Source of the DNA: a virus
Strand: one strand, 5' to 3'
Virus genome (UHGV): UHGV-0290768
DNA length: 55,056 bases
Shown here: in pieces, positions 1-55,056 of the stretch
How positions within the stretch are numbered: position 1 is the first letter of the stretch
How the letters are laid out: each line of letters starts with the position of its first letter
Program-made: the position numbers and the translations under genes
Notes under the pieces: generated by a model
The model's database searches: none
What the model saw: the letters and a program-made list of their open reading frames with translations, nothing else
Told to the model about the DNA's origin: nothing

Positions 1-120
1 CAGTTTAGCGCCTTCCATCAGACGTTCGAAGTCATAGGTCACGGTCTTGGCGGCGATAGCGCCTTCCATGCCTTTAACGATCAGGTCTGCGGCTTCGAAC
101 CACTGCATGTGGCGCAGCAG
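1..120 (-). pseudogene. icd: Displaced 3' fragment of isocitrate dehydrogenase (icdC-like), partial, continues beyond the window start
   Basis: Minus-strand translation [40 protein letters not shown] matches the Icd C-terminal region. An in-frame TAA immediately upstream (~nt 121-126) shows there is no 5' part. Confidence 0.8.
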
Positions 121-362
121 TAGTTAACCAATAACATCATTACTTGTTGATTTAAATAGAAAAATAGGTATTTTTGATACGTTATTAATGTGTTTAACCT
201 AAGCCCTAACCTATTGAAATTCATTAGTATATTTTCAGTTTTGATAACTGGCTTTGAGTTTTTCAGCTCATCTGGATAGTGAATTATTAGCCAATAATAC
301 TTACTCCCTGTGAGTCGGGTTAAATATCTCCGGTGTTATAACTCATGATTTGAAAAGAAAAT

Positions 363-385
363 AAAAAAGCCTCGGAATCCGAGGC
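363..385 (-). terminator. Rho-independent terminator ending the c-di-GMP cargo operon
   Basis: Hairpin gcctcgg-aatc-cgaggc at 369-385. The A-run at 363-368 on the plus strand gives a U-run after the stem on the minus strand. Confidence 0.6.
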
Positions 386-428
386 TTGCATTGGAACAAG
401 CAGCGCCATTATATTATTTAATTACTAC

Positions 429-752
429 CTACCATGTAATGATTGCTCTTTTCCAAACCATCTTCCCTTTTTGTTCTTCTTTTATATGCAGAATCCTTTT
501 CATAATAAAATATAAAATAAGAGAAAACGCAATGATAGCAATATATGTCCCGATACCGAAAGATACCAGAAACACAACCAAGATCCCAAAGAGCGCTACC
601 AGTAAAGATGTGCAGATAGATATCAAATTAATTGTCTTGCGTGCGTCTCTTGATACATAGCCTTTAATCTTAAATGCATGGCAGCTGTGGCAGTGGTCCT
701 CATTAATTAAAACTGCACCACAAAATGGACATTTATCATCTTTTGTTGTCAT
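429..752 (-). CDS. Small membrane protein with an N-terminal zinc ribbon (CPFCG...CHSC) and two TM helices
   Basis: ORF with CxxC-X11-CxxC followed by two hydrophobic helices. AT-rich. Last gene of the GGDEF-EAL operon. Confidence 0.5.
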   Translation of the reverse strand: MTTKDDKCPFCGAVLINEDHCHSCHAFKIKGYVSRDARKTINLISICTSLLVALFGILVVFLVSFGIGTYIAIIAFSLILYFIMKRILHIKEEQKGKMVWKRAIITW

Positions 753-757
753 TTATT

Positions 758-1450
758 TTAAATCTCAACATAATAGTAATCACTCATCCACAACCTTCCC
801 TGGCAAGCGCAATCAACAACAGAATGTACTTTATTTTTTTGTTCTATTGTCTCAACTCCCTCAACAATCACGAAATTGCAGTATGATTTTATTTTATTTA
901 TTCTTTTAAAGAATTCGCTCTCACTCTGTATTTCCCAGAAATAATCTTTATCAATTTTTATACATTCAAAATTAAACATATCAATAATTGTTAAACTTGT
1001 TAAGCCCCTTCCAAAATCATCCAGCCATACTGGACACAATTTTGAAAGACACTTTAAGTCAACCATACAGCATTTAGTATTGAATTCATGAAAATACTCG
1101 TTAATCTCAAAAGCAATGTTTTTTTGGTTTTTTAAGTAATCACCAATATATTTATCGTTCAAAATACAATCGCTAATAAGACTGTCAACATTCAACGAAA
1201 CTGGCTTGAACTTCAATTTTGATGCATCAAGCTTTTCAATTGTCAATATCTGTCTCTTAAACACATCGATTTTTTCTTTATCGCTTAGCGAACTGAAGCA
1301 AAAAAGACCTTCATTAGCATGATAATCATTAGCGTTCTTTTTTTTAACACTTTTCGTGAGAATTTCCCAAGAATGAATAGAACCATCTTTTTTGTAAGAT
1401 GGTTCTAAAACAAACCTGCAGGATTCTATTTCCACACTGTTCTTTAACAT
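758..1450 (-). CDS. Stand-alone EAL-domain protein (putative c-di-GMP phosphodiesterase)
   Basis: EAL-family motifs visible: LEP...EIL, N in SLNVD, EINE, WLDDFGRG, KIDK, VIVEGVETIEQ, CQG. AT-rich codon usage. Confidence 0.75.
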   Translation of the reverse strand: MLKNSVEIESCRFVLEPSYKKDGSIHSWEILTKSVKKKNANDYHANEGLFCFSSLSDKEKIDVFKRQILTIEKLDASKLKFKPVSLNVDSLISDCILNDKYIGDYLKNQKNIAFEINEYFHEFNTKCCMVDLKCLSKLCPVWLDDFGRGLTSLTIIDMFNFECIKIDKDYFWEIQSESEFFKRINKIKSYCNFVIVEGVETIEQKNKVHSVVDCACQGRLWMSDYYYVEI

Positions 1451-1804
1451 AAAAAAACACCGGAACTAAGAATATTCCTAATCGTGTCATAATTATAAAT
1501 GAAAGAGAAATAGTTTAAAATGATCGATCATGATCGAACAATAGGCGAAACCTATCACACACCACAAATTGATCGGTAATTCAAATCAAATGAAGTGAAA
1601 GGTAAAAATAGAAACATGATTTCATTATAAATCACAATAAAATCAATGTGTTATTAAATACTAATAATTTAGTGCCAGATATCAAACGTTAGTTGAGAAG
1701 GTGTCTGAGGTTCCGAAGAAATTTATCTGCGATGATAATGCCGATAATAAACAATCTTAAACATTTATAGGTATAACATCATAAGAAAATAAATCATTTC
1801 ATCT

Positions 1805-2884
1805 TCAATTATTCGGCATGCAATATCCATTCTTCCCATTACGTTTAACTTCATATAGCATTTGATCAGCCTCTTTGATCCACTCGATAATTGATTCTTT
1901 ATTTTCTGCACAAGAAATACCGATACTGACAGTACAGTACATATCTTTATGAGAAGGCAATGAAAGATCTTTAATTTTTTCCTGAATTATATCAACCATG
2001 GCTATAACAAGCTTGCTATTACTGTTGTTAACAATAATAGCCAACTCATCGCCACCAAATCTTGCTGGCACATCCTTCTCGCCAGCGCACTCTCGTAATA
2101 TTGTTGATATACGAGATAACACCGCATCACCTACTTCATGACCATATGTATCATTAATTTTTTTAAAATTATCAACATCAATGAGCATAAGATAAGAATG
2201 AATTCTCTTTTTACGCGTCGCACGAAAAGCACTTTCCATTTTTTGCTCAAAAAATCGGCGATTTGGCAGATCTAAGCCAGGATCCATCAGCGCCTGTTTT
2301 TCCAGTAACTCCCTTCTTTTCCTCAACTTTATAGATAAGTGCCTTGAAACAACACTCAACACTATGGGATAACAGGTTGCCAACGGTAAAGAAAGCAATA
2401 CCGTTCGGGTGCTGAATTCTATAGTATATCTGAAATCATTTGCTAACCAAACTATCACGAAACTAATCATCATCCACGTTAATGCTGGTTTTAAAATTTT
2501 CCATCCACCAGCAGCATAGCGATCAGCTATTTGAACGGAGATTATGAATAATGATGGAATTGGGCTAGCTTGCATTACGGCTATCCAGATACCAGCCCAG
2601 AATGAATCGAGTACCATATTCTTTTTTTCAGTACTCAGCATATCCTTCGACATCATGCTTGCCAGATAAGCAACCGATGGCCAGATGAGTGCATTCAAAA
2701 TTAACAGGGCTATCGTTATTTTTTGATGTGACTGTTCCTGGAGGACTGAATATATAGGAAGAAAGCAAAGAACGACACCTATCTGACGTAAGAAATATAC
2801 TCTTTTAATAAACGATGAATTTCTGTCAGATATGTATTTTTCATCTGGGAATTTTGTTAACATAGAAAGCCTATTATAAATCAC
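1805..2884 (-). CDS. Membrane-anchored GGDEF-domain diguanylate cyclase-like protein with a GGDEL active-site variant
   Basis: About six TM helices N-terminal. C-terminal GGDEF fold motifs DVDNFKKINDTYGHEVGD and RFGGDELAI. No RxxD I-site upstream of the GGDEL. Confidence 0.8.
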   Translation of the reverse strand: MIYNRLSMLTKFPDEKYISDRNSSFIKRVYFLRQIGVVLCFLPIYSVLQEQSHQKITIALLILNALIWPSVAYLASMMSKDMLSTEKKNMVLDSFWAGIWIAVMQASPIPSLFIISVQIADRYAAGGWKILKPALTWMMISFVIVWLANDFRYTIEFSTRTVLLSLPLATCYPIVLSVVSRHLSIKLRKRRELLEKQALMDPGLDLPNRRFFEQKMESAFRATRKKRIHSYLMLIDVDNFKKINDTYGHEVGDAVLSRISTILRECAGEKDVPARFGGDELAIIVNNSNSKLVIAMVDIIQEKIKDLSLPSHKDMYCTVSIGISCAENKESIIEWIKEADQMLYEVKRNGKNGYCMPNN

Positions 2885-3286
2885 TAAGAGCCGCTATCAC
2901 TTTAAACCACTAAATTACAAGATAAAACCGCCCTGCATTACAAAGTTATAACATGGATGTGAAAATTACAAGATTGCACTTCAATTATTGATAAACGTAT
3001 CAATAATAACATTTTGCATCCATTTTTCTTGAATCTATCTGTACGTTTTAAATCTAATGAAAGGCAATACTTTAGGGTTATATCCTTAAACATGAAAACC
3101 CAACAGGATTTATCACTATTGCATTATTAATTTTGGTAGATTATTAAACAACGACACAACATCTGACCAGTAAAAATTTACTTGAACTTACTTATCGTTT
3201 ACTCCAAATTATTCTGTGATGTACACAGCAATTAATGTCGTTACAGTTGCCCCCGGCAAGTGCCTCCGGGGGATTTTTTATGCTCC

Positions 3287-4714
3287 TCAACTTTCTAGTG
3301 CGTCAACTCGCCTAATCAAATCCTGCACCACTGTTACCAAATCGGCGATGATGGCCGTGTAATCAACATTCATCACCCTGAATTTTTCGCCATCGATCTC
3401 CTGCTCGATGCCGAGGAAAGTATACAGATCATCAGCTTTTTCAGCCTGCTGAGCGATAAAACCACGCCTCCGGCGCGTTTCGCCTTTCATATTGAACTCG
3501 CATACCCCCAGCGCATTAATGCGCCTGGAGGCCCCTTCCTGAGGTTCTGTAAACCCGTCTTTCAGACGAACGTCAGAACCGGTAGTCATGACGTCACCTT
3601 TGCCGGTGGTGATTGTGCCGCCAGGCCGAAATAGCCAGGCATCGGTTCTTCCGAAACCGTCAGAGTACAGCACGATCCGGTGCTCAGTGCCGACCTTCTC
3701 CTCCATGTACATTTGCACGTATGCGCCGTCCGGGTCGCCGTAAGCGCCTCTTCCCAACATCTGAGACCGCACAGGTGCGGCGGTGACCTGCTGGCCGACT
3801 GCGATATTGCCGGGCATTGTTGAGCCAGCGGTTAAATTGCCATCGGTAACTAACAAGCTGGCATTGCCCTGAATATTTAGTCTGTTTTGCCGGTCCTGGA
3901 TAATGCGGGCGGTAAAGTCGGCGATGCTGCCGTTGAAATGAAAGTCGATGTATGGCGTGCTCATCGATAGCTCTAACGCCTGGGAATACAGCTTGCCCTT
4001 TGCCGTATTATCGAAACCACCACCGACAACCAAATCTCCGGGCAACGTCGTCTGGTTATTGGTGCCAATAACGAGGATGTCATCAAAGGTGTCTGCCGGT
4101 GATACAGTGGTCGCTCTTGAACGCTGAACCCTAAACGGTGTTCCCGAGCCAACGGCAATTGTCCCGCCTTGCCCCTGTTTTTTGAGCAGAGCCAGATCTG
4201 AGTTCTTACCGAGTATAAAACCGGCATTATCGCTGGTTATAACCTGCGAGCCGTCGAGTTTGTTTCCTCCGGTGAGTTTTGCCAGCGCGTTAAGATCCGA
4301 GGCCTTCGCCATCCCGGCTATCGCCGGCACGGTCACCTGCTTTCCTGTGATCGGGTCAGTCAGGGTGATATTGCCGCTGCCGGTCAGGGCCATCGACCAG
4401 CCCTCCACTACACTACGCCAGAATGCAAACGCGCTGGCCAGCTGGTTAGCAAACGACGAGGTGCTGGCGGTTTCAGCGGTAATAATGCCGTAACTGGCAC
4501 CGGAAAATGCGGTGGTGATATTCCGGGTCAGCGTCAGTTGCGTGTCGCTGTCCACGGATTTGATCGCATACAGGTCAGCACTACCGCTGCGGTAGACCAC
4601 TAGAATCGACCCGGGCAGTATCCCCAGCGCCTCCTGTGACCATTTTGTTGTCGCACCTGTCACCCGTGCCTGCGACGCGGCACCCGTGACGGTACCGACT
4701 TCATACATCGCCAT
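3287..4714 (-). CDS. stf: Side tail fibre with a C-terminal intramolecular chaperone (peptidase S74 / endosialidase-chaperone type) domain
   Basis: Gly/Thr/Ser-rich fibre body. C-terminus has the S-D-x-R-L-K autocleavage motif (TTGSDVRLKDGFTEP) followed by a helical chaperone segment. Confidence 0.65.
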   Translation of the reverse strand: MAMYEVGTVTGAASQARVTGATTKWSQEALGILPGSILVVYRSGSADLYAIKSVDSDTQLTLTRNITTAFSGASYGIITAETASTSSFANQLASAFAFWRSVVEGWSMALTGSGNITLTDPITGKQVTVPAIAGMAKASDLNALAKLTGGNKLDGSQVITSDNAGFILGKNSDLALLKKQGQGGTIAVGSGTPFRVQRSRATTVSPADTFDDILVIGTNNQTTLPGDLVVGGGFDNTAKGKLYSQALELSMSTPYIDFHFNGSIADFTARIIQDRQNRLNIQGNASLLVTDGNLTAGSTMPGNIAVGQQVTAAPVRSQMLGRGAYGDPDGAYVQMYMEEKVGTEHRIVLYSDGFGRTDAWLFRPGGTITTGKGDVMTTGSDVRLKDGFTEPQEGASRRINALGVCEFNMKGETRRRRGFIAQQAEKADDLYTFLGIEQEIDGEKFRVMNVDYTAIIADLVTVVQDLIRRVDALES

Positions 4715-4782
4715 AATAAAGTTCCTCCTGGATGGTTTTCCCTGGAAAAAGAAAAGGCCCCTTGCGGGGCCATATATTGTTA

Positions 4783-7700
4783 TCAGGTTGATGAACCGCG
4801 AATTACGTTGTTATTGCGCGCGGCGAAGGCGTCGAATCTTGAGAGGATGGTTAATACCATCTGTCCGTTACGGTCCAGGTAACAGCCATATCGCAGAACA
4901 GCGTCGCCAGTACCGGCAGGGACGACAAATGACATGTTGTCTACGTTCATTGACTCTTGCGCCGTTAACAGGCGTGTTGCTCCACCTGTTTCATACATAA
5001 GCTCAATGCCTAGCTCCATACTGCCGCCACCAGACGTAGCGCCTGTGCCACGAAGAAGCATTGCATACGACAGATAGCCAGGATTCAGTCCGCCGTCAGC
5101 CCCTGGCGCGTAGGACATCCCCGCTCTTAGTTTCGCGCCGCCGTCGATAGTGATGCTATCCGTCTGGAGGAGTCCACCGCGAATATTGATCACCTGGTCG
5201 AAATTCTGCCGCCGGAACCGGGCCAGCTCAAACCACTGCCATGTAGCCTTCGGCACCTTGCGCGTGCGGTGCTGAGCGATGTTGATCGCAAATGACCCGA
5301 TGTCGCCCTCGATGTGGTTCGCATATACCGTCCCCTGGAACCAGCCGTCAGTCGCATAAACCGCACCGCGAACGATCACGTTGTTGAACTGCGAAGAGCC
5401 ATCCTTGGCGATACGCCAGCCGCGTGACCCGTCAACAAAGTCATTCGAGCGGATCTCGTTGCCGATCTTCGCGTTCGTGATGGAACCGTCCGCGATTTTG
5501 GTTGAGGTCAGGGAACTGTTTTTGATACGTGCCGTATCGATATACAGCTCATTGCCTTCGGCAACCATCACCGGAACAGCCGTCGCATTATTACGGTTAA
5601 ACAGCGAGAAGCGGTCAGCGTAGAGGATCATGTCGCTCGTTTCACCATTGCTGCCCAGCGTAATCCCCGCGCCAACATTCTTCCCGTTAACCGTCTCAAC
5701 CTTCATCGACCACAGCGAACTCACCGTACCATTCACATCCGCCACGGTTTTGGCGGTGTTCTGAACGGAAGCGCTGAGATCCCCGACACTGGATGTCAGG
5801 GTCGTCTGCTGCGTTGCCAGCGCCTCCAGTGCCGTTGCATGCGTCTGCTGGGTACTGGTGATACTGGCCACCGATTTAATCGTGTTGTCCAGCGTCGTCT
5901 GGTTTTTGATGTTGGCGGCCGCCTGCGCGTCAATCTGCGACTGAAGCGAGGTATTCAGGCTGGCCTGTGTGCTCTGGCTGTCGCTTAGCGTCTTCGCCAT
6001 GTTATCGACGCGGGAGTTGGCATTATCCACTTTCGTGGCCAGTGCCGTCTGCTGCTGCGCCTGGGCGGTGATTTTCCCTTCAGCATCCGTTACGCGAGCC
6101 GTCAGACCGCTCACGGCACTCGCCGTCGCGTCAGAGGCATCCTGTGCAGCTTTCGCATCGGTAACATCCGTGATAACCAGATCGTCGATATACAGCGAAT
6201 AACCGGGGGTGCCGCTGCCGGAGGCGCCACGGGTAGAGATCCAGACCACTGCGCGCGTTCTCCCATCCCCGTTGTTACTGGCAATACCCGTAAATTTCAC
6301 CCACTTATCACGCGCACCAAGAGCGGCTTCGCTGACAGTGACCGCCGACTGCCAGGAGTTTTGACCGGCAGCATTCAGTGAGTTAATGCCGACCAGCGTT
6401 GTCCACCCGGAGGATGGCGCCTGATCCGCCGGCATCATAGCCCAGAACTCAAACCGGAACTTCGCATCCTCACGGACTGACTGCCAGCTCCCAAGCTGTT
6501 TATCGCTGTTGCCGTTATTGTTCGCTCCTCGACTCACCTGCAGGCTCTTATTGCCGGTGAATTTCTGAGACGCCACCACAACGGCTGTGCCGTTCCCGCC
6601 CAGCACCTGGCCATCGCTGTAGCTTTCAAACGTACCGTCAACCCACGGATTAGCTCCCTGAGTGCGGATGGTATTGATGGTGCTGGTCAGCGACGTGATG
6701 CTCTGCGACTGGCTGGTGATGGTGTTTTCCACCTGGCTTACGCGACCGGTCAGTGAACTCACCGCGGACGTGTCAGCCTTTTTACCCAGCTCAGTATTCA
6801 TCGTGGTCAGGCTGTTCTGCAGACTGGTGAGCTGCTGCGACTGCGAATCCAGTTTACCCTCGGCAGACGTCATCCGGGTGGTCAACCCGGTGACAGCGCT
6901 TTGCTCGGCCTTCTTACTGACCGCCGCATTCGTGACGGCCAGATCGCCGCTGAGTTTCGTCAGCTGCTGCGCCTGGGTGGTGATAGCCCCTTCAGCAGCG
7001 GTGACGCGGGTATTCATCTGAGAAATGGCCCCGGCATTAGCTGCGATATCCTTTTCATCCGTAACATCGAGGACATGGAAATCATCGAAATACATTGCCC
7101 CCGCGCTGAGGAAGGTCGTCAGCTGGAAACTGGCCGTCGTGGTCTTCGTGGCTTTCCAGTCAAACGTTACCAGTTGCCAGCCAGAACTAAACGGTCCGTA
7201 GTTTGAGCCGACCAGCAGGCCAGTGCTGTCGGCCACACGAAACTTCGTGTTACCCGCATCTTTAATCGTGGTTCCCGGGTCCTGCTTCGCCCATACCCCC
7301 ATGCGGTAGGTACGACCCTGCGTGATACTGATTTCCTGCCCGACCAGGTTCGACTGGCCGGCGGACATTTTCAGCGCCTTGTTACCCGAATGCGGAACCT
7401 GTAAATCGGCCACCGTCGCGGTACTGCTCCAGCCGGTAAAGCCCGCCGCGCCGCGCTCAAAACTGCCGTTGACAATGAGGTTGCCCGGCATTTTCCCGCT
7501 GGCGTCAATATCCGCTGCCGTCTGGCTCAGGCTGTTACTAAGTTGCGTTAGAGAATCCCCTTGCGCACTGAGTGTTTTGCCCTGCTCAGTGACCTGGTTC
7601 TGCAGGGTGTTCATCGCGCTTGCGTCCGCTTTTTTGTTCACATTCGCATTCGTCGTGGCCAGATCGCTGCTGAGTTTTGTCAGCGCGCTGTTGGCTGCCG

Positions 7701-10700
7701 CGATGTCATTCCCCTGCTGCGTCACCGTGCCCTGCAGCTGCGTCACCGCTGTCGTGTCAGCCTTTTTACTCACCGTATCGTTTGTCGACCGGAGGCTGTT
7801 CTCCAGCGAGGTGGTCCGCGTGCCGATGCTGCTGAGCGTATCGCCCTGCTGGCTAACCGTGGTGGTCAGTGAATCCACCGCTTTTGCGGTCGCATCTGCG
7901 GTTTTCTGCGCACTGTTCGCCGCCGTCACGTTACGCATATGCCAGTCGGCAGCGTACCAGACAGTGCCGAACGGGCTGCTCTGATTAACCTGCAGGAACG
8001 GTCGCAGGAAGTTCGTGTCTGCCGGCACAGTAAAGCGCCAGGTGGCTCGTTTCCACGCGGTGGTGGTCTTGGTGTTTCCCCCGGACGCTCTCGCCCCAAT
8101 ACCACCAGTAGCAGTGGTGGCCCGACCGATGTAGAAATTAAAGTCAGCGCTGCCGGTACCACACGCTACCAGAGCAGACATTTCGTAAACGTCGCCCGGC
8201 GTCACAGCGATGTTGTTGATTTTTGGCACATGGTCTCGCCCGGCCAGCCGGACGGCATACCTGAACGGGCAGTCAGCCGGCACACCTGCAGCAGTGGTCT
8301 CCACCACGTCATAACCCATGCGGTCATACGCCGGATCAAATGACGGGTTTGGGATGTAATCATCCCCGGCAGCATTCCCGGCGTTCACCGCCGCCGTCAG
8401 GCTGACGATGTTGCTGTTGGCTGCCGTGAGGCCTGCCTCGGTTTTCTCCACCCGGCCAGTCAGCGCGTTAAGCGCCGTCTGATCCGCTTTGGTGTTGACC
8501 TTATCGGTGGTGCTGCTCAAATCGCCCTGCAGCTTCGTGATAGCCTGCCCCTGGGAGGTGATTTTGCCTTCCGCACTGGTGACCCGGCTGGTGAGATCAC
8601 TCACCGACTGCGCGCTGGCCTTTTGTGCCACGTTGTTGTTGGTGGTGTTCAGGCTGTTCTGCAGATTCGTGATGCTTTGAGACTGCGCGGTCAGTTGCCC
8701 CTCGGCATTCGTCACCCGACTGGTGAGGCTGTTAATGGCCGATGTGTTCGCGGTAATACCGCTGGCCGCATCATCCGGACTCGGTGACCAGTCAGTCATC
8801 ACGGTCCCGGTTTCCAGCTGAGGGCGACAGAGCCAGACTTCTTTGTCGGCAGACGTCGCGCTTTCCAGACGCGCGGCAATCAGCCGTTTGGTGCCACTGG
8901 TGGCAGGAATAACCCATTTCACCCAGTAACGCGCCCATGCGGTGGTCAGTTTCGTGACCGCCTTGCCGTCACCGGCCCCGCCTTTAACCCCCTGGCTGGT
9001 TTCCGTGGTGGTAGTGTTCGACGGGTTATAAAAATAACTCGCCATTTCCTGTCCGTTATAGGCACCTTTCGCATAGAAGCTGAATACAAATTCAGTACGC
9101 CCGGTAACATCCAGCGTCTGTTCATCCAGCTGGATATAACCGGATGCACCTTTCGCCAGCCGGGTGTAGGCCACGCGGTCGCCCAGATACGTCTCTGTGG
9201 CGTGGCGGCTGCTCCAACCCTCCAGTGTGTCCGCATTGCGGATAAGGTTGGTCCCGCCAACGGCCAGGGAGGAAAAGTTGTTTTCCAGGTTCGTCAGCGC
9301 GCTGCTTTGCGTGGTCAGATCCCTGCCATGCTGTTCAACGGTGTTCTGCAGGCTCTGCAGCGCCGTTGCATCAGCCTTCTTCGCCACATTGCTGTTAGTC
9401 GTGTTCAGGCTGTTCTGCAGGTTGGTCAGGCTGTCTCCCTGCGATTTCAGGCTGCCTTCGGTAGCCGTCACGCGGGTCGTCAGATTCGTCAGCGCGCTGG
9501 CATCGGCCTTGCCGCTGATATCCTTACCAAGTTGCGTCACATCCGACTGCAGCTTCGTGATCGCGCTGCCCTGAGACGTAATATTCTTCCCGTTCTGCGT
9601 GACTGACGCGGACAGACTGGAAAGCGCCTGCGCATTCGCATCGGCGGCATCGAGCGCCGCTTTCGCATCGGTCACGTCACTGATGATCAGATCATCAATC
9701 AGGAAGGCGTCACCCAGGCGAACTTTTGGTGTATTCGGGATGGAGATCCTCACCATTGCCTGTTTCAGTGCGGTTCGGTTGTTGGTCAGATAGCCACTGA
9801 CCTTTGTCCAGTTGTCCACCGACAACTCGGAGACTTTCACGTTCAGGCCAGGCCACGACCAGCCATTGGCAGAATCCTGGAAGGAAAATCCTAGCACCAT
9901 ATAAACGGTCGGATCGGCGGTCGAGCCAGCCGGCAACTTAACCCACGCCTCCACGTAATAGACCGCATTATCGCGAACCTGCATACCAGAAAAGATATGG
10001 GTATCGTTATTATCCGTCGCGTTCGGGTTGTACTCCGTACTGCGCGTAACACGCAGGCTTTTGGTCCCGCTGTGCGCAGCTTCACTGGTGATAACAGCGC
10101 GGGCATTACTGAGAACATCGCCGACGGCATAGGATTCAAAACTGCCGTCCGGCAGTACATTGGCTCCCCGTGTTGCCTGTTGCTTCAGCGATGTATTCAG
10201 CCTGGTCAGGCTGTCGGCCTGGCTACGGATATCCTTTTCAGTCTGGGTAACCCGGTTGGTCAGTGAACTGACCGCCGACGCATCAGCCTTCTTCGCCACA
10301 TCGCCTTTGACCCCTTCCAGCGCGTTATTCAGCGCCGTGATGGATTGCCCCTGTGATGTCAGGGTGTTCCCCTGGTTCGTCACCGTCCCGGTCAGAGACG
10401 AAACAGCATCGCTGGTCGCCTTGATGTTGGTTTCATCGGTGATATCAAAAACCCGGACGGAATCGAGCCAGATTTCACCGTTTGTCGGATGAGAATAAAG
10501 TTTGAAGTTCTGCCCGTCCGCGCCGGCAGCCGTCAATCCGGTTTCCCAGGTGATGGTTTGCCAGTCAGTGGTCAGCGTGACCGTTTTATCCTCATACGTA
10601 CTGTCCGTCTGGCCGATTTTGTTCTGGCGACGGATCAGCAGACTCATCGCGCCGGAAACACCTTTGGCCTTCACCACCACGCGGTACTTGCGCTGGCCAT

Positions 10701-13700
10701 TCAGCGGCACCGGCTTGTTGTTGTTGGAGAAGATCCCCGGACTGGTGTTAGTCGTCCGGTTCAGCCGGACCCCCGCTTTCCCGTCCCCGAAATCGCCAAA
10801 AGTCACACCGGCTGGATACTGAATATCCCAGGCAGTGCTGCCCTGTAGAAAATCAAAGTTCGGGATCAGGTTGTCGCCAGCGTTGCGGGTGGCCGTCAGC
10901 ACATTCGCCAGATTTGTCAGCTGCTGGCTCTGTGTGGTCAGTTTCCCTTCCGCCTCTGTCACCCGGTTATCGACCGAAGTCAGTGCCGTTGCATCGGCCT
11001 TCTTCGACACATTGCTGTTGGTCGTGTTCAGGCTGTTCTGCAGGTTCGTCAGCTGCTGGCTTTGCGAGGTGATAGCCCCTTCCGCTGTGCTGACCCGGCT
11101 CGTCAGTCCGGTAACGGCGCCGGCGGTGGCATCGATGTCCACCCGGTCGGTAACGTCAGTGACGTAAAAATCATCGAAGTAGCGGCTGCCGCTAATCAGA
11201 TAGTTGCTCAGCGTCACCGGCAGGCTGGCTGTCTCCGTCGCTTTCCAGCGACCGGAAACCAGGGTCCAGTTTGTCCCCACCGTGCCGCTGTTGTACGGAC
11301 GCTCAAAGACCGGCTGGCCGGCAGAGTTACCGATCCGCAACTTGTTGTTCCCCGCGCCATTATCCGTCGTCGCTCCGGGTTCCTTGACCCACACCCCGAT
11401 TTCATAGGTTCGCCCCTGAACAAACGGGATGTATTGCCCCGGAGACACGCTCCCCGGATCAACCTTCAGCGCCCGCGTCCCGCTGTGAGGAGCGGAAACC
11501 TCCACCACACTGGTCGCGGTTGACCGCCCGGTATAACCATCCAGCCCGCGTTCAAATGATGGATTCGCGACCAGGTTACCCGGTATCTGACCGCTGGCAT
11601 CGATATCTGCCGCAACCTGCGAGAGACTGTTCGACAGGTTCGTCAGCGAATTGCTCTGGCTCTCCAGCGTTTTGCCCTGCTGCGTCACTTTCGTGTCGAG
11701 CGTGGCCAGCGCTGTCGCATCGGCTTTCTGCGCCAGCGCTTTATCGGTATTCGCCAGATTTCCGGTCAGTTTCGTGATGGCGCTGTTTGCAGCCGTCAGG
11801 TCGTTGCCCAGCTGTGTGACGGTATTGGTCAAATCCTGCACCGCTGTCGCATCAGCCTTTTTGGCCACTGCGGCATTGGTGGTTGCCAGCCCGTTTTCCA
11901 GCTGAGTTGTCCGGTTGCCGGTCGAGGTCAGCAGATTACCCTGTTGCGTCACGGTGGTGGTCAGCGAGTCAACCGCCGCCGCCGTGGCATCCGCAGTATC
12001 CTGAACCTTTTGCGCCGCTGTCACATTTCGCATATGCCAGTCCGTAACGAACCATACGGTGCCATACGGGCTGTTCTGCGAGATCTGCAGGAACGGGCGG
12101 ATATAACCCCTGTCTACCATCGCCTGCGTGACCTTGAAGCGCCAGGTGGTTCTCTGCCAGGTCGCGGAAGGTGATTTTCCGCCCCCCGCCATGAGTGGCG
12201 CACCGGTGCTCGTATCTGGCCGAACGGCGGTGCCAACATACAGATTAAAATTCGCCGTGCCGGCGCCGCAGGCAACCAGTGCGCTGATCTCAATCACATC
12301 GTTAAGCGTGGCCGGGAACGCGGCAAAGTTAGGATGGTGATCCCGGCTGGCAATTCTGGCCGCATAACCATACGGGCAGCCAGGAGGGACCTCCTCAGCC
12401 GTCGTGGATACGACGCTAAACCCCATCTGGTCGTAAGCCGGGTCAAATGTCGGGTTGGGAATTAAATCCCCGCCTGATGCGTTTCCGGCCCGTACAGCGG
12501 ATTTCAGCGAGGTAATGTTGGCGTTAGCAGCCGTCAGCCCGGATTCCGTCTTCTCCACTCGTCCGGTTAGCGAGTTCATCGCCGTCTGATCCGCTTTGCT
12601 GGCCACGTTCGCGTCTGTCTGCGTCAGCGCATTCCGGAGCTGGGTGATGTTCTGCGAATTGCTGACCACATCGTTGCCAATCTGGCTGACATTCGAGCTG
12701 AGCACGCCGGCTGCGTTTGCCAGCGCGGAAACCCCGAGACCGGAGTACATCTCAGCAACCTTGTCTGACAGCTTCAGACCCAGGTTGATATACGCCTGGC
12801 CGGTCCACTGATTCACCAGAAACTCAACGGTGTTCCAGCCGGCTTTCAGTTCAAAACTGACGGTATTCCAGCTGGCGTTACCCCAGGCGACCTGAACCCC
12901 ATTCACAAATATGGCGCCGGTATCATCAAAAACCCTGGCGCCGGGCGCCAGTGTGATGGTGGTATCTGCGGCCACTTTCACCTGGCAGGAATACAGCGCG
13001 ATCAGATAGCTGCCGGCGGATGTAAAGTCCAGTTTGGCCGCGTCGGCCACCTCATCCACGACCGTTGGCGCCACGGCGCGAACATCGCTGAATGACGGGA
13101 CTGTCCCGGCGTTAGCCAGCTGCACCGGATAGAGTCGACGGGACCAGCGATTCGGCTGGCCATTGACCAGTTGATTCGACAGGCTGGTGATGCTGTCAGT
13201 ATTGCTGCGAATATCCTGCCCGTTTTGCTCTACCTGCTGCGTTAAGGCAGTGACCGCAGCCGCTTCGGCTTTCTTCGCCAGCGCGGCATTTGTCGTGCCC
13301 AAATCGCTCGTCAGTTTCGTGATGGACTGACCCTGGCTGGTTATCCTGTCACCCTGCTGGGTAACAACAGACTGCAGCCCGCTCAGCGCCTCATTAGTAC
13401 CAGCCAGTCCCGTTTCCGTCTGGCCAACCCGGTTAGTGAGCGATGTTAACGCGGCGCCCTGCGATGTCAGCGTGGCGCCCTGTTGCTCAACTTTCTGCGT
13501 CAGGGACGTCAGCGCGGCTGCATCGGCTTTTTTCCCGAGGCTGGTTTCCAGGCCACCGATACGGCTCGCCTGCGCGCTCTGCTCTGTCGTCAGAGAACTC
13601 AGTTCACCAGAAACAGCAGCTTTGTTATCGTTAAACTGCGTCTGCAGGGACTCTCTGGCCTTAACTTCCGCCGAGATGGCGGTAACGCGTGCGGTTTTTT

Positions 13701-16700
13701 CCTGGTACAGCAGCCCGGAGGTGACTTTCTCCAGATCGCTCCCATCATAGGAGCCACGCATCTGCGCCGCCAGCGTGCTGCGTGCCTGCGCTTCGGCAGT
13801 CAGCGCGTTACTCAGCGTACTGCGCACATCCTGCAAAGCCGCCGTACTGGCGCCGGGTGCTGGCCGGCCAACGGCGATCCAGTCGAATTCGATAAAGTTG
13901 CTGGCATCCTGCTGGTTCGTCAGGTCCAGGCGAATACGATCAATGTTCCCTGTCCACGGAATATCACGCACCGTCAGGGTTGCCACCCCATCGGCATATT
14001 CCGGCTCAGCAACAATGTATCGCTTCGTGTTATTGAAGTTTTCGCCGGCAGACACCCAGCGGATCTCACCCGCCCAGACTGGTTTGCCGGTTTTACGAAA
14101 GCGCAGCATGATGAAACGGTACGCCGCACCATCGACAGCTAGCCCGCCAGGAGAGGTAATGTACGGATCGGTGGCGCTGTCCGCCGGGCGTAACCAGCCA
14201 TCCTGTGACACACCCGGTACGCCGGCGCTGCCGGTCCAGCCCTCGGTCGTCTGATTGTTGAAATGCCAGATAACCTGCGAATCGAACTGGATATTAGCGC
14301 CGGCAGCGAGGCTGGACATTTCCCGCGCCAGATTTTCATCGGCGGTCTTCATCACCTGAGTCAGGCTCTCGATACTCGCCTCAATCCCCTGCGTTGCCGC
14401 CAGCAGTTCATCAGCGGCCTGTGACGCCTTCGCGTTAACATCGGCGATACGATCCGCGGTCTCCTGCTTCACCGCATTGGTCAGCGTGGTGTTGACCTGA
14501 GACAGCGACTGCTTCAGGCCATTTTCGGCAGTCTTTATCTGCGCATTCAATGCGGCATCGCCGTCGACCAGCGTTTTGCTGACCCTGGCAATCTCCAGGT
14601 CGATGGTGGCGTTGATTTCCGCAGCCGTATCGGTGACTGACTGTCTTACCTGGGTGATGCTGTCGGTCAGCGACTTGTTCACAGTTGCGATCTGCTTGTT
14701 CGCATCTGCGACGGCGGATTTTGCCTCCTGAACGCCTTTGTTTGCCTGAGCCAGACCAGAATCGAGAGCCTCATTGACCGAGGTGATCTCATCCGTGATG
14801 GTTTTATTCACGGCGGAGATCTTCCCGTCAACATCAGCCGTGATGCTTTTCGCCGATGCATCAATATCCTGGCTGACCTGCTTCGCCTGGTCTTCGGCTT
14901 CCTTACGCAGAGCTTCAGCGGTCTGCTCCAGTTCCTGCTGCGTATTGCGGATACCTTCCTGTGTTTCGCTAATGGTGCGCTGCGTTTCCTCCCAGGCAGC
15001 CGTATCCTTGATCGCGTCGGTCAGGTTTTCGTAGTAGTCATCAAAGTTATCGCTGGCCATCCCCTGGACCCAGCCGGTCCACGGGCTTTCATTGCCAAGA
15101 CGATCCACAAGGCGCGCCCGATACCAGAATTCTGCGCCCATACTGAGGCCCATCTGCTGATAGCTTTTCCCCGGATAGGCCACGTCTGATAACGGCATCG
15201 GCGCACTGCCGTCCTGATTTTTGCTGTACTGTAGTTCCGTGCGCAGCGTATCCCCGGAGCCGGTCGGGAACTCCCAGCTAACCTGGACCCCATGAACCAG
15301 AGAACGGGTTGCCAGCGCCAGCGGCGCCAGCGGCTCGCCGACCTTGCCGGTCAGGGTTTTCTCTTCGGAATACGCCCAGCCGCTCGAGATCTCCGCCGCA
15401 TTGATCGCACGGACGCGAACCAGGTAACGACCGGCATAAATGCCGCTGACCTCAAACGAGGTGGTCGAGCTGCGCGGTACATTAATCCAGTTCCCGTCGT
15501 TACGGCGCCACTGTGCCTCGTAGGCAATAGCGCCGCTGACCGCTGACCAGTTAACCTGCATCGTTTCGACGCTGATCCCCTGATTCACGACCGAGCGGGA
15601 TGTGATGACAATATCGTCAGGAGGTGACTGGTTGCCCGCCGGCAATACGCTAACCGGGCGCTGGTCGATAATAGCGCCGGTATCGATGCGGGGGAATTTA
15701 TCCGGGTCATGTGCCACGCCGGTGATCGTGAGGGTGGCATCGCTGTTCTCTTTTACCCCTGTAACCCGGTACTGCTGCAGGAAGAGGTCATCGGATTCAA
15801 TGGCCCAGACGCATTCCCGTTCTGGTGTCTCACTGTACGCCGTTGTGACCGTAATCTGCCGACGTCCGTTAACAGCCTGAATTGTCCGGCTCTGTGAGAT
15901 CCCGGATGGCAGGTTTAGCTGGAGGCGGTCGCCAGGTTTGGCATCCACATCACGATCCAGCGTAATCACCCGGCCATTCACCGCGCTGATTCGCCCGCCG
16001 TTTACCCGTCCGGCCAGCAACTCATCCGCCAGGGCAATGATATAACCGGGTTGAGGAATGCGACCGTCCAGCCCGACATCAATTTCGACCATGCGGTCCT
16101 TATTGTTGGTCAGTATGCCCCACAGCCCCTTACGGTGGGCTTCGCTCTGGCGCGTACAGCCAATCGCCGTCATTTCGAGCTGGTTAAAACTGTAGCGGGA
16201 AACCAGTTCCGGGATAAATGCCGGCTCCATTGCATCAGCATAAGCATTATCCGGATCAGACCAGGAAACCAGGGCGTTGGTGTACCGAACCTGGCTGCTG
16301 CTGCTCGAATAACGGGGTTTGCCGATAATATTGGCGCGCGTATAGGTAAAATCGACATCACGCGGCATATCAGCCTGCACAACAATCTGCTCACCGTTCC
16401 AGCAGGTCATGCCCCGGAAAATGGCGGCAAAGTCTCGCAGCACGGTGTAAGCATCGTTGCGTTCCTGGACATAGACGTTACAGGTATAGCGCGGCTCCAT
16501 GCCGTCACCACCGCGCCCGTCAGGAACCAGCTGATCGCAGTACTGTGCAATCTGGTACAACGTCCATTTCGAAATATTGGCGCTGCTCAGACGATTACCG
16601 AGACCAAAACGGTCAGCTATAACAATGTCGTAATAGATCCAGGCCGGGTTATCCGTCCAGGCCCATTTAAACCCGCCGGTCCAGACGCCGGTATATTCGC

Positions 16701-17487
16701 GGGTTTCCGGATTGTAGTTATCCGGCACACGAATCACGCGCCCACGCGGCTCACAGGAAATTTGCGGAATGGAGCCATTAAACTGGCTGGAGTCGAACTC
16801 GATATAAAGCAGCGCGGTGTTGGGATAACGCAGCTTCGCGTCAATCACTTCGGTATAGCTCTGCAGCGTCATCACGTCGCCAACTTTGACACTGTTTGCA
16901 TCCGGAGGGATTTTACGCAGGCGTAGCGTCCAGGTACTGCCGGCCTGGGGCAGATCAATACGATGGCTCCGCTCATAACCGGAGGTGGTTTTACCCGTGA
17001 CAGCGGTTTCCAGCACCGTCTGCCAGGCGCCGCCGTCGGTCTGCAGGTCAATCGCATACTTGACGGTATTGCCCACCACGTCGCCGTCATCTTCCTGTTT
17101 CATCAGGGACGGCCATTTCAGGCGGACACGAACGGCAGAAAGCTGGGTATTAGTAAAGGTATGGGTCCAGGCTGTCTTGCTGGAAACTTCCGTTCCCACA
17201 CTGATTTCATTTTCAGTACCGGGAATACCCTGAATATAAGTCTGAGCCTGCGTGCCGGGGCGAAATTCCCAGGACACGCCACTGAAGTTTTGCGAACCAT
17301 CAGCATTTTCAAGCGGGGTGCCATCAAGATAAATATCTTTCCCGGTTAAACCACCTGCAAATTCACCCTCACCTAATGCGAGCAGAATTTTGGCTTTCGC
17401 AACGGACTGTAAATCATCCGGCTGTTCCGTCGGTGTACGCTGCTTTGAGCCGCCACCCTTGCGCCCTTTAATTATGTTGTTTGCCAT
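4783..17487 (-). CDS. J: Giant (4234 aa) host-specificity / central tail fibre protein, lambda J family, with a ~3100-aa internal expansion
   Basis: N-terminal ~800 aa and C-terminal ~300 aa align with lambda J (for example YTEVIDAKLRYPNTALLYIEFDSSQF...RYTCNVYV, and C-terminal WSMKVETVNGKNVGAGITLG...TAKNADISG-like). The middle is made of heptad-like repeats (xLTxRVxxxEGxITxQxQxITxLQNSLNTTNxxVxKKAD) alternating with ~150-aa beta-sandwich domains. Confidence 0.9.
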   Translation of the reverse strand: MANNIIKGRKGGGSKQRTPTEQPDDLQSVAKAKILLALGEGEFAGGLTGKDIYLDGTPLENADGSQNFSGVSWEFRPGTQAQTYIQGIPGTENEISVGTEVSSKTAWTHTFTNTQLSAVRVRLKWPSLMKQEDDGDVVGNTVKYAIDLQTDGGAWQTVLETAVTGKTTSGYERSHRIDLPQAGSTWTLRLRKIPPDANSVKVGDVMTLQSYTEVIDAKLRYPNTALLYIEFDSSQFNGSIPQISCEPRGRVIRVPDNYNPETREYTGVWTGGFKWAWTDNPAWIYYDIVIADRFGLGNRLSSANISKWTLYQIAQYCDQLVPDGRGGDGMEPRYTCNVYVQERNDAYTVLRDFAAIFRGMTCWNGEQIVVQADMPRDVDFTYTRANIIGKPRYSSSSSQVRYTNALVSWSDPDNAYADAMEPAFIPELVSRYSFNQLEMTAIGCTRQSEAHRKGLWGILTNNKDRMVEIDVGLDGRIPQPGYIIALADELLAGRVNGGRISAVNGRVITLDRDVDAKPGDRLQLNLPSGISQSRTIQAVNGRRQITVTTAYSETPERECVWAIESDDLFLQQYRVTGVKENSDATLTITGVAHDPDKFPRIDTGAIIDQRPVSVLPAGNQSPPDDIVITSRSVVNQGISVETMQVNWSAVSGAIAYEAQWRRNDGNWINVPRSSTTSFEVSGIYAGRYLVRVRAINAAEISSGWAYSEEKTLTGKVGEPLAPLALATRSLVHGVQVSWEFPTGSGDTLRTELQYSKNQDGSAPMPLSDVAYPGKSYQQMGLSMGAEFWYRARLVDRLGNESPWTGWVQGMASDNFDDYYENLTDAIKDTAAWEETQRTISETQEGIRNTQQELEQTAEALRKEAEDQAKQVSQDIDASAKSITADVDGKISAVNKTITDEITSVNEALDSGLAQANKGVQEAKSAVADANKQIATVNKSLTDSITQVRQSVTDTAAEINATIDLEIARVSKTLVDGDAALNAQIKTAENGLKQSLSQVNTTLTNAVKQETADRIADVNAKASQAADELLAATQGIEASIESLTQVMKTADENLAREMSSLAAGANIQFDSQVIWHFNNQTTEGWTGSAGVPGVSQDGWLRPADSATDPYITSPGGLAVDGAAYRFIMLRFRKTGKPVWAGEIRWVSAGENFNNTKRYIVAEPEYADGVATLTVRDIPWTGNIDRIRLDLTNQQDASNFIEFDWIAVGRPAPGASTAALQDVRSTLSNALTAEAQARSTLAAQMRGSYDGSDLEKVTSGLLYQEKTARVTAISAEVKARESLQTQFNDNKAAVSGELSSLTTEQSAQASRIGGLETSLGKKADAAALTSLTQKVEQQGATLTSQGAALTSLTNRVGQTETGLAGTNEALSGLQSVVTQQGDRITSQGQSITKLTSDLGTTNAALAKKAEAAAVTALTQQVEQNGQDIRSNTDSITSLSNQLVNGQPNRWSRRLYPVQLANAGTVPSFSDVRAVAPTVVDEVADAAKLDFTSAGSYLIALYSCQVKVAADTTITLAPGARVFDDTGAIFVNGVQVAWGNASWNTVSFELKAGWNTVEFLVNQWTGQAYINLGLKLSDKVAEMYSGLGVSALANAAGVLSSNVSQIGNDVVSNSQNITQLRNALTQTDANVASKADQTAMNSLTGRVEKTESGLTAANANITSLKSAVRAGNASGGDLIPNPTFDPAYDQMGFSVVSTTAEEVPPGCPYGYAARIASRDHHPNFAAFPATLNDVIEISALVACGAGTANFNLYVGTAVRPDTSTGAPLMAGGGKSPSATWQRTTWRFKVTQAMVDRGYIRPFLQISQNSPYGTVWFVTDWHMRNVTAAQKVQDTADATAAAVDSLTTTVTQQGNLLTSTGNRTTQLENGLATTNAAVAKKADATAVQDLTNTVTQLGNDLTAANSAITKLTGNLANTDKALAQKADATALATLDTKVTQQGKTLESQSNSLTNLSNSLSQVAADIDASGQIPGNLVANPSFERGLDGYTGRSTATSVVEVSAPHSGTRALKVDPGSVSPGQYIPFVQGRTYEIGVWVKEPGATTDNGAGNNKLRIGNSAGQPVFERPYNSGTVGTNWTLVSGRWKATETASLPVTLSNYLISGSRYFDDFYVTDVTDRVDIDATAGAVTGLTSRVSTAEGAITSQSQQLTNLQNSLNTTNSNVSKKADATALTSVDNRVTEAEGKLTTQSQQLTNLANVLTATRNAGDNLIPNFDFLQGSTAWDIQYPAGVTFGDFGDGKAGVRLNRTTNTSPGIFSNNNKPVPLNGQRKYRVVVKAKGVSGAMSLLIRRQNKIGQTDSTYEDKTVTLTTDWQTITWETGLTAAGADGQNFKLYSHPTNGEIWLDSVRVFDITDETNIKATSDAVSSLTGTVTNQGNTLTSQGQSITALNNALEGVKGDVAKKADASAVSSLTNRVTQTEKDIRSQADSLTRLNTSLKQQATRGANVLPDGSFESYAVGDVLSNARAVITSEAAHSGTKSLRVTRSTEYNPNATDNNDTHIFSGMQVRDNAVYYVEAWVKLPAGSTADPTVYMVLGFSFQDSANGWSWPGLNVKVSELSVDNWTKVSGYLTNNRTALKQAMVRISIPNTPKVRLGDAFLIDDLIISDVTDAKAALDAADANAQALSSLSASVTQNGKNITSQGSAITKLQSDVTQLGKDISGKADASALTNLTTRVTATEGSLKSQGDSLTNLQNSLNTTNSNVAKKADATALQSLQNTVEQHGRDLTTQSSALTNLENNFSSLAVGGTNLIRNADTLEGWSSRHATETYLGDRVAYTRLAKGASGYIQLDEQTLDVTGRTEFVFSFYAKGAYNGQEMASYFYNPSNTTTTETSQGVKGGAGDGKAVTKLTTAWARYWVKWVIPATSGTKRLIAARLESATSADKEVWLCRPQLETGTVMTDWSPSPDDAASGITANTSAINSLTSRVTNAEGQLTAQSQSITNLQNSLNTTNNNVAQKASAQSVSDLTSRVTSAEGKITSQGQAITKLQGDLSSTTDKVNTKADQTALNALTGRVEKTEAGLTAANSNIVSLTAAVNAGNAAGDDYIPNPSFDPAYDRMGYDVVETTAAGVPADCPFRYAVRLAGRDHVPKINNIAVTPGDVYEMSALVACGTGSADFNFYIGRATTATGGIGARASGGNTKTTTAWKRATWRFTVPADTNFLRPFLQVNQSSPFGTVWYAADWHMRNVTAANSAQKTADATAKAVDSLTTTVSQQGDTLSSIGTRTTSLENSLRSTNDTVSKKADTTAVTQLQGTVTQQGNDIAAANSALTKLSSDLATTNANVNKKADASAMNTLQNQVTEQGKTLSAQGDSLTQLSNSLSQTAADIDASGKMPGNLIVNGSFERGAAGFTGWSSTATVADLQVPHSGNKALKMSAGQSNLVGQEISITQGRTYRMGVWAKQDPGTTIKDAGNTKFRVADSTGLLVGSNYGPFSSGWQLVTFDWKATKTTTASFQLTTFLSAGAMYFDDFHVLDVTDEKDIAANAGAISQMNTRVTAAEGAITTQAQQLTKLSGDLAVTNAAVSKKAEQSAVTGLTTRMTSAEGKLDSQSQQLTSLQNSLTTMNTELGKKADTSAVSSLTGRVSQVENTITSQSQSITSLTSTINTIRTQGANPWVDGTFESYSDGQVLGGNGTAVVVASQKFTGNKSLQVSRGANNNGNSDKQLGSWQSVREDAKFRFEFWAMMPADQAPSSGWTTLVGINSLNAAGQNSWQSAVTVSEAALGARDKWVKFTGIASNNGDGRTRAVVWISTRGASGSGTPGYSLYIDDLVITDVTDAKAAQDASDATASAVSGLTARVTDAEGKITAQAQQQTALATKVDNANSRVDNMAKTLSDSQSTQASLNTSLQSQIDAQAAANIKNQTTLDNTIKSVASITSTQQTHATALEALATQQTTLTSSVGDLSASVQNTAKTVADVNGTVSSLWSMKVETVNGKNVGAGITLGSNGETSDMILYADRFSLFNRNNATAVPVMVAEGNELYIDTARIKNSSLTSTKIADGSITNAKIGNEIRSNDFVDGSRGWRIAKDGSSQFNNVIVRGAVYATDGWFQGTVYANHIEGDIGSFAINIAQHRTRKVPKATWQWFELARFRRQNFDQVINIRGGLLQTDSITIDGGAKLRAGMSYAPGADGGLNPGYLSYAMLLRGTGATSGGGSMELGIELMYETGGATRLLTAQESMNVDNMSFVVPAGTGDAVLRYGCYLDRNGQMVLTILSRFDAFAARNNNVIRGSST

Positions 17488-17549
17488 ATTACGCCCATAA
17501 AAAAAGCCACCGCAAGGTGGCCTGAATTGGATGGTTTACTGAATAAAAC

Positions 17550-18161
17550 TTATTGCTGGTCTTCTACGTAAATACCGGCAGATATAATGGCGCCGCCAAT
17601 TCGGCGTTTGCCATAAAGCAAAGGGACCGGGTATCCCTGAGAGGCAGTATTCGTCACGCCCCCAAAGGCGTAGGACGCTTTATTGTCAGCAGATTCTTTT
17701 CGGGCCAGCCCTGCTGGCTGTGGGGAAAGCATCTGAACGACGCCGCCGAGCATCATAGCACCGCCCATCATTGCCATCTTAGAACCAACAGCCCAACCTA
17801 CACCGGTCCATCCAGAAACATATCCAACGATAACCCCAACCGCAACCAACGCCGCGCCCATAATTGTTTGTAAAACACCTGCTTTTTTACTACCAATGAC
17901 AACCGGAATTATGCGTAAAACCTCTCCTGTAAGAGGAAATGATAAATCACGTTCACCAATATTTTTTTTGCCCTTAAATACTGCAAACGTTATCCCTTTT
18001 TCCTTGCTTTTATTAAGAAATTTTTCAAAACCCTCTAAGGTACAACATAAGGCTCTAACAGCTTCAGATGAGTTTGAAACAAGCCTTTGATGATGCTTCC
18101 CAAAAGTTTTACCCAAAATTCCGCCTAATTCTATTTTTGTCATTACCTCTTTCATGCTCAC
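17550..18161 (-). CDS. I: Tail assembly protein I (lambda I family)
   Basis: Directly upstream of J. Gly/Ala-rich hydrophobic core. C-terminal PLLYGKRRIGGAIISAGIYVED resembles the lambda I C-terminus. Confidence 0.75.
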   Translation of the reverse strand: MSMKEVMTKIELGGILGKTFGKHHQRLVSNSSEAVRALCCTLEGFEKFLNKSKEKGITFAVFKGKKNIGERDLSFPLTGEVLRIIPVVIGSKKAGVLQTIMGAALVAVGVIVGYVSGWTGVGWAVGSKMAMMGGAMMLGGVVQMLSPQPAGLARKESADNKASYAFGGVTNTASQGYPVPLLYGKRRIGGAIISAGIYVEDQQ

Positions 18162-18206
18162 CCCAATAAAAAACCCACCGAGGTGGGTTTGTTTCGCTGT
18201 TTAAAT

Positions 18207-18542
18207 TCACATACAACTTTTCGCAGCTTTTCCCCAAGGGTCATTCCAACCTTTGGATATAGCATAAACATGAACGTTGCTTCCACCTTCTTTGGAAGGT
18301 TCTATTTTTGCTATGGATACAGTTCCTAATAAATCATCCGACGCGACAATTTTATACCCTGTCTCAGTAGGGATAACTGAGCTTGATGGCCTTAATTCAA
18401 CCCATTTAGGAGCAAGGCACTTACTTATTTTATCTATGCTTTTTTGTGAATTTCCGGAATATATTGGCTCTTGCGATTCCAGAGAACTTGCCATACAACC
18501 ACTAAGCATAAACATTGAAAATAGCAGGGCTGTTTTTTTCAT
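18207..18542 (-). CDS. Lipoprotein moron between tail genes K and I
   Basis: Classic lipoprotein signal MKKTALLFSMFMLSGC (lipobox LSGC) with a good SD (AAGGA, 7-nt spacing). Strongly AT-rich relative to flanking tail genes. Longer N-terminal extensions back to 18584 are possible. Confidence 0.6.
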   Translation of the reverse strand: MKKTALLFSMFMLSGCMASSLESQEPIYSGNSQKSIDKISKCLAPKWVELRPSSSVIPTETGYKIVASDDLLGTVSIAKIEPSKEGGSNVHVYAISKGWNDPWGKAAKSCM

Positions 18543-18577
18543 TTCCATATCCTTTTTAGATGCCATTTCCTTAAAGG

Positions 18578-19288
18578 TTAACATAGAGACTTATACCGAA
18601 CGACCTTCATTGTCCTTTCCATCCAGTACCCACCATACGGCACGCGCTTGCTGAGATGGCCATACAGGTGATGCAGCAGCATATTCCCTTCCAGCAGAAT
18701 CCCGGCGTGGTTCCACTTATCCGCCTGCACCTGCATGATCACCATATCACCCGGTTGCGGTGGACCATCAAACTCACGGAACCCGCATTCATACCAGCAG
18801 TCCTGATAAAAATTGTCCGGATACTCCTTTTCCCACCACGGATAATCGACGCGGTAATCGTGCAGCTCGATGCCGTGGGTTTGCCGAAAATAGCTCATCA
18901 CCAGGCCCCAGCAATCGTAGTGGCCCAGCACGAATGGTCGCTCGAGGAGCGGCAACTCACCACGCGGGTGGATGGTACGGAGATCGCCTTCTGGCCAGCT
19001 GATAATATGCCAGGGGAGAAGGGTCGCGTCGCATTGCGCTTTATCCAGTTCGCTCGGCTGGGTGGTGGCATCAGGATGGCTGTGAACAATACCGGTGATC
19101 GTTCCCCATTCTTCAACCTCCGCATAATCCTCCGGCGCCAGCACAAAATTATCTTTCGACTCTGTGGCCAGGTTCCGGCAGGGGAAATAACGCTCCGCTC
19201 GGCCCCTCTGGGCGACGAGGCCGCAGGCCTCGCGCGGATATTCTGCGGCCGCATGTTCCTGGATGGACTTAATCGTTTTCTGACGCAT
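18578..19288 (-). CDS. K: Tail assembly protein K (MPN/JAB + NlpC/P60 domains)
   Basis: MRQKTIKSIQEHAAAEYPREACGL... resembles the lambda K N-terminus. H-x-H JAB motif (IVHSHPD). Cys/His NlpC/P60 residues downstream. Confidence 0.85.
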   Translation of the reverse strand: MRQKTIKSIQEHAAAEYPREACGLVAQRGRAERYFPCRNLATESKDNFVLAPEDYAEVEEWGTITGIVHSHPDATTQPSELDKAQCDATLLPWHIISWPEGDLRTIHPRGELPLLERPFVLGHYDCWGLVMSYFRQTHGIELHDYRVDYPWWEKEYPDNFYQDCWYECGFREFDGPPQPGDMVIMQVQADKWNHAGILLEGNMLLHHLYGHLSKRVPYGGYWMERTMKVVRYKSLC

Positions 19289-19289
19289 A

Positions 19290-20045
19290 TCAGCTCCTGA
19301 TTAATGAAGTGCCGGGGAACCCGCCAAACGGCAGTTCACTATTCTCACCATGACGTAATTTACAGGCCGTGAGCGTGCCGTTGCAGACATCCTGCGACGG
19401 GTCATCAACTGGCTGATTGTTCCTGTCAAAATACCGGGTGCCGGCATAGTCGCACCCGTTACCGCTGCGGTACTGATTGCGGATACACCAGGTGCAAATC
19501 GCATGCAGCTGGCGAGTCGGGATCATCATCCCCTGCAGGGCAAACGGGCTGGAGAGAGTAAATTCCACCTTCTCATCGTCTTCATAATGCTTTACGTCAA
19601 TGAAGAAAAGGCGCCGTTTCTCCTGCGTCGGATCAGCTGAGGCATTCCCGTCCGGAAAGTTCTTCGCATCGAGATACTGTTTTTGCGTGTCGTGGATGAC
19701 AACCCGCGCCAGAGCCAGATCGTCGTAATGAAGACAGAGCGCGGATATCTTCCCGTCGATGTTCCCTACCCGCAGCGTTGGCTGCGCGTCACTGCCCGTG
19801 GTGGAGGACTCGATCCCTTCGATTTCACATGGCCAGGCTTTATACTCCCGCCCCTGCCACCAGATGCTTTTCGCCGGCAGCTTATCCAGGTCGCCGCCAG
19901 CGGCGAGGATTTCGGCTGTAGTATGGGGAACGTTATAGCCGTGGAAATACAAAACCTCATCCAGGCCAAACGCCTGGCCATCGATCTCCAGGAGACGAAC
20001 CTCATCGCCTGGCTCTAACTTCTGATAATTCGCGTTAAGGCTCAT
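19290..20045 (-). CDS. L: Minor tail protein L
   Basis: Lambda L-like sequence with the C-terminal cysteine cluster (CTWC...C...C). Position between M and K. Confidence 0.85.
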   Translation of the reverse strand: MSLNANYQKLEPGDEVRLLEIDGQAFGLDEVLYFHGYNVPHTTAEILAAGGDLDKLPAKSIWWQGREYKAWPCEIEGIESSTTGSDAQPTLRVGNIDGKISALCLHYDDLALARVVIHDTQKQYLDAKNFPDGNASADPTQEKRRLFFIDVKHYEDDEKVEFTLSSPFALQGMMIPTRQLHAICTWCIRNQYRSGNGCDYAGTRYFDRNNQPVDDPSQDVCNGTLTACKLRHGENSELPFGGFPGTSLIRS

Positions 20046-20383
20046 GGTTTAAATGCCTGAATAAAAGTGGCTGAAAGTGAGTAATTTCCGCCGCCCAGCG
20101 GCACCGGTTTGTATTGTTCGCAGCGGTAAAGCCCCACCTCTTCCAGAGGCGGGGTCCACTGAAACGCGCGGGTGCCGGCATGACGGTCGAAGAACTGCTT
20201 AATCGGACGGATATAGTCCTCCGTACCGACAAAACTCAGCTCCCAATCCTGTGATCGGGTGTTAATACCATCGCCGGATACCTGCGCATACCCGTCACCG
20301 AACTGCGCCTTCCGGACACGAAAGTTAACGGTCTGCTGGGGATTAACCCGCGGACTCCAGGTGAATATCTCAATAGCCATCAA
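20042..20383 (-). CDS. M: Minor tail protein M
   Basis: 113 aa. RKAQFGDGYAQ... motif as in lambda M (VRFGDGYSQ). 4-nt overlaps with the tape measure and L genes. Confidence 0.8.
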   Translation of the reverse strand: MMAIEIFTWSPRVNPQQTVNFRVRKAQFGDGYAQVSGDGINTRSQDWELSFVGTEDYIRPIKQFFDRHAGTRAFQWTPPLEEVGLYRCEQYKPVPLGGGNYSLSATFIQAFKP

Positions 20384-23300
20384 CGTTGCCCTTTAACTGC
20401 ATTCCAGACCATCCCGCCAGGGCGCATATCCTGCGCCATCAGCTCCCTGTATTTTTTCTCCACAAACGAGCCGATCTGCTGGCCAAACTGCTCAAAACCA
20501 GACGGCGCCTGCGTTGAGGTGTTTCCGCCTTCAATCGTGATATAGACTTTTGGCCCTTCCGACGCGCCGGCGTTCTGAACACCACCGACAGCGCGTACAC
20601 CCAGCGAACCATCGCCGGCACGCGTCAGTGGCATGATGGCCTCCGGCCCGGCCTCGCCAAATACGCCGGCCCCTTTTGCGAAAGCGAAGAACTGCGGAGA
20701 GTCGTAGACCTGGTTGCTGTATGCGCTCAGCGACGGCGAGTCGTAAACGCCGCCTTTGGCGTTGAACTGGAAGTTACTGGCGGCATTCTGGATCGCCGTC
20801 CCCGAGCCTGCGCCCGCAGCGCCCGTGACAACGCTGGTCCCGACGCCCACCACGCCCATAATGGTTTGCATGACGGAACTGGTGACCAGCGCCTGAGCGG
20901 CCATATCAACGAGGTTTTTTATGATCGACTGCGTGAGCGAGGAAAACAGGTCAGCCATGTTCTCCTTAAAGCTTCTCGTCCGCGTCAGCATGCTCGTCAG
21001 GAAGTTGCTTGAGCGCTCATGGGCCGTTTCAAATAACCCGACGGCCAGGCTCTGGAATTCTCCCTGTGATCGGTATAACTCCAGTGACGTCTGATACTGC
21101 GCATCGGCGGATTCTTTCGTCGCCTTCTGCATCAGCATTTCGTACTGTTCTTTGCTGATCGCGCTGCCCTGGTAGTACGCCTGCAGCAATGCCTGCCGCT
21201 GCGCAAGCTGATTGCGCAGCGAGACCAGTGGATCAACTTCGCCGGCGATATCCAGTGCCGGCGCAGCGATTTCATCGGCATGCGCCTGCAGCAGCTCTTT
21301 CGCAGTATCTCTGGCCAGCGTTATTCGTGCGGCCTGGTACTCTTTTTCATCAAGAAGGCGGGCTTTGAAAAGCTCAGCCAGGTCCCGGCTGGCTTCCTGC
21401 TCTTTTCGCAGAGTTTCCTGGGCGGGGGAATACTGCGCGGCCAGATCCAGTCGCTGTTTCTGGTAATTCTCTGCGTTCATTAACAGCGCGCGCTGCAGGT
21501 CAGCATCACTGGCGCCATTTTTCTTCGCCGCTTCCTGCAGCTCCCTGTTACTGTCCTTTTCCTGCAGGTTAATTCTGGCCAGGCTGGACGCATGGGCTTC
21601 TTCAATTTGCTGCCGCAGCGTTTTGAACTGGTCGACCTTGGACTTACTGCCTTTCCCCGTGCCGGTACCGCCATCGCCGCCCCAGGGATTTCCATCTCCG
21701 GTCTCTTTGGGGGGCGTGCTTAACGCCCCTTTCAGATCGTCCGTAAGGGAGGTTATTTTTCCCGATAAACCCAGCTGAGCCAGTGTTTTTGCATCACTGA
21801 CACGCTTAATGTTTTCCTCGGTTTTGCGGAGTCCCTCGTTAACGCTATCGAGATCCGCCCGTGCACGCGCCTGGCCTTTTGTCACCCCTTCCAGCTGGCC
21901 GAAGGGGTCAAACCCTTTCAGGCTGTCGATACGACTGTCGGCATCCTGAATCTCTTTCATCAGCTGGTTACGCTGCACGACCTGGTTTTCGTACTGATCC
22001 TCCAGGTCGAACTGCTTCACATTTAGCTGGTTAAGCGAGAGGCGCATCAGCGCTTCACTGGTTTCGACTACGGCATCTTTTAAATCAATGGCTGACTGCC
22101 TGGCCTCCTTTGCTTTCTCATGAAAGTAAAGGAGGCCCGAACCGGCCAGCATCGCGGCGCCGAACGGACCACCGATTAAATTTAATGCACCTCTTGCCAG
22201 CCCCACCGCAACGGAGGCCGCGCGGGCTGATATCGACAATTGCCGGTTTGCCGCCGCCAGTTTCAGTTTCGCCTGGCTGGCCAGATTGGTTTGTTCAGTT
22301 TCCTGTCGGATGAGGCGGGTAAACTCATCCTGGTAACTGATATTCATCCCGTACTGTTTAGCCGTCCGCTCCATCTGCCGGTAGTGGCCAAACTCAGCGT
22401 CGTTCTGTTTCAGGATGGCAGCTGTCGAATCCAGAGTTTTGCGGGCAATATCCGCATCAGCCTGCGCCCGCGCTTTTACCGCCGCCTGGCTTTCCCGCCA
22501 GGCCGCGATATTCTCCCGCAGCCCTGCAGTCAGTTTCGTGGATAACACGGGGATCAGGCTGTAAAGCGCCACGCTGGAGACGGTGTTGAAATTGTCTGCC
22601 AGGCTGTTCAGTGCCTCCGTGGCAACCTGAATCCCGCTGCGGAGTGGCCCGTTACTGCTCTGGCCGATCTTAATGACCATCCCTTCAAACGCACTGCTCA
22701 GCCCCAGCAAATCGCCGTTCAGGTTGTTAACCCTGATGGATGCCTGCTCATGCGCCGTTTTGGTACCGGTCAGGGAAGCGGTCAGCTCATCAAGCTTTGA
22801 ACGGTTCTGGACCAGGATAGACGCCGCATTCAGGTTCTCCACGCCAAACAGTTTTACGGCCTGGGCCGTGGATAGATTTTTCCCGGAAAGAGTGGTCAGC
22901 GCCTGGCTGAGACCAACCACGGATGGCTTGAGGCTCTTGTCTGTGCCCTTTTCCAGGTTCAGGATGACGTTACGCAGCGCCGTGCCGGCTTCACCGCCTT
23001 TAATTTCACGCTCTGCCAGCACCTGAATCGCGGCATTCAGCTGCTCAAAACCAACGCCGGCCTGTGCGGCTGCAACGCCACCATTTTTAATGGCGGCCGC
23101 TGTATCCACAATCTCCGACGACCCGTACTTCGCGCCGGCGGCCAGCACGTTGATATAACGATCCGCTTCCTGCGCGCTCGCCCCGTACTGGTTTAAGGAG
23201 AGCGCCAGCGTTCTGGTCGCATCGGGCAGCGTTGTGCCGGCGGCCTGCGCCAGGATAAGCGCGCTGTTCGTAGCCTTCTGCAGTCCATCGGACGTTTTTA

Positions 23301-23715
23301 AAAGCTCCGGTTTAGCCGACGCCATCAGCTTTAACGCTTCGGCGGCCTGGCTGGCGCTGTACTCTGTCGTGCGCCCCATTTCCTGCGCAGCCAGATCCAG
23401 CGCTTTCATTTCAGCTGCAGTCGCACCGGTGATGGCCTGCAGATCTGATAACGCCTGTCCATATTGTCTGGACGTGGTGACGATCGTACCGATGGAAAGG
23501 CCGGCTCCTGCCAGCCCCGCCAGCCGGCTGGCCATCCCGGATATCGACAGACCGACCTTCTTATAGGCGTCTTCCGTCTTTTTCGCGTCCGCCTGGGCAT
23601 TACGGTTAAACCGTCGTGACTGGTTCTCCGCATCGCCATACGCTCCCAGCAGCTGGGATTTAAAACTGGCTGCGTTCAGGTGCAGCCCGACCGCTAAAGA
23701 TGCGACGTCTGCCAT
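20380..23715 (-). CDS. H: Tail tape measure protein (lambda H-like)
   Basis: ~1110 aa Ala/Gln-rich helical protein downstream of G/GT. The start is taken as ATG GCA GAC (MADVAS), which overlaps the GT stop. An upstream in-frame ATG at 23745 is the alternative. Confidence 0.85.
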   Translation of the reverse strand: MADVASLAVGLHLNAASFKSQLLGAYGDAENQSRRFNRNAQADAKKTEDAYKKVGLSISGMASRLAGLAGAGLSIGTIVTTSRQYGQALSDLQAITGATAAEMKALDLAAQEMGRTTEYSASQAAEALKLMASAKPELLKTSDGLQKATNSALILAQAAGTTLPDATRTLALSLNQYGASAQEADRYINVLAAGAKYGSSEIVDTAAAIKNGGVAAAQAGVGFEQLNAAIQVLAEREIKGGEAGTALRNVILNLEKGTDKSLKPSVVGLSQALTTLSGKNLSTAQAVKLFGVENLNAASILVQNRSKLDELTASLTGTKTAHEQASIRVNNLNGDLLGLSSAFEGMVIKIGQSSNGPLRSGIQVATEALNSLADNFNTVSSVALYSLIPVLSTKLTAGLRENIAAWRESQAAVKARAQADADIARKTLDSTAAILKQNDAEFGHYRQMERTAKQYGMNISYQDEFTRLIRQETEQTNLASQAKLKLAAANRQLSISARAASVAVGLARGALNLIGGPFGAAMLAGSGLLYFHEKAKEARQSAIDLKDAVVETSEALMRLSLNQLNVKQFDLEDQYENQVVQRNQLMKEIQDADSRIDSLKGFDPFGQLEGVTKGQARARADLDSVNEGLRKTEENIKRVSDAKTLAQLGLSGKITSLTDDLKGALSTPPKETGDGNPWGGDGGTGTGKGSKSKVDQFKTLRQQIEEAHASSLARINLQEKDSNRELQEAAKKNGASDADLQRALLMNAENYQKQRLDLAAQYSPAQETLRKEQEASRDLAELFKARLLDEKEYQAARITLARDTAKELLQAHADEIAAPALDIAGEVDPLVSLRNQLAQRQALLQAYYQGSAISKEQYEMLMQKATKESADAQYQTSLELYRSQGEFQSLAVGLFETAHERSSNFLTSMLTRTRSFKENMADLFSSLTQSIIKNLVDMAAQALVTSSVMQTIMGVVGVGTSVVTGAAGAGSGTAIQNAASNFQFNAKGGVYDSPSLSAYSNQVYDSPQFFAFAKGAGVFGEAGPEAIMPLTRAGDGSLGVRAVGGVQNAGASEGPKVYITIEGGNTSTQAPSGFEQFGQQIGSFVEKKYRELMAQDMRPGGMVWNAVKGQR

Positions 23716-24313
23716 TACATTAATGCCCTCATGACTGCCGCGCATTCATCATCGACCCGGGATGGCGCAGGTGTGGTTTCGGTTGGTGGCGCGTTTTCAT
23801 CGCCAGGACGGCGGAAAGTGCCCTGTTTCAGGAAGTAGGCTCGCCAGTGGTACAGAGTGTTTGCCGGCAACGCGGCAATTTTGGATGGGTCAGGCTCGCC
23901 CCAGCGGTCGGCCAGCCAGAAAATCAGCTCCAGCCAGGGCGAGTCACTCAGTTTTTTTCCGCTTCCTCCAGCTTGCCGATTGCGTGTTGCTTCACTTTTT
24001 CCACTGCGGCCAGCAGTTCGGGGTTTTCATGGGCCTTCAGCAGCTCGGCTGCCGTGGGTTTAAACTCATCCGGAATGGCCGTTCCATCCGGCTGAACCAG
24101 TGCATCGATGACGATCTGGATGACTTGCTCCGATGCCTCGCGCGCTGCGCCAGCTTTTGCGGTTTCAGCCATTTTCTCTTCGTAGCTGATGAGGTAATCC
24201 CCGGTCAGGCGGCGGATGAATACGGTGGCGCCAAACAACTCGGTTTTAATGACGGTTGGCTCCGATTTAAGCAACGCGGATTTCAGCGTGGACAGGTAAT
24301 CTTTATATTTCAC
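23715..24313 (-). CDS. GT: Tail assembly chaperone G-T fusion made by a programmed -1 ribosomal frameshift
   Basis: Slippery heptamer A_AAA_AAC (plus-strand complement at 23951-23957) sits 1 codon before the G stop. The -1 frame stays open for ~78 codons (LSDSPWLELIFWLADRWGEPDPSKIAALP...AAVMRALM*) and stops exactly at the tape measure ATG. Confidence 0.6.
23948..24313 (-). CDS. G: Tail assembly chaperone G
   Basis: 121-aa acidic protein between the major tail and tape measure genes. Ends ...LEEAEKN* just after a slippery heptamer. Confidence 0.6.
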   Translation of the reverse strand: MKYKDYLSTLKSALLKSEPTVIKTELFGATVFIRRLTGDYLISYEEKMAETAKAGAAREASEQVIQIVIDALVQPDGTAIPDEFKPTAAELLKAHENPELLAAVEKVKQHAIGKLEEAEKN

Positions 24314-24370
24314 AGGTAGTCCTTAAAAATAAAAAGCCACCCGAAGGTGGCTGTTTACAGGTTAAGTTAA

Positions 24371-24832
24371 TCAGGCGCCGCCGGAGACAGCGACGGTTCC
24401 CCAGGTGATCTTGTTCTGCTTACCCTGAACAGTGATCTGGATGACCTCATTCGCCGGAGCGGCGATTTCATTCATCTGCCAGCCGGACAGCGCCAGGAGC
24501 ATCGTCGCTGTTCGCTTGTTGGGTAATTCGACGTATAACTGGATGGTCTTGCGGGCCTCTGCTGCATTCAGCAGCGCGGCAAAATCGGTATTGCCCGGAT
24601 CATCAATGAAGCCCAGCGACTTTTCAGGCCCGTCAGGCAGATCGCTGATGGACTGTTTCTGCTTATCCAGTAACGTGGTGCAGTCGACAAAGCCCCCCGT
24701 CTGCCCCATTGCACCCAGCGCTTTACAGTTAATCAGCGGTTTCAGCGCTGACGTGGCAGCGCCAGGCTCCCCGTATTTCACAATGGTGCCCGCCGGCAAC
24801 ATCGCATATTCAGGCGAAGTTTTATCAGCCAT
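24371..24832 (-). CDS. Major tail protein
   Basis: ~153 aa. Position immediately upstream of G. Resembles the phi13/TP901-type major tail family (MADKTSPEYAMLPAGTIVKYG...). The track ORF extends to 24877 from an earlier ATG. Confidence 0.6.
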   Translation of the reverse strand: MADKTSPEYAMLPAGTIVKYGEPGAATSALKPLINCKALGAMGQTGGFVDCTTLLDKQKQSISDLPDGPEKSLGFIDDPGNTDFAALLNAAEARKTIQLYVELPNKRTATMLLALSGWQMNEIAAPANEVIQITVQGKQNKITWGTVAVSGGA

Positions 24833-24863
24833 GTTTCTCTCTCTTTTTATACGGCAGCGGATG

Positions 24864-25265
24864 CTACCTGTTTTCAATGCCGTTTCGGATTTCCACGGTT
24901 AACACGCGCAAAACGGTCTGGAGGTTGTAATCCAGGGCGGGTCGGATAAAGGGGTCTGCAACCTGTTTAACCGTGCCAAGCTCCTGCGCCAGCGCCTTCA
25001 TATGGTGTTGCTTGCTGGGGCCAACACGGAGCGTTACAACCGCGTTCCCTTTACCCTTGCGGGTGGAAGAGCGGATTTTGATTGAGTCCCGCATGTGCGG
25101 CCCGGCAGACGTTTCGTCAAAGCCGGCATGCTGCTTCATATCTTCCTCGACGACCTTTAGCGCTTCGCGCCCGGCATCCCGCAATACCTTCGTCGCCACT
25201 TTTTCGCCCAGGGCCATTAACTGCCGCTCCAGCTCATCCAGCCCTTTAACTTCCATTCGGATCAC
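24864..25265 (-). CDS. Tail completion / HK97 gp10-family protein
   Basis: 133 aa. Position and sequence character (MIRMEVKGLDELERQLMALGEKV...) typical of the HK97 gp10 family. Confidence 0.5.
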   Translation of the reverse strand: MIRMEVKGLDELERQLMALGEKVATKVLRDAGREALKVVEEDMKQHAGFDETSAGPHMRDSIKIRSSTRKGKGNAVVTLRVGPSKQHHMKALAQELGTVKQVADPFIRPALDYNLQTVLRVLTVEIRNGIENR

Positions 25266-25653
25266 GAGGAGTCCTCCACGTAGTGAATGATGAAATCGCG
25301 GGTCAGGCGATACTGAATGCGACGATTCGTCAGCTGGTTTTTATCCTGATGGATACCGCCTCGCTCCACATACTGAACCGGGATGCCCTCCAGCTGGCCA
25401 TGAACGACTGACTTCAGTTCCGCCCAGATTTTTTTATCCAGCTGCAGCAGTGAGGTGTAATTATCGAGAAGGTACAGGTTCACCTGGATACGGGCAGAGA
25501 CGATCCCCGTTCGCAGCATTCCCGAGACCATCTCCGGGTCAGAGATACGCTGAAAGGTCGCTCCTTCCTGGACCGTGTCCGGCAGTAAAAGCGGATACGC
25601 ATTCATGCCGGTGATGCGCTCCAGCGTACCCTTAATCGCCAGCTCTATCATGC
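25262..25653 (-). CDS. Head-tail joining protein, probably truncated relative to the track ORF
   Basis: The track ORF 25262..25936 has a long Arg/Trp-rich N-terminal extension that overlaps the upstream gene. The internal start MIELAIKG at 25653 gives a ~130-aa protein of typical size. Confidence 0.45.
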
Positions 25654-25970
25654 CGCCCGTCAGCCTCCCCCGTGATAATGATCCGGTCTGTTTTGCGGTC
25701 GATATTCCGGACGGTATAAACCAGATTTTTCGTCGTGATTTTCCAGTCAATATCAACCAGCACGCCCGGATAGACCGTAAACAGGCAGGTTTCCACCACC
25801 TGCTGCTGATCCAGCGTGCGGACTTTTCGCCCCGATACCAGCTCCCGTTTTGCCCACGCTTTTCCCGATTCAACCTGCTTTTCCGGGAGCGGTTCGCCCA
25901 GCGGCCCACGACCGGACTGAACGTAGCTAATTGCAATGCGACAGTTCATATCACCCGGTTTCAGGCTCAT
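25632..25970 (-). CDS. Head closure / head-tail adaptor protein
   Basis: ~112 aa from MSLKPGDMNCRIAI... Position between the gp6-like connector and tail completion genes. Confidence 0.5.
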   Translation of the reverse strand: MSLKPGDMNCRIAISYVQSGRGPLGEPLPEKQVESGKAWAKRELVSGRKVRTLDQQQVVETCLFTVYPGVLVDIDWKITTKNLVYTVRNIDRKTDRIIITGEADGRHDRAGD

Positions 25971-26284
25971 AGCGTATGCTCCTGCAGGGGGAAAAGAAGA
26001 TGCCTCACCGCAGCGGTTTCCAGCCACTGTCCGGTATGGCCATTCAGATACGCATCGCTGACCAGAAACTGAATAGCCAGCCGGATATCTTCATCCGCGA
26101 TAAATCCGCGGACGGTCTCCGGGAGCGCCTGCAGCTCTTCATCACTGGTGACCAGCTTGCAGTAGTAATCACGCTCGATGCTCCGCTGCGCGGCGTTCAC
26201 CATTTGCGTGAGCATGGCATCATGCTCCGTGAAGTCCAGTTCCAGGCGTAGCTGGGTTTTCACATCATCCAATGTCAGTATCAA
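25967..26284 (-). CDS. Head-tail connector (gp6-like)
   Basis: MILTLDDVKTQLRLELDFTEHDAMLTQMV... is characteristic of the gp6 head-tail connector family. Confidence 0.55.
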   Translation of the reverse strand: MILTLDDVKTQLRLELDFTEHDAMLTQMVNAAQRSIERDYYCKLVTSDEELQALPETVRGFIADEDIRLAIQFLVSDAYLNGHTGQWLETAAVRHLLFPLQEHTL

Positions 26285-26525
26285 AATCGCTGTCTCCCGG
26301 CTTCGGTTTCAGCGCACGTTCGGCATCCTCCGGCCATACCGCGATACGCCGCTTAACCAGTTCTTCGGCGCGCGTTCCTTCAAAGCACGCGATATCTCCA
26401 CGGGAATAACGGTGGTGCGGCCCAAGGAACACAACGGATTTACGCTCTGCCTGTGCGACCACGGTCGCATGGTTGTCCTGTGCGACCGTTTCTTCCGGCT
26501 CCACTGCTTTATTTTTCGCAGCCAT
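26265..26525 (-). CDS. Hypothetical small head-module protein
   Basis: Start MAAKNKAVEPEE with an AGGAG SD. Lies between the capsid and connector genes. Confidence 0.4.
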   Translation of the reverse strand: MAAKNKAVEPEETVAQDNHATVVAQAERKSVVFLGPHHRYSRGDIACFEGTRAEELVKRRIAVWPEDAERALKPKPGDSDFDTDIG

Positions 26526-26583
26526 AACATTCTCCTGAAAGGGAAAAGCCCGCATATGCGGGCCTTATTTACTGAGGGATGGG

Positions 26584-27870
26584 TTAGAACAGGACGCCGG
26601 TACCCAGCACCAGGCCTTCCGGATGACGGAAGCCAATATCATGCTCAGTAACAACGCGGATTAGCGACTGGTTACGGGAAAACGCAGATACCAGGGTGCC
26701 ATCGGCATCGATATAAGAGGCTTCCTTCGAGAAGTCGACTTTCATATTGCCGTCTTCAGCGATAACCACATCATTGAAGTCAGCAAAGTAAATCTCAGTC
26801 TCCTTACCCCCGGTCCCCAGATTCGCAGGGATCGCGCTGGTACGCTGAACCGGATATCCTTTAAGTAATCCCTGAGCCATTTCCGGATAGACTTTGTTGC
26901 CGTTGCCGTCACGCAGCCCAAACAACTTCATATAGGTACGGTTCGACATGCCCCAGCCGCTGCTGATCATGTTGCTGTTGCCGTCCATCGCCATCAAAAT
27001 GATCTTGTCCAGGTACTCGTCAACCGTATTCAGGTTGATCGCTGCATCAGCTTCCCACGGCAGCAGGCGGTTCCACTGAGTCGCGCGCGCCTTCATACCA
27101 ATCGGTGTATCGCCGGTACCGTCATCGCGCATAAAGGCTTTATCCTCACGCACTGAGATGGCGGTCAGAATATCCTGCAGGACCAACTGCTCGACGTTGA
27201 ATCCGGCGCGGCCAATCAGTGCATTGGAAATAGGCACCATCGCAATCAGAGTTTTCGCCGTCAGTTTTACATCATCAAAGCGTGTTTCTGATGTCTTGGC
27301 GTCTTTGTTTTCTCCTGTGTAGCTTGCCGTTGCTCCACCGGCCACGCGTGGTAGCGTCATATTACCGTTAGGCAGCGGAACGGGACGGGCACCCAGCTTG
27401 CGGACGATGGTTCGGTCGCTCAGTAGCTCGATCACCTCACTGTGGAGGTTCTGCGGAATAAGCACACCCCCGGACGCCGCTGCGGTGGAAATGGCCATCG
27501 ATACGGACTGGTCATTCAGCTCTTCTGAAGCGAATTTTGCCGCGTCCTGCAGATTCCCTGCGCCTGCGGCGACAGACATAACCAGTCGGGTCATGCCAGC
27601 ACCGGTGTACTGTTTCGGCTCCTGCTTAACAATAATGCCGGGGGCCTGCTGAGTCGCTTTCACGGGTTTTGCGACCAGCGCCGCAGCACGTTCGGCGGCT
27701 TCCAGGCGTTCAATTTTGGCGCTGATATCAGTGAACTGCTGCTGCAGGTTCGCAAACTCCGTCAGCTGCTCCGCAGTCAGCGTGCTGCCGCTGGCGTCAA
27801 TGGTTGCCAGGGCCTGAACCTGTTCGTTGATACCCGCACGCTGACGACGCAATTCTTCAATATGTGGCAT
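26584..27870 (-). CDS. Major capsid protein, HK97 fold, with an N-terminal delta/scaffold domain
   Basis: 428 aa. N-terminal coiled-coil (EELRRQRAGINEQVQAL...). HK97-family core follows (…DFSKEASYIDADGTLVSAFSRNQSLIRVVTEHDIGFRHPEGLV). Confidence 0.85.
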   Translation of the reverse strand: MPHIEELRRQRAGINEQVQALATIDASGSTLTAEQLTEFANLQQQFTDISAKIERLEAAERAAALVAKPVKATQQAPGIIVKQEPKQYTGAGMTRLVMSVAAGAGNLQDAAKFASEELNDQSVSMAISTAAASGGVLIPQNLHSEVIELLSDRTIVRKLGARPVPLPNGNMTLPRVAGGATASYTGENKDAKTSETRFDDVKLTAKTLIAMVPISNALIGRAGFNVEQLVLQDILTAISVREDKAFMRDDGTGDTPIGMKARATQWNRLLPWEADAAINLNTVDEYLDKIILMAMDGNSNMISSGWGMSNRTYMKLFGLRDGNGNKVYPEMAQGLLKGYPVQRTSAIPANLGTGGKETEIYFADFNDVVIAEDGNMKVDFSKEASYIDADGTLVSAFSRNQSLIRVVTEHDIGFRHPEGLVLGTGVLF

Positions 27871-27947
27871 TTTATTTCTCTCTTTTTAGACATAAAAAAA
27901 GCAGCCTGCTGGCTGCTTAAGGTGACGCGGTTTATGTTTGCGCCGGG

Positions 27948-28868
27948 TTACATTTTGGTTTGCAGATCCATCGCGGCTGCCTGCATCTGAATGGAGGTTT
28001 TTTGACGGGGTTGCTGATACTTTGCCGCGATAGCATTGATCGCCGCCTGGGGGTCAGAGACTTCATCCGCCAGGCCGGCGGACACAGCGCCAGGGCCAAA
28101 ATACAGCCCCGCCTGCGTATCAATGACGGCCTGCTGATTCAGGCCGCGATATTCGGCCACCGACCCCGTAAACGTCTCGTACATTTCGTCGATCATGCCC
28201 TGGAACATACCCAGCGACTCTTCACTCAGTGGTTCATGTTGGGTGCCGTTATTTTTGTTATCTCCCCGGTAAATGGTGGTGAACGTCAGCCCCATTTTTT
28301 CTTCCATCTTCGACGTATCGAGGTGCTCCATGATCACACCAATCGACCCCACGCCACTGGTCTGGCTGACGATGATTTTGCTGCAGGCCGATGCGATGAA
28401 ATACGCGGCGGAATACGCGCTGTAGTTCACAATCGCCGTGATGGGTTTCGTGTCGCGAGACTGATAAATGTAATCGGCCAGCTCCTTACACCCCACCGCT
28501 GCGCCGCCGCCGGAGTTAATATCCAGAACGATTTCGCTGATTGAGGGGTCGTTTAATGCCGCCTGCAGCTGCCCGCGGATCCGCTCGTAGCTGGTCAGCT
28601 CGGAGCACATCGCCGTAATCTGCCCCCGGCGTGGAACAAGAATGCCGTGAACGGGGATCACTGCCACCCCGCCGGTGGGCTGAACCTGCTCAGCTGCAGG
28701 TGATTTACCCGGATTCAGCGCCATCTGAATGACGGCATCTTCGGTGATCCCCTGAATACGGGGGATGAGCACCGCTTTCACGGAGTCCATTGTTTGCCGC
28801 GTCACGTAATGCGGCACGCCAAAGACCATATCTGCCAGGTGCGGCAGGTTAATTAATTTCGTTGTCAT
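27948..28868 (-). CDS. Prohead protease, S49 (SppA/ClpP-like) family
   Basis: Motifs LDINSGGGAAVG and AYSAAYFIASAC (Ser nucleophile) typical of S49. Located between portal and capsid. Confidence 0.8.
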   Translation of the reverse strand: MTTKLINLPHLADMVFGVPHYVTRQTMDSVKAVLIPRIQGITEDAVIQMALNPGKSPAAEQVQPTGGVAVIPVHGILVPRRGQITAMCSELTSYERIRGQLQAALNDPSISEIVLDINSGGGAAVGCKELADYIYQSRDTKPITAIVNYSAYSAAYFIASACSKIIVSQTSGVGSIGVIMEHLDTSKMEEKMGLTFTTIYRGDNKNNGTQHEPLSEESLGMFQGMIDEMYETFTGSVAEYRGLNQQAVIDTQAGLYFGPGAVSAGLADEVSDPQAAINAIAAKYQQPRQKTSIQMQAAAMDLQTKM

Positions 28869-28904
28869 GTTGTCTTCCAGGTCATCCCGCGCGGCGGGAA
28901 ATAA

Positions 28905-30164
28905 TCAGGCTCTGGCCAGAAGGGATTCTATTTCGGCCAGCTGTTTTGCTGTCGGCGACTTATCGCCAGGAAGGATCTTCGCGCTGTCGACCATATTGAG
29001 CGGCGTCAGGTATTTGTCCCCGCCAGCAATTGGCGGTAGATTCTCCATACGCCGGATATCGTTAGTGGATAGCCATCCCCACTGGCGGCCCAGCGCATAC
29101 GATTCATAGCGTGACTTCTGGTCGCCTCGCAGCAGCCCGGAAACGTTGAACTCGATGTACAAATCGCGGCGTTCGCTGGGCAGAAGCAGATCGCGCTGCA
29201 TCGCACCCTCATGGCGTTTCAGCCAGGCCAGCAGCGTATACATCACGAACTGCAGGCCCTGGTGCTCGATGTTGTTGTTGGTCGCTTTCGCCAGCATCTG
29301 CACCATATGTGGCGGGATTTTATAGAGCCGGCAGACCTCTTCCACGCCCCACTGCCGCGACTGTAGCAGCTGCGCCTTTTCGTTATCCTGCGACAGTTGT
29401 TTGTAGCTCATGCCCTCCTGCAGCAGTGCCACAGAGAACATATTGTGAATACCGGAATGGCGTTCGGTCCATTTCGCCAGCAGGCGATCAATAGCATCCT
29501 GGCTTTTAATGGTCGCAGCCTCTTTCGGACGCTCTATCACCCCGCTCATCGTTGTCCCGCGCCGAAATGTCGCTGCCGCATGCTCCTCAACGGCCAGATT
29601 CAGCCCCAAGACATCGGCGTTCGTCTGAATGGGGGAACTGCCGATATAGCCATCCAGAGAAAAGACCTTCACATGGTGCATCATGCGCATCGGCAGAATT
29701 TCACCGACTTCCGGGAGTTCGTAATACGGCATACCGTCCGGCCCTTTCAGCACAATGACCTTTTTCGGGTTAATGGGGATCAGCTCTTTCGGGTAGCCTT
29801 TTCCGTCCCGTTCGATGATCGAGTAGCAATTTCCCTCAAGCCCCAGCAACCCCTGCTGCTGCTCGAAATACTCGAATGAGGTGTCTTTCCTGTTGGGCTG
29901 GGAGTGAATCAGGTCATAAACCGGGTGGTCCGTCGCACGCTGGCGCCCGCCATTTTTATCCCGCCGGTAGAGTTCGCACGGCAGCTGCGCGACTGACTCC
30001 GCCAGGAGGGTGACACAGGCCCGGACCGCTGAAAGTCCAAGAGCGGTTTCCGGCGTGATTATGATGCCAGTTTTGCTCTGGCTTGAACGAACCCCGCCCA
30101 GCATGGCTTCCCAGAAGCTATTACCCGAGTATTGTCGGCCCCTGAACATCTGGGGTAGGAACAT
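28905..30164 (-). CDS. Portal protein, HK97 family
   Basis: 419 aa. HK97-portal-like sequence. Immediately downstream of the large terminase. Confidence 0.85.
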   Translation of the reverse strand: MFLPQMFRGRQYSGNSFWEAMLGGVRSSQSKTGIIITPETALGLSAVRACVTLLAESVAQLPCELYRRDKNGGRQRATDHPVYDLIHSQPNRKDTSFEYFEQQQGLLGLEGNCYSIIERDGKGYPKELIPINPKKVIVLKGPDGMPYYELPEVGEILPMRMMHHVKVFSLDGYIGSSPIQTNADVLGLNLAVEEHAAATFRRGTTMSGVIERPKEAATIKSQDAIDRLLAKWTERHSGIHNMFSVALLQEGMSYKQLSQDNEKAQLLQSRQWGVEEVCRLYKIPPHMVQMLAKATNNNIEHQGLQFVMYTLLAWLKRHEGAMQRDLLLPSERRDLYIEFNVSGLLRGDQKSRYESYALGRQWGWLSTNDIRRMENLPPIAGGDKYLTPLNMVDSAKILPGDKSPTAKQLAEIESLLARA

Positions 30165-30343
30165 TATTCACCTCCGCCATTGCTGACGCCGGAGGAAAAG
30201 GCCCGGGTTGTCATATATGACCAGCCCAGACAAATAATCCCTCCTGTTATCAATCCCACTGATGGAGAAATAAGCCAAGCGCCTGCTGATAACAATCCAG
30301 CACCAGTGAGGCCGACAATAAAACTCAGAACTGAAATTAGCAT
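30164..30343 (-). CDS. Small membrane protein (59 aa) between terL and portal
   Basis: My own translation: MLISVLSFIVGLTGAGLLSAGAWLISPSVGLITGGIICLGWSYMTTRAFSSGVSNGGGE. The stop overlaps the portal ATG (GAATAATG). Below the 60-aa track cut-off. Confidence 0.3.
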   Translation of the reverse strand: MLISVLSFIVGLTGAGLLSAGAWLISPSVGLITGGIICLGWSYMTTRAFSSGVSNGGGE

Positions 30344-32058
30344 GCTATATCTTCCTCATCATATACGGATGTCATCACTGAACTGTTAAGCATGGCGCGC
30401 CCCAGCCCCATCATTAAACCAACCGCACCATCTATCTTGTTCTGCCGCCCTTCCTTCCCGGGACGCACAATATCGTCACTTCCGGGAAGATACTGGCCGA
30501 CAATATTGGAAATACACCAGTTCATGACAGGGTGTCCGTCATGATGGAATCTCCCCGAGATGAGCGCAGCCTCAATCTCTCTCATAGGATCACTCATATG
30601 GGTAAAATTTTGTCTTATCTCGACAGGCTCAAGCCCCTCTTCCTCGAGCATGTGACGTAATGAAGTCGCGCCATAAGGGTCAATGGGGCATTGGGCAATT
30701 TTTACGGTATTCCGCAATTTCAGGATCGTTTCAAATATCAGTCTGTAATCAACTTCACCGCCATCGGTCGGGATCAACTTCCCCTGCCGGACAAAGGACT
30801 GATAACGTTCTGCGGTACTCTTCAGCGCGGTCTCCTGCGAGTAAATGGTTTCTTCCGGTGCCCAGAACAGAGGAGAAACACAGTAAAAATGTGTTATTCC
30901 GTCTATTTCACGACGAAAAACCGGAACCACGGCATTGAGGTCAACTTTCGAGGCCAGATCGATACCCAGCCAGCATTCCTCCCCTTCAAGATCTGACAAC
31001 TTAAGGGTTTTATCGGCCGCATCCATCCATTTTCTCAGGTCGTAATAAGCTGATTTTGCACTTACCCAGCGATTGAAATGTTTGGTCAGAATCTTGTTTG
31101 TCTGCCCGGGCGTCGACATACCCAATAATTGTTTCGCCCGGAGAAAATCTGCTTTTACCGAAATGCCATAGTTGGGGTTTGCCTTGATTAATGCCTCAGG
31201 AGTCGTCCAGTCATCATCATCATCAAGGCCATAAATCAGCCCAAATATGGTTTCATTTTCCTCGCCATTACGGGTTCTCCGCAGGATCTCGACAACCTGA
31301 GTACGCTTTTCATAGCAAGGGGATGTAATGTCATAGCCGGCGGTGGTGATGATCAGTGTCATCGGTTGTTCACGAGCCCCCATACCGGTGGTCATGGTGG
31401 TGTAAAGCGCATCAGTAGTATGTTCGTGATATTCATCAATGATGGCGCATGATGGCGAATCACCATCCCCCGGGTCACCGATCACAGGCGCAAAAACCGA
31501 ACCGTCAGGGCGCGTCATTTTTTTTGCCCAGGGTTTTATCGAGAATTTTTGCCGCAATGCCGGCAGCTTTTTCACCATTTGCAGCGCCGGAGAAAATACC
31601 TTCCATGCCTGTTTTTCAGTCGTGGCGCCGCAATAGACTTCTGCACCATGCTCGCCATCTGCACAAAACATATAATTTCCTACAGCAGCGGCAATAGCGG
31701 ATTTCCCGTTCTTTCTGGGCACCTCGATATAGATTTCAGAGAAACGACGCAGGCCTGTCTTCTTGTGTACCCATCCAAACGGTACGCCAAGAGCGAACTT
31801 CTGCCAGGCTTCAAATTCAATCCGGAGTTTACGCCGGGCCCATTCCCCTGAGGTATGAGGCATTTTCTGGGCAAAACGAAGAAATCGTTCTGCTTTGTTT
31901 TTATCGAAGCGGTAGGGCCAGTGGGGATCCTTTGCTCGTTCGAGGTCGTCCAGATGTCGCTGACAGGCAAGTATCGTTAACTGACACGCCAGAATCTTCC
32001 CGCCAACGATATCCCGCGCATACTGGTTCGCTGCATTGACGTTCGGATAGGTTGCCAT
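30337..32058 (-). CDS. terL: Terminase large subunit
   Basis: 573 aa. Walker A-like VPRKNGKS. Terminase_1-like ATPase and nuclease organisation. Adjacent to terS. Confidence 0.9.
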   Translation of the reverse strand: MATYPNVNAANQYARDIVGGKILACQLTILACQRHLDDLERAKDPHWPYRFDKNKAERFLRFAQKMPHTSGEWARRKLRIEFEAWQKFALGVPFGWVHKKTGLRRFSEIYIEVPRKNGKSAIAAAVGNYMFCADGEHGAEVYCGATTEKQAWKVFSPALQMVKKLPALRQKFSIKPWAKKMTRPDGSVFAPVIGDPGDGDSPSCAIIDEYHEHTTDALYTTMTTGMGAREQPMTLIITTAGYDITSPCYEKRTQVVEILRRTRNGEENETIFGLIYGLDDDDDWTTPEALIKANPNYGISVKADFLRAKQLLGMSTPGQTNKILTKHFNRWVSAKSAYYDLRKWMDAADKTLKLSDLEGEECWLGIDLASKVDLNAVVPVFRREIDGITHFYCVSPLFWAPEETIYSQETALKSTAERYQSFVRQGKLIPTDGGEVDYRLIFETILKLRNTVKIAQCPIDPYGATSLRHMLEEEGLEPVEIRQNFTHMSDPMREIEAALISGRFHHDGHPVMNWCISNIVGQYLPGSDDIVRPGKEGRQNKIDGAVGLMMGLGRAMLNSSVMTSVYDEEDIAC

Positions 32059-32492
32059 CAGTCAAACTCATCGAATTCATTCCCGTCATCGTCCGGATCC
32101 TTTTGTCCGCTGGTCATGCGAAGACGACTGAGCGGATCTAACCCCAACAGAGAGCCCAGGCGGGCAAGCTGGGAAACCGAGTCATTCCGGACATTAACTG
32201 CAGGGTGTTTTTTCAGCCCCCCCATTTCACTTTCTGAGGTCAGTCCGCTGGCCAGCATTTTTTCGGCTTCGAGCATCAGATGAAAAGCATTGCAGTAAGC
32301 CAGCAACAAAGGTGCGTCCTCCAGCTCAAACACCCCTCGGTCGATGAGTATTTTGCTTTGCGTCTTCCACATTCTTATTGCCGCCTCCCCCATTAACTCA
32401 GCGGGAGGCGCAATACGTGTTAATTTGCTTTTTTGCCCGGTGGGTAAAGTGGGTTTTCGGCCACCACCGGACGATCGAATTCCTCCGGCCAT
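32058..32492 (-). CDS. terS: Terminase small subunit (P27 family)
   Basis: 144 aa. P27-family-like sequence. 1-nt overlap with terL. Confidence 0.7.
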   Translation of the reverse strand: MAGGIRSSGGGRKPTLPTGQKSKLTRIAPPAELMGEAAIRMWKTQSKILIDRGVFELEDAPLLLAYCNAFHLMLEAEKMLASGLTSESEMGGLKKHPAVNVRNDSVSQLARLGSLLGLDPLSRLRMTSGQKDPDDDGNEFDEFD

Positions 32493-32586
32493 AAACGTTC
32501 CTTTGATAGATGAAACCTTCCGGAAAAAAGTTTCTTATTTCTGGCGTGTAAAAATAGACTTCAACGGGCAGTCCCGAAGCGCGAAA

Positions 32587-32619
32587 GGGGTCAGGGATTT
32601 GCTCCCCCCTCCCCCTGAC
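32587..32619. promoter_or_regulatory. Candidate cos / terminase recognition region
   Basis: GC-rich rotational symmetry GGGGTCAGGG-N15-CCCCTGAC about 100 bp upstream of terS. This is the location of cos in HK97-like phages. Confidence 0.3.
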
Positions 32620-32739
32620 TGCAGCTGCCTCAGTCGAGGTGGAGGTCGTCATTCCGGCTGCGCCGGCGGCGAACACGGTTCGCATTGCGTGGGCCGGCAT
32701 ATCTCAGACGTTCAATGAACACCAGTTGTTATACCGGGG

Positions 32740-33171
32740 TCAGGATTCTGTCGCGGTAGCGGAGCCTCCATCGGCCTGCAGTACGCTTTCTGGTAGCCGT
32801 TCATCTAATGGCTGGTTCTCGAACACCTTCATCCCAAACTGACCGATCCAGGTGCTGACTGAGTTGATGTTCCCTGCGATGAAGTCGGTCACCTCGGCGA
32901 TCAATCCTTTAACGACGACATCCGTACTCTGACGCCAGTAATTCTCAATCGCGACCAGTAACGGATCGGAACCATTACTGACAGATTGTTCACCTACGCT
33001 ATACGTTTTTTTCTTCGCGCTATCGGTGATACATCGCAGCTGGCTGGTCTGGACGGCTCCAACCTCTGCCGCAATTACCTGCATCGTCAACGTAGCCACT
33101 TTGTTCCCGTCTGCATCAGCACTGGATGCATAGAACATGGAGAGCGTCAGATCCGTGCGTTGATACATCAT
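32740..33171 (-). CDS. Hypothetical protein
   Basis: 143-aa ORF between the HNH gene and the cos/terS region. No recognisable motif. Confidence 0.4.
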   Translation of the reverse strand: MMYQRTDLTLSMFYASSADADGNKVATLTMQVIAAEVGAVQTSQLRCITDSAKKKTYSVGEQSVSNGSDPLLVAIENYWRQSTDVVVKGLIAEVTDFIAGNINSVSTWIGQFGMKVFENQPLDERLPESVLQADGGSATATES

Positions 33172-33440
33172 TGCTTACCTCCCCTACGATGGCGGGAACG
33201 ACGACCGCCTGGAAGCGGAGATTGTTGCTCCTGTACCAGCTCACCCACTAAAGGTTCCTGAGCCGACTCAGCAGCCGGTGCCGGTGCAATATCATGCGCA
33301 ATCGTCAGTTTCAGCAGTGGGCGGCCGCCCTGGACGTGCTCAAAATGGATGCCATGCACGGCTTCATTCATTCGTGACTGACCATCCGTCTCCAGAACGG
33401 TCAAAACGCCATCAACGTATTCAATTTTGAAACTCTTCAT
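33168..33440 (-). CDS. Hypothetical small protein (start at MKSFKIEY)
   Basis: ORF with 4-nt overlaps to its neighbours. Its N-terminus resembles the small ORF at 33783-33945. Confidence 0.35.
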   Translation of the reverse strand: MKSFKIEYVDGVLTVLETDGQSRMNEAVHGIHFEHVQGGRPLLKLTIAHDIAPAPAAESAQEPLVGELVQEQQSPLPGGRRSRHRRGGKQ

Positions 33441-33805
33441 CGGGTTCTCTCTGTTGCTGTTTTCTTGCTGTGGCAGGTCCAGCACAATGACTCCAGATTA
33501 AAGTCATCATCGGTACCGCCATGAGCTTTAGGAATGATGTGGTCGACACTTGAGGCTTTCGTGGCAATACCGTCTCGCCTGCAGTTCTGACAAAGGTATT
33601 TATCCCTCTTCATGATACGGGCCCGTTTAATTTCCCACGGTCGACCATAACCACGTTCCTGCCGAGTTTTTCCGGGCTGGTAGTTACGCCAGCCATCACC
33701 AGCGTGTTGCTGCCGATGCATCTCACAGTATCCCCCGACATCATTGGTCACAGTCGCGCATCCTCTGTGCCGGCAAGGTCGTTTAGCGCGTGGTGGCATA
33801 CACAT
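33437..33805 (-). CDS. HNH endonuclease (packaging-associated)
   Basis: Cys-rich N-terminus with HNH core (DHIIPKAHGGTDDDFNLESLCWTCHSKK). Typical position next to cos and terS in HK97-like phages. Confidence 0.85.
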   Translation of the reverse strand: MCMPPRAKRPCRHRGCATVTNDVGGYCEMHRQQHAGDGWRNYQPGKTRQERGYGRPWEIKRARIMKRDKYLCQNCRRDGIATKASSVDHIIPKAHGGTDDDFNLESLCWTCHSKKTATERTR

Positions 33806-33945
33806 CCTCGAGCATGAATTGAGGGAGAGTTAAAACTGAACCATTGATGGGGAACTCTGAAACTGGCAGCGATGCACATGACAAACCGTCATACTCAATC
33901 GCCACCAGCCTCCCGCCTATGGATACAATTTTTAAGCTCTTCATC
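33783..33945 (-). CDS. Small hypothetical ORF (~54 aa)
   Basis: MKSLKIVSIGGRLVAIEYDGLSCASL... read by hand. Overlaps the HNH start. Confidence 0.2.
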
Positions 33946-33964
33946 GTTTTATCTTTACGAATAA

Positions 33965-33984
33965 AAAAGCCCCGCAGATGCGAG
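33965..33984 (-). terminator. Putative rho-independent terminator
   Basis: Imperfect hairpin gccccgca-gat-gcgaggc with an A6 run upstream on the plus strand (U-run after the stem on the minus strand). Confidence 0.35.
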
Positions 33985-33998
33985 GCAATACAGACTTT

Positions 33999-34042
33999 AT
34001 CCCCATAAAGGGATAAGCAGCATTTTATCCCTTTATGGGGAT
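33999..34042. repeat. Perfect 18-bp inverted repeat with an 8-nt loop
   Basis: atccccataaagggataa-gcagcatt-ttatccctttatggggat. No flanking U-run on either strand. Confidence 0.7.
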
Positions 34043-34148
34043 GGACGTTCTCCCTGATTCGTAAATCCGCTCACAGGGCATTCCTGTTTCCCCTGATTTT
34101 TTTGTCACATATTCTCGTCCAGGATCTCCTCAAGCCATTAAACCAGCT

Positions 34149-34177
34149 AAAAAAAAGGCCGCATAGATATGCGACCT
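34149..34177 (-). terminator. Putative terminator downstream of the lysis cassette
   Basis: Hairpin ggccgcata-gat-tatgcgacc (1 mismatch) preceded by an A8 run on the plus strand. Confidence 0.45.
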
Positions 34178-34805
34178 TTGGTTAGTACCAGTTAGAAATC
34201 TAAAATCTCTCAGGAGCCACCCGGGAGAGATTTTCTGCTTGCTAAATGACCTCTGCCGTTTCGGTGTTGGCTGGCAGTGGTAACGTGAGGATAGCTTCAT
34301 TTCAGCCATCGATATCATTTAAATGGATGAATAGCTGATTAGACTAGTAATTCGCTATTCTCAAGAACATTCAAAAAGAACAACAGACGTCTGTGCTTAT
34401 TTTTTTAGCGCAATGATCCGTTAGCCACCAGTAACTAACATATTATTCGATGGTTCCTTAGACAGTGACCCATAAATCTAATTGTTTAACGTACCATTGG
34501 ATGGGCACACAAATAACCACACCATCCCCAAAGTTGACAGATTTGATAACACACCCTTGTGGCGGAAAAAATTCCGCATCAGTGTGGGGCCGGATCGAGC
34601 GCTCAATGCCGTAACGATAACCGCATGGAAGTTGTGGTAGTAAGTTTACTGTCATGAGTGGCTACTTAGTTAAGAGTGGTTTGAGATCCTATAGTGCATG
34701 ACCCCACCTGAATTAGATACAAACATTTTGATGCTGAAAGCTTGAATGTCTTGTTTTCAGATTCTTTTGTTCACTTAAGGCCACTTATTTCATGTGATAT
34801 ACCTG

Positions 34806-35012
34806 TTACTTGCTCACCGCCCGATAGTACACCTGCCAGCGATACTTATCCAAACGGAGCTGGCGTAGGCACTGAGCGGTTTCTATGTCAGACTGTAAAT
34901 CTTCATCGCTATCCTTCCCGGCGTCACTTGCTTTGCACGGCGGGCTCATCAAATCCGGGGATGGAGTTGGCAGCATCGATGGCGCGCTGGCGCAGCTGCA
35001 CAGCAGCATCAT
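34806..35012 (-). CDS. Rz1: o-spanin Rz1 (lipoprotein), embedded in Rz in the +1 frame
   Basis: [11 protein letters not shown]... lipobox. Proline-rich mature part ([11 protein letters not shown]). Lies wholly inside the Rz reading frame. Confidence 0.6.
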   Translation of the reverse strand: MMLLCSCASAPSMLPTPSPDLMSPPCKASDAGKDSDEDLQSDIETAQCLRQLRLDKYRWQVYYRAVSK

Positions 35013-35292
35013 CAAACCTGCATACAATACGATTCGGAGACTGAACATATTTCACCACGTCACGGGTTATTGTTTTGTAGATGACCTTACCCGCTTCGTT
35101 AGCAGTAGCGGCCTTTTCCTCTACAGGCTTAATGGTATTCTCGGCCTTCTCTCTCTTCTTTGAAGCCTGAGCCTTGATGTGATCAGCGTGAGAACTCCAG
35201 CCTGAGCGCCACGAAATCACGTTGGAGGCCAGCAGGATTGTTATAGCGATGATAACGGCGGTTAAGCGATTCATCTTTGCTCCCATAAACAC
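34924..35292 (-). CDS. Rz: i-spanin Rz
   Basis: N-terminal TM helix ([19 protein letters not shown]) then a charged helical periplasmic domain. Follows the endolysin. Confidence 0.7.
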
Positions 35293-35768
35293 ACTTCACG
35301 CTCAATTTCCCTCCGGGTAATAAGTCCTTTCCACTGCTTACCTTTGGCATAGGTCCAGCGGCGCAGCTGATCACACGCACCTTTCTGGTCACCCTGGTTG
35401 ATTTTGCGAAGCAGAGTAGAGGTCTGGAAGTTCCCGGCTCCGACGTTATAGGCGAATGAGTACAGAGCCCCACGCATTGTTTCTGGGATCGGTTTTTTGA
35501 TGTAAGGGTTGATCTGCCAGGCGACGGTATTCAGGTCTTTATTTAGTAGCGCCCGACACTCTGCCTCGGTATAGGTTTTGCCGAGCATGATGTCTTTACC
35601 TGCGTGGCCGTAGCAAACCGTCCAGACACCTACCACATCCTGATAAGGGGAGTATCGCACTCCCTCAAGCCCATCATTACCCATCGGGCCAGTGATGAGT
35701 GCAGAGGCAATCGCCAGGGCCCCGCCGCCCACCGCCGCAAGAACAGTTTTACGTAGTGTCGGAGACAT
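35271..35768 (-). CDS. R: SAR endolysin (GH24 lysozyme with an N-terminal signal-arrest-release domain), phage 21 R type
   Basis: N-terminal Gly/Ala-rich weakly hydrophobic SAR segment ([20 protein letters not shown]). Catalytic E-D-T triad context ([17 protein letters not shown]). Confidence 0.85.
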
Positions 35769-35983
35769 TATTCACCTCGAGCAGCTTTTCGCCGGTCTTC
35801 TTTAATTTTGAAGTACAGATTCGTCAGGTATGTCAGCAAGCCAAATACCAGACTTCCCAGAACACCAATAGCGGCCCACTGGGATGGGGATACTTTGTCG
35901 AGCAATTGCAACATCCAGAACCCCGCGTTACCTGCGGACGTTCCGTAGGCAATACCTGTTGTTAGCTTGTCCATTCGATACAT
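35768..35983 (-). CDS. S: Pinholin, S21 family, dual-start motif M-Y-R-M
   Basis: [71 protein letters not shown] closely matches phage 21 S. SD GGAGGTGGAG. The track ORF extends upstream to 36055. Confidence 0.85.
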
Positions 35984-36080
35984 ACTCCACCTCCGGGTTA
36001 ACGGGGTGCTTTGTGTTTGATAAGGTTCAGGACCGGCAGGAGGAAATCTTATCAATGATGATTCCAGGTACCTGAAAATG

Positions 36081-36103
36081 AAAAAACCACCCTGAATAGG
36101 TGG
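36081..36103 (-). terminator. Weak terminator ~100 nt upstream of the holin (tR'-like position)
   Basis: 5-bp GC stem ccacc-ctgaata-ggtgg with an A6 run on the plus strand. Confidence 0.35.
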
Positions 36104-36174
36104 CTAGATAATTCAACGCGAGCTATGTGCCCGGGGATAGTGTATTGTTGCGGACCATTCATTAGGAAATATCA

Positions 36175-36346
36175 TATGCAACAACGCAAAAACTCAAAAA
36201 ACAATCGCAACTACCTCATCAAATGTACCTGCCCTAGCTGCACCAACCAATCAGAACATAGTTACACCCGAGTCCAGAAAGGCTCTGCGCTGATGTGCCC
36301 TCACTGTAGTAAGATTTTCACTCAAGACAAACTTCCCACCGCTTAG
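36175..36346 (+). CDS. Small zinc-ribbon protein (56 aa)
   Basis: MQQRKNSKNNRNYLIKCTCPSCTNQSEHSYTRVQKGSALMCPHCSKIF... with CxxC-X16-CxxC. AGGAAA SD. The track ORF starts earlier at 36125. Confidence 0.35.
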
Positions 36347-36540
36347 GCTTTACATCATCATAATCTCTGGTAATGCATCCACTGCTGCGCTCGTATAGAT
36401 TAGAGAAGTAAGCCCATTAGGCAATGCGGCCGATGAATACCTGTTAGACGGGTTTCGGCTTACTGGCAGAAAATTAACGTTCTGGCATCGGCAAGATAAA
36501 AGGCCTGCCGCAATGGAAGGCCTTTAGGGGGTTATGCAGT

Positions 36541-36656
36541 ATGTGTGGTGCCGGGTGCCTCCCGGTAAGTCTGCTCCAGTCAACAGACCCGCGTGTGTGC
36601 TCAAAGAAAAAATTGACTGGTCGCCCCACCGCACAGGGGGATTCACCACACACCCA
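36541..36656 (+). repeat. Structured ~115-nt repeat element, copy A
   Basis: Shares a 24-nt 5' module (gtgtggtgccgggtgcctcccggt) and a ~37-nt 3' module (tgactggtcgcccc.ccgca.agggggattcaccaca) with copy B. The termini are complementary (gtgtggtg / caccacac). Confidence 0.6.
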
Positions 36657-36900
36657 CATTAGCTACACGATATGCGCCTGGTCAATTCAATGTAACCAGT
36701 AAAATACATCTTTCGGAAACTGTATAACCTAGCGGGCAATAATTAATCACTGCATATTTAATCATTACAAAAACAACAATAAATTTTCATATCTGTTATC
36801 AAATTAAGAAAAAAATACTGTTAGGAATTTTCTCACTTAACTCGCACACTACGCCTCATGCGAATCACAATATCCATAGTCTTTCAGAGGATAAGCTCAC

Positions 36901-37020
36901 ATGACAACCATAATGATGCTAACGTTAGCTGTTGTTCTTCTTTTAGTTGCAGTGGGTTCACTGATGTCTTACATCAAAGAAAGACGCGGATATAAAAAAA
37001 CTTTCAAAAAAAGATATTAA
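36901..37020 (+). CDS. 39-aa hydrophobic peptide with a basic C-terminus (type I toxin-like or small membrane protein)
   Basis: MTTIMMLTLAVVLLLVAVGSLMSYIKERRGYKKTFKKRY. AGAGGA SD 9 nt upstream. Sits in the AT-rich segment between the two structured repeats. Confidence 0.35.
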   Translation: MTTIMMLTLAVVLLLVAVGSLMSYIKERRGYKKTFKKRY

Positions 37021-37303
37021 CGGTTATCCACTTTTCAAGAAGCAGGGGTAGTGATACGTAAACATTCCCCCTGTTTTTTGCTACCACCTTTGGGAACAAA
37101 GAACTGCCTTAATCTATAAGTGCTCTCGCTTGTGATGTTCAATTTACCGTTAAAGCGCTCAAGCTGTTGAGCTAAAACCGCAGTCTGGTGCGAATCTTGC
37201 GCGTATGAGATTAAACGTGAAGTACAGCACGCTGTAATCCAATTACCATGACCTGATTACTGATGTGAAAAGCCCAAGTAGTGCTTAGGCTAGATTATGA
37301 ACA

Positions 37304-37329
37304 AAAAAAACCCGCTTAGAGAAGCGGGA
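37304..37329 (-). terminator. Strong rho-independent terminator on the minus strand
   Basis: 7-bp stem cccgctt-agag-aagcggg preceded by an A8 run on the plus strand (U8 after the stem on the minus strand). Confidence 0.6.
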
Positions 37330-37495
37330 AGAAAGTTGGCAACCAAGGCTGTAACGAAAGGAAGGTGCACCTAATAGTCCGAGCTACCGATTTACCAGGA
37401 AAGCCTTCTTTTTTTACCGTTACGTTCGTTAACCATAGCCTGACAGACAAAAAGAGCAAGGCTTTTGTCATTACAGTCACTATGTTAAGGCATTA

Positions 37496-37610
37496 GTGTG
37501 GTGCCGGGTGCCTCCCGGTGAGCATGCCCCAGTCGGCATGGCCCGCGCTGCATTTACAGGTTTCTGTAACTGACTGGTCGCCCCTCCGCATAGGGGGATT
37601 CACCACATCA
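37496..37610 (+). repeat. Structured ~115-nt repeat element, copy B
   Basis: Same conserved 5' and 3' modules as copy A, with a divergent middle. Direct orientation, 955 bp from copy A. Confidence 0.6.
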
Positions 37611-38045
37611 ATAATTTATGATGCAAACAATCAAAGCGTCAATGTCAGAAATATATCTGGCGCTGGTTACCCCCACCGAACTAAACCACAGAAAGCAGCA
37701 AAGCTACTCAGTGGCCAATCTTCATGTTACTTGTACTTCAACTCCAACAGCTCAAAACAGCTATTGAGGTTGCAGAGCGTTTTCATTGACCGCACTTCCG
37801 GGTTAACAGGACGCCTGGAAAGGGATTGGCCTCAGGCTTAGCTGACAAGTCAGCCCAAGAGGTTTTAGGCTGAGCCTAAGATGCAGAGGCTCTGTCGTCT
37901 GGCTAGGTTTTGATGATTAAGCTGTGTGTCGAAGTGACCACTCTTAACAGATTACGATAGTTTTTGCGTACGCGTTAGCCTTTTTGTATTCTACACAAGG
38001 TGTAAGGTTGATGTGTCCAATGACTAATAATAACAGTGGTGTAAG

Positions 38046-39194
38046 ATGAGCGTAGAAATAAAACATGTAATAGTTCATGAGCTTATTAAAGAAGCCAAAA
38101 AAGATTTTGACTTCTCTAACCCATATAACTTGAGAGAAACTCCCTTAGATAACCAAAACCCAGTTGTCATAAAGTTAATTACTGAAATCTCTTCCTTATA
38201 TGGTTCAAAGGGAAATTCAGCTCATTATGGCGTATTCAAAGAAGAAACAACAGAGCAAGGGCCTATTCCATCTAAGTTTGATGAATACACTCAAAATACT
38301 GACTGCACATCAGATTTATTCGTACCACTGTCAATTGCCATCATGAAACAATTAGTAAAAAAAGCCCAAGAGGAAATATGGTCTTCCGGTGGCTTTATTG
38401 TGTTTTGTGATTACACTATAAATGACAATCAATTTTTCTTGATCGCAATGATTAAAAAGAAAAATGGTGTCACCATAAGCACGAAATTAGAACCAGAAGA
38501 AATGATTCATCTTGATTTATCAAAAATCCATCAAGCAGCCAGAATCAATTTCGACTTATTTGAAAAATTTAAGCATGCAAGTGAAAGTGAAAAAATCGAT
38601 AGCAGCTACTTAAGTTTTGTTAGTAAAGGAGTTGGTCAATCAGCCTCTGCATACTTCATCGCGGCAATAGGTTGTGATAAATCCCTTGCAGCAACCAAAG
38701 CGACTAAAAAACTCCCTTCCGAGGTTAAGAAATTCTTTACAAGCAAACCTGAATTAAAAGAACACGCAACTAAATTTAGACATGAGATAGTTTCTTACCT
38801 CGATAAGCAAGCATCAAATGATGTGTCAGCAAGGTTAAGTGATATCGAAACAATTGCATTATCACATATGACTTACCTTAATGATGAAATACGAGAGAGC
38901 TATGTTAAGGAGTTAATGGCTCATTTAAACAGCGAAGACATAAGAATTCCCACTGAATTTGTTGTTAGTAAGCGTGCACTTAAAGAGGTGAAAAATCTTA
39001 CTTACAAAGGTGATGATATTGGTTTCAGTTTTGAAAAGGCACTTCTTGGCGAGACAGCTGACTATGATGTTTGGTACGATGAAGAAAGTGGGCGGCTTTC
39101 ATTTACTAATCTACCTTCAGAAATGAAGGTAGCACTAAGCCAAGCAGTCCGAGAAAATGCAAAGTTACGGGAGTCTACAAGCACAAATGGCTAA
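38046..39194 (+). CDS. NdpA/YejK-like (NA37 family) nucleoid-associated protein homologue, gene 1 of an AT-rich two-gene cassette
   Basis: Matches to E. coli YejK recalled from memory: IVHELIK vs ALHQLIK; GGFIVFCDY vs GGFVLFCHY; SSYLSFVSKGVGQSASAYF vs [20 protein letters not shown]; C-terminal EKALLGETADYDVWYDEESGRLSF vs [20 protein letters not shown]. Much lower GC than the flanking phage genes. Confidence 0.55.
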   Translation: MSVEIKHVIVHELIKEAKKDFDFSNPYNLRETPLDNQNPVVIKLITEISSLYGSKGNSAHYGVFKEETTEQGPIPSKFDEYTQNTDCTSDLFVPLSIAIMKQLVKKAQEEIWSSGGFIVFCDYTINDNQFFLIAMIKKKNGVTISTKLEPEEMIHLDLSKIHQAARINFDLFEKFKHASESEKIDSSYLSFVSKGVGQSASAYFIAAIGCDKSLAATKATKKLPSEVKKFFTSKPELKEHATKFRHEIVSYLDKQASNDVSARLSDIETIALSHMTYLNDEIRESYVKELMAHLNSEDIRIPTEFVVSKRALKEVKNLTYKGDDIGFSFEKALLGETADYDVWYDEESGRLSFTNLPSEMKVALSQAVRENAKLRESTSTNG

Positions 39195-40407
39195 CTTTTC
39201 AACAGTTGTAGAGCTGTATCGAGCATCATCGAAACCGCGTTTCGATGGTCGTTCGTTCTCTGCAACTGTTGTTTTGGATGATGCTTTAACATGTATTATA
39301 AAATCATTATTAAATGCCAACAAAAGCAATGGCTATTTCGAAGACATCGAAATTGATGATGAATTATTTGATGAAGATAATACCGAAGACATCCAGAACC
39401 ACATAGGAAAAAAAGTTGCCTACACTTTTATTACACCTAGAAACGGTGCAGAACGTTTCTATAGTTCCCTTGAAGACTTCCTCTCTATAAACACACTAAA
39501 GAAAGGTGTTTTACCTAATAGTTATTATATTACAGACAGCGATTTTTATTCGTTAGATGATGATAAGCCGTCTGGCATTAATAAAATAGAAAAAATATGT
39601 TCCATTATTACGTTGCTATCTGAAATAGCTCATTATCATGATACAAAGTCAGAATCATCAAATTACCGTCTAGTTTTTGTAAAAAACTCAGACTCTAAAT
39701 CGACATCTGTTGTTTTAGAAACTTGCATTACAGACAAGATGCTACAAACTGATGGCATAAATGATGATGTATTAAAAACACTGCTATCTCCAGAAGACTC
39801 TGCGTCCCCCCACCACTTAGAAAAAATTGGTATTTTCCGCAATACTATTGTTGAACACACGATAGAAAACAATTTAAATTTCGAGATGTTAATTTGTAAC
39901 TGGCCTTTGTTTCTAAAATTATACAACAACAATCTGTCAACTTACATGAGTGGTTTTTCATTCCATAAGGCCAGGAAGGATGTAGCTACTGCCGAGGCTG
40001 AGTTTGCCGAAAAAATATCAAAAATAATCACTGAACTTACAGGTAAGATTTTATCTATTCCTGTTTCTCTTCTAGCATCGGTAGGAATTATTAAGCTCAA
40101 TTCCATATCGGAGATGAGCCTCGTTTTAGCAGGGGTCGTTCTAACTTCTTTTTTGTTACATATGGTATTAGTGAATCAGGAAAAACAACTCAATATAGTA
40201 ACTCATGCTAAAGATCTGGCTTTTAAATCCTTTATAAAAAACAGCACGAGTTATCCTAAAGAATTGAATGATGATATACAGGTAGCCATAAAAGAATTAA
40301 TTAAAAACCAAGCGAAATGTCAAATGACAATTCGCTTGTTTATGTGTTTAACTTGGCTACCGAGCTCTATTGCCTCTGCAATATTCCTTTCTAGATTTTT
40401 TATTTAA
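39157..40407 (+). CDS. Partner protein with C-terminal transmembrane helices, gene 2 of the cassette
   Basis: ORF overlapping gene 1. An alternative start at 39187 (ATGGCTAA) overlaps the gene-1 stop, which suggests translational coupling. Soluble Asp/Glu-rich N-terminal domain. Two TM helices at ~aa 300-345 and a final hydrophobic helix at the C-terminus. AT-rich. Confidence 0.6.
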   Translation: MQSYGSLQAQMANFSTVVELYRASSKPRFDGRSFSATVVLDDALTCIIKSLLNANKSNGYFEDIEIDDELFDEDNTEDIQNHIGKKVAYTFITPRNGAERFYSSLEDFLSINTLKKGVLPNSYYITDSDFYSLDDDKPSGINKIEKICSIITLLSEIAHYHDTKSESSNYRLVFVKNSDSKSTSVVLETCITDKMLQTDGINDDVLKTLLSPEDSASPHHLEKIGIFRNTIVEHTIENNLNFEMLICNWPLFLKLYNNNLSTYMSGFSFHKARKDVATAEAEFAEKISKIITELTGKILSIPVSLLASVGIIKLNSISEMSLVLAGVVLTSFLLHMVLVNQEKQLNIVTHAKDLAFKSFIKNSTSYPKELNDDIQVAIKELIKNQAKCQMTIRLFMCLTWLPSSIASAIFLSRFFI

Positions 40408-40409
40408 AT

Positions 40410-40757
40410 TCAATAAGTTAGAATACTGATGACTCCCTCAATAAATCCCATTGCAGACTGCAAATCCTTCCTTATGGTCCCATCAGAACACTTCCGCTTC
40501 TTCGCGATGGTTCTTAATGAGATGCCAATAACAAAATGAGCAATAATTAGCTCATATTCTTCAGGTTTATACTTACGCAATCGCGCCACACACCCATCAA
40601 TCATGATCCCTTCATCATCATCGCATTGCTGGCGTGTTTTCTTTCCATGAGGTAGCAAACCTTTAAACCCAGCTGCAATGGGTTGCCAGTCAACACCACT
40701 ATTGTCAGATGCCGCCCAAGCTCCCCAACGGTCCATTATTTCGTACATATCTCTCAT
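40410..40757 (-). CDS. Q: Late-gene antiterminator, Q-like (Phage_antitermQ family)
   Basis: MRDMYEIMDRWGAWAA...IAAGFKGL...CDDDEGIMIDGCVARL... matches short Q-like antiterminators of Qin/DLP12-type prophages. Confidence 0.75.
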   Translation of the reverse strand: MRDMYEIMDRWGAWAASDNSGVDWQPIAAGFKGLLPHGKKTRQQCDDDEGIMIDGCVARLRKYKPEEYELIIAHFVIGISLRTIAKKRKCSDGTIRKDLQSAMGFIEGVISILTY

Positions 40758-40769
40758 TTTTAAAGCTCC

Positions 40770-41813
40770 TCAGGAAAGAACGCCGAGCGAGTATGCCCGG
40801 TCCAGCAATTTAATGATCAATACCGGCTGGGTGCCGTATTCACGCTCAAAAGCGGCAGGGTCATGGTGCAAAGCACGGTGGTGCTTGCGGCATAATGGGA
40901 TCGTAAAAACATCGTGGGCCTTGGTGCCTACGCCGCCCTGCCCCCAGCCAATAAGATGGTGTGCATCATCTGCAGGCTGCCCGCAGCACATACACGGCTG
41001 TTTTTTAACCCATGAGATAAAGTCCGCTGATAACCATCGGCTCCGCTTAGGTCTCGCGAATAGTGTCGCCGGTGCAACAGGATCGACGTTCACAGGAACC
41101 AGAGGTTTGCCCGGCGTTGTTATTGCCGTTGGCTTGATTGCTTTTTCGAGACGGGGAGAAAGAATGCGGGTGGCCGGTACCGACGGAACGATCTCACTCT
41201 CCCTGTAAACAGATTTAATGCCATCGTCTTTAATACGCAGGGATCGGCGCGCCATTTCTTCTGTAATTTCATCGCCAATCCCGGCGCCTACCGCCCACCA
41301 GCATAGCTCCGCCAGTGACAATGATCGCTGCGCGTCCAGACCAAGCGCGATGCGGGCAGTGTCGATTACCCAGTCAGCGTTATTAACACCTAACAGTTGA
41401 TCGAGGGTTTGTTCCGTTTGGTTTTTCAGCTCATTATCACAGTGCCAGCATGCGATTATTACACCCGTCGAATGGCGAAACGGGACGAGCTCATGGTGAT
41501 GGTAATCGGAATGTGTCCACTGACAGTTTTTAACCTGCCTACGCAACCATGACTCGAGGGCACTAACCCCACCAGCTGCAGTGATAACTGCCTTCTTCAT
41601 GAAAAAAGGTCTGATCTCCATATCATCCCGCAACGGCTGCCGGGCATCAGGAAGACGTCCACTGGGTATCTTTTTCATGCTTGCCGGCGGCATTTCAACA
41701 AGAACTCGGCCGGCACCGAATAACGGCATTAATTCACTACCCGGCTTAAGCAGCACAATTCCAAGATGGCGTGCAATATCCACGTTAAGCAAAGCTCGCA
41801 TCAGTCCCTCCAC
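40770..41813 (-). CDS. DUF968-family prophage protein (YdfU-like) with a C-terminal Cys/His HNH-like motif
   Basis: 347 aa. C-terminal CMCCGQPADDAHHLIGWGQGG...CRKHHRALHHD. Typical position upstream of Q. Confidence 0.6.
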   Translation of the reverse strand: MEGLMRALLNVDIARHLGIVLLKPGSELMPLFGAGRVLVEMPPASMKKIPSGRLPDARQPLRDDMEIRPFFMKKAVITAAGGVSALESWLRRQVKNCQWTHSDYHHHELVPFRHSTGVIIACWHCDNELKNQTEQTLDQLLGVNNADWVIDTARIALGLDAQRSLSLAELCWWAVGAGIGDEITEEMARRSLRIKDDGIKSVYRESEIVPSVPATRILSPRLEKAIKPTAITTPGKPLVPVNVDPVAPATLFARPKRSRWLSADFISWVKKQPCMCCGQPADDAHHLIGWGQGGVGTKAHDVFTIPLCRKHHRALHHDPAAFEREYGTQPVLIIKLLDRAYSLGVLS

Positions 41814-42004
41814 ATCTTCTGTATGTAGGTCCTGTCAATCCGTGGCGGCTTCTTCGATTCCGGCAACAACACGCGGATCTCCCACGATGCAAAGTCTCTG
41901 GATAAGCTCTTCTCAACCACACAGTTATTTTTACGGTATCGCTCCACCAGCTCTGTAGCCTCAGTCTCTGAAAGCTGCTCGTGTAAAAACCAACTTTTCT
42001 TCAT
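41801..42004 (-). CDS. Hypothetical small protein
   Basis: 67-aa ORF tightly packed between neighbouring genes. Confidence 0.35.
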   Translation of the reverse strand: MKKSWFLHEQLSETEATELVERYRKNNCVVEKSLSRDFASWEIRVLLPESKKPPRIDRTYIQKMWRD

Positions 42005-42393
42005 GGCTGATCACCGAACAGTCGCAAAAACTCAATCGCTCTTTCCCGCGCTCCGGGTTCTTCAGCGATCATTTCCTGCAGCAGCTGCACGGCGAGCATA
42101 GGCTCCTTTCGCCCGACGATGGAAATTCCTCTGGAGACACGGCGAGAGAGTTTTATAAAATTTTTTCTCTCTAACGCACGCAGATGCAACAGGACCGCAT
42201 TAGACGAGCTAACGCCGAGCATATCGGCCAGCTCAGATAGCGTAGGTGGGTAGCTATGCTGATTGATGTAGGCCACCAGCAGATCGAAAACTTCCTGCTG
42301 TCGAAAAGTTAGTTTTGAAGACGATAGCAAACCGGCGCTCGATGAAGGAGCACCAGTCTGATGGGATTTTGATACTTCGGGGGTTTGCGTCAT
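42001..42393 (-). CDS. Protein carrying only a LexA-like N-terminal winged-helix DNA-binding domain (no S24 peptidase domain)
   Basis: From MTQTPEV...; LTFRQQEVFDLLVAYINQHSYPPTLSELADMLGVSSSNAVLLHLRALERKNFIKL resembles the LexA DNA-binding domain. The track ORF extends to 42498. Confidence 0.5.
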   Translation of the reverse strand: MTQTPEVSKSHQTGAPSSSAGLLSSSKLTFRQQEVFDLLVAYINQHSYPPTLSELADMLGVSSSNAVLLHLRALERKNFIKLSRRVSRGISIVGRKEPMLAVQLLQEMIAEEPGARERAIEFLRLFGDQP

Positions 42394-42433
42394 GGTTTCT
42401 CTCCGCGACGCAGCAGGTATAGGTTGTTCGGGC

Positions 42434-42673
42434 CTATGAGGGGATTGTAACAGAACCAGGGGGAACCTGGTAACCAACTCCAGACTTAGCCTTTTCAATC
42501 ATCTGTGAAAAAAGAGAGAGAGTCCCCACGATCTCATCCGGCTGCAAAGGCATAAACGAAACAGTGTCGCCGCGCCGGTACATCAGAGCGCGCTCACACA
42601 CAGGAAAGGATGTCAGACGAGCAACGATCACCCCATCGTCGCATCTGATAATTGCATAGCCGGTGTTCGGCAT
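42434..42673 (-). CDS. Hypothetical small protein in the SOS-regulated module
   Basis: ORF between the dinI-like and LexA-DBD genes. Start uncertain (42673 or 42724). Confidence 0.3.
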   Translation of the reverse strand: MPNTGYAIIRCDDGVIVARLTSFPVCERALMYRRGDTVSFMPLQPDEIVGTLSLFSQMIEKAKSGVGYQVPPGSVTIPS

Positions 42674-42735
42674 TTCTTGTTTTTTACTCACAGCAAAATC
42701 CTCAAAATAAACCAGGCAAGCCACTGGACCTCAAT

Positions 42736-42969
42736 TTAACAGAACCAGTCATCAGCGCTTTCCCAGGTGTCCTGCAGGATTTCCTCTACACGTTTTTTAT
42801 CTCCGTCCATTCCACCAAGCACGGTCAACCCATCAGAGCTGGCCCGACGAATCACAAGACTGCAGTTATTAAAGTTTTGATCCAATCGCCGCAGTAGCTC
42901 CTTCTCAAGAGCAGGCACAGCGCCATCCGGCAATTTTTTTTGGCGATCAATTGTGATTTCCACTTTCAT
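42736..42969 (-). CDS. dinI: DinI-family DNA damage-inducible protein
   Basis: MKVEITIDRQKKLPDGAVPALEKELLRRL...KKRVEEILQDTWESADDWF closely parallels E. coli DinI. Confidence 0.8.
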   Translation of the reverse strand: MKVEITIDRQKKLPDGAVPALEKELLRRLDQNFNNCSLVIRRASSDGLTVLGGMDGDKKRVEEILQDTWESADDWFC

Positions 42970-42988
42970 AACTAGCTCCTCACGCAAA

Positions 42989-43008
42989 TACTGTATAAAT
43001 AAACAGTA
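42989..43008. promoter_or_regulatory. LexA (SOS) box upstream of the dinI-like gene
   Basis: TACTGTATAAATAAACAGTA is a perfect CTGT-N8-ACAG with the consensus flanks, 20-40 bp upstream of the DinI-like start. Confidence 0.75.
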
Positions 43009-43998
43009 TACTCGTTAGGTGAAATGTTCAAGCGTTTAATGCCACTTTTCGCTAACCCATACTCATGTTTAGATTGATCTTTTCTCCACAAAGGACGAAA
43101 TCCGCTATCACAGGGATACAGTCATTTTTGTGATGATCAACACCGTTGATAAGAAACGTTGCTACTTCTGGCGCTCCAGATTCCGCTCTTGGCACAGAGC
43201 GGACAATCTGAATGGGATGAAGGTCTGCTTCGAGCGAGGAGCGGTCGATTTTTCATGCCCCTTCGCAGCAGATAATTGCCATTTGCTTCAGCTTACTTCT
43301 GACGTAGTTGTTACGAATGTAACGTAATGAGAATGTGAAGTATCCCTGTGCTACATGAGTCCAAAAAAAGTTTCAATGTAAACAGTTAGAAACTTATAGC
43401 CACGTATAATCTGATGTGTAAGGACTTATTCAGGGCTCAAAAACGCATTCAGGCCCTCCACAAACTGCAACCCTGAGTAGCGGCCAAACCCCTGCAATAC
43501 AGAAGCCATTACACCTGAATTGGCTTCGGAAAATAAATAGCAACCTCGTTCGGAGGTCTTCCACTATAGAGTGAAATCTCAGAAGCATCCAAGAAAAGTA
43601 ATATTGATAACCGCATTGCGCCAATACCCATAACAACATAATGATTCCACAACAACAATCCAAACACCTTAATAATATGAAACCACTTCTCTATGCCTAT
43701 CAGAGAAAGTTATCTTAAAACTTCACGCTTGACTAGGTTTGAGTTAAGCATTTAAGCAAGAATAGACCTATTACAACAATATACAGCCTCCGAAAGAAAG
43801 GATTTCCTTGATATGGGAGAGCGTGATAAGGGGGTCAGCACAAATGTGATTGATGGTAGAAAATCCAGGTCGAATATAAATGCAATGATAAAAGTTGATA
43901 ATCTCAGCACTTGAATTATGTTATAGTTAATTTAAGTACTGAGTTCCCGAAATCATAACGATAAATAAAAAGCTGACAAAATTGTCATCCAAGAGGCA

Positions 43999-46218
43999 TC
44001 AAATAACTATTTTATCCTTTATACTCTCCCAACTTTCTTCATTTATATTATATTGCTCTGATTTTAAAGTGTCCGATAAGCTTGAAACCAAAGCAGTTAC
44101 CCTACCAGGCTCGTAATCTGCCCACTCCTTGACTTTATGTAAAACAGCATGAAAAACGTCCTCTTTCAAGCGGTGGCCAAACTGGATTCCTAAATTATTT
44201 GGAAATAAATTTCCGTATGTCTTTCGAACTTGTTCAGCAGAAGGTGAGAGTGAAAGAAAATTCAGGAGAAACTCTGGTCGCATTATGTACTTAGATGAAT
44301 TTTTACGTACAAGTTCTGATGTATGCTTCTGAATTCTTGTCTGGTTTGTCAACCACCAGGTTCCATATCCGAATGGACTTCCATTATTTGATTCATTATT
44401 TTTAAGTCTTAATCCATATATGCCATGAACAAGAAGTGCACTATTCTGTGCTAAAACATCATGTTTCTTTTCTTCATTTTCGAGCAATGTTTCAGCGAGT
44501 TCCTTAACTTCACTTGTCTTAGAGAAAGATGCCAACTCTTCATTTTCAATGAACTTCAAATTATACTCTGAAATTAGGTATCTCTTTAATTCCTCTCGAC
44601 CTAAATTATTACTAATCGCGTCGTAACTTACAAATTGGTTTATGAAGCCTTCCCAGGATCGAATGAGACCTGCTTCCTTAGCATAAAAATAAGCTCTTAT
44701 GAGAATCTTGGAACTGTTTCTGGCTATTTCCTTATTAATATGCGGTTCAATACTTCTAAAGTGGTTATTAAATTCATAGTTAGTATTTCTTATATGTGTA
44801 TAAACCTCCTCTAAAACAGCTGTAGCCATCCTCAACTTCACGCCACTTATGGCAGCCGACTGCAATAGATTTTTGCACTGTTGATCCTCTTTACTCAAAT
44901 ATCTCTCTGATAAAGCCTTTACTATAATATCTGAACCTAAAAATAGCGTAAACTTACTGCACATTGAGCTAAAGTAATCTACAATTCTTGGGTCAGCCTT
45001 CAAGGTGAATAGTAAAACAAACGTTTTAGACAATTGTAATAAGTATTGTCTTTGGATCTCAGTGCTATGATAAAAGACAGAATTCAGTATTTTTTCAATG
45101 TAATTCCTGTAATCAGGAATATCATTAGGTTTAATACTTGATGAGTTTAAAATATCCTCAATACAGTCACTAATCACAAGCTCCTTCTCATTTATCGAAC
45201 CGTCAGAATCAGAAATAAAGGAGGCCAACATCAATCCTTGCCTTTCGAAAACACGTTGAATAATGTTTTTTGTTAAGTCAGCTATGATCTGGCAGCGCTT
45301 ATGCCCTAATGAAAACATAGTGCTACACTGATCTTGTATCTCTCTAAGAAAATTTAATGCCAATAATTCATCTGCTGAATTTTCGAGTTTGATAGACTCT
45401 CTTGTTTGAAACGGTAAACAATACTTTTTGTCATTCTTATACCATCTAATCTCTCTATTTGCTACACTTTTTGATTTCAGTGCATCAAGTCGAGATGACA
45501 GATTTCCATTCAAAAAATAACTGGACCACGGAAACTTCTCAATTATACCATCTCTTATTTCATCCTTAGTCATAAATATACCCTTATCAGGATCGGTATC
45601 ACGTAGAGCCCATAATATTAAAGTATCCGTGATTGAATGGATAAGCTTAATATTACCCTTCCTGTTTGATATTTCATGTTGGAGGAAAACAAAAATAGAT
45701 GGATCTTTTACGAAATCAGACACCCCCAAACTAGTCGAGGCACCTACTCTAGATAAATACTCCGTTTTACTTGCCAAGTGCTGATAATATGAGGATTTTG
45801 TCGCTTGATTATCGTTAATATGGAAATAAAGGTACTTAGCATCTCTTATCCTAACAAGAACACCCAACTCTTCAGATAAAATATCTTCCTCTTTATCTAA
45901 ATGAGGAATAGTCTTAGATGTAACGTAGTAAATCACTCTAGGGTTCCTACTAAACTCCCTCAATCTCTTAACAGTTTGTTTTATTTTTGCTTTGTAATCT
46001 GCTTGAATTGTCATTTGATAGAATATATTGGTTGATTCAGTTTGATACATTTCCTTGTCTAGGGCACCATCAGCCCCTCCATCATGAACCCCGCCCATAG
46101 GGATAAAACTCCTCCCATCTAATACTGCCATAAATGCGCAAGCAAAATTTTCAAATTCGAAACCAGAGACTTTACTAAGAGCAACTTCAAAAAGGTCATT
46201 GCTTACATAATTATCCAT
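43999..46218 (-). CDS. Large AT-rich protein (739 aa) with an N-terminal Mrr-like (PD-(D/E)xK restriction endonuclease-type) motif; candidate abortive-infection or defence gene
   Basis: N-terminal FEFENFACAFMAVLDG...PMGGVHDGGADGAL...IFYQMT resembles the Mrr_cat signature. No Walker A motif. GC content far below that of the phage backbone. Confidence 0.65.
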   Translation of the reverse strand: MDNYVSNDLFEVALSKVSGFEFENFACAFMAVLDGRSFIPMGGVHDGGADGALDKEMYQTESTNIFYQMTIQADYKAKIKQTVKRLREFSRNPRVIYYVTSKTIPHLDKEEDILSEELGVLVRIRDAKYLYFHINDNQATKSSYYQHLASKTEYLSRVGASTSLGVSDFVKDPSIFVFLQHEISNRKGNIKLIHSITDTLILWALRDTDPDKGIFMTKDEIRDGIIEKFPWSSYFLNGNLSSRLDALKSKSVANREIRWYKNDKKYCLPFQTRESIKLENSADELLALNFLREIQDQCSTMFSLGHKRCQIIADLTKNIIQRVFERQGLMLASFISDSDGSINEKELVISDCIEDILNSSSIKPNDIPDYRNYIEKILNSVFYHSTEIQRQYLLQLSKTFVLLFTLKADPRIVDYFSSMCSKFTLFLGSDIIVKALSERYLSKEDQQCKNLLQSAAISGVKLRMATAVLEEVYTHIRNTNYEFNNHFRSIEPHINKEIARNSSKILIRAYFYAKEAGLIRSWEGFINQFVSYDAISNNLGREELKRYLISEYNLKFIENEELASFSKTSEVKELAETLLENEEKKHDVLAQNSALLVHGIYGLRLKNNESNNGSPFGYGTWWLTNQTRIQKHTSELVRKNSSKYIMRPEFLLNFLSLSPSAEQVRKTYGNLFPNNLGIQFGHRLKEDVFHAVLHKVKEWADYEPGRVTALVSSLSDTLKSEQYNINEESWESIKDKIVI

Positions 46219-46559
46219 TTTGTCTCCTTGATGTTTTTTTCAAATTGCTTTCATGAATTGAATTAAGTTTCTTTGGATAGAATAACTCAAAAAATGATCA
46301 AAAAAAACAAGTCTCATAAAAAATATTTTGTATTAAAATATCTAGACCGATTGTTAACCTAAGGCTGCACTTATTTATATAAACCCATGATGTAGGTAAC
46401 AAAACCTCCTCACCACACTTACCCATTATTAAACAGCATGATATCATTAAGGTCCGCTATTGGCACTCAGCGGACACCTCAGCTTTGCCTCACCCCGGAA
46501 TCATTAAATTTAGCTTTGACATCCCGTACCAGCTGCTGTTGATTCCATTTTAAGCATAA

Positions 46560-47006
46560 TCAGCACCTCGCCGCATTGCGCAGGCAGCGGTTACGCATTT
46601 TGGCAAGCAACCAGAGTTCGTTTGCTGTTGTAGCCATCCCAAGCGTCGATGTGTAAACAGTCGCAGCCCGGCGCCACAGCTTTCTGTCTTCCAGCGTCTT
46701 CGCCAGGGACAGTGCGTCCTGGACTTTTTTCACATCCTCTTCAGATAATGGTGTTGCAGTCTGCGGCAGGGCAACATCGGAAACCTCAACGCCTGCAACC
46801 ACTCGATAGACATACTGGTAGCCGTTATGGGTACGATGGAGTTTTCCCGCGGCATGGAGCTGCCGCAGCAAGTTACCTGCTGTACTGGCTTGCAAGTCGA
46901 GCGCATCGCAGACATCCTGCAGGACGCATTCTGGCGTCCGGCTAACGATGGCAAGCACCATCTGTGCTTTGGTTACTTTGGTTTTTGATTGTTTGGTCAT
47001 GGTCAA
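46560..47006 (-). CDS. Hypothetical winged-helix-like prophage protein
   Basis: 148-aa ORF downstream of the P-like gene with a possible wHTH (LQDVCDALDLQASTAGNLLRQLHAAGKL). Confidence 0.4.
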   Translation of the reverse strand: MTMTKQSKTKVTKAQMVLAIVSRTPECVLQDVCDALDLQASTAGNLLRQLHAAGKLHRTHNGYQYVYRVVAGVEVSDVALPQTATPLSEEDVKKVQDALSLAKTLEDRKLWRRAATVYTSTLGMATTANELWLLAKMRNRCLRNAARC

Positions 47007-47013
47007 AACTCGT

Positions 47014-47685
47014 TTACTTGGTTAAACCTGCCGCCTTGCGGCGTTTGTACTCTTCCATCAGAATCTGTGCTGGCGTCGGTCCTGCAGGATGTCTCGGTGC
47101 TGCCAACTGCCGACGAATCGGGGGAATCGAAAACCCGTTAGCCAGGTGTTTGGTCCATTTCGTGAGTAAGTTTTCTGCCAGTTTTTTCAGCTCTCCCTCA
47201 GTCAGGTTCCTCTCAACTCCGGTTCTGCGCATCTCAATGCAAATGTGATACATAACATCCTGTTTCCATGGGTATTTGTCGCTGCCCGAGTATCGGTAAG
47301 ACTCATTCCTCCAGCGCTTGTATTCCGCCATTACAGATTCGGATGTCAGATTGAACGGGTTAGCACCGCTGGCAGATACCAGAGCAACGAATTCAGCCAG
47401 ATCCGGTGGCCATGTGTTACCCGCGGCGCAGCGCTCCATGCACTGACTGCAGACCAGAGTAATCTGGGCTTCACTCATCGATCCAATCTGGGCAATCCAC
47501 ATATCCGAGGGCGCCGCCCCGTTCTTCTGGGTCCACCGGTTCGAAAATATTTCCCCCATGACTGTCCATAGCCGCCATGCCGTATCCGCCGCCAGCAAGT
47601 CCGTTTTGCTTTTCCCAGCGTTCTCTGGCTGCCTGAATTTCCTGAACTGCCCGGGATGCGGTGTTAACTGGTTGAATTCCTGCAT
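47014..47685 (-). CDS. P: Replication protein P-like (helicase loader)
   Basis: C-terminal half parallels lambda P: YPWK; LTEGELKKLAENLL vs LTDAELRRKAADELV; HLANGFSIPP vs RINRGEAIPEP. Overlaps the O-like gene by >200 nt in another frame. Confidence 0.6.
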   Translation of the reverse strand: MQEFNQLTPHPGQFRKFRQPENAGKSKTDLLAADTAWRLWTVMGEIFSNRWTQKNGAAPSDMWIAQIGSMSEAQITLVCSQCMERCAAGNTWPPDLAEFVALVSASGANPFNLTSESVMAEYKRWRNESYRYSGSDKYPWKQDVMYHICIEMRRTGVERNLTEGELKKLAENLLTKWTKHLANGFSIPPIRRQLAAPRHPAGPTPAQILMEEYKRRKAAGLTK

Positions 47686-48454
47686 GGTCTTTACCTCCGG
47701 TTGCTGGTTGCGGTTTAGATTTGGCTCTGGCACTTATCACGCTGCGGGCAAATTTCTGCTCCCACTGAATCTGAGTGAACACTTTCCCCTCGGATTTCCA
47801 GTACGCGATGAACTCTGCCAGCTCTGTCGGCAGGTATGCCGGTTCGGGAAGCGCTATACCCCAGGTAGCAGCCAGTCGCGGCCAGTCCTGTGACGGCAGC
47901 CAAAGGTCGTGCATGGTGAATTTTCCGATCGGAATATCCACTCCAGGTAGATACTGAGGTTGCTGGGGAAAATTTCTCTCCTGCGCATAGAGAGTGGGGT
48001 TTGATCCTTTTCCCTTCCCTTCCCTTCCTTTTCCGTCAGTGAGTCCTCCATGAGGATTCACTGAGTCCTCAATGAGCCCTCCTTGATTAGTCACTCTCTT
48101 TTCTTCCTCTCCTGCCTTATCCTCAGTGAGTTCTGGCGGAAGGGGTATTTTTGAAGCTGAAGGCCTGTTTATTTTTTGATGCTTAAGGAAACCTTTAATC
48201 TGTAAATAGCAGACATCATTCACTGAATACTCAATGAGTAATCCATGAGTAATCAGTTCCTGTATTAGTGGTTCGCAATCAAGCGCATCCGCAGGGAAGA
48301 TCTGCATCTTCAACCGTTTTGGCGAACGCTCAAGGCATCCCATGTCGTTGGCGAAGTTGAACAACCCGATAAACAGGAGACGCGCTGGAATTGAACATTC
48401 CACCACCTTCTCATCTGTCCAGAATTCAGGTTTAACTGTTCTGATGCGGGCCAT
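47471..48454 (-). CDS. Replication initiation protein, O-like / YdaU-like
   Basis: N-terminal MARIRTVKPEFWTDEKVVECSIPARLLFIGLF... resembles a phage replisome-organiser domain. Position between ydaT-like and P-like genes. Gly-rich tail. Confidence 0.5.
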   Translation of the reverse strand: MARIRTVKPEFWTDEKVVECSIPARLLFIGLFNFANDMGCLERSPKRLKMQIFPADALDCEPLIQELITHGLLIEYSVNDVCYLQIKGFLKHQKINRPSASKIPLPPELTEDKAGEEEKRVTNQGGLIEDSVNPHGGLTDGKGREGKGKGSNPTLYAQERNFPQQPQYLPGVDIPIGKFTMHDLWLPSQDWPRLAATWGIALPEPAYLPTELAEFIAYWKSEGKVFTQIQWEQKFARSVISARAKSKPQPATGGKDHAGIQPVNTASRAVQEIQAARERWEKQNGLAGGGYGMAAMDSHGGNIFEPVDPEERGGALGYVDCPDWIDE

Positions 48455-48505
48455 CTGAAACCTCTTATTAGCCAGCTGGTGCTGGTGGTCATTGTCAAAA
48501 CTCGA

Positions 48506-49060
48506 TTAGAAAAACTGCGGCGCTACGGCGCTGATGCTCGCCAGAAGTGGTCCCGCCGCATCTGCAGGAAGCATGTTAAAAAGTGCAATTGCTGCCTCCC
48601 GAATTTCACGCTCTAACTTCTGCAACGGAGCACCAAGCAATTTTGCCTGGTGCGCTTCGCTACACTCTTTGATTGCTTGAGCCACCAGCTCGCTTTCAGT
48701 CAATCCACGTTTCAATCCGTGTTTGCGCGCAATCTCAATAGGCATCGCATCAGCGATCGCTCCTGAAAGCTGCATGACGTAGCTGGTGTACTTCTCTGAT
48801 CCGGATTCGTTTTTCAGGTAGCGGTACAGATTCTGTTTATTGACGTTTATTCCGCGACCGTTTTGTTTTCTCCATTGCTCATCCACCAGCTGCGCGATGT
48901 GGTCCTGTGCACGTCCAGGTAAAGTCGACTCCCATTCCTGAACGGCAGCAAAAATTGCTCTACTCTTCATCCGAGCCCGGCGTAGACCGGAAAACTGATT
49001 TTCTGAGTTCAGTTGCAGGCCCATTACCGGGTTATGATTTTTAAAAGAGATGGTTTGCAT
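48506..49060 (-). CDS. YdaT-like protein (Rac-type immunity-region gene)
   Basis: 184 aa immediately after the cro-like gene, as in Rac ydaS-ydaT. Confidence 0.5.
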   Translation of the reverse strand: MQTISFKNHNPVMGLQLNSENQFSGLRRARMKSRAIFAAVQEWESTLPGRAQDHIAQLVDEQWRKQNGRGINVNKQNLYRYLKNESGSEKYTSYVMQLSGAIADAMPIEIARKHGLKRGLTESELVAQAIKECSEAHQAKLLGAPLQKLEREIREAAIALFNMLPADAAGPLLASISAVAPQFF

Positions 49061-49062
49061 AC

Positions 49063-49296
49063 TTACTCCTTCGGTAATCCATCCGTTGGGTTTGGGTAGA
49101 GATCTGGTCTGAGTTCATGCGGAGTAACTTTCCACTCCAATGCCTTACTGACTTTCAGAACCAACTCGCCGGGAACTTTATGTTTGAACCAACCATTTAC
49201 TGTTTGTGCTCGCCGATTAAGCCGCCGTCCGATTTCCGATTGGCTACACACGGCAAGTAATTTTTTTTGAAGTGATGGCTTCATGCGCTGCTCCAC
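49063..49296 (-). CDS. Cro-like HTH regulator (YdaS-like)
   Basis: 77 aa with HTH QSEIGRRLNRRAQTVNGWFK. Transcribed divergently from the repressor. Confidence 0.65.
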   Translation of the reverse strand: MEQRMKPSLQKKLLAVCSQSEIGRRLNRRAQTVNGWFKHKVPGELVLKVSKALEWKVTPHELRPDLYPNPTDGLPKE

Positions 49297-49301
49297 TAAG
49301 A

Positions 49302-49322
49302 ACTGTAAATTTGAATTACAGT
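49302..49322. promoter_or_regulatory. Operator palindrome between the divergent repressor and cro-like genes
   Basis: ACTGTAA-N7-TTACAGT perfect inverted repeat. A minus-strand promoter-like TTGACA-17-TTAAAC lies just upstream of it. Confidence 0.5.
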
Positions 49323-49413
49323 TTAATCAGTTTATTTCGATAGTGTCAAATCCTTCGATATGAGGCCTGAAGAAAAAATCTGTATAATCTTTCTCATGTG
49401 TTTGTTTGGGTGG

Positions 49414-49809
49414 ATGAAGATGAACTTTGGTGTTCGACTGCAACGAGTCTTAGATGAGATAGGAATGTCTCAATCAGAACTGGGGCGGAGGATCGGTGCG
49501 ACATCCCAATCAGTGAATGGCTGGTGTCAGGCTGGAATCCTTCCCAGGAAAGAAATGCTTGAGCAACTTCCTGATATAACAGGAAAACCTTTGTATTGGT
49601 TTTTCATGACAGATGAAGACGAAGAGACGCTGCAGCCGCCAAGAGCGGAAGATATCTATGTCCTTACCCCGGAGACCAAAAAGCTCATAGAAATTTACGA
49701 TCAGCTTCCTCAAGTGGAGCAAGAACGATTCGTCGGGTTAATGCAGTTAAGGCTGGAAGAACTCGATGCTTTCATGAACGAATATTTAATGAAACGAAAG
49801 AAAGACTAG
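49414..49809 (+). CDS. Prophage repressor, HTH_XRE type without a peptidase domain (RacR-like)
   Basis: MKMNFGVRLQRVLDEIGMSQSELGRRIGATSQSVNGWCQ... HTH. No S24 domain. Start chosen at Met19 of the track ORF: SD gggtgg, and a TGTATAAT -10-like box lies within the upstream part of the ORF. Confidence 0.65.
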   Translation: MKMNFGVRLQRVLDEIGMSQSELGRRIGATSQSVNGWCQAGILPRKEMLEQLPDITGKPLYWFFMTDEDEETLQPPRAEDIYVLTPETKKLIEIYDQLPQVEQERFVGLMQLRLEELDAFMNEYLMKRKKD

Positions 49810-49832
49810 AACAGCCTTACCCGCCCCTTCAT

Positions 49833-49858
49833 AAGCGCCGCCTTCGGGCGGTTTTTTT
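49833..49858 (+). terminator. Rho-independent terminator after the repressor gene
   Basis: gccgcc-ttcg-ggcggt hairpin followed by T7. Confidence 0.6.
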
Positions 49859-49911
49859 GTGCCTGCTCCCCACCTCACATCCAATTCTGAAATTTAAATC
49901 ATCAGTTTTAA

Positions 49912-49940
49912 TTGACAGCTGTAGTTTATATCGATAATAC
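49912..49940 (+). promoter_or_regulatory. Strong sigma70-type promoter (PL-like) for the rightward recombination operon
   Basis: TTGACA, 17-bp spacer, TAATAC. Confidence 0.5.
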
Positions 49941-50398
49941 TATCTCCGTCCTATGACGTCATCGAGGCAGGAAGCCCACGAAGTAGCTGCCGGCGGCATA
50001 CGAAACACCGGATGAGATGACAGCAATATCAATCGCAGCAGGTTCAACGTTCGGCTGCCCGGCCTTAAGGGAAGGAAATGAGTATGGATAAAGCATATGA
50101 AGACTATTTTGAAAGCCTCTCTGAAGGTGAGGAGGCGCTGAGTTTCAGCGAGTTTACCGCGGCGCTTTCAGGTAAGCCGGCAGACTGCGCCTCTTCTGAA
50201 ATGTAATGGAAATCCTGCGCGCTTCGTGGTGGTGAATTGCAGGGTGAAAAAGCTCAATCGTGAAGATCAGCGTCACGACACCACCGATGAAGCGCGTCGA
50301 AGTAGTGAAAATAAAAAATCAGGGTTTGCAATGCGGTGAATGCGGCTATGCGCACGCGGCACAGTTAAAAAAGTAAACATGGCGGTTATTCACACGTT

Positions 50399-50617
50399 GT
50401 GGGGAAAAAGTTGTCGGCGGTAGTTGTTAACTGGCTGCCGTCACCGGGAGGCACCCGGCGCCGCATTGCAAAACCACATCCTAATACTGAGTTAACTGGA
50501 GATAACTATGAAGGATTTTGCCCGAGTACCTACCGGGAACCAGGCGACCCGCCTGAACTGGTTCGAGGTGAGACTACGCCAGCTGTGTTACTTGCTGGCG
50601 CAGAAAGGAAACCCTGA
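50399..50617 (+). CDS. Hypothetical protein
   Basis: 72-aa ORF in the early operon. Confidence 0.3.
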   Translation: MGKKLSAVVVNWLPSPGGTRRRIAKPHPNTELTGDNYEGFCPSTYREPGDPPELVRGETTPAVLLAGAERKP

Positions 50618-50626
50618 GGCTGAGGC

Positions 50627-50821
50627 ATGAATACCCTGTTTGCCCTTGTCATCAGCGTTTGTGCTCTCACTGGTGAATGCTCTGATGTTCTGATCGGTGT
50701 TTATCCATCAGAGGCCAGTTGCAACAGCAACGCCGATGAACAAAAAGTACAGGGCCAGTGCCTCCCCTACCGAAATGCACAAAACATGGCTGACGACCAA
50801 CAGCCTGCAGTGAGTTTTTGA
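50627..50821 (+). CDS. Hypothetical small protein with a hydrophobic N-terminus
   Basis: 64-aa ORF; MNTLFALVISVCALTG looks signal-peptide-like. Confidence 0.3.
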   Translation: MNTLFALVISVCALTGECSDVLIGVYPSEASCNSNADEQKVQGQCLPYRNAQNMADDQQPAVSF

Positions 50822-50863
50822 ATCGAGTTTTGACCAATGGCCGTTACGGCCGGAGAAGTGATT

Positions 50864-51208
50864 ATGGAATTTGGAATGAAACGCGTTCTGGCATCTGTCC
50901 AGGCCGCCGCCACTTTGAATAAGCTCTATGACGGCTCGCCCGTTTCACTGACGGCCATCAGTAAAGAGTCAAAGCTGTCTACTTCATACCTTGAGCAGAT
51001 CTTCAAAAAGCTGCGGGCGGGTAACCTGGTTATTTCACAGCGTGGCCCAGGTGGTGGTTATAGCCCCCGCGGCGATGACATTACCGTTACAGAAGTGATC
51101 ACTGCGGTATCTAAACTGCCAGCCCATAAAACTTTTGAGCCTATCCTGCGAGCGCTTGACGACGTTCGCGTATCACAGCTGCTGCGGGGCGATTCGCCAG
51201 CCCCATAA
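50864..51208 (+). CDS. Rrf2-family-like winged-helix regulator (truncated, no Cys cluster)
   Basis: PVSLTAISKESKLSTSYLEQIFKKLRAGNLVISQRGPGGGY parallels the IscR/NsrR HTH ([29 protein letters not shown]). GGAGAA SD. Confidence 0.55.
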   Translation: MEFGMKRVLASVQAAATLNKLYDGSPVSLTAISKESKLSTSYLEQIFKKLRAGNLVISQRGPGGGYSPRGDDITVTEVITAVSKLPAHKTFEPILRALDDVRVSQLLRGDSPAP

Positions 51209-51349
51209 AGCACAAAACCCGCGCAAGGCGGGTTAAGTACCCGGTCAGCCGACCAAAGCTTTCCGGAATCGAGTTTTGACCAATGACCACCACCAGGGCG
51301 GCTGCCATCAGCTGCCGGGTATCTTACAATCCAAAGGAGCCCAAACGCA

Positions 51350-53488
51350 ATGAACAACTACCCGTATCTCATTAAAGCTAAGGCAAAAGCAAACGAAGCG
51401 AAAAGCCTCTTCTGCTGGTTCTCTGCTAAATCCGATTCTCGCGCCGAGCGCAAAATCCTGGACATCCTGGAAGACGCTGAAATTAACGTTGGCCGCGGCG
51501 CCAGCCATCAGCTGCCGATCCGCACCAACTGGCTCATCGTTGATGACTTACCGGAAGAAGGTGTACTGGATGATACCTGGTGCGATCGTTACGAGCTTGG
51601 TGGTAAAGACGGGCTGACATGGCAAAAAATCGTTACACCGGCGGCTGCTGAACCACAGCCCTCCAGTAAACCAGAAAACGATATCTCTCCTGCAAATAGC
51701 GATGAAGAGGACTATTCGAACAATGAAGAAGCACTCTTCAACCTAGCAGAAATGTCATTCCGCACGCAGCTGCTTGCCCAGTATATGGCCGACGAACGTC
51801 ACGTGTATCACATTAGCATTCCTCATCGTAACAGCCTTTCAGCGATGGAAATGGATACGGATAATCACGGTGTGCAGAATCTGCTGCTGACGGCAGAAAA
51901 TATTCCGGAGCTTAAAAAATATGATATGCCTGGCCTGTGGAAATTTACCAGTGCATTTAAGAGCGTATTTCCTGCGGGGAAACGCCATGAGCTCGGCAAG
52001 CAAATTCAGTTCGCCAAATTGTGGCTTGAAACGTCTCACATTGACCGCGGGATCCTTACAAAGGAATGGGCTGCTGGAAACTATATCACCTCAATAAACA
52101 AAACCGATACTGGCGCCAATGCTGGTGGCGGTAACAAAACTGACCGCAATCCGGATTATCAGCATTCGCTGGATACTCTGGATATAGAGATCGCCCTTGC
52201 GACGATGCCTATGGATTTTGATATCTATAATTTTCCGGCATCAGTCCACCGCCGCGCGAAGGAAATAGTACAGAAGAAAGAAAGTCCATTTAAAGAATGG
52301 TCTGCAGTATTACGGAGCACACCAGGCATCCTTGATTATTCCCGTGCAGCGATTTTTGCACTGATCAGGGAAGCATCCAGTGGAATAACTCCTTTTCCAG
52401 ATCGGTTGCGTGGCTACATCAACGCGAATCTGACTGAACATAAGCATGATACCCCAAGCGCTGAAATGCTTGCCAAGGCGGGACATATTCCATCTGCTGC
52501 AGTCACTCTGGATGCAATAAACCAAGCAATCGCCGGAGAGGATAGCAGCGCAAAACTGGAAACACTCTCCTCTGACTTTAAAGCAGTTGGCACCGAACTC
52601 GTAAAAGAAGCTCAAAAGCAGCGTCCGAACGCTAATCAGGTTCTGGCCGCCGAGCGCGGCGAATATGTCGAAGGGATTAGCGACCCTACTGATCCGAAGT
52701 GGGTAACCGAAGACCTTCCCAAATCAAGGCAACCTGAGGTTTCAAAAATTGGGGACGGAGTATTTTCCATTGACGGTCTTGTTGACGTTACGGGCAAGGT
52801 TAACCAAAAAGAAAAAACAGATGAAGTTGTTCATCAAACGGATACTGTAAATATTGAATCCGGTCCTCATAATAAGGAGGAAGATCAGCCTATTGATTAT
52901 GTTCACGTTATGGTTGATCTGGAAACCATGGGTAAAAAACATAACGCCCCTATCGTCGCTATTGGTGCGGTTGTTTTTGACCCGGCAACCGGCTCTATTG
53001 GAGAAAGTTTCTATAAAGTCGTATGCCTTGAATCCTCTGTGAACTGGGGCGCCGTAATCGATCCATCTACTGTTATCTGGTGGCTTAAGCAGTCCTCCGA
53101 AGCACGCTCTGCGATCGTAAATGATGATGCTATCCCGTTGCTGGATGCATTACTCCAGTTCAGAGAATTTGTCTCTGATAATGTTGCTGGCGGGAGCAAA
53201 AAGGCACAGGTATGGGGTAACGGTGCGTCATTCGATAACTCCATTCTGCGTTCTTCTTACGATTGCATTGCTGAAGATTATCCGTGGGAATACTGGAACG
53301 ATCGGGACGTACGAACAATGGTAGAGCTCGGCCAGGCCATTGGCTTCGACCCCAAAACAACGATCCCGTTTGAAGGTGATCGTCACAATGCCCTCGCTGA
53401 TGCTATTCATCAGGCCCGCTATGTATCAGCAATCTGGCAGCGAATAGTTTCCGGCAATCAGGTGCTGCAAAAATTGATGCAAAACTGA
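51350..53488 (+). CDS. Large protein with a C-terminal DEDDh (DnaQ-like) 3'-5' exonuclease domain; prophage recombination exonuclease
   Basis: Exo I VMVDLETMG, Exo II WGNGASFDNSIL, Exo III HNALADAIHQARY. Occupies the exo/bet position between the regulators and xis. Confidence 0.75.
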   Translation: MNNYPYLIKAKAKANEAKSLFCWFSAKSDSRAERKILDILEDAEINVGRGASHQLPIRTNWLIVDDLPEEGVLDDTWCDRYELGGKDGLTWQKIVTPAAAEPQPSSKPENDISPANSDEEDYSNNEEALFNLAEMSFRTQLLAQYMADERHVYHISIPHRNSLSAMEMDTDNHGVQNLLLTAENIPELKKYDMPGLWKFTSAFKSVFPAGKRHELGKQIQFAKLWLETSHIDRGILTKEWAAGNYITSINKTDTGANAGGGNKTDRNPDYQHSLDTLDIEIALATMPMDFDIYNFPASVHRRAKEIVQKKESPFKEWSAVLRSTPGILDYSRAAIFALIREASSGITPFPDRLRGYINANLTEHKHDTPSAEMLAKAGHIPSAAVTLDAINQAIAGEDSSAKLETLSSDFKAVGTELVKEAQKQRPNANQVLAAERGEYVEGISDPTDPKWVTEDLPKSRQPEVSKIGDGVFSIDGLVDVTGKVNQKEKTDEVVHQTDTVNIESGPHNKEEDQPIDYVHVMVDLETMGKKHNAPIVAIGAVVFDPATGSIGESFYKVVCLESSVNWGAVIDPSTVIWWLKQSSEARSAIVNDDAIPLLDALLQFREFVSDNVAGGSKKAQVWGNGASFDNSILRSSYDCIAEDYPWEYWNDRDVRTMVELGQAIGFDPKTTIPFEGDRHNALADAIHQARYVSAIWQRIVSGNQVLQKLMQN

Positions 53489-53540
53489 TTTTTTATTTTC
53501 AGATACTGGCCCAGCAATGGGCCATAATGAGGTAAAACAT

Positions 53541-53786
53541 ATGCTCCAGATGTTAACCCTTGAAGAGTGGGCAAACGAGAAATACAGAAGCAATCCTCCA
53601 AGTGTTTCCACTCTCAGGAATTATGCTAAACAGAATATGTTTTCTCCCCCAGCCAAAAAAGAAGGTCGATTCTGGCGCGTCAGGGAGGATGCTGAGTTGG
53701 TCGGTACATTGACCACTCCTGTAGTAAAGAAAAGCGACCCTGTTCTTTTGCAGAGGATTTTGAACGATGGCTGCCAGACCACGTAA
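53541..53786 (+). CDS. xis: Excisionase (lambda Xis-like)
   Basis: MLTLEEWANEKYRSNPPSVSTLRNYAKQNMFSPPAKKEGRFWRV parallels lambda Xis MYLTLQEWNARQRRPRSLETVRRWVRECRIFPPPVKDGREYLF. Overlaps the int start. The track ORF starts at 53517. Confidence 0.7.
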   Translation: MLQMLTLEEWANEKYRSNPPSVSTLRNYAKQNMFSPPAKKEGRFWRVREDAELVGTLTTPVVKKSDPVLLQRILNDGCQTT

Positions 53787-54894
53787 AAATAATATATCTA
53801 TTCCAAATTTATACCCGCTCTACAGTAGAAAGGTTAATAAAGTATACTGGCGTTATAAGCACCCGATAACTGGTAAGTTTCATAGTCTAGGTACAGATGA
53901 AGCAGAGGCCACGGCAATAGCTATTGAAGCAAATAAAAGACTGGCGGAACAACAAACCCGCCAGATAATGGCAATCACTGACAGAATATCCACCAACTCA
54001 GGAAAATCAATATCAACTAACACCTGGCTTGAACGTTACTGGAAGATTCAGCAGGAAAGATTAAAGTCCGGAGATATTAAAGAAAACACTATCAAACAAA
54101 AAGCAAAACCAGTATCTCTGCTTAAGGAACGTGTAGGAATGAAATTAATATCCGCTGTCAATGTTCGAGATGTTGCGCAAATTCTTGATGAATATTTAGC
54201 GGAGGGACAACCCAGAATGGCTCAGGTCATTCGCTCTGTCCTAATAGATGTTTTTAAAGAAGCTCAGCATGCGGGAGAAGTACCTCCTGGTTATAACCCT
54301 GCACTAGCAACTAAACAACCTCGTAGAAAGATCACTCGCCAGCGCCTCACTCTGGAGGAATGGCAAAAGATTTTTGATATAGCCGATGAAAATCACAAAT
54401 ACATGGGGAACGCCATGCTTTTAGCCATAGTAACAGGACAGCGACTAGGTGATATATCCCGTATGAAATTCTCGGACATCTGGGACGATCATCTACACGT
54501 TGAGCAAGAGAAAACCGGAAGCAAAATCGCTATACCATTAGCTCTGCGTTGCAACGCAATCAACTGGAGCCTCCGAGATGTAATCAGTCGTTGCCGGGAT
54601 TATGCAGTAAGCCCTTATTTGGTTCATTTCTTTAGAACCACCTCACAGGCTGAGCGAGGAGCGCAGGTGAAACCCAGAACACTGACCATGAATTTCAGCA
54701 AGGCAAGAGACAGTGCAGATATTGACTGGGGACAAGGTACACCGGCAACTTTCCATGAACAAAGATCGCTTTCCGAGCGGTTATATAAAGCCCAGGGTAT
54801 AAACACGAAAGATTTACTTGGACATAAAACTCAACAACAAACGGATAGGTACCATGATGATCGAGGTAAGGGGTGGACAACGGTGGCCTTATGA
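53767..54894 (+). CDS. int: Tyrosine integrase (lambda / e14 IntE type)
   Basis: R...HxxR...Y catalytic signature (TGQRLGD, HEQRSLSERLY, LLGHKTQQQTDRYHD). 3' end next to the att/icd junction. Confidence 0.9.
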   Translation: MAARPRKNNISIPNLYPLYSRKVNKVYWRYKHPITGKFHSLGTDEAEATAIAIEANKRLAEQQTRQIMAITDRISTNSGKSISTNTWLERYWKIQQERLKSGDIKENTIKQKAKPVSLLKERVGMKLISAVNVRDVAQILDEYLAEGQPRMAQVIRSVLIDVFKEAQHAGEVPPGYNPALATKQPRRKITRQRLTLEEWQKIFDIADENHKYMGNAMLLAIVTGQRLGDISRMKFSDIWDDHLHVEQEKTGSKIAIPLALRCNAINWSLRDVISRCRDYAVSPYLVHFFRTTSQAERGAQVKPRTLTMNFSKARDSADIDWGQGTPATFHEQRSLSERLYKAQGINTKDLLGHKTQQQTDRYHDDRGKGWTTVAL

Positions 54895-54910
54895 GGTTTT
54901 TCGGGAGGGG

Positions 54911-54943
54911 TTTTGATAACTTGTTTTGATAAAATTTTGATAA
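54911..54943. repeat. Three direct TTTTGATAA repeats (candidate integrase arm-type sites)
   Basis: Copies at 54911-54919, 54924-54932 and 54935-54943, just 3' of the int stop. The same 9-mer occurs at 239-247 and a near copy at 172-180 near the other junction. Confidence 0.4.
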
Positions 54944-54967
54944 CCGTTCGAAAACTAACAATAAAAA

Positions 54968-54995
54968 CGGGAACCACCAGGTTCCCGTTCTGACA
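54968..54995 (-). terminator. icd transcription terminator
   Basis: Minus-strand hairpin acgggaacc-tgg-tggttcccgt followed by U5, immediately after the icd stop. Confidence 0.6.
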
Positions 54996-55017
54996 TAATC
55001 TGGGGGCCAGATTACAT

Positions 55018-55056
55018 GTTCGCGATGATCGCGTCGCCAAACTCGCTACATTTCAG
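55018..55056 (-). CDS. icd: 3' end of the reconstituted isocitrate dehydrogenase gene (partial, continues beyond the window end)
   Basis: Minus-strand translation LKCSEFGDAIIENM* is the Icd C-terminus. Confidence 0.85.

Follow-up and report, generated by a model that had tools for sequence, protein, structure and literature searches.

A probably host-derived cassette of predicted c-di-GMP enzymes beside attP in a temperate Klebsiella phage

Cassette and phage context

The window, i.e., the whole 55,056-nucleotide stretch that was analyzed (UHGV-0290768), has three co-oriented genes on its minus strand between a tail-fiber gene and a fragment of icd (Table 1). They occupy positions 429-2884 and encode a GGDEF protein, an EAL protein, and a small zinc-ribbon protein, here called ZnTM. 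An earlier note on this DNA had proposed these genes and domains; the open reading frame list, Pfam, and a cysteine motif establish both. MK416021 and NZ_CP116219 both label the product of the tail-fiber gene a tail fiber domain-containing protein.

The two window ends join seamlessly inside an icd-like segment, and NZ_CP116219, a circular record, runs through this junction without a break. The window is therefore a complete circular (circularly permuted) phage genome that has its own icd piece at attP. Translated across the junction, this fragment has 37 residues before the junction and, after it, LKCSEFGDAIIANM and a stop codon. Across attP lies the integrase gene, which NZ_CP116219 and NZ_CP030728 list as a site-specific integrase. 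Circular phage genomes show the arrangement int, attP, ZnTM, EAL, cyclase (DGC), tail fiber. The phage is a temperate Klebsiella lambdoid phage that integrates into icd. The three genes do lie between the tail fiber and icd and next to an attachment site, as first described, and the site is the attP of a circular genome rather than attL.

Table 1. Features of the cassette and of the adjoining phage regions, in window coordinates.
Feature	Position	Strand	Basis or details
Phage-borne icd 3' fragment, first part, attP region	1..120 (about)	-	82-97% identity to the E. coli icd 3' end
Cargo cassette unit	362..3293	-	Cyclase gene with upstream leader, EAL gene, ZnTM gene, terminator
Intrinsic terminator closing the cassette	367..387	-	9-bp stem (6 G-C pairs), then TTTTATTTTC
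Small membrane protein ZnTM, 107 aa	429..752	-	Zinc ribbon, hydrophobic stretch
Stand-alone EAL-domain protein, 230 aa, PdeH-like, motif EIL; predicted c-di-GMP phosphodiesterase	758..1450	-	Pfam, alignments
Spacer between cyclase and EAL genes, 28% GC	1451..1804	-	354 bp, AT-rich
Membrane diguanylate cyclase (predicted), MASE2 and GGDEF, 352 aa	1805..2863	-	Pfam, homologue starts
Leader/promoter region of the cyclase gene, conserved, non-coding	2864..3293	-	DNA kept with the cassette in all contexts
Tail-fiber gene, last structural gene upstream of the cassette	3287..4714	-	Open reading frame list
Integrase, 375 aa, other side of attP	53767..54894	+	Open reading frame list
End of the phage-borne icd fragment: 14 codons and stop	55012..55056	-	Continuation across the circular junction

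The comparison with prophage e14 made in the earlier note holds: E. coli K-12 carries pinE and mcrA between the e14 tail-fiber genes and icdC. The slot is variable, and parAB occupies it in N15-like relatives having the same tail genes. The cargo described here differs from the e14 morons in being composed of signaling enzymes rather than restriction or defense genes.

The cassette is 2.9 kb long. Its GC content is 33.7%, compared with 51.1% for the rest of the phage; values range from 29 to 40% across the region, versus 50-60% in the tail genes. Alignments to Enterobacter wuhouensis and to the plasmids pBM374-1 and pKmfe267-2 end at window positions 362 or 408 on one side and 3293 or 3373 on the other. 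The limits are the same in phage, plasmid, and chromosomal copies, and the terminator coincides with the cassette boundary of non-phage copies. A moron is recognized as a discrete unit between core phage genes that is of foreign composition, has transcription signals of its own, and is absent from related phages. The cassette agrees with this description, with a terminator as its transcription signal, and relatives with the same tail genes lack it. It is a self-contained, horizontally mobile, AT-rich cargo of this kind, and its place is the variable slot that separates attP from the last tail gene.

The leader of the cyclase gene has a promoter-like site at 2900..2873. It also contains a 51-aa open reading frame (2938-3093), annotated in MK416021, that was considered as a fourth gene and rejected because close relatives have stops or frameshifts in it. 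The spacer downstream of the cyclase gene probably holds the promoter of the EAL-ZnTM pair. A promoter-like TTTAAA-16-TATAAT lies at 1519..1492 within it, and plasmid copies without the cyclase retain homology up to window position 1647. The promoter scan gave 16 sites against 14.9 expected from shuffled sequence, i.e., no excess. The spacer gave no terminator-like site, and a relaxed-threshold Rfam scan of positions 1-3400 gave no c-di-GMP riboswitch or RNA family, with three sub-threshold chance matches only.

The three genes had been described as an operon. They probably do not form a single one, because a 354-bp AT-rich gap follows the cyclase gene and the EAL-ZnTM pair occurs without the cyclase. 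Within the pair, the ZnTM gene starts 5 bp past the EAL stop codon.

The three proteins

The open reading frame of the cyclase extends over 1805-2884 from its first GTG; the ATG at 2863 is the start in homologues and in RefSeq. Pfam MASE2 (PF05230) matches residues 28-115 with 87.8 bits (cutoff 25, E 5e-25), and about five hydrophobic segments lie within residues 22-173. Pfam GGDEF (PF00990) matches residues 199-352 with 148.3 bits (cutoff 23.8, E 2e-43) and spans positions 2-160 of the 161 in the profile. TIGR00254 gives 157 bits against a cutoff of 37.4. The NCBIfam AdrA equivalog NF007599 gives 188.6 bits, which is under its cutoff of 402.

AdrA/DgcC, the activator of cellulose synthesis in E. 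coli and Salmonella, has the same two-domain architecture and length and is 28% identical to the cassette cyclase over the full length. AdrA/DgcC possesses GGDEF and an RGSD I-site, whereas the cassette cyclase has GGDEL and GEKD. The former belongs to the psiF-proC locus; the latter is found on mobile DNA and is not an orthologue. Motifs of the cassette cyclase are DVDNFKKINDTYGHEVGD, RFGGDEL, and GEKD at the RxxD position, five residues before GG(D/E)EF. The RxxD I-site is thus absent and the core intact, both as the earlier note had stated. When aligned to E. coli DgcC, the cyclase retains the catalytic residues: D229, D231, K234, N237, D246, R268, G270, G271, D272, E273, and K340 are common to the two proteins. 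The metal, catalytic, and substrate set in PleD numbering is D327, K332, N335, D344, R366, E370, E371, K442, and R446. Of this set, the cassette cyclase has D229, K234, N237, D246, R268, D272, E273, and K340; the equivalent of R446 is K344, a conservative change, K being the residue in the Klebsiella subclade (KRNGKNG).

GGDEL agrees with GG(D/E)EF at four of five positions, a non-catalytic F being replaced by L. Previously described as rare, it proves to be the signature of a whole MASE2-GGDEF clade, carried by 106 of 116 homologues, the most distant at about 30% identity (candidates were gathered by shared 5-residue words, which may somewhat inflate this share among the most distant matches). 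The genera represented are Klebsiella, Raoultella, Pantoea, Erwinia, and Acinetobacter. In most members, GxxD replaces RxxD. Together, GGDEL and I-site loss mark out a MASE2 clade that is large (more than 100 protein clusters) and conserved. Because GGDEL is so widely retained and the dN/dS of the cyclase is about 0.08, it is a maintained state and not decay.

Members of this clade from Pantoea sp. YR343 (PMI39_04070), Erwinia, and Acinetobacter are 43-49% identical to the cassette cyclase over 97% of its length. They share with it GGDEL and the loss of the I-site arginine but have no EAL or ZnTM neighbors. The Pantoea protein is given as MASE2-GGDEL (PMC8294551), and no biochemically characterized member of the clade was found. 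The Pantoea and Acinetobacter genes are solitary and chromosomal, and neither EAL, ZnTM, nor a shared context was found in their neighborhoods. Genomic context in the wider clade therefore gives no functional clue.

Judged by its residues, the cyclase probably makes c-di-GMP. The B. subtilis enzyme DgcP has GGEEL and complements a triple cyclase mutant (PMC5422440), and a 2026 study holds that GGDEL/M domains are probably still active (PMC12900916). The MASE2-GGDEL clade has been scored as degenerate in motif-based censuses; on motif grounds, Cruz et al. 2012 placed the pKP187 and Kp342 copies, including KPK_A0039, in that class (PMC3431978). According to PMC4331095, which cites Malone 2007, WspR loses its activity when this F is changed to L.

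The WspR report and the degenerate class of KPK_A0039 would suit a net phosphodiesterase module. The GGDEL protein would then be dead or very weak and serve as a membrane sensor, scaffold, or c-di-GMP/GTP-binding partner, and the EAL protein, as the sole active enzyme, would lower c-di-GMP in the lysogen. The plasmid-borne EAL-ZnTM pairs without a cyclase, which indicate that the pair can work alone, also fit this reading. It is nevertheless unlikely. The cyclase keeps all catalytic and substrate residues bar the non-catalytic F, GGDEL is fixed in a large clade under strong purifying selection, and a GGEEL enzyme, DgcP, is functional. Degenerate GGDEF receptors usually retain the I-site for binding, whereas this clade has lost it.

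The EAL protein matches Pfam EAL (PF00563) over residues 81-221 only, with 41.2 bits (cutoff 31.3, E 2e-10); the N-terminal EIL segment was aligned to PdeH by MAFFT. The best NCBIfam match is the PdeH equivalog NF008617, at 84 bits (E 1e-23) and under the cutoff of 190. The ten catalytic positions E29, N87, E115, E118, D144, D145, K165, E197, E200, and Q217 are all present. They are the same as in the active PdeH of E. coli and do not vary among 16 family members, the most distant of which is 58% identical. YdiV (RflP) departs at five of them (E115, D144, D145, K165, and E197), all retained here. The intact EAL motifs claimed before are thus confirmed at the sequence level. Loop 6 reads DDFGRGLTSL versus DFG(T/A)GYSS, and EILTK has K for R after the motif; active PdeH also deviates (DDFGTGMANF, ELLTV).

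PdeH (YhjH) of E. coli and Salmonella is likewise an EAL-only protein, of about 230-255 aa, with the same catalytic residues and E-[IL]-L-T motif. It is 24% identical to the cassette protein. Unlike PdeH, the cassette protein lies outside the flagellar regulon context, and its gene is coupled to that of a small membrane protein. In the enterobacterial stand-alone EAL subclass, STM1344 and STM1697 are closer to active YhjH than other EALs are (PMC9275015). The cassette protein belongs to this subclass and probably degrades c-di-GMP, given its catalytic set.

The AF2 model of the protein has an EAL fold (pLDDT 85.9, pTM 0.84). By Foldseek, the nearest solved folds are the non-enzymatic anti-FlhDC factors YdiV and STM1697 (TM 0.75-0.77, rmsd 2.4-2.8 Å); canonical phosphodiesterases give TM 0.52-0.68. 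STM1697 and YdiV are also the best PDB sequence matches (E 2e-5 to 4e-5). As PdeH is absent from the PDB matches, this ranking may lean towards inactive relatives. These matches and the subclass membership could point to a mainly protein-protein role, as in YdiV and STM1697, with a transcription factor, ZnTM, or a MASE2 partner as the bound protein. Such a role is quite unlikely. The ten positions match PdeH and not YdiV, leaving the protein outside the degenerate class, and their invariance would be unexpected if catalysis were dispensable. Most Klebsiella lack flagella, so the YdiV target FlhDC is absent, which also counts against it. At the sequence level, the two proteins do not resemble the dead cyclase and degenerate, YdiV-like EAL protein that the earlier note had named as its contrary case.

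ZnTM has an N-terminal zinc ribbon, CPFCG...CHSC (C8, C11, C21, and C24), followed by a hydrophobic stretch at residues 39-90 with room for two transmembrane helices. Conserved elements are HAFxIKGYVSRxxR and a basic C-terminal tail, KGKxVWKRAIITW. Its AF2 model is weak (pTM 0.35) and draws the hydrophobic stretch as a single helix, 35-106. No match was obtained among Pfam, NCBIfam, PADLOC, or PHROG families. The family is small and uncharacterized, with 12 representatives among 1.84 billion proteins, and tends to sit at prophage ends. Distant relatives are stand-alone genes adjoining prophage int/xis and match phrog_10292, a phage family with no assigned function.

Distribution and selection

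The same 2.9-kb cassette is found in the Raoultella chromosome (between cls and yciI), in Klebsiella genomic islands, and on IncF plasmids, and the order of the triad is retained in all of these and in the phage. In K. variicola, it lies at prophage ends at two other chromosomal sites. Plasmids also carry the EAL-ZnTM pair without the cyclase. In E. coli genomes, the cassette was not found, and the icd fragment alone matches; an E. coli origin of the window was rejected on this ground. Among phage records, MK416021 is the sole carrier of any part of the cassette, and it ends at the cyclase gene. Protein clusters of the cassette genes hold from hundreds to about 1,500 member sequences. The cassette is derived from bacterial (host) DNA and is not phage-specific; the enzyme pair, earlier taken to be the prophage's own, is not a phage invention.

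Purifying selection acts on all three genes, with dN/dS well below 1 over dS up to more than 2. Values are 0.07-0.31 for the EAL gene and 0.26-0.48 for ZnTM. Single genes decay occasionally: pBM374-1 has a pseudogene in place of the EAL gene, and R. scottii has a truncated ZnTM. A toxin-antitoxin-like dependence among the three genes was ruled out on this ground, the EAL gene or ZnTM being decayed individually in some copies.

In enterobacteria, DNA of 34% GC is often silenced. The cassette could be silent, hitch-hiking DNA with no function for phage or lysogen, as its high AT content, a promoter signal not above chance, and the occasional gene decay might suggest. This is highly improbable given the selection on all three genes and the retention of the triad order in phage, plasmid, island, and chromosome.

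Proposed function

With moderate confidence, the best reading of the cassette is a c-di-GMP turnover module that came from a host and travels as phage cargo, its probable role being lysogenic conversion. The MASE2-GGDEL cyclase keeps all residues known to bind metal, GTP phosphates, and guanine, and has no product-inhibition site. With these residues intact and the I-site absent, it is therefore predicted to be a feedback-free producer of c-di-GMP when its MASE2 sensor is triggered. The soluble PdeH-like EAL protein would hydrolyze c-di-GMP and so limit or localize the output of the cyclase. ZnTM may act with the EAL protein at the membrane, e.g., by tethering or regulating it. Expressed from the promoters of the cassette itself, as we infer, active enzymes would add an input/output pair to the c-di-GMP network of the lysogen, and surface and biofilm traits would be converted. 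The earlier note had proposed that the pair could rewire host biofilm or motility or act in superinfection control.

DosC-DosP (dgcO-pdeO) is an operon that pairs a cyclase with a phosphodiesterase. The side-by-side genes of the cassette resemble it and suggest a local make-and-break module. The systems differ in their sensors, heme globin and PAS in DosC-DosP versus MASE2 or none in the cassette, and the cassette genes are 354 bp apart and separable. The enzymes are ordinary members of known families, and cyclase, phosphodiesterase, and moron are all textbook categories.

The slot occupied by the cassette holds the defense gene mcrA in e14, and distant relatives of ZnTM are phage-end genes. 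The set of GGDEF palm domain, hydrolase, and small membrane protein is also loosely like signal-based defense systems. The cassette, or ZnTM, might accordingly be a phage-exclusion or abortive-infection device, either with ZnTM as a membrane effector armed or disarmed by the cyclase-EAL nucleotide signal, or with c-di-GMP-driven surface changes that block adsorption. This has little likelihood. Against PADLOC-DB v2, the GGDEF protein gives a weak Cas10-palm similarity (E about 0.01), the EAL protein and ZnTM have no match, and distant ZnTM relatives give zinc-ribbon noise. ZnTM has no recognized nucleotide-binding motif, and in Raoultella the cassette has a conserved chromosomal location. The host already has more than 25 c-di-GMP enzymes (PMC3431978), and the cyclase is an unremarkable one of AdrA type; a c-di-GMP-gated effector would meet the housekeeping signal.

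It is very unlikely that the whole triad forms a c-di-GMP-based exclusion or abortive-infection system to the benefit of the phage, in which the I-site-less cyclase would sense envelope perturbation, the EAL protein would localize the signal, and ZnTM would be the effector or anchor. Such a system would be of a type that has yet to be described. The trigger at the envelope could be, e.g., a superinfecting phage, and the signal would be kept short-lived as well as local by the EAL protein. In that case, ZnTM would stand for a new family of small membrane proteins of phage ends, with stand-alone relatives beside prophage integrases.

Read as a turnover module, the cassette bears on a network that governs type 3 fimbriae and biofilm in Klebsiella (PMC3431978). 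If it is active and expressed, a widespread Klebsiella phage adds a feedback-insensitive cyclase and a dedicated phosphodiesterase to that network. Prophages and plasmids would thereby have a concrete means of altering the surface behavior of a clinical pathogen.

PHROGs include GGDEF and EAL families, none with an assigned function, and the cassette ZnTM has no match there. Other phage records do have a GGDEF or EAL gene on its own, among them Bacillus phage G, SP-15, Acetobacter phiAX1, and P1-like phages, the last with a ydiV-like gene.

Identity of the phage and layout of the cassette

On the best-supported reading, the AT-rich cassette is a c-di-GMP make-and-break module of host origin that the phage carries as cargo. 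A sensor cyclase free of feedback inhibition would make c-di-GMP, a dedicated phosphodiesterase (the EAL protein) would break it down, and a small zinc-ribbon protein (ZnTM) would act as a membrane partner. Expression of the module would not depend on the late operon, and the lysogen would change in traits that are under c-di-GMP control. The components are of known kinds, namely a moron, an AdrA-type cyclase, and a PdeH-type phosphodiesterase, and are joined by a small protein that is uncharacterised. RefSeq annotates the genes, and other phage records have single GGDEF or EAL genes. A 2012 catalogue (PMC3431978) gives the copies of pKP187 and Kp342 (KPK_A0039/A0040 and KPK_3356/3355) as "degenerate" plasmid and chromosomal copies and does not mention phage. 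Our literature search found no published description of this triad, its phage carriage, or the activity of the GGDEL clade.

By nucleotide identity, the window is a Klebsiella phage. Positions 1805-3300 match Klebsiella phage ST846-OXA48phi9.1 at 99.9% identity; the record of that phage ends at the cyclase gene. Positions 300-3200 match two Klebsiella records labelled "plasmid" at 99.7-99.8% identity, and one of the two is a circular phage genome of 53 kb. When the last 400 and first 500 bases of the window are joined, the resulting 900 bp align to this circular record in one unbroken run at 99.2%. Translation over the joint (1-120 / 55012-55056) reads ...ERLMEGAKL up to the junction, then LKCSEFGDAIIANM and a stop codon, which is the C-terminus of isocitrate dehydrogenase. 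Because the ends are contiguous and the joint lies within an icd-like segment, the window comprises the entire genome of the phage in circularly permuted form. The earlier note had placed the cassette beside attL, at the left end of a prophage. This needs correction: the icd fragment is a phage-borne copy at attP, and the window is not a prophage with flanking host DNA.

The gene order is integrase, attP with the icd fragment, ZnTM, EAL gene, cyclase, and tail fibre. The analogy drawn in the note with e14 holds: this E. coli element also integrates at icd and has pinE and mcrA in the same slot. In N15-like linear plasmid prophages with the same tail-fibre and tip genes, parAB occupies the cassette slot.

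Features of the cassette and the phage integrase (window coordinates)
Feature	Position	Strand	Remarks
Cyclase (MASE2-GGDEF protein with GGDEL signature)	1805-2884 from first GTG; 1805-2863 from ATG	-	352 aa from ATG
EAL protein	758-1450	-	230 aa, soluble; EAL domain 41.2 bits against a cutoff of 31.3
ZnTM	429-752	-	107 aa; starts 5 bp past the EAL stop codon
Intrinsic terminator, strong	387-367	-	directly after ZnTM
Integrase	53767-54894		adjoins the attP/icd fragment

The ORF listing has three consecutive minus-strand frames at 429-2884, where the earlier note had placed its three co-oriented genes. Homologues and the RefSeq annotation start the cyclase at the ATG at 2863, and about five hydrophobic segments lie in its residues 22-173. 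The spacer between the cyclase and EAL genes is 354 bp with 28% GC. The cassette has 33.7% GC versus 51% for the phage, and the chromosomal cassettes of Raoultella and of the K. grimontii type are as AT-rich as the phage copy.

Upstream of the cyclase, a 51-aa frame at 2938-3093 on the minus strand is annotated as a hypothetical protein in MK416021. Stops or frameshifts break this frame in close relatives, and it was rejected as a gene; the segment is probably a non-coding leader that precedes the cyclase. At 3240-3290, just past the tail-fibre stop codon, a G+C-rich hairpin (CCCCCGG...CCGGGGG) marks the upstream boundary of the cassette; the minus strand has an A-run here and the plus strand a T-run. 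By its sequence the hairpin resembles a terminator of antisense transcription on the plus strand. Its loop was read as 9 nt, and the terminator scan, with a limit of 8 nt, does not include it.

Predicted catalytic state of the two enzymes

The cyclase is probably active and free of product inhibition, as judged from its residues. In alignment with E. coli DgcC, it keeps D229, D231, K234, N237, D246, R268, G270, G271, D272, E273, and K340, which correspond to the residues through which PleD contacts metal, phosphate, and guanine. The intact core without an RxxD I-site, which the note had described, is borne out. The deviations are L274 for the F of GGDEF, K344 at the position of PleD R446, and GEKD for the I-site. 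The note had called the GGDEL signature rare, but the deviations are clade characters and not lesions. GGDEL is found in 106 of the 116 homologues with a readable motif (the search picks candidates by the words they have in common, and this could bias the weakest matches towards GGDEL), and most have GxxD. These GGDEL proteins occur in Klebsiella, Raoultella, Enterobacter, Pantoea, Erwinia, Kosakonia, and Acinetobacter, down to ~30% identity, and only the most distant branch has the GGDEF/RxxD state. Against seven diverged copies, with dS up to 2.6, the dN/dS of the cyclase is 0.07-0.12.

The literature on GGDEL-type activity is divided. B. subtilis DgcP, with GGEEL, is a working cyclase (PMC5422440), and a 2026 analysis regards GGDEL/M as probably active (PMC12900916). 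A passage of PMC4331095 that cites Malone 2007 has WspR inactivated by the F to L change, which speaks for a rival reading in which the cyclase is dead and the cassette acts as a net phosphodiesterase. A MASE2-GGDEL protein is also listed in Pantoea YR343. An active cyclase remains the preferred reading.

The EAL protein is best matched among NCBIfam models by PdeH/YhjH (E 1e-23, below the equivalog cutoff). Among solved structures, both its sequence and its fold come nearest to STM1697 and YdiV, which are non-enzymatic, with TM-scores of 0.75-0.77 versus 0.52-0.68 to canonical EAL domains; PdeH is absent among its PDB sequence matches. This proximity speaks for a second rival, in which the protein works through protein-protein contacts. 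It also assigns the protein to the enterobacterial subclass of stand-alone EAL proteins, which includes the active YhjH/PdeH (PMC9275015). At the residue level, the protein matches PdeH. E29, N87, E115, E118, D144, D145, K165, E197, E200, and Q217 are all present and are invariant in 16 family members, whereas YdiV/RflP has lost five of these ten. The deviations EILTK and DDFGRGLTSL are of the same kind as those in PdeH itself. The catalytic motifs are thus all retained in the PdeH/YdiV alignment, as the note had held. With this set kept, a dN/dS of 0.07-0.31, and a confident AF2 model (pLDDT 86, pTM 0.84), the YdiV-like degeneration that the note had named as counter-evidence was not found.

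The zinc-ribbon protein and mobility of the cassette

The zinc ribbon of ZnTM, CPFCG...CxxCHAF, is invariant. A hydrophobic stretch at residues 39-90 has the length to accommodate two transmembrane helices, and the basic tail is conserved. It has no family match in Pfam, NCBIfam, PADLOC, or PHROG. The protein forms 35 clusters at 90% identity, and all clusters with a named source are from Klebsiella. Among 1.84 billion proteins, only 12 representatives reach E≤1e-3. Distant members share the plan CPFC-x9-10-CxxCGA, two helices, and (V/I)WK(R/K). They are stand-alone proteins of ~110 aa, none adjoins an EAL gene, and some match phrog_10292, a family with no assigned function. Two directly adjoin a prophage xis-int pair, and by their neighbourhoods the distant homologues form a small uncharacterised family with a leaning towards prophage ends. 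At L105-L107, three of the compared genomic loci, the homologue (locus 4001-4333) lies beside the excisionase-integrase genes and near DUF481 and nadE. At L111, a short contig, DUF481 and nadE are the only neighbours visible (locus 1316-1645).

These stand-alone homologues speak for a rival reading of the cassette as an exclusion or defence device with ZnTM at its centre. Every copy found in the Klebsiella/Raoultella clade has the ZnTM gene directly behind the EAL gene. In pBM374-1 the EAL gene is a pseudogene, and in R. scottii the ZnTM gene is truncated; therefore, the pair shows no addiction-type dependence. The same two losses speak for the rival of silent cargo, and the dN/dS of ZnTM (0.26-0.48) and of the two enzymes speaks against it. 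The c-di-GMP module remains the best-supported reading.

Judged by alignment limits, the cassette is a mobile unit that is found beyond phages too. In Enterobacter wuhouensis, pBM374-1 (K. variicola), and pKmfe267-2 (K. michiganensis), alignment is confined to 362/408-3293/3373. One limit is the terminator that follows ZnTM; the other falls shortly before the stop codon of the tail fibre. The cassette is present on IncF plasmids, beside a cloacin-type bacteriocin in a Klebsiella genomic island, and in K. variicola at prophage ends, which lie at two further chromosomal sites. Plasmid pKP187 (NC_011282.1, IncFIB; locus 7759-12454) matches 57-4771 at 90.7%. An unannotated tail-fibre gene and a portion of the icd fragment flank the cassette there, which marks this copy as a relic left when a phage integrated or recombined into the plasmid. 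Other plasmids carry the EAL and ZnTM genes without the cyclase, with homology extending ~200 bp upstream of the EAL gene, which is an argument for a separate promoter of this pair.

On the Raoultella chromosome, the full triad (L095, 6001-8435) lies between cls/yciY and yciI. Yersinia thracica has a stand-alone EAL gene with 28% identity in the same interval (L009, 5971-6702). From this shared position, cls-yciI may be an old chromosomal home of the EAL lineage.

Tail module and repeats

Klebsiella phage KpLi5 and 48ST307 are linear plasmid prophages that resemble N15/phiKO2 and encode protelomerase and ParAB, and their tail-fibre and tip genes are 94-96% identical to those of the window. The common genes indicate that the tail module has been exchanged between integrating and telomere phages. 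The tip gene is a single frame of 4234 aa at 4783-17487 on the minus strand, encoding a GpJ-like tail-tip/host-specificity protein with DUF1983. As lambdoid tip proteins go, this one is unusually large, and many families of direct repeats (49-110 nt) lie inside its gene, spaced at 132, 756, 858, and 1623 nt. Elsewhere, two pairs of 39-40-nt direct repeats with 90-93% identity lie ~955 bp apart at 36543-36650 and 37496-37607, in a region poor in long open reading frames.

Follow-up and report, generated by a model that had tools for sequence, protein, structure and literature searches.

A giant TipJ/gpJ-family central tail fibre with putative lectin-type modules in an integrated Klebsiella prophage

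The virus genome UHGV-0290768 (the window, a stretch of 55,056 nucleotides that was analysed as a whole) contains a J-like tail gene for a protein of 4234 aa, while J of phage lambda has 1132 aa. This raises the question of whether such a large protein is still a central tail fibre of the J type, what the extra residues consist of, and what they might do at the tip of a phage tail.

The gene and its conserved ends

The open reading frame is uninterrupted over its full length, 4783..17487 on the minus strand, with an ATG start and 4234 codons before the stop, which bears out the 4234-aa J-like frame of the original prediction. All parts of the gene are given below on this strand. The whole product scores 5219 bits with PHROG 2589, which is a 3686-position profile of the giant J family, and 1251 bits with PHROG 31, 'central tail fiber J'. 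The tail operon runs in the order tape measure-M-L-K-(moron)-I-J, so that J comes after the tape measure, M, L, K and I, the position of the TipJ family and of lambda J, and the PGAP annotation of a 99.3%-identical plasmid copy has the same tail gene order. The upstream neighbour is tail assembly protein I (17550..18161, minus strand; Pfam Lambda_tail_I, PHROG 32), and downstream there is a side tail fibre of 475 aa (3287..4714, minus strand; PHROG 1980) with an S74 chaperone domain at its C-terminal end (Pfam Peptidase_S74, aa 380-427). The side fibre has a weak likeness to depolymerase anchors over its N-terminal 100 aa only, and no recognisable depolymerase was found in it with Pfam and PHROG. 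The frame is a real gene. Its product belongs to the TipJ/gpJ family of central tail fibres, and the prophage that carries it is an integrated lambdoid one of Klebsiella, with the integrase at 53767-54894.

The N-terminal ~800 aa had been predicted to be J-like, and this was confirmed by three kinds of match. Within the J hub and FNIII domains, the part attached to the tail tip (aa 1-855, 14923..17487), Pfam FNIII-A_GpJ matches aa 91-217 (E 6e-47) and residues 4-845 of lambda J (PDB 8iyk) match aa 12-849 (E 8e-119), while the match to the F2-pyocin tail fibre (PDB 25vf) covers aa 3-1065 (E 7e-270). The score with NCBIfam lambda_TipJ (NF049904), 466 bits, is under the curated cut-off of 1950 bits; the model is of the 'exception' type and stands for lambda J itself, and the low score says that the protein is not lambda J and still allows it to be a TipJ. 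The proximal α-helical shaft (aa 856-1059, 14311..14922) is homologous to the F-pyocin shaft, the alignment to 25vf running through it to residue 1062, and in the solved F-pyocin central fibre this shaft is a three-stranded coiled coil (PMC13455828). The F2-pyocin fibre, of 1204 aa, is the best solved match, and its distal coil and tip align too, but the shaft of the F-type pyocins has ~160 residues and lacks inserted domains, and side fibres dock on it. Lambda gpJ (8iyk, 8xcj) is similar in its hub, FNIII domains and tail-tip-fibre part, but has neither a coiled-coil shaft nor lectin modules.

At the other end, a distal helical segment (aa 3781-3904, 5776..6147) aligns to the coils of the F2-pyocin and to the J-like protein gp24 (23gd), the latter matching aa 3777-4051 with E 6e-21. 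It is followed by the β-prism part of the tail tip fibre domain (aa 3905-4064, 5296..5775; PF09327 / DUF1983), which matches residues 842-998 of lambda J and, over aa 3908-4048, Pfam Phage_Tail_Tip (PF09327) with 107.5 bits as compared to a cut-off of 22 bits. Between the last ~170 aa, the terminal receptor-binding domain (aa 4065-4234, 4786..5295), and the receptor-binding domain of lambda J no similarity was detected, nor was a counterpart of the LamB-binding C-terminal domain of lambda detected elsewhere in the protein. The C-terminal ~300 aa were thus rightly described as J-like in their β-prism part, but not in the terminal domain. This domain is also carried by the normal-size J of Klebsiella weberviruses. 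Over its last ~700 nt the gene shares 95-97% identity with PhiKpNIH-2 and Fuzzy_ER39 and ~83% with other Klebsiella phages, and aa 3874-4234 have 69% protein identity to the tip of PhiKpNIH-2 gp72, a webervirus J of 1271 aa. Judged from these identities, the terminal receptor-binding domain is an exchangeable cassette.

The insert, its ten modules and the repeated stalk

PhiKpNIH-2 gp72 (the webervirus is T1-like) shows what the protein is like minus the insert, as it lacks both modules and 44-residue repeats. Only aa 6-919, with a hub identity of 41%, and aa 3874-4234 align to it, which leaves ~2950 aa (nt ~5870-14730) as extra, close to the ~9.3 kb first estimated. The insert has exactly ten globular segments, each of 141-169 aa, in agreement with the at least ten β-sandwich domains of ~150 aa that had been proposed, and they are separated by helical linkers of 86-229 aa each. 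Six of the segments (A, B, C, E, F and G) were modelled with AlphaFold2 and came out β-rich with long helices between, as expected from an alternation of helical repeats and β-sandwiches. These were two models of three modules each, both of monomers, with a mean pLDDT of ~68 and a pTM of ~0.3.

Four modules score above the gathering score of the CBM_4_9 family PF02018 (25.9 bits), namely D (aa 1970-2118, 11134..11580; 36.9 bits), E (aa 2205-2352, 10432..10875; 28.5 bits), F (aa 2442-2610, 9658..10164; 26.2 bits) and I (aa 3335-3480, 7048..7485; 41.4 bits). Individually below it are C, G, H and J. Module C (aa 1675-1825, 12013..12465) is a predicted jelly roll, β-rich in the model and linked to D and I by iterated profiles, module H (aa 3043-3190, 7918..8361) has a sub-threshold score of 18.1 bits together with profile links, and module J (aa 3612-3780, 6148..6654) scores 104 bits with a profile built from D. 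Iterated profiles join C, D, E, F, H, I and J as one CBM_4_9 superfamily. Module G (aa 2745-2906, 8770..9255), of the GTNL...WSPSPDD type, seems to be a distant CenC/CBM4-like domain; it is β-rich in the model, its family profile finds 3see 'sugar binding protein' (E 2e-4), 9euf CBM-cenC and CBM4-2 1k42, and PF02018 was found in 5 of the 16 members of its family. The C/H, D/I and F/J paralogue pairs are 58, 46 and 38% identical, far from the near-identity first noted. The N-[LIV]-[IV]-x-N-[GP]-x-F-E start that had been taken as the signature of the domains is exact in D and I and loose in C, E, F, G, H and J, but absent from A and B.

Structure searches with Foldseek pointed in the same direction. 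The target-normalised TM scores were 0.64 for CBM22 (4xup_C), 0.68 for CBM16 (2zey) and 0.70 for CBM4 (1gui and 8xmz), and CBM35, CBM86, CBM61 and the central fibre of mycobacteriophage Douge were matched as well. The searches used the three-module models and gave no query ranges, and the matches were assigned to modules by aligned length and sequence profiles; assigned in this way, the CBM matches support C, E (CBM22/16/4), F and G. Together with the scores for D, E, F and I and the iterated profiles, they uphold the CBM4/9-like call of the original prediction. A comparison with BFVD gave 381 viral proteins at E<=0.001; tail proteins make up many of these, some with a CenC/CBM annotation. CBM-like folds are also known in non-lectin roles.

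The two remaining modules are of other types. The family profile of module A (aa 1060-1215, 13843..14310) matches residues 485-617 of the roseophage R4C megatron (8gtc_M, E 7e-16), residues 482-629 of which were named carbohydrate-binding domain by the R4C authors; A is modelled as β-rich with a pLDDT of ~90, and a single-sequence scan with it found seven loci. Module B (aa 1445-1585, 12733..13155) may be a PA14/lectin-like β-sandwich, on weak to moderate evidence. Its profile matches the lectins 6t0q/6t1d/6kbj with E 1e-4 (single stretches give only ~12 bits each), the Pfam PA14 domain was not matched in it, and the PA14 adhesins Cea1A and KpFlo2 found by Foldseek with the three-module model can be assigned to B only indirectly. 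In the family alignment, the D77-D78 pair of module B is invariant across 14 diverged relatives. In PA14-type lectins and flocculins a conserved double-Asp is the sugar/calcium site. By profiles and models, the predicted tally is eight CBM4/9/CenC-like modules, one megatron-CBD-like and one PA14/lectin-like, with B placed on weak scores.

The linkers between the modules (6655..13842) are made of 44-residue repeats, each with five heptads and one KAD nonad. An HMM of the unit found 15 full copies and about 8-10 partial, 23-25 in all, which falls short of the more than 25 that had been claimed. Large hydrophobic residues occupy positions 3, 10, 17, 20, 24, 31, 40 and 43 of the unit (80-90% or more of the 15 copies), and KAD is at 34-36. 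The β-layer rule and the KAD motif of trimeric α/β coiled coils were described by Hartmann et al. 2016 (PMC4786415), and the register of the repeat fits this rule, with a nonad (7+2) insertion where a three-residue β-layer replaces position d. The helices in the AlphaFold2 monomer models break at KAD 1319, 2399 and 2659, which is consistent with β-layers. OMP100, Tcar0761 and the prophage hyaluronidase fibre 2C3F have the same nonad in a heptad register with KAD replacing d; the giant J reads V-x-K, K-A-D, x-x-A, L as compared to I-E-N, K-A-D, K-A-D in OMP100, and differs from such coils in having one β-layer per 44 residues, recurring. We infer that the stalk is a trimeric α/β coiled coil with β-layers, and at ten places the β-layer position appears to have been elaborated into a whole β-sandwich, from which the coil is re-entered via a (D)VTD motif. 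Other tip and central-fibre proteins have CBM/lectin-type β-sandwiches, for instance Douge gp20 (8zdp), the R4C megatron (8gtc) and the PblB/CenC-type proteins of BFVD, but with far fewer modules, and none of these types has ten nodes on a KAD-nonad coiled coil of >1300 helical residues.

Relatives and module shuffling

It had been suggested that no J homologue of this size was described, but several are on record. Gp21 of phiKO2 has 3433 aa and is annotated as 'similar to lambda J' (GenBank NC_005857), for two Klebsiella prophages De Sousa et al. 2020 (PMC7784688) mention a 'protein of ca. 4200 aa' and its homology to phiKO2 gp21, and relatives of 4234 aa are those of phage 020009 and ST846-OXA48phi9.1 and the protein WP_181726858.1. 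Genes of this length in public records have 99.1-99.3% nucleotide identity to the giant J gene and are annotated as gpJ/TipJ, and PHROG 2589 already represents the family. The giant J is understudied yet not new, near-identical genes being already public and remarked on in the literature, where we found no functional study of the fibre.

The J proteins of the Klebsiella telomere phages (phiKO2, NAR688, KpLi5 and the 4234-aa ones) belong to the same family and have the N-terminus, MANNIIKGRKGG..., in common with the giant J, as well as its 44-residue repeats and module families. The tail module of the window is best explained as being of the phiKO2/NAR688-type Klebsiella siphophage kind, although the telomere phages have a linear plasmid prophage and the tail module here is in an integrated lambdoid one. 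A survey (PMC12042878) reports tail cassettes of the NAR688 type as telomere phages in 11.6% of Klebsiella genomes and, in integrated form, in at least 14.7% of chromosomes, which would place the giant J among the commonest phage host-recognition proteins of this important pathogen. NAR688 forms infectious virions with a tail measured at 133 nm. That the gene is a defective relic was considered and rejected, as the reading frame is intact and NAR688 has the same architecture and is infectious.

The number of modules varies from 1 to 12 among the relatives, the longest of which have 4797 aa (exhaustive representative search), and the order differs too. The order in phiKO2 gp21 is A-G-J-I-C-G-J, while the NAR688 J, with 4294 aa, has its modules in the same A-J order and a different terminal domain. 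The J of KpLi5 (3792 aa) lacks modules E and F. By sequence comparison, this loss was shown to be an in-register recombination between two 44-residue repeat units, the left arm being the unit at aa 2130-2173 (10969..11100), which holds one copy of the 26-nt repeat that is the longest exact one in the gene, and the right arm the unit at aa 2671-2714 (9346..9477).

A possible glycan-binding rod

We give a probability of roughly 60% to the reading that this is a phiKO2/NAR688-type TipJ/gpJ fibre in which the J hub, shaft and tip are kept and the shaft has been lengthened by a multivalent lectin-type insert. The protein keeps the hub, the FNIII domains and the proximal helical shaft (aa 1-~1060) at one end and the tail-tip-fibre domain with the receptor-binding tip (aa ~3874-4234) at the other, and between them the shaft is extended by the ~2950 aa with ten β-sandwich modules on helical linkers. 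By analogy with other J proteins it probably forms a trimer at the tip of the virion's tail. With J proteins trimeric and the KAD nonad signature present, the insert should be a parallel three-stranded rod. Such a rod would have three lectin-like domains at each of ten nodes, or 30 in a virion, and at full extension it would be ~200-270 nm long, more than the 133-nm tail of NAR688. The published description of NAR688 micrographs speaks of a 'central tail spike' together with 'multiple long tail fibers' and does not include a single, very long and beaded fibre in the centre; it neither confirms nor cleanly fits a rod of ~200 nm. Through weak, multivalent contacts the nodes may bind polysaccharide of the cell surface, either capsule or O-antigen. 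This would make adsorption reversible and serotype-dependent in a phage that lacks a recognisable depolymerase, and the rod would carry the terminal domain to the outer-membrane receptor. The kept J ends, the helical repeats with ten β-sandwiches and the CBM4/9-like assignment make a long multivalent glycan-binding central fibre, as originally proposed, a reasonable working model.

It is conceivable, though we regard it as tentative and rather doubtful, that the fibre is the device behind the capsule specificity of temperate Klebsiella siphophages, a trimeric rod of ~200 nm with 30 lectins that bind capsule and do not degrade it, re-targeted by recombination at the repeats and perhaps able to shorten. 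Prophages induced from Klebsiella show capsule-type specificity with no depolymerase that could be identified (De Sousa et al., PMC7784688), and binding to capsule or O-antigen could set this tropism, while in-register recombination at the 44-residue repeats would add, drop and reorder modules. The rod might also shorten on receptor binding and pull the tail tip through the capsule, similar to the F-type pyocin fibre, which fold-switches from coil to β-prism on firing (F7: He et al. 2026 preprint). The F-pyocin switch motif is not enriched in the distal coil of the giant J (aa 3781-3907), where the pattern SxSxxMxxLxS, a crude regular expression, occurs 3 times and 66 of 300 shuffles reach the same count. 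For the question of capsule specificity without depolymerases, raised by De Sousa et al., the domain map offers a concrete hypothesis. The ten lectin-type modules with their coordinates, the repeat register and the natural in-register deletion can be used for construct design, and should the modules turn out to be lectins with serotype specificity, they could become typing reagents or swappable parts for host-range engineering.

It could also be that the modules are structural only, a spacer or stabilising decoration that places the receptor-binding domain far from the tail and binds no sugar. The terminal domain alone serves the normal-size webervirus J and may therefore be the sole specificity determinant, several modules are sub-threshold for CBM_4_9, and sugar binding is a prediction for all of them. 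We consider this unlikely, since three unrelated lectin-type folds (CBM4/9, PA14-like and megatron CBD) would not be expected to be recruited for a mere spacer. The invariant DD pair of module B also speaks against it, as does the variation of module sets in close relatives with conserved ends, the pattern expected of specificity determinants.

CBM folds tell nothing of the ligand, and an array of lectins might bind environmental or animal-host glycans such as mucins, holding virions where Klebsiella lives, and not the bacterial surface. For Klebsiella phage PMBT63, decoration proteins that interact with mucin are described. The modules of the giant J are, however, located on the fibre that leads from the tail tip to the receptor-binding domain, on the path to the cell surface, and the homologous domain of the R4C megatron was interpreted as capsule-binding. 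We consider this reading improbable.

That the insert conceals an enzymatic depolymerase, making the protein a capsule-degrading fibre and not a lectin rod, is very improbable. De Sousa et al. (PMC7784688) suggested that temperate phages of Klebsiella might have depolymerases that go unrecognised, but their induced-prophage plaques were without halos, and in the giant J no catalytic family was found in Pfam, PHROG and NCBIfam scans. All ten globular segments are β-sandwiches of similar size and the remainder is helical, with no β-helix or other large domain.

Finally, since the protein is repetitive and many database relatives are 'partial' proteins on contigs of 1.4-5 kb, which implies that the gene often breaks short-read assemblies, the 12.7-kb frame could have been an assembly expansion or collapse, but this is effectively refuted by the DNA itself. 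The longest exact internal repeat of the gene is 26 nt, and the other internal repeats have diverged to 60-82% identity over stretches of 40-110 nt, too far at the DNA level for Tandem Repeats Finder to detect an array in the gene. Three independent records have a gene of exactly 12,705 nt, 99.1-99.3% identical, and the window differs from one of them, the complete record NZ_CP195223.1, by 85 substitutions and 0 indels. NAR688, too, keeps the same module order. A minor observation concerns the linker between modules A and B, the only place where the SxSxxMxxLxS pattern, with the same crude regular expression, was nominally enriched (0 of 300 shuffles).

The giant J gene and its J-type ends

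The giant J, a central tail fibre of the TipJ/gpJ family, is encoded by one uninterrupted ORF of 4234 codons with an ATG start (4783..17487, minus strand). The tail operon follows the lambda order, with tape measure (20380-23745), M, L, K, a small moron, I (17550-18161) and then the giant J, after which comes a 475-aa side fibre (3287-4714). The J scaffold foreseen at the N-terminus in the original prediction is clearly recognised, by Pfam as FNIII-A_GpJ (aa 91-217), and in a search against solved structures by the F2-pyocin central fibre 25vf (aa 3-1065, E 7e-270) and lambda J 8iyk (aa 12-849, E 8e-119). A J-like C-terminus was also foreseen, and this holds in part. Phage_Tail_Tip (PF09327) covers aa 3908-4048, the J-like protein gp24 (23gd) matches aa 3777-4051 (E 6e-21) and lambda J 842-998 matches aa 3905-4064, but in the comparison with solved structures nothing in lambda J corresponds to the last ~170 aa. 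Over its last ~700 nt, the gene shares 95-97% identity with the J 3' ends of lytic weberviruses, among them PhiKpNIH-2 and Fuzzy_ER39. The PhiKpNIH-2 J (gp72) is of normal size, 1271 aa, and aligns to aa 6-919 (41%) and aa 3874-4234 (69%) of the giant J, with nothing in between. Thus ~2950 aa (nt ~5870-14730) are extra, which is near the size of the insert first proposed (roughly nt 5800-15100).

An assembly artefact, a doubt raised together with the prediction, can effectively be ruled out. The repeats are diverged at the DNA level (60-82% identity over 40-110 nt, with a 132-nt spacing), Tandem Repeats Finder reports no array in the gene, and no exact internal repeat is longer than 26 nt. Furthermore, a gene of exactly 12,705 nt is found in three independent records (CP038007, MK416021 and NZ_CP195223.1) at 99.1-99.3% identity, and 85 substitutions and no indels separate the window gene from that of NZ_CP195223.1. 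Many database entries for the giant J are labelled 'partial', which shows how frequently short-read assemblies break at this place and is no sign of a spurious gene.

The feature is real and its first structural reading was largely right, but the belief that no J homologue of such size had been described was mistaken. In the phiKO2 record, gp21 (3433 aa) carries the description 'similar to lambda J protein', a protein of ca. 4200 aa was reported in two Klebsiella prophages by De Sousa et al. 2020 (PMC7784688), and the family is represented by PHROG 2589, a profile of 3686 positions. The PGAP name for the 99.3%-identical copy is 'gpJ: TipJ family phage tail tip protein', and fragments are named 'carbohydrate binding domain-containing protein' at NCBI. 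The giant J, already deposited and already remarked on as a member of a large family, is therefore already known. A limited literature search, which is not proof of absence, found no paper dissecting the insert. NAR688-like telomere phages were reported for 11.6% of the Klebsiella genomes surveyed, and at least 14.7% of chromosomes contain their structural cassette (PMC12042878). The giant J is widespread in an important pathogen and functionally unstudied.

The ten modules of the insert

The insert holds ten globular segments of 141-169 aa each, named A to J. Four of them exceed the Pfam gathering score for CBM_4_9 of 25.9 bits (D 36.9, E 28.5, F 26.2 and I 41.4), and H stays below it at 18.1 bits. 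Iterated profiles over 266 relatives join C, D, E, F, H, I and J into one superfamily, and a profile seeded with D scores 82-161 bits on the six others, in agreement with the CBM4/9-like domains predicted at the outset. The family profile of module G matches 3see, a 'hypothetical sugar binding protein' (E 2e-4), the CBM-cenC protein 9euf and the xylanase CBM4-2, and PF02018 is matched by 5 of 16 G-type relatives. That of module A matches the roseophage R4C megatron (8gtc_M, residues 485-617, E 7e-16), whose residues 482-629 were termed a carbohydrate-binding domain by the R4C authors (PMC10276861). The profile of module B matches three lectins (E 1e-4) by way of the sequence DDxxxxYVNG, whose DD pair is invariant in 14 diverged relatives; B may be lectin-type, the weakest of the module assignments.

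Two AlphaFold2 monomer models (aa 1040-1860 and aa 2190-2935) had a mean pLDDT of ~68, with ~90 for module A and 55-88 for the remaining modelled modules. A beta-rich fold is predicted, as was anticipated, for each of the six modules modelled (A, B, C, E, F and G), and a long helix for every linker. Foldseek matches in the PDB included CBM22, CBM16, CBM4, CBM35, CBM61, CBM86 and a porphyran-binding CBM (target-normalised TM 0.5-0.7), the PA14 adhesins Cea1A and KpFlo2, and the central fibre gp20 of mycobacteriophage Douge. A comparison with predicted viral structures gave 381 matches (E<=0.001). Many of these are phage tail proteins, and several bear the name CenC/CBM, PblB or tip attachment protein J.

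The 44-residue repeat, the stalk and their possible role

A repeat HMM detects 15 complete units of 44 residues plus about 8-10 partial ones, the latter consisting of the first 25-30 residues directly ahead of a module. The full copies have large hydrophobic residues at 3, 10, 17, 20, 24, 31, 40 and 43, and K-A-D at 34-36. This gives heptads with a = 3, 10, 17, 24 and 31 and d = 20, and one nine-residue step, 31 to 40, in which KAD takes the place of position d. The same arrangement is known from solved structures: in trimeric alpha/beta coiled coils it forms the 'beta-layer', whose type motif is IEN-KAD-KAD (Hartmann et al. 2016, PMC4786415). The helices of the monomer models are interrupted at the KAD motifs 1319, 2399 and 2659, and in the closest homologue with a solved structure the shaft that opens this region is a coiled coil of three strands (PMC13455828). 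From these observations we infer that the stalk is a parallel trimeric rod. If fully extended, with about 1300 linker residues and a proximal shaft of ~200 residues, it would be roughly 200-270 nm long and would carry ~10 nodes at intervals of 13-34 nm; the NAR688 tail is 133 nm. Ahead of each module stand the first ~27 residues of a repeat unit, and behind it come a (D)VTD motif and a brief return into the coil, which suggests that the modules may be elaborations of the beta-layer position. The central fibres of F7 pyocins fire through a switch in which a coiled coil becomes a beta-prism (PMC12874032), and the published sequence pattern of that switch is not enriched in the distal coil of the giant J.

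The family to which the giant J belongs, its context, the families of its modules, the register of the repeat and the variation in modules are established; its function is a matter of inference. The giant J probably forms an extended trimeric rod with 30 lectin-type domains per virion. These would bind capsule or O-antigen weakly and multivalently, and the rod would deliver the terminal domain to an outer-membrane receptor. This proposal fits three observations: no recognisable depolymerase is present in the giant J or in the adjacent side fibre, induced Klebsiella prophages show capsule-type specificity with no depolymerase identifiable in them (De Sousa et al. 2020, PMC7784688), and the megatron domain homologous to module A was interpreted as capsule-binding (PMC10276861). 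The giant J would offer a testable answer to the stated open question of this specificity. The published description of the NAR688 micrograph mentions a 'central tail spike' and 'multiple long tail fibers', with no clear sign of such a rod.

Module variation and the prophage setting

An exhaustive search with aa 1040-2200 against 1.84 billion cluster representatives yielded 1146 clusters with E<=0.001, of which 411 reach E<=1e-30. The pooled matches include 77 proteins of >=1900 aa, the longest 4797 aa, and the usual layout is a J N-terminus, module A, 1-12 modules in varying order and a tip domain. NAR688 J (4294 aa) has modules A-J in the window's order and a different terminal domain, KpLi5 J (3792 aa) is without E and F, phiKO2 gp21 (3433 aa) reads A-G-J-I-C-G-J and 48ST307 J (3193 aa) A-B-C-D-B-F-G. 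At the KpLi5 junction, ...LTNLQNSLNTTNSNV / AKKADATALQSLQ..., the first half of the unit at aa 2130-2173 is joined in register to the second half of the unit at aa 2671-2714, and these two units share the longest nucleotide identity anywhere in the gene. The repeats thus serve as recombination sites at which modules are lost or gained. At the same junction (KpLi5 J aa ~2170-2290) one 44-residue unit stands three times in tandem (AKKADATALQSLQNTVEQHG.DLTTQSGALTSLQNSLNTTNSNV), so repeat units also expand locally.

The giant J is annotated as split in 48ST307 (3193 aa and a following 551-aa ORF) and in Kpn74 (3088 aa, then 'DUF1983' fragments), likely as a result of frameshifts or sequencing errors. 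Sequence 98-100% identical to the gene is recorded in assemblies of the unrelated Alpha- and Gammaproteobacteria Limoniibacter endophyticus (NZ_BMZO01000013.1), Stappia sp. and Rhodanobacter denitrificans, in one case within a 52-kb contig and in the other two within contigs of ~420 bp, and this looks like contamination of the assemblies by a Klebsiella telomere phage.

The window element is an integrated lambdoid prophage of Klebsiella, with a lambda-type integrase (53767-54894) and an exonuclease VIII-like gene (51350-53488). The giant J gene is also found, at 99.3% nucleotide identity, on ~55-kb plasmid prophages of the N15/phiKO2 type (NZ_CP195223.1 and CP038007), which carry SopA/ParB and a CyRepA1 replication protein, whereas the window copy lies in an integrase-bearing chromosomal prophage. 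Evidently, the structural cassette travels between plasmid and integrated forms of prophage.

The putative moron between K and I is a 125-aa ORF (18207-18584, minus strand) of PHROG 914, function unknown; phiKO2 has gp19, annotated as a putative moron, at the same place. The tail genes are bordered by low-GC cargo genes. A 739-aa ORF (43999-46218, minus strand) inside a low-GC (~35%) island has no Pfam family, and its only PADLOC match is a weak one of the N-terminal 120 aa to the 'Aga REase-TIR' model (E 1e-4); the ORF could serve in defence or be cargo. A further low-GC island (38046-40407, plus strand) holds a homologue of the 37-kD nucleoid-associated protein NA37 (38046-39194) and an overlapping 416-aa ORF without a family match. 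Just past the tail fibres is a low-GC (~33%) pair (758-2884, minus strand), a MASE2-GGDEF diguanylate cyclase (1805-2884) and an EAL-domain protein (758-1450), which may be prophage-borne c-di-GMP signalling genes.

What the first reader, a model, noticed from the sequence alone, without database searches (positions are those of the whole stretch)
38046..40407. AT-rich two-gene cassette (NdpA/YejK-like protein plus membrane-anchored partner) between Q and the late genes, convergent with Q
The cassette has much lower GC than the prophage backbone and is transcribed opposite to everything around it. It ends 3 bp from the Q stop codon, so Q is separated from the lysis/late operon by ~4.4 kb instead of abutting PR'. 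Gene 1 shows several motif matches to the nucleoid-associated protein NdpA (YejK, NA37 family). Gene 2 is probably translationally coupled (ATGGCTAA overlap) and ends in two or three TM helices. A DNA-binding sensor paired with a membrane effector is the usual architecture of abortive-infection systems, and the Q-to-S interval is a known moron and defence hotspot in lambdoid prophages. I do not recall a described defence system with an NA37-family component.
Basis: partly seen in the sequence, partly recalled or inferred. Interest (0 to 1): 0.8.

Follow-up and report, generated by a model that had tools for sequence, protein, structure and literature searches.

The report
Prophage NAP-plus-membrane-effector anti-phage cassette
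This Klebsiella prophage carries a two-gene cassette, a YejK-like DNA-binding protein plus a membrane-anchored partner, that is a distant relative of anti-phage systems validated in 2025-2026 (DS-1, and probably PANGU type II), so it is a real defence candidate but not a new kind of system.

Summary
Two coupled + strand genes (38046-39194; 39187-40407, 8-nt ATGGCTAA overlap) at about 35% GC sit between the late region and a convergent Q antiterminator, 2 bp from its stop codon.

- **Gene 1:** a full-length NA37/YejK protein (Pfam E 1.7e-52), but not the housekeeping YejK.
- **Gene 2:** an acidic N-terminal domain followed by three hydrophobic helices.
- **Link to a validated system:** both proteins hit the NCBIfam models for the E. 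coli DS-1 anti-phage system (E 1e-30 and 1e-25, far below the equivalog cut-offs). They align directly with DS-1A and DS-1B at about 27-29% identity.
- **Architecture:** it matches type II PANGU as published (YejK-like sensor plus acidic-domain/TM effector, abortive infection).
- **Co-conservation:** the pair is adjacent in 10 of 10 loci examined, from Klebsiella to Sinorhizobium.
- **Cassette exchange:** 95-97% identical Klebsiella phage backbones carry alleles only 26-48% identical in protein. E. coli relatives carry other cargo in the same slot, including DUF262+HEPN.

Verdict: new member of a known kind, with defence activity still untested for this subfamily.

The parts
38046..39194 (+). 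Gene 1: YejK-like nucleoid-associated protein (382 aa), the proposed sensor. It is a PagA/DS-1A-like component.
   Evidence: PF04245 NA37, E 1.7e-52, profile 1-325/325. NCBIfam YejK 148 bits (cut-off 341). NF053868 DS1_1_antiphage 106 bits (cut-off 330). phrog_3767, E 7e-78. PDB 9be2_A YejK, E 4e-14. BLASTP to DS-1A: 26.5% identity over 260 aa, E 8e-12. 100% identical to a K. pneumoniae 'nucleoid-associated protein'.
39187..40407 (+). Gene 2: 406-aa partner, the proposed membrane effector (Pag2B/DS-1B-like). Its start overlaps the gene 1 stop by 8 nt.
   Evidence: NF053869 DS1_2_antiphage, E 1.6e-25, 90 bits (cut-off 315). phrog_5023, E 2.3e-72. BLASTP to DS-1B: 29% identity over 238 aa, E 2e-12. 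Family profile against DS-1B: 78 bits. No Pfam family above cut-off. 1137 clusters (50% identity) of relatives at E<=1e-3.
39187..40035 (+). Gene 2 N-terminal soluble acidic domain (aa 1-283), the proposed docking surface for the NAP.
   Evidence: aa 1-290 carry net charge -14 and pI 4.95. The N-terminal 70% is acidic in all 11 family members compared. AF2 model: alpha/beta domain followed by long helices, pLDDT mostly 80-94.
40036..40179 (+). Gene 2 hydrophobic helical hairpin (aa 284-331), preceded by the conserved K-x-L-x-I-P motif.
   Evidence: Kyte-Doolittle 19-residue windows score up to 2.34. K287 and P292 are invariant in 38 sequences. The motif is also present in DS-1B (KALTIPGALIAAGG).
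40336..40392 (+). Gene 2 C-terminal hydrophobic helix (aa 384-402).
   Evidence: Kyte-Doolittle 1.65. W390 is nearly invariant and P392 invariant. Helix 391-405 in the model.
37996..40422 (.). The exchangeable slot: the segment replaced between otherwise 95-97% identical Klebsiella phage backbones.
   Evidence: blastn of the window against L019 (Klebsiella phage Kp4865-4) and L004 (K. pneumoniae prophage). Flanks align at 76-94% up to 37985/37995 on the left and at 95-97% from 40423/40431 on the right. Nothing aligns in between.
37906..37995 (.). Conserved border element immediately upstream of the cargo. It probably holds the Q-dependent late promoter/qut region (minus strand) and possibly the cargo promoter (+ strand, TTGCGT-17-TATTCT).
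   Evidence: 88-97% identical in E. coli, Klebsiella and Salmonella loci whatever the cargo. It lies about 40 bp from a Q remnant where there is no cargo (L025). On the minus strand it is followed by a GC hairpin plus T-run in 4 of 6 loci. The promoter assignment is inference.
40410..40757 (-). Q antiterminator, convergent with the cassette. It is context rather than part of the system, but always linked to it in enterobacterial prophages.
   Evidence: PF06530, E 1.6e-45. A PF06530 gene is convergent and within -11 to +23 nt of the partner gene's end in 7 enterobacterial prophage contexts: the window, L001, L004, L011, L014, L019, L023. For L019 the Q identity rests on 95% DNA identity to the window's Q.

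Best explanation
The cassette is a prophage-borne two-gene anti-phage system of the YejK-like NAP plus membrane-effector kind. It belongs to the same superfamily as E. coli DS-1 and has the architecture of type II PANGU.

**Proposed mechanism.**
1. In the lysogen, both genes are expressed from the + strand.
2. The gene 1 protein sits on the host nucleoid.
3. The gene 2 protein sits in the inner membrane, with its acidic N-terminal domain in the cytoplasm.
4. When an infecting phage degrades or grossly perturbs host DNA, the NAP loses its DNA substrate and is released.
5. The released NAP binds the acidic, DNA-mimicking N-terminal domain of the partner.
6. This switches on the helical/TM part, which damages the membrane. 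The infected cell stops growing before the phage completes its cycle (abortive infection).

**Shown here.** Gene structure, domain identity, homology of both proteins to DS-1A/B, strict co-conservation and co-divergence of the pair, acidic N-domain plus C-terminal hydrophobic helices, and cassette exchange in a prophage hotspot.

**Taken from the literature on relatives.** Both genes are needed. Neither is toxic alone. The phenotype is of the Abi type. The NAP leaves the nucleoid on T4 infection. The NAP binds the effector's acidic domain with nanomolar affinity.

**Inferred.** That this subfamily defends at all, that membrane damage is the killing step, and which phages trigger it.
For: **Domain identity and homology**
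- Gene 1 is full-length NA37 but scores far below the housekeeping YejK cut-off (148 against 341 bits). It is therefore an accessory paralogue.
- Both genes hit the NCBIfam DS-1 anti-phage models, E 1.6e-30 and 1.6e-25.
- They align directly to DS-1A and DS-1B recovered from the paper's tables (E 8e-12 and 2e-12; profile 78 bits over positions 64-383 of 404).
- DS-1 has the same gene order and sizes (391 + 404 aa, 2-nt gap). It lowered plating efficiency of Bas1 by 7.6 logs, Bas26 by 2.7 logs and T3 by 1.7 logs.

**Match to type II PANGU** (bioRxiv 10.64898/2026.04.06.716658)
- It is a NAP plus a TM effector with an acidic N-terminal 'DMK' domain and a C-terminal TM region.
- Both genes are required, the phenotype is Abi-like, and Pag2A relocates off the nucleoid on T4 infection.
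- Gene 2 fits this description: aa 1-290 have net charge -14 and pI 4.95, followed by three hydrophobic helices.

**Co-conservation**
- In 10 of 10 loci an NA37 gene lies directly upstream on the same strand, with gaps of -41 to +19 nt.
- Identities to the window of the NAP and the partner fall together, from 72%/62% down to 23%/25%.
- The loci include non-prophage sites in Methylomonas and Pseudomonas and a Sinorhizobium phage.

**Hotspot behaviour**
- Near-identical Klebsiella backbones carry alleles whose proteins are only 26-48% identical.
- E. coli relatives carry DUF262+HEPN, a STAS-containing three-gene set, or other cargo behind the same border element.
Against: - No experiment exists for this subfamily. 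It is only about 27% identical to DS-1 and scores at roughly a third of NCBI's equivalog cut-offs.
- I could not obtain the Pag2A/Pag2B sequences, so homology to PANGU type II is argued from the published description only.
- PADLOC v2 (2023) does not recognise either protein.
- The cassette's promoter is not mapped. The consensus scan found no strong site upstream of gene 1.
Confidence: 0.75

Rival explanations
1. The cassette is a lysogenic-conversion or prophage-maintenance module, not a defence system. The accessory NAP would bind and organise or silence DNA, either the AT-rich prophage DNA or host loci. The membrane partner would tether or titrate it, tuning prophage gene expression or induction.
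For: - YejK-family proteins are general DNA-binding nucleoid proteins (PF04245).
- In enterobacterial prophages the cassette is always glued to the 3' end of Q with no terminator between them. Its transcripts should therefore run antisense into Q, which could affect the lysis-lysogeny switch.
- No defence test has been done on this subfamily.
Against: - The same pair occurs outside prophages, in the Methylomonas and Pseudomonas chromosomes, where there is no Q to regulate.
- Homologous pairs have been shown to block phages.
- Allelic replacement at 26-48% protein identity inside 95-97% identical backbones is the pattern expected of genes under diversifying conflict, not of a housekeeping regulator.
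Confidence: 0.1
2. The cassette is a toxin-antitoxin-like addiction module. The membrane protein is a constitutively toxic pore former that the NAP neutralises, and the pair stabilises the prophage rather than sensing infection.
For: - Two tightly coupled small-operon genes with overlapping stop and start.
- A membrane-active candidate with long helical hairpins.
- TA pairs sit next to the cassette in some loci: HicAB in Klebsiella, hok in E. coli, PIN in Methylomonas.
Against: - For PANGU systems the authors report that none of the single-gene constructs was toxic and that both genes are needed for defence. They conclude it is not a classical TA.
- The order sensor-then-effector and the large size of both proteins are atypical for type II TA.
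- The acidic N-domain of the partner suggests activation by binding, not neutralisation.
Confidence: 0.07
3. The cassette is a superinfection-exclusion device. It would act at the membrane on incoming DNA: the NAP captures entering phage DNA at the membrane-anchored partner, and the cell does not die.
For: A membrane-anchored protein paired with a DNA-binding protein. Prophage morons near the lysis genes often encode exclusion functions (general knowledge of lambdoid phages).
Against: - The published relatives behave as Abi: growth arrests at high MOI and there is no full immunity at low MOI.
- The NAP is nucleoid-bound, not membrane-bound, before infection.
- Escape mutations map to the T4 EndoII nuclease rather than to injection functions (section title).
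Confidence: 0.05

Closest known systems
DS-1 (DefensePredictor system D390; E. coli ECOR; WP_000355468.1 + WP_000150292.1; NCBIfam NF053868/NF053869)
   Same: - Two genes in the same order: a YejK/NA37 protein, then a roughly 400-aa partner.
- Nearly abutting genes.
- Both proteins are homologous to the window's (26.5% and 29% identity, E 8e-12 and 2e-12; profile hit over 80% of the partner).
- The K-x-L-x-I-P motif plus hydrophobic helix is conserved, and the N-terminal part is acidic.
   Different: - The window's proteins score about a third of the equivalog cut-offs (106/330 and 90/315 bits).
- DS-1A has an extra N-terminal Zn-ribbon-like segment (aa 1-41) that gene 1 lacks.
- The near-invariant AHYHD and SGFSFHKARKE motifs of this subfamily are only partly kept in DS-1B.
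- DS-1 was tested; this subfamily was not.
Type II PANGU (Pag2A + Pag2B, E. coli UPEC; bioRxiv 10.64898/2026.04.06.716658)
   Same: - A bicistronic operon.
- A YejK-like NAP first.
- An effector with an acidic N-terminal domain and a C-terminal TM region.
- Distributed across phyla.
   Different: - Sequence-level relationship is untested, because the sequences are not in the held text.
- The paper found its systems by linkage to defence islands. This one sits in a lambdoid prophage Q-to-late-promoter slot.
Type I PANGU (Pag1A + GRel toxSAS Pag1B)
   Same: The same sensing module (YejK-like NAP). The effector carries an acidic DNA-mimic docking domain.
   Different: That effector is a soluble alarmone synthetase that makes pppGpp. 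Gene 2 has no RelA/SpoT-like domain (no Pfam hit) and is membrane-anchored.
Housekeeping YejK (NdpA) of Enterobacteriaceae
   Same: The same Pfam family over its full length. Detectable similarity to the solved YejK structure 9be2.
   Different: - 148 bits against the 341-bit equivalog cut-off.
- Encoded on an AT-rich mobile cassette.
- Always paired with the membrane partner.
- About 45 aa longer.

Membership tests
NA37 / YejK family (Pfam PF04245) | The whole protein scores above Pfam's gathering threshold over the full model. | tested here: met
   179.3 bits against 24.6; profile 1-325/325; residues 9-361.
Housekeeping YejK (NCBIfam NF001557 equivalog) | Score at or above the 341-bit equivalog cut-off. 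| tested here: not met
   148.2 bits. All cassette NAPs tested score 125-185 bits.
DS-1 anti-phage system (DefensePredictor) | Component A is an equivalog of DS-1A (NF053868, cut-off 330 bits). | tested here: not met
   106.3 bits, E 1.6e-30. It is homologous but not an equivalog.
DS-1 anti-phage system (DefensePredictor) | Component B is an equivalog of DS-1B (NF053869, cut-off 315 bits). | tested here: not met
   90 bits, E 1.6e-25, profile 31-322/337.
DS-1 anti-phage system (DefensePredictor) | Both components are homologous to DS-1A/B, in the same order and tightly linked (superfamily level). | tested here: met
   BLASTP E 8e-12 and 2e-12. hmmsearch of the family profile against DS-1B gives 78 bits over positions 64-383.
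DS-1 anti-phage system (DefensePredictor) | Confers phage resistance when expressed. | not testable with these tools
   Needs plaque assays. DS-1 itself gave 7.6 logs against Bas1.
PANGU type II | A YejK-like NAP encoded in a two-gene operon (genes less than 40 bp apart). | tested here: met
   8-nt overlap. NA37 hit.
PANGU type II | The effector has a C-terminal transmembrane region. | tested here: met
   Hydrophobic helices at aa 284-304, 309-331 and 384-402, conserved in 38 homologues.
PANGU type II | The effector's N-terminal domain is acidic and mimics DNA (the 'DMK' domain that binds the NAP). | tested here: inconclusive
   Acidity is met: net -14, pI 4.95, and acidic in all 11 relatives. 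DNA-like shape and NAP binding were not tested.
PANGU type II | Sequence homology to Pag2A/Pag2B or a hit to the authors' HMMs. | not testable with these tools
   No supplementary sequences are held for the preprint.
PANGU type II | Both genes are required, neither is toxic alone, the phenotype is Abi, and the NAP leaves the nucleoid on infection. | not testable with these tools
   These are experimental features, reported for PANGU-Ecu.
PANGU type II | Genetic linkage to known defence genes. | tested here: met
   - The same slot carries DUF262+HEPN in E. coli RX24.
- Klebsiella relatives carry RM, an RT gene or CBASS 3-6 kb away.
- HicAB lies next to the cassette.
Systems catalogued in PADLOC-DB v2.0.0 (2023) | A hit to any PADLOC model. 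| tested here: not met
   No family at E<=1 for either protein. That library predates DS-1 and PANGU.

The most novel reading that the evidence does not exclude
In enterobacterial prophages the cassette is always welded tail-to-tail onto Q, with stop codons from 11 nt overlapping to 23 nt apart and no terminator between. It is inserted exactly between Q and what looks like the Q-dependent late promoter. The most novel reading not excluded is that this geometry is functional.
- In the lysogen, read-through cassette transcripts would act as an anti-Q antisense RNA that stabilises lysogeny.
- After induction, strong early transcription through Q would silence the cassette by convergent transcription.
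- The prophage would thereby switch off its own abortive-infection system before it starts replicating.

That would be a built-in self/non-self timing switch for a prophage-borne Abi system.
Probability: 0.15. Interest if true: 0.55.

Novelty: new member of a known kind. Interest (0 to 1): 0.3.

Why it matters
**Annotation.** This is a widespread pair that is still unannotated. The exact gene 2 protein occurs on more than 400 Klebsiella contigs, always as 'hypothetical protein'. A Salmonella NAP relative occurs on about 900 contigs. The evidence places the pair in a recently validated class of immunity that senses damage to the host chromosome through a nucleoid protein.

**Practical use.**
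- It suggests a function for a common prophage gene pair in K. pneumoniae, Salmonella and E. coli, which is relevant to phage-therapy host range.
- It defines an exact exchange slot (37996-40422) with a conserved border. That border can be used to mine further cargo in this family of Q/DUF968 lambdoid prophages.
- It supplies divergent natural alleles for testing how NAP-effector specificity evolves.

It does not open a new category.

Tried and rejected
- **PADLOC v2:** no hit for either protein. This is uninformative, because the library predates the relevant papers.
- **Megablast against 5,426 complete E. coli genomes:** only the 50-85 bp border element matched, not the cassette.
- **blastn against phages:** one weak 300-bp match.
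- **Word-indexed homologue search with the family profile:** it did not reach DS-1B. I recovered the DS-1 sequences from the paper's supplementary tables instead.
- **Fold search of the gene 2 model:**
  - Foldseek against PDB and BFVD gave nothing below E 0.2.
  - The afdb50 library was unavailable.
- **Catalytic site in gene 2:** I considered the near-invariant H149/H151/D152 and H260/K261 as a possible catalytic site. I rejected this because these residues are not kept in DS-1B.
- **Promoter scan:** no site above background upstream of gene 1 (11 found against 13.2 expected). The TTGCGT-17-TATTCT candidate was found by eye in the conserved element and is weak.
- **tRNA scan:** no tRNA genes in the window, including the Q-to-holin interval.
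- **PANGU supplementary sequences:** not held.
Full report
**1. What is in the sequence**

The window is a lambdoid prophage lying in reverse orientation: tail, head, terminase, lysis, Q, replication, then an integrase-side end. It is from Klebsiella pneumoniae.
- Gene 1 is 100% identical to an NCBI K. pneumoniae protein.
- A K. pneumoniae contig (GCA_900493755.1) has the same gene order.

At 38046-40407 two + strand ORFs run against the surrounding minus-strand phage genes.
- GC is 0.33-0.39 there, against 0.50-0.55 on either side.
- The second gene most likely starts at 39187. The 38-sequence family alignment begins at that methionine, and most homologues are about 400-437 aa.
- That start overlaps the gene 1 stop by 8 nt (ATGGCTAA).
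- The gene 2 stop codon is 2 bp from the stop codon of a convergent Q antiterminator (40410-40757, PF06530, E 1.6e-45).
- The holin starts at 36055, so Q is 4.35 kb from the lysis genes.

The spacer is 2 bp rather than 3, and two small + strand genes lie in 36-38 kb.

**2. What the proteins are**

*Gene 1.*
- It matches Pfam NA37 end to end (E 1.7e-52).
- It matches the solved YejK structure 9be2 (E 4e-14).
- It reaches only 148 of the 341 bits that NCBI requires for the housekeeping YejK. It is an accessory paralogue.

*Gene 2.*
- It has no Pfam family.
- aa 1-290 are acidic (net charge -14, pI 4.95).
- Hydrophobic helices lie at aa 284-304, 309-331 and 384-402.
- An AlphaFold2 model built on 38 homologues is confident (pLDDT 88). 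It shows an alpha/beta N-terminal domain followed by very long helices that include the hydrophobic segments.
- No solved or viral predicted structure resembles it significantly.

**3. The link to known systems**

NCBIfam holds two models named for an anti-phage system, and both are hit.
- NF053868, 'nucleoid-associated anti-phage protein' (DS1_1), is hit by gene 1 at E 1.6e-30.
- NF053869, 'anti-phage protein' (DS1_2), is hit by gene 2 at E 1.6e-25.
- Each scores about a third of the equivalog cut-off.

DS-1 is system D390 of DefensePredictor (PMC13092281; bioRxiv January 2025, Science 2026).
- It consists of WP_000355468.1 (391 aa, YejK domain) followed 2 nt later by WP_000150292.1 (404 aa).
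- It lowered plating efficiency of Bas1 by 7.6 logs, Bas26 by 2.7 logs, and Bas3 and T3 by 1.7 logs each.

I recovered both sequences from the supplementary tables and compared them directly.
- Gene 1 against DS-1A: 26.5% identity over 260 aa, E 8e-12.
- Gene 2 against DS-1B: 29% identity over 238 aa, E 2e-12.
- The gene 2 family profile covers DS-1B from profile position 64 to 383 of 404 (78 bits).

So both components are homologous, in the same order and of the same size, but this is a different subfamily.

A second paper (bioRxiv 10.64898/2026.04.06.716658, April 2026) defines PANGU systems.
- Type II is a YejK-like NAP (Pag2A) plus a TM effector (Pag2B). Pag2B has an acidic, DNA-mimicking N-terminal domain that binds the NAP at 19 nM.
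- Both genes are needed and neither is toxic alone.
- Infection at high MOI arrests growth.
- The NAP leaves the nucleoid when T4 infects.

The window's cassette fits that description feature by feature at the level I could test. The Pag2 sequences are not held, so sequence-level membership stays open.

**4. Co-conservation**

The gene 2 family is large: 1137 clusters (50% identity) at E<=1e-3 and 225 at E<=1e-30.

I examined ten independent loci.
- Prophages: the window, E. coli (two backbones), K. pneumoniae, Salmonella and Erwinia.
- Sequenced phages: Klebsiella phage Kp4865-4 and Sinorhizobium phage phi2LM21.
- Non-prophage chromosomal sites: Methylomonas and Pseudomonas.

In every one an NA37 gene lies directly upstream on the same strand, with gaps of -41 to +19 nt.
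- Identities to the window of the NAP and of the partner fall together: 72/62, 55/44, 52/43, 48/40, 35/33, 28/26 and 23/25%. This is as expected for a co-evolving pair.
- Every cassette is 10-17 GC points below its flanks.
- All partners tested hit the DS1_2 model at 62-106 bits, and all NAPs tested hit DS1_1 at 53-115 bits. None reaches equivalog level.

**5. The slot**

Against Klebsiella phage Kp4865-4 and another K. pneumoniae prophage:
- The right flank aligns at 95-97% from 40423/40431.
- The left flank aligns up to 37985/37995.
- Nothing aligns in between.
- The proteins encoded there are 26-28% (Kp4865-4) and 41-48% (the other prophage) identical to the window's.

Different alleles of the same kind of system have therefore been swapped into an identical backbone.

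The left border is a roughly 90-bp element (37906-37995) that is 88-97% identical in E. coli, Klebsiella and Salmonella. Behind it, E. coli relatives carry other cargo:
- DUF262 plus a HEPN-like nuclease, with a cytosine methylase (RX24);
- a three-gene set with a STAS-like protein (p10A);
- a single 237-aa protein (SCU-308);
- nothing, in which case the element lies about 40 bp from a Q remnant (MLI104K1).

Read on the minus strand, the element is followed in four of six loci by a GC hairpin and a T-run. This is what a Q-dependent late promoter with its short terminated leader would look like.

I infer that cargo is inserted between Q and its late promoter. The promoter assignment is not shown.

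**6. Mechanism and rivals**

The best-supported model is the published one for relatives: the NAP sits on the nucleoid, a phage damages host DNA, the freed NAP docks on the effector's acidic domain, and the membrane effector is switched on, giving abortive infection.

For this cassette only the anatomy and homology are shown. Defence itself, the trigger and the killing step are inferred. The PANGU authors also state that activation of the TM effector is unresolved.

Three rivals each have some support but are disfavoured:
- **A regulatory or maintenance NAP.** Disfavoured by the non-prophage occurrences of the pair and by the allele-swapping pattern.
- **A TA-like addiction module.** Disfavoured by the published single-gene non-toxicity.
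- **Superinfection exclusion.** Disfavoured by the published Abi behaviour.

**7. Verdict**

- The functional interpretation is supported by homology and context.
- The novelty premise is out of date.
- This is a new, untested subfamily member of a known kind of defence system, sitting in a well-defined prophage hotspot.
- What remains interesting is modest: the exact exchange slot and conserved border, the invariable tail-to-tail junction with Q, and the fact that a very common Klebsiella and Salmonella prophage gene pair is still annotated as hypothetical.

Noticed in passing
window 36491-36670 (-) and 37443-37635 (-): Two copies of the prophage-associated sRNA family STnc100 (Rfam RF02076; 87.8 and 79.3 bits, gathering score 47) lie between the cassette and the holin. 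Terminator-like hairpins lie downstream of each on the same strand, at 36105-36085 and 37328-37311. This looks like a duplicated leader/sRNA module of the late region. A 2026 preprint relates STnc100 to the PasD sRNAs of Stx phages.
   Followed up: partly
window 43999-46218 (-): A second AT-rich island (GC about 0.34) encodes a 739-aa protein. It has no Pfam, PHROG or significant NCBIfam family, and only a weak PADLOC hit to the N-terminus of an 'Aga REase-TIR' model (E 1.3e-4). In sister Klebsiella prophages the equivalent position (between DinI and the replication genes) holds a BsuBI/PstI-type RM system, a reverse-transcriptase gene or CBASS genes. It is therefore probably another defence slot with an undescribed occupant.
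   Followed up: partly
window 37906-37995; also L009, L010, L024, L025, L001, L004, L023: A roughly 90-bp element is conserved at 88-97% across E. coli, Klebsiella and Salmonella prophages of the Q(PF06530)/DUF968 type. It marks the left edge of a cargo slot that holds unrelated gene sets. On the minus strand it is followed by an intrinsic terminator in several loci, so it is probably the Q-dependent late promoter/qut region. It could serve as a search handle for new cargo.
   Followed up: partly
L014-L016 (E. coli), locus coordinates 1389-7881: In one E. coli prophage family the NAP/partner pair sits tail-to-tail with a PF06530 Q-like gene. That gene is followed, further along the phage's direction of transcription, by hok, DUF968, RusA and a second antiterminator of a different or the same family (PF03589 or PF06530). 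The cassette seems to travel together with its adjacent Q gene.
   Followed up: no
window 4783-17487 (-): A single 4234-aa ORF lies in the tail region. It is unusually large even for a tail fibre or host-specificity protein.
   Followed up: no
window 36125-36346 (+): A 73-aa Cys-rich ORF lies on the + strand between the holin and the cassette. It is annotated as YnfU-like (PF23499) on the matching K. pneumoniae contig, where a 39-aa KPN01023-family gene follows it.
   Followed up: no
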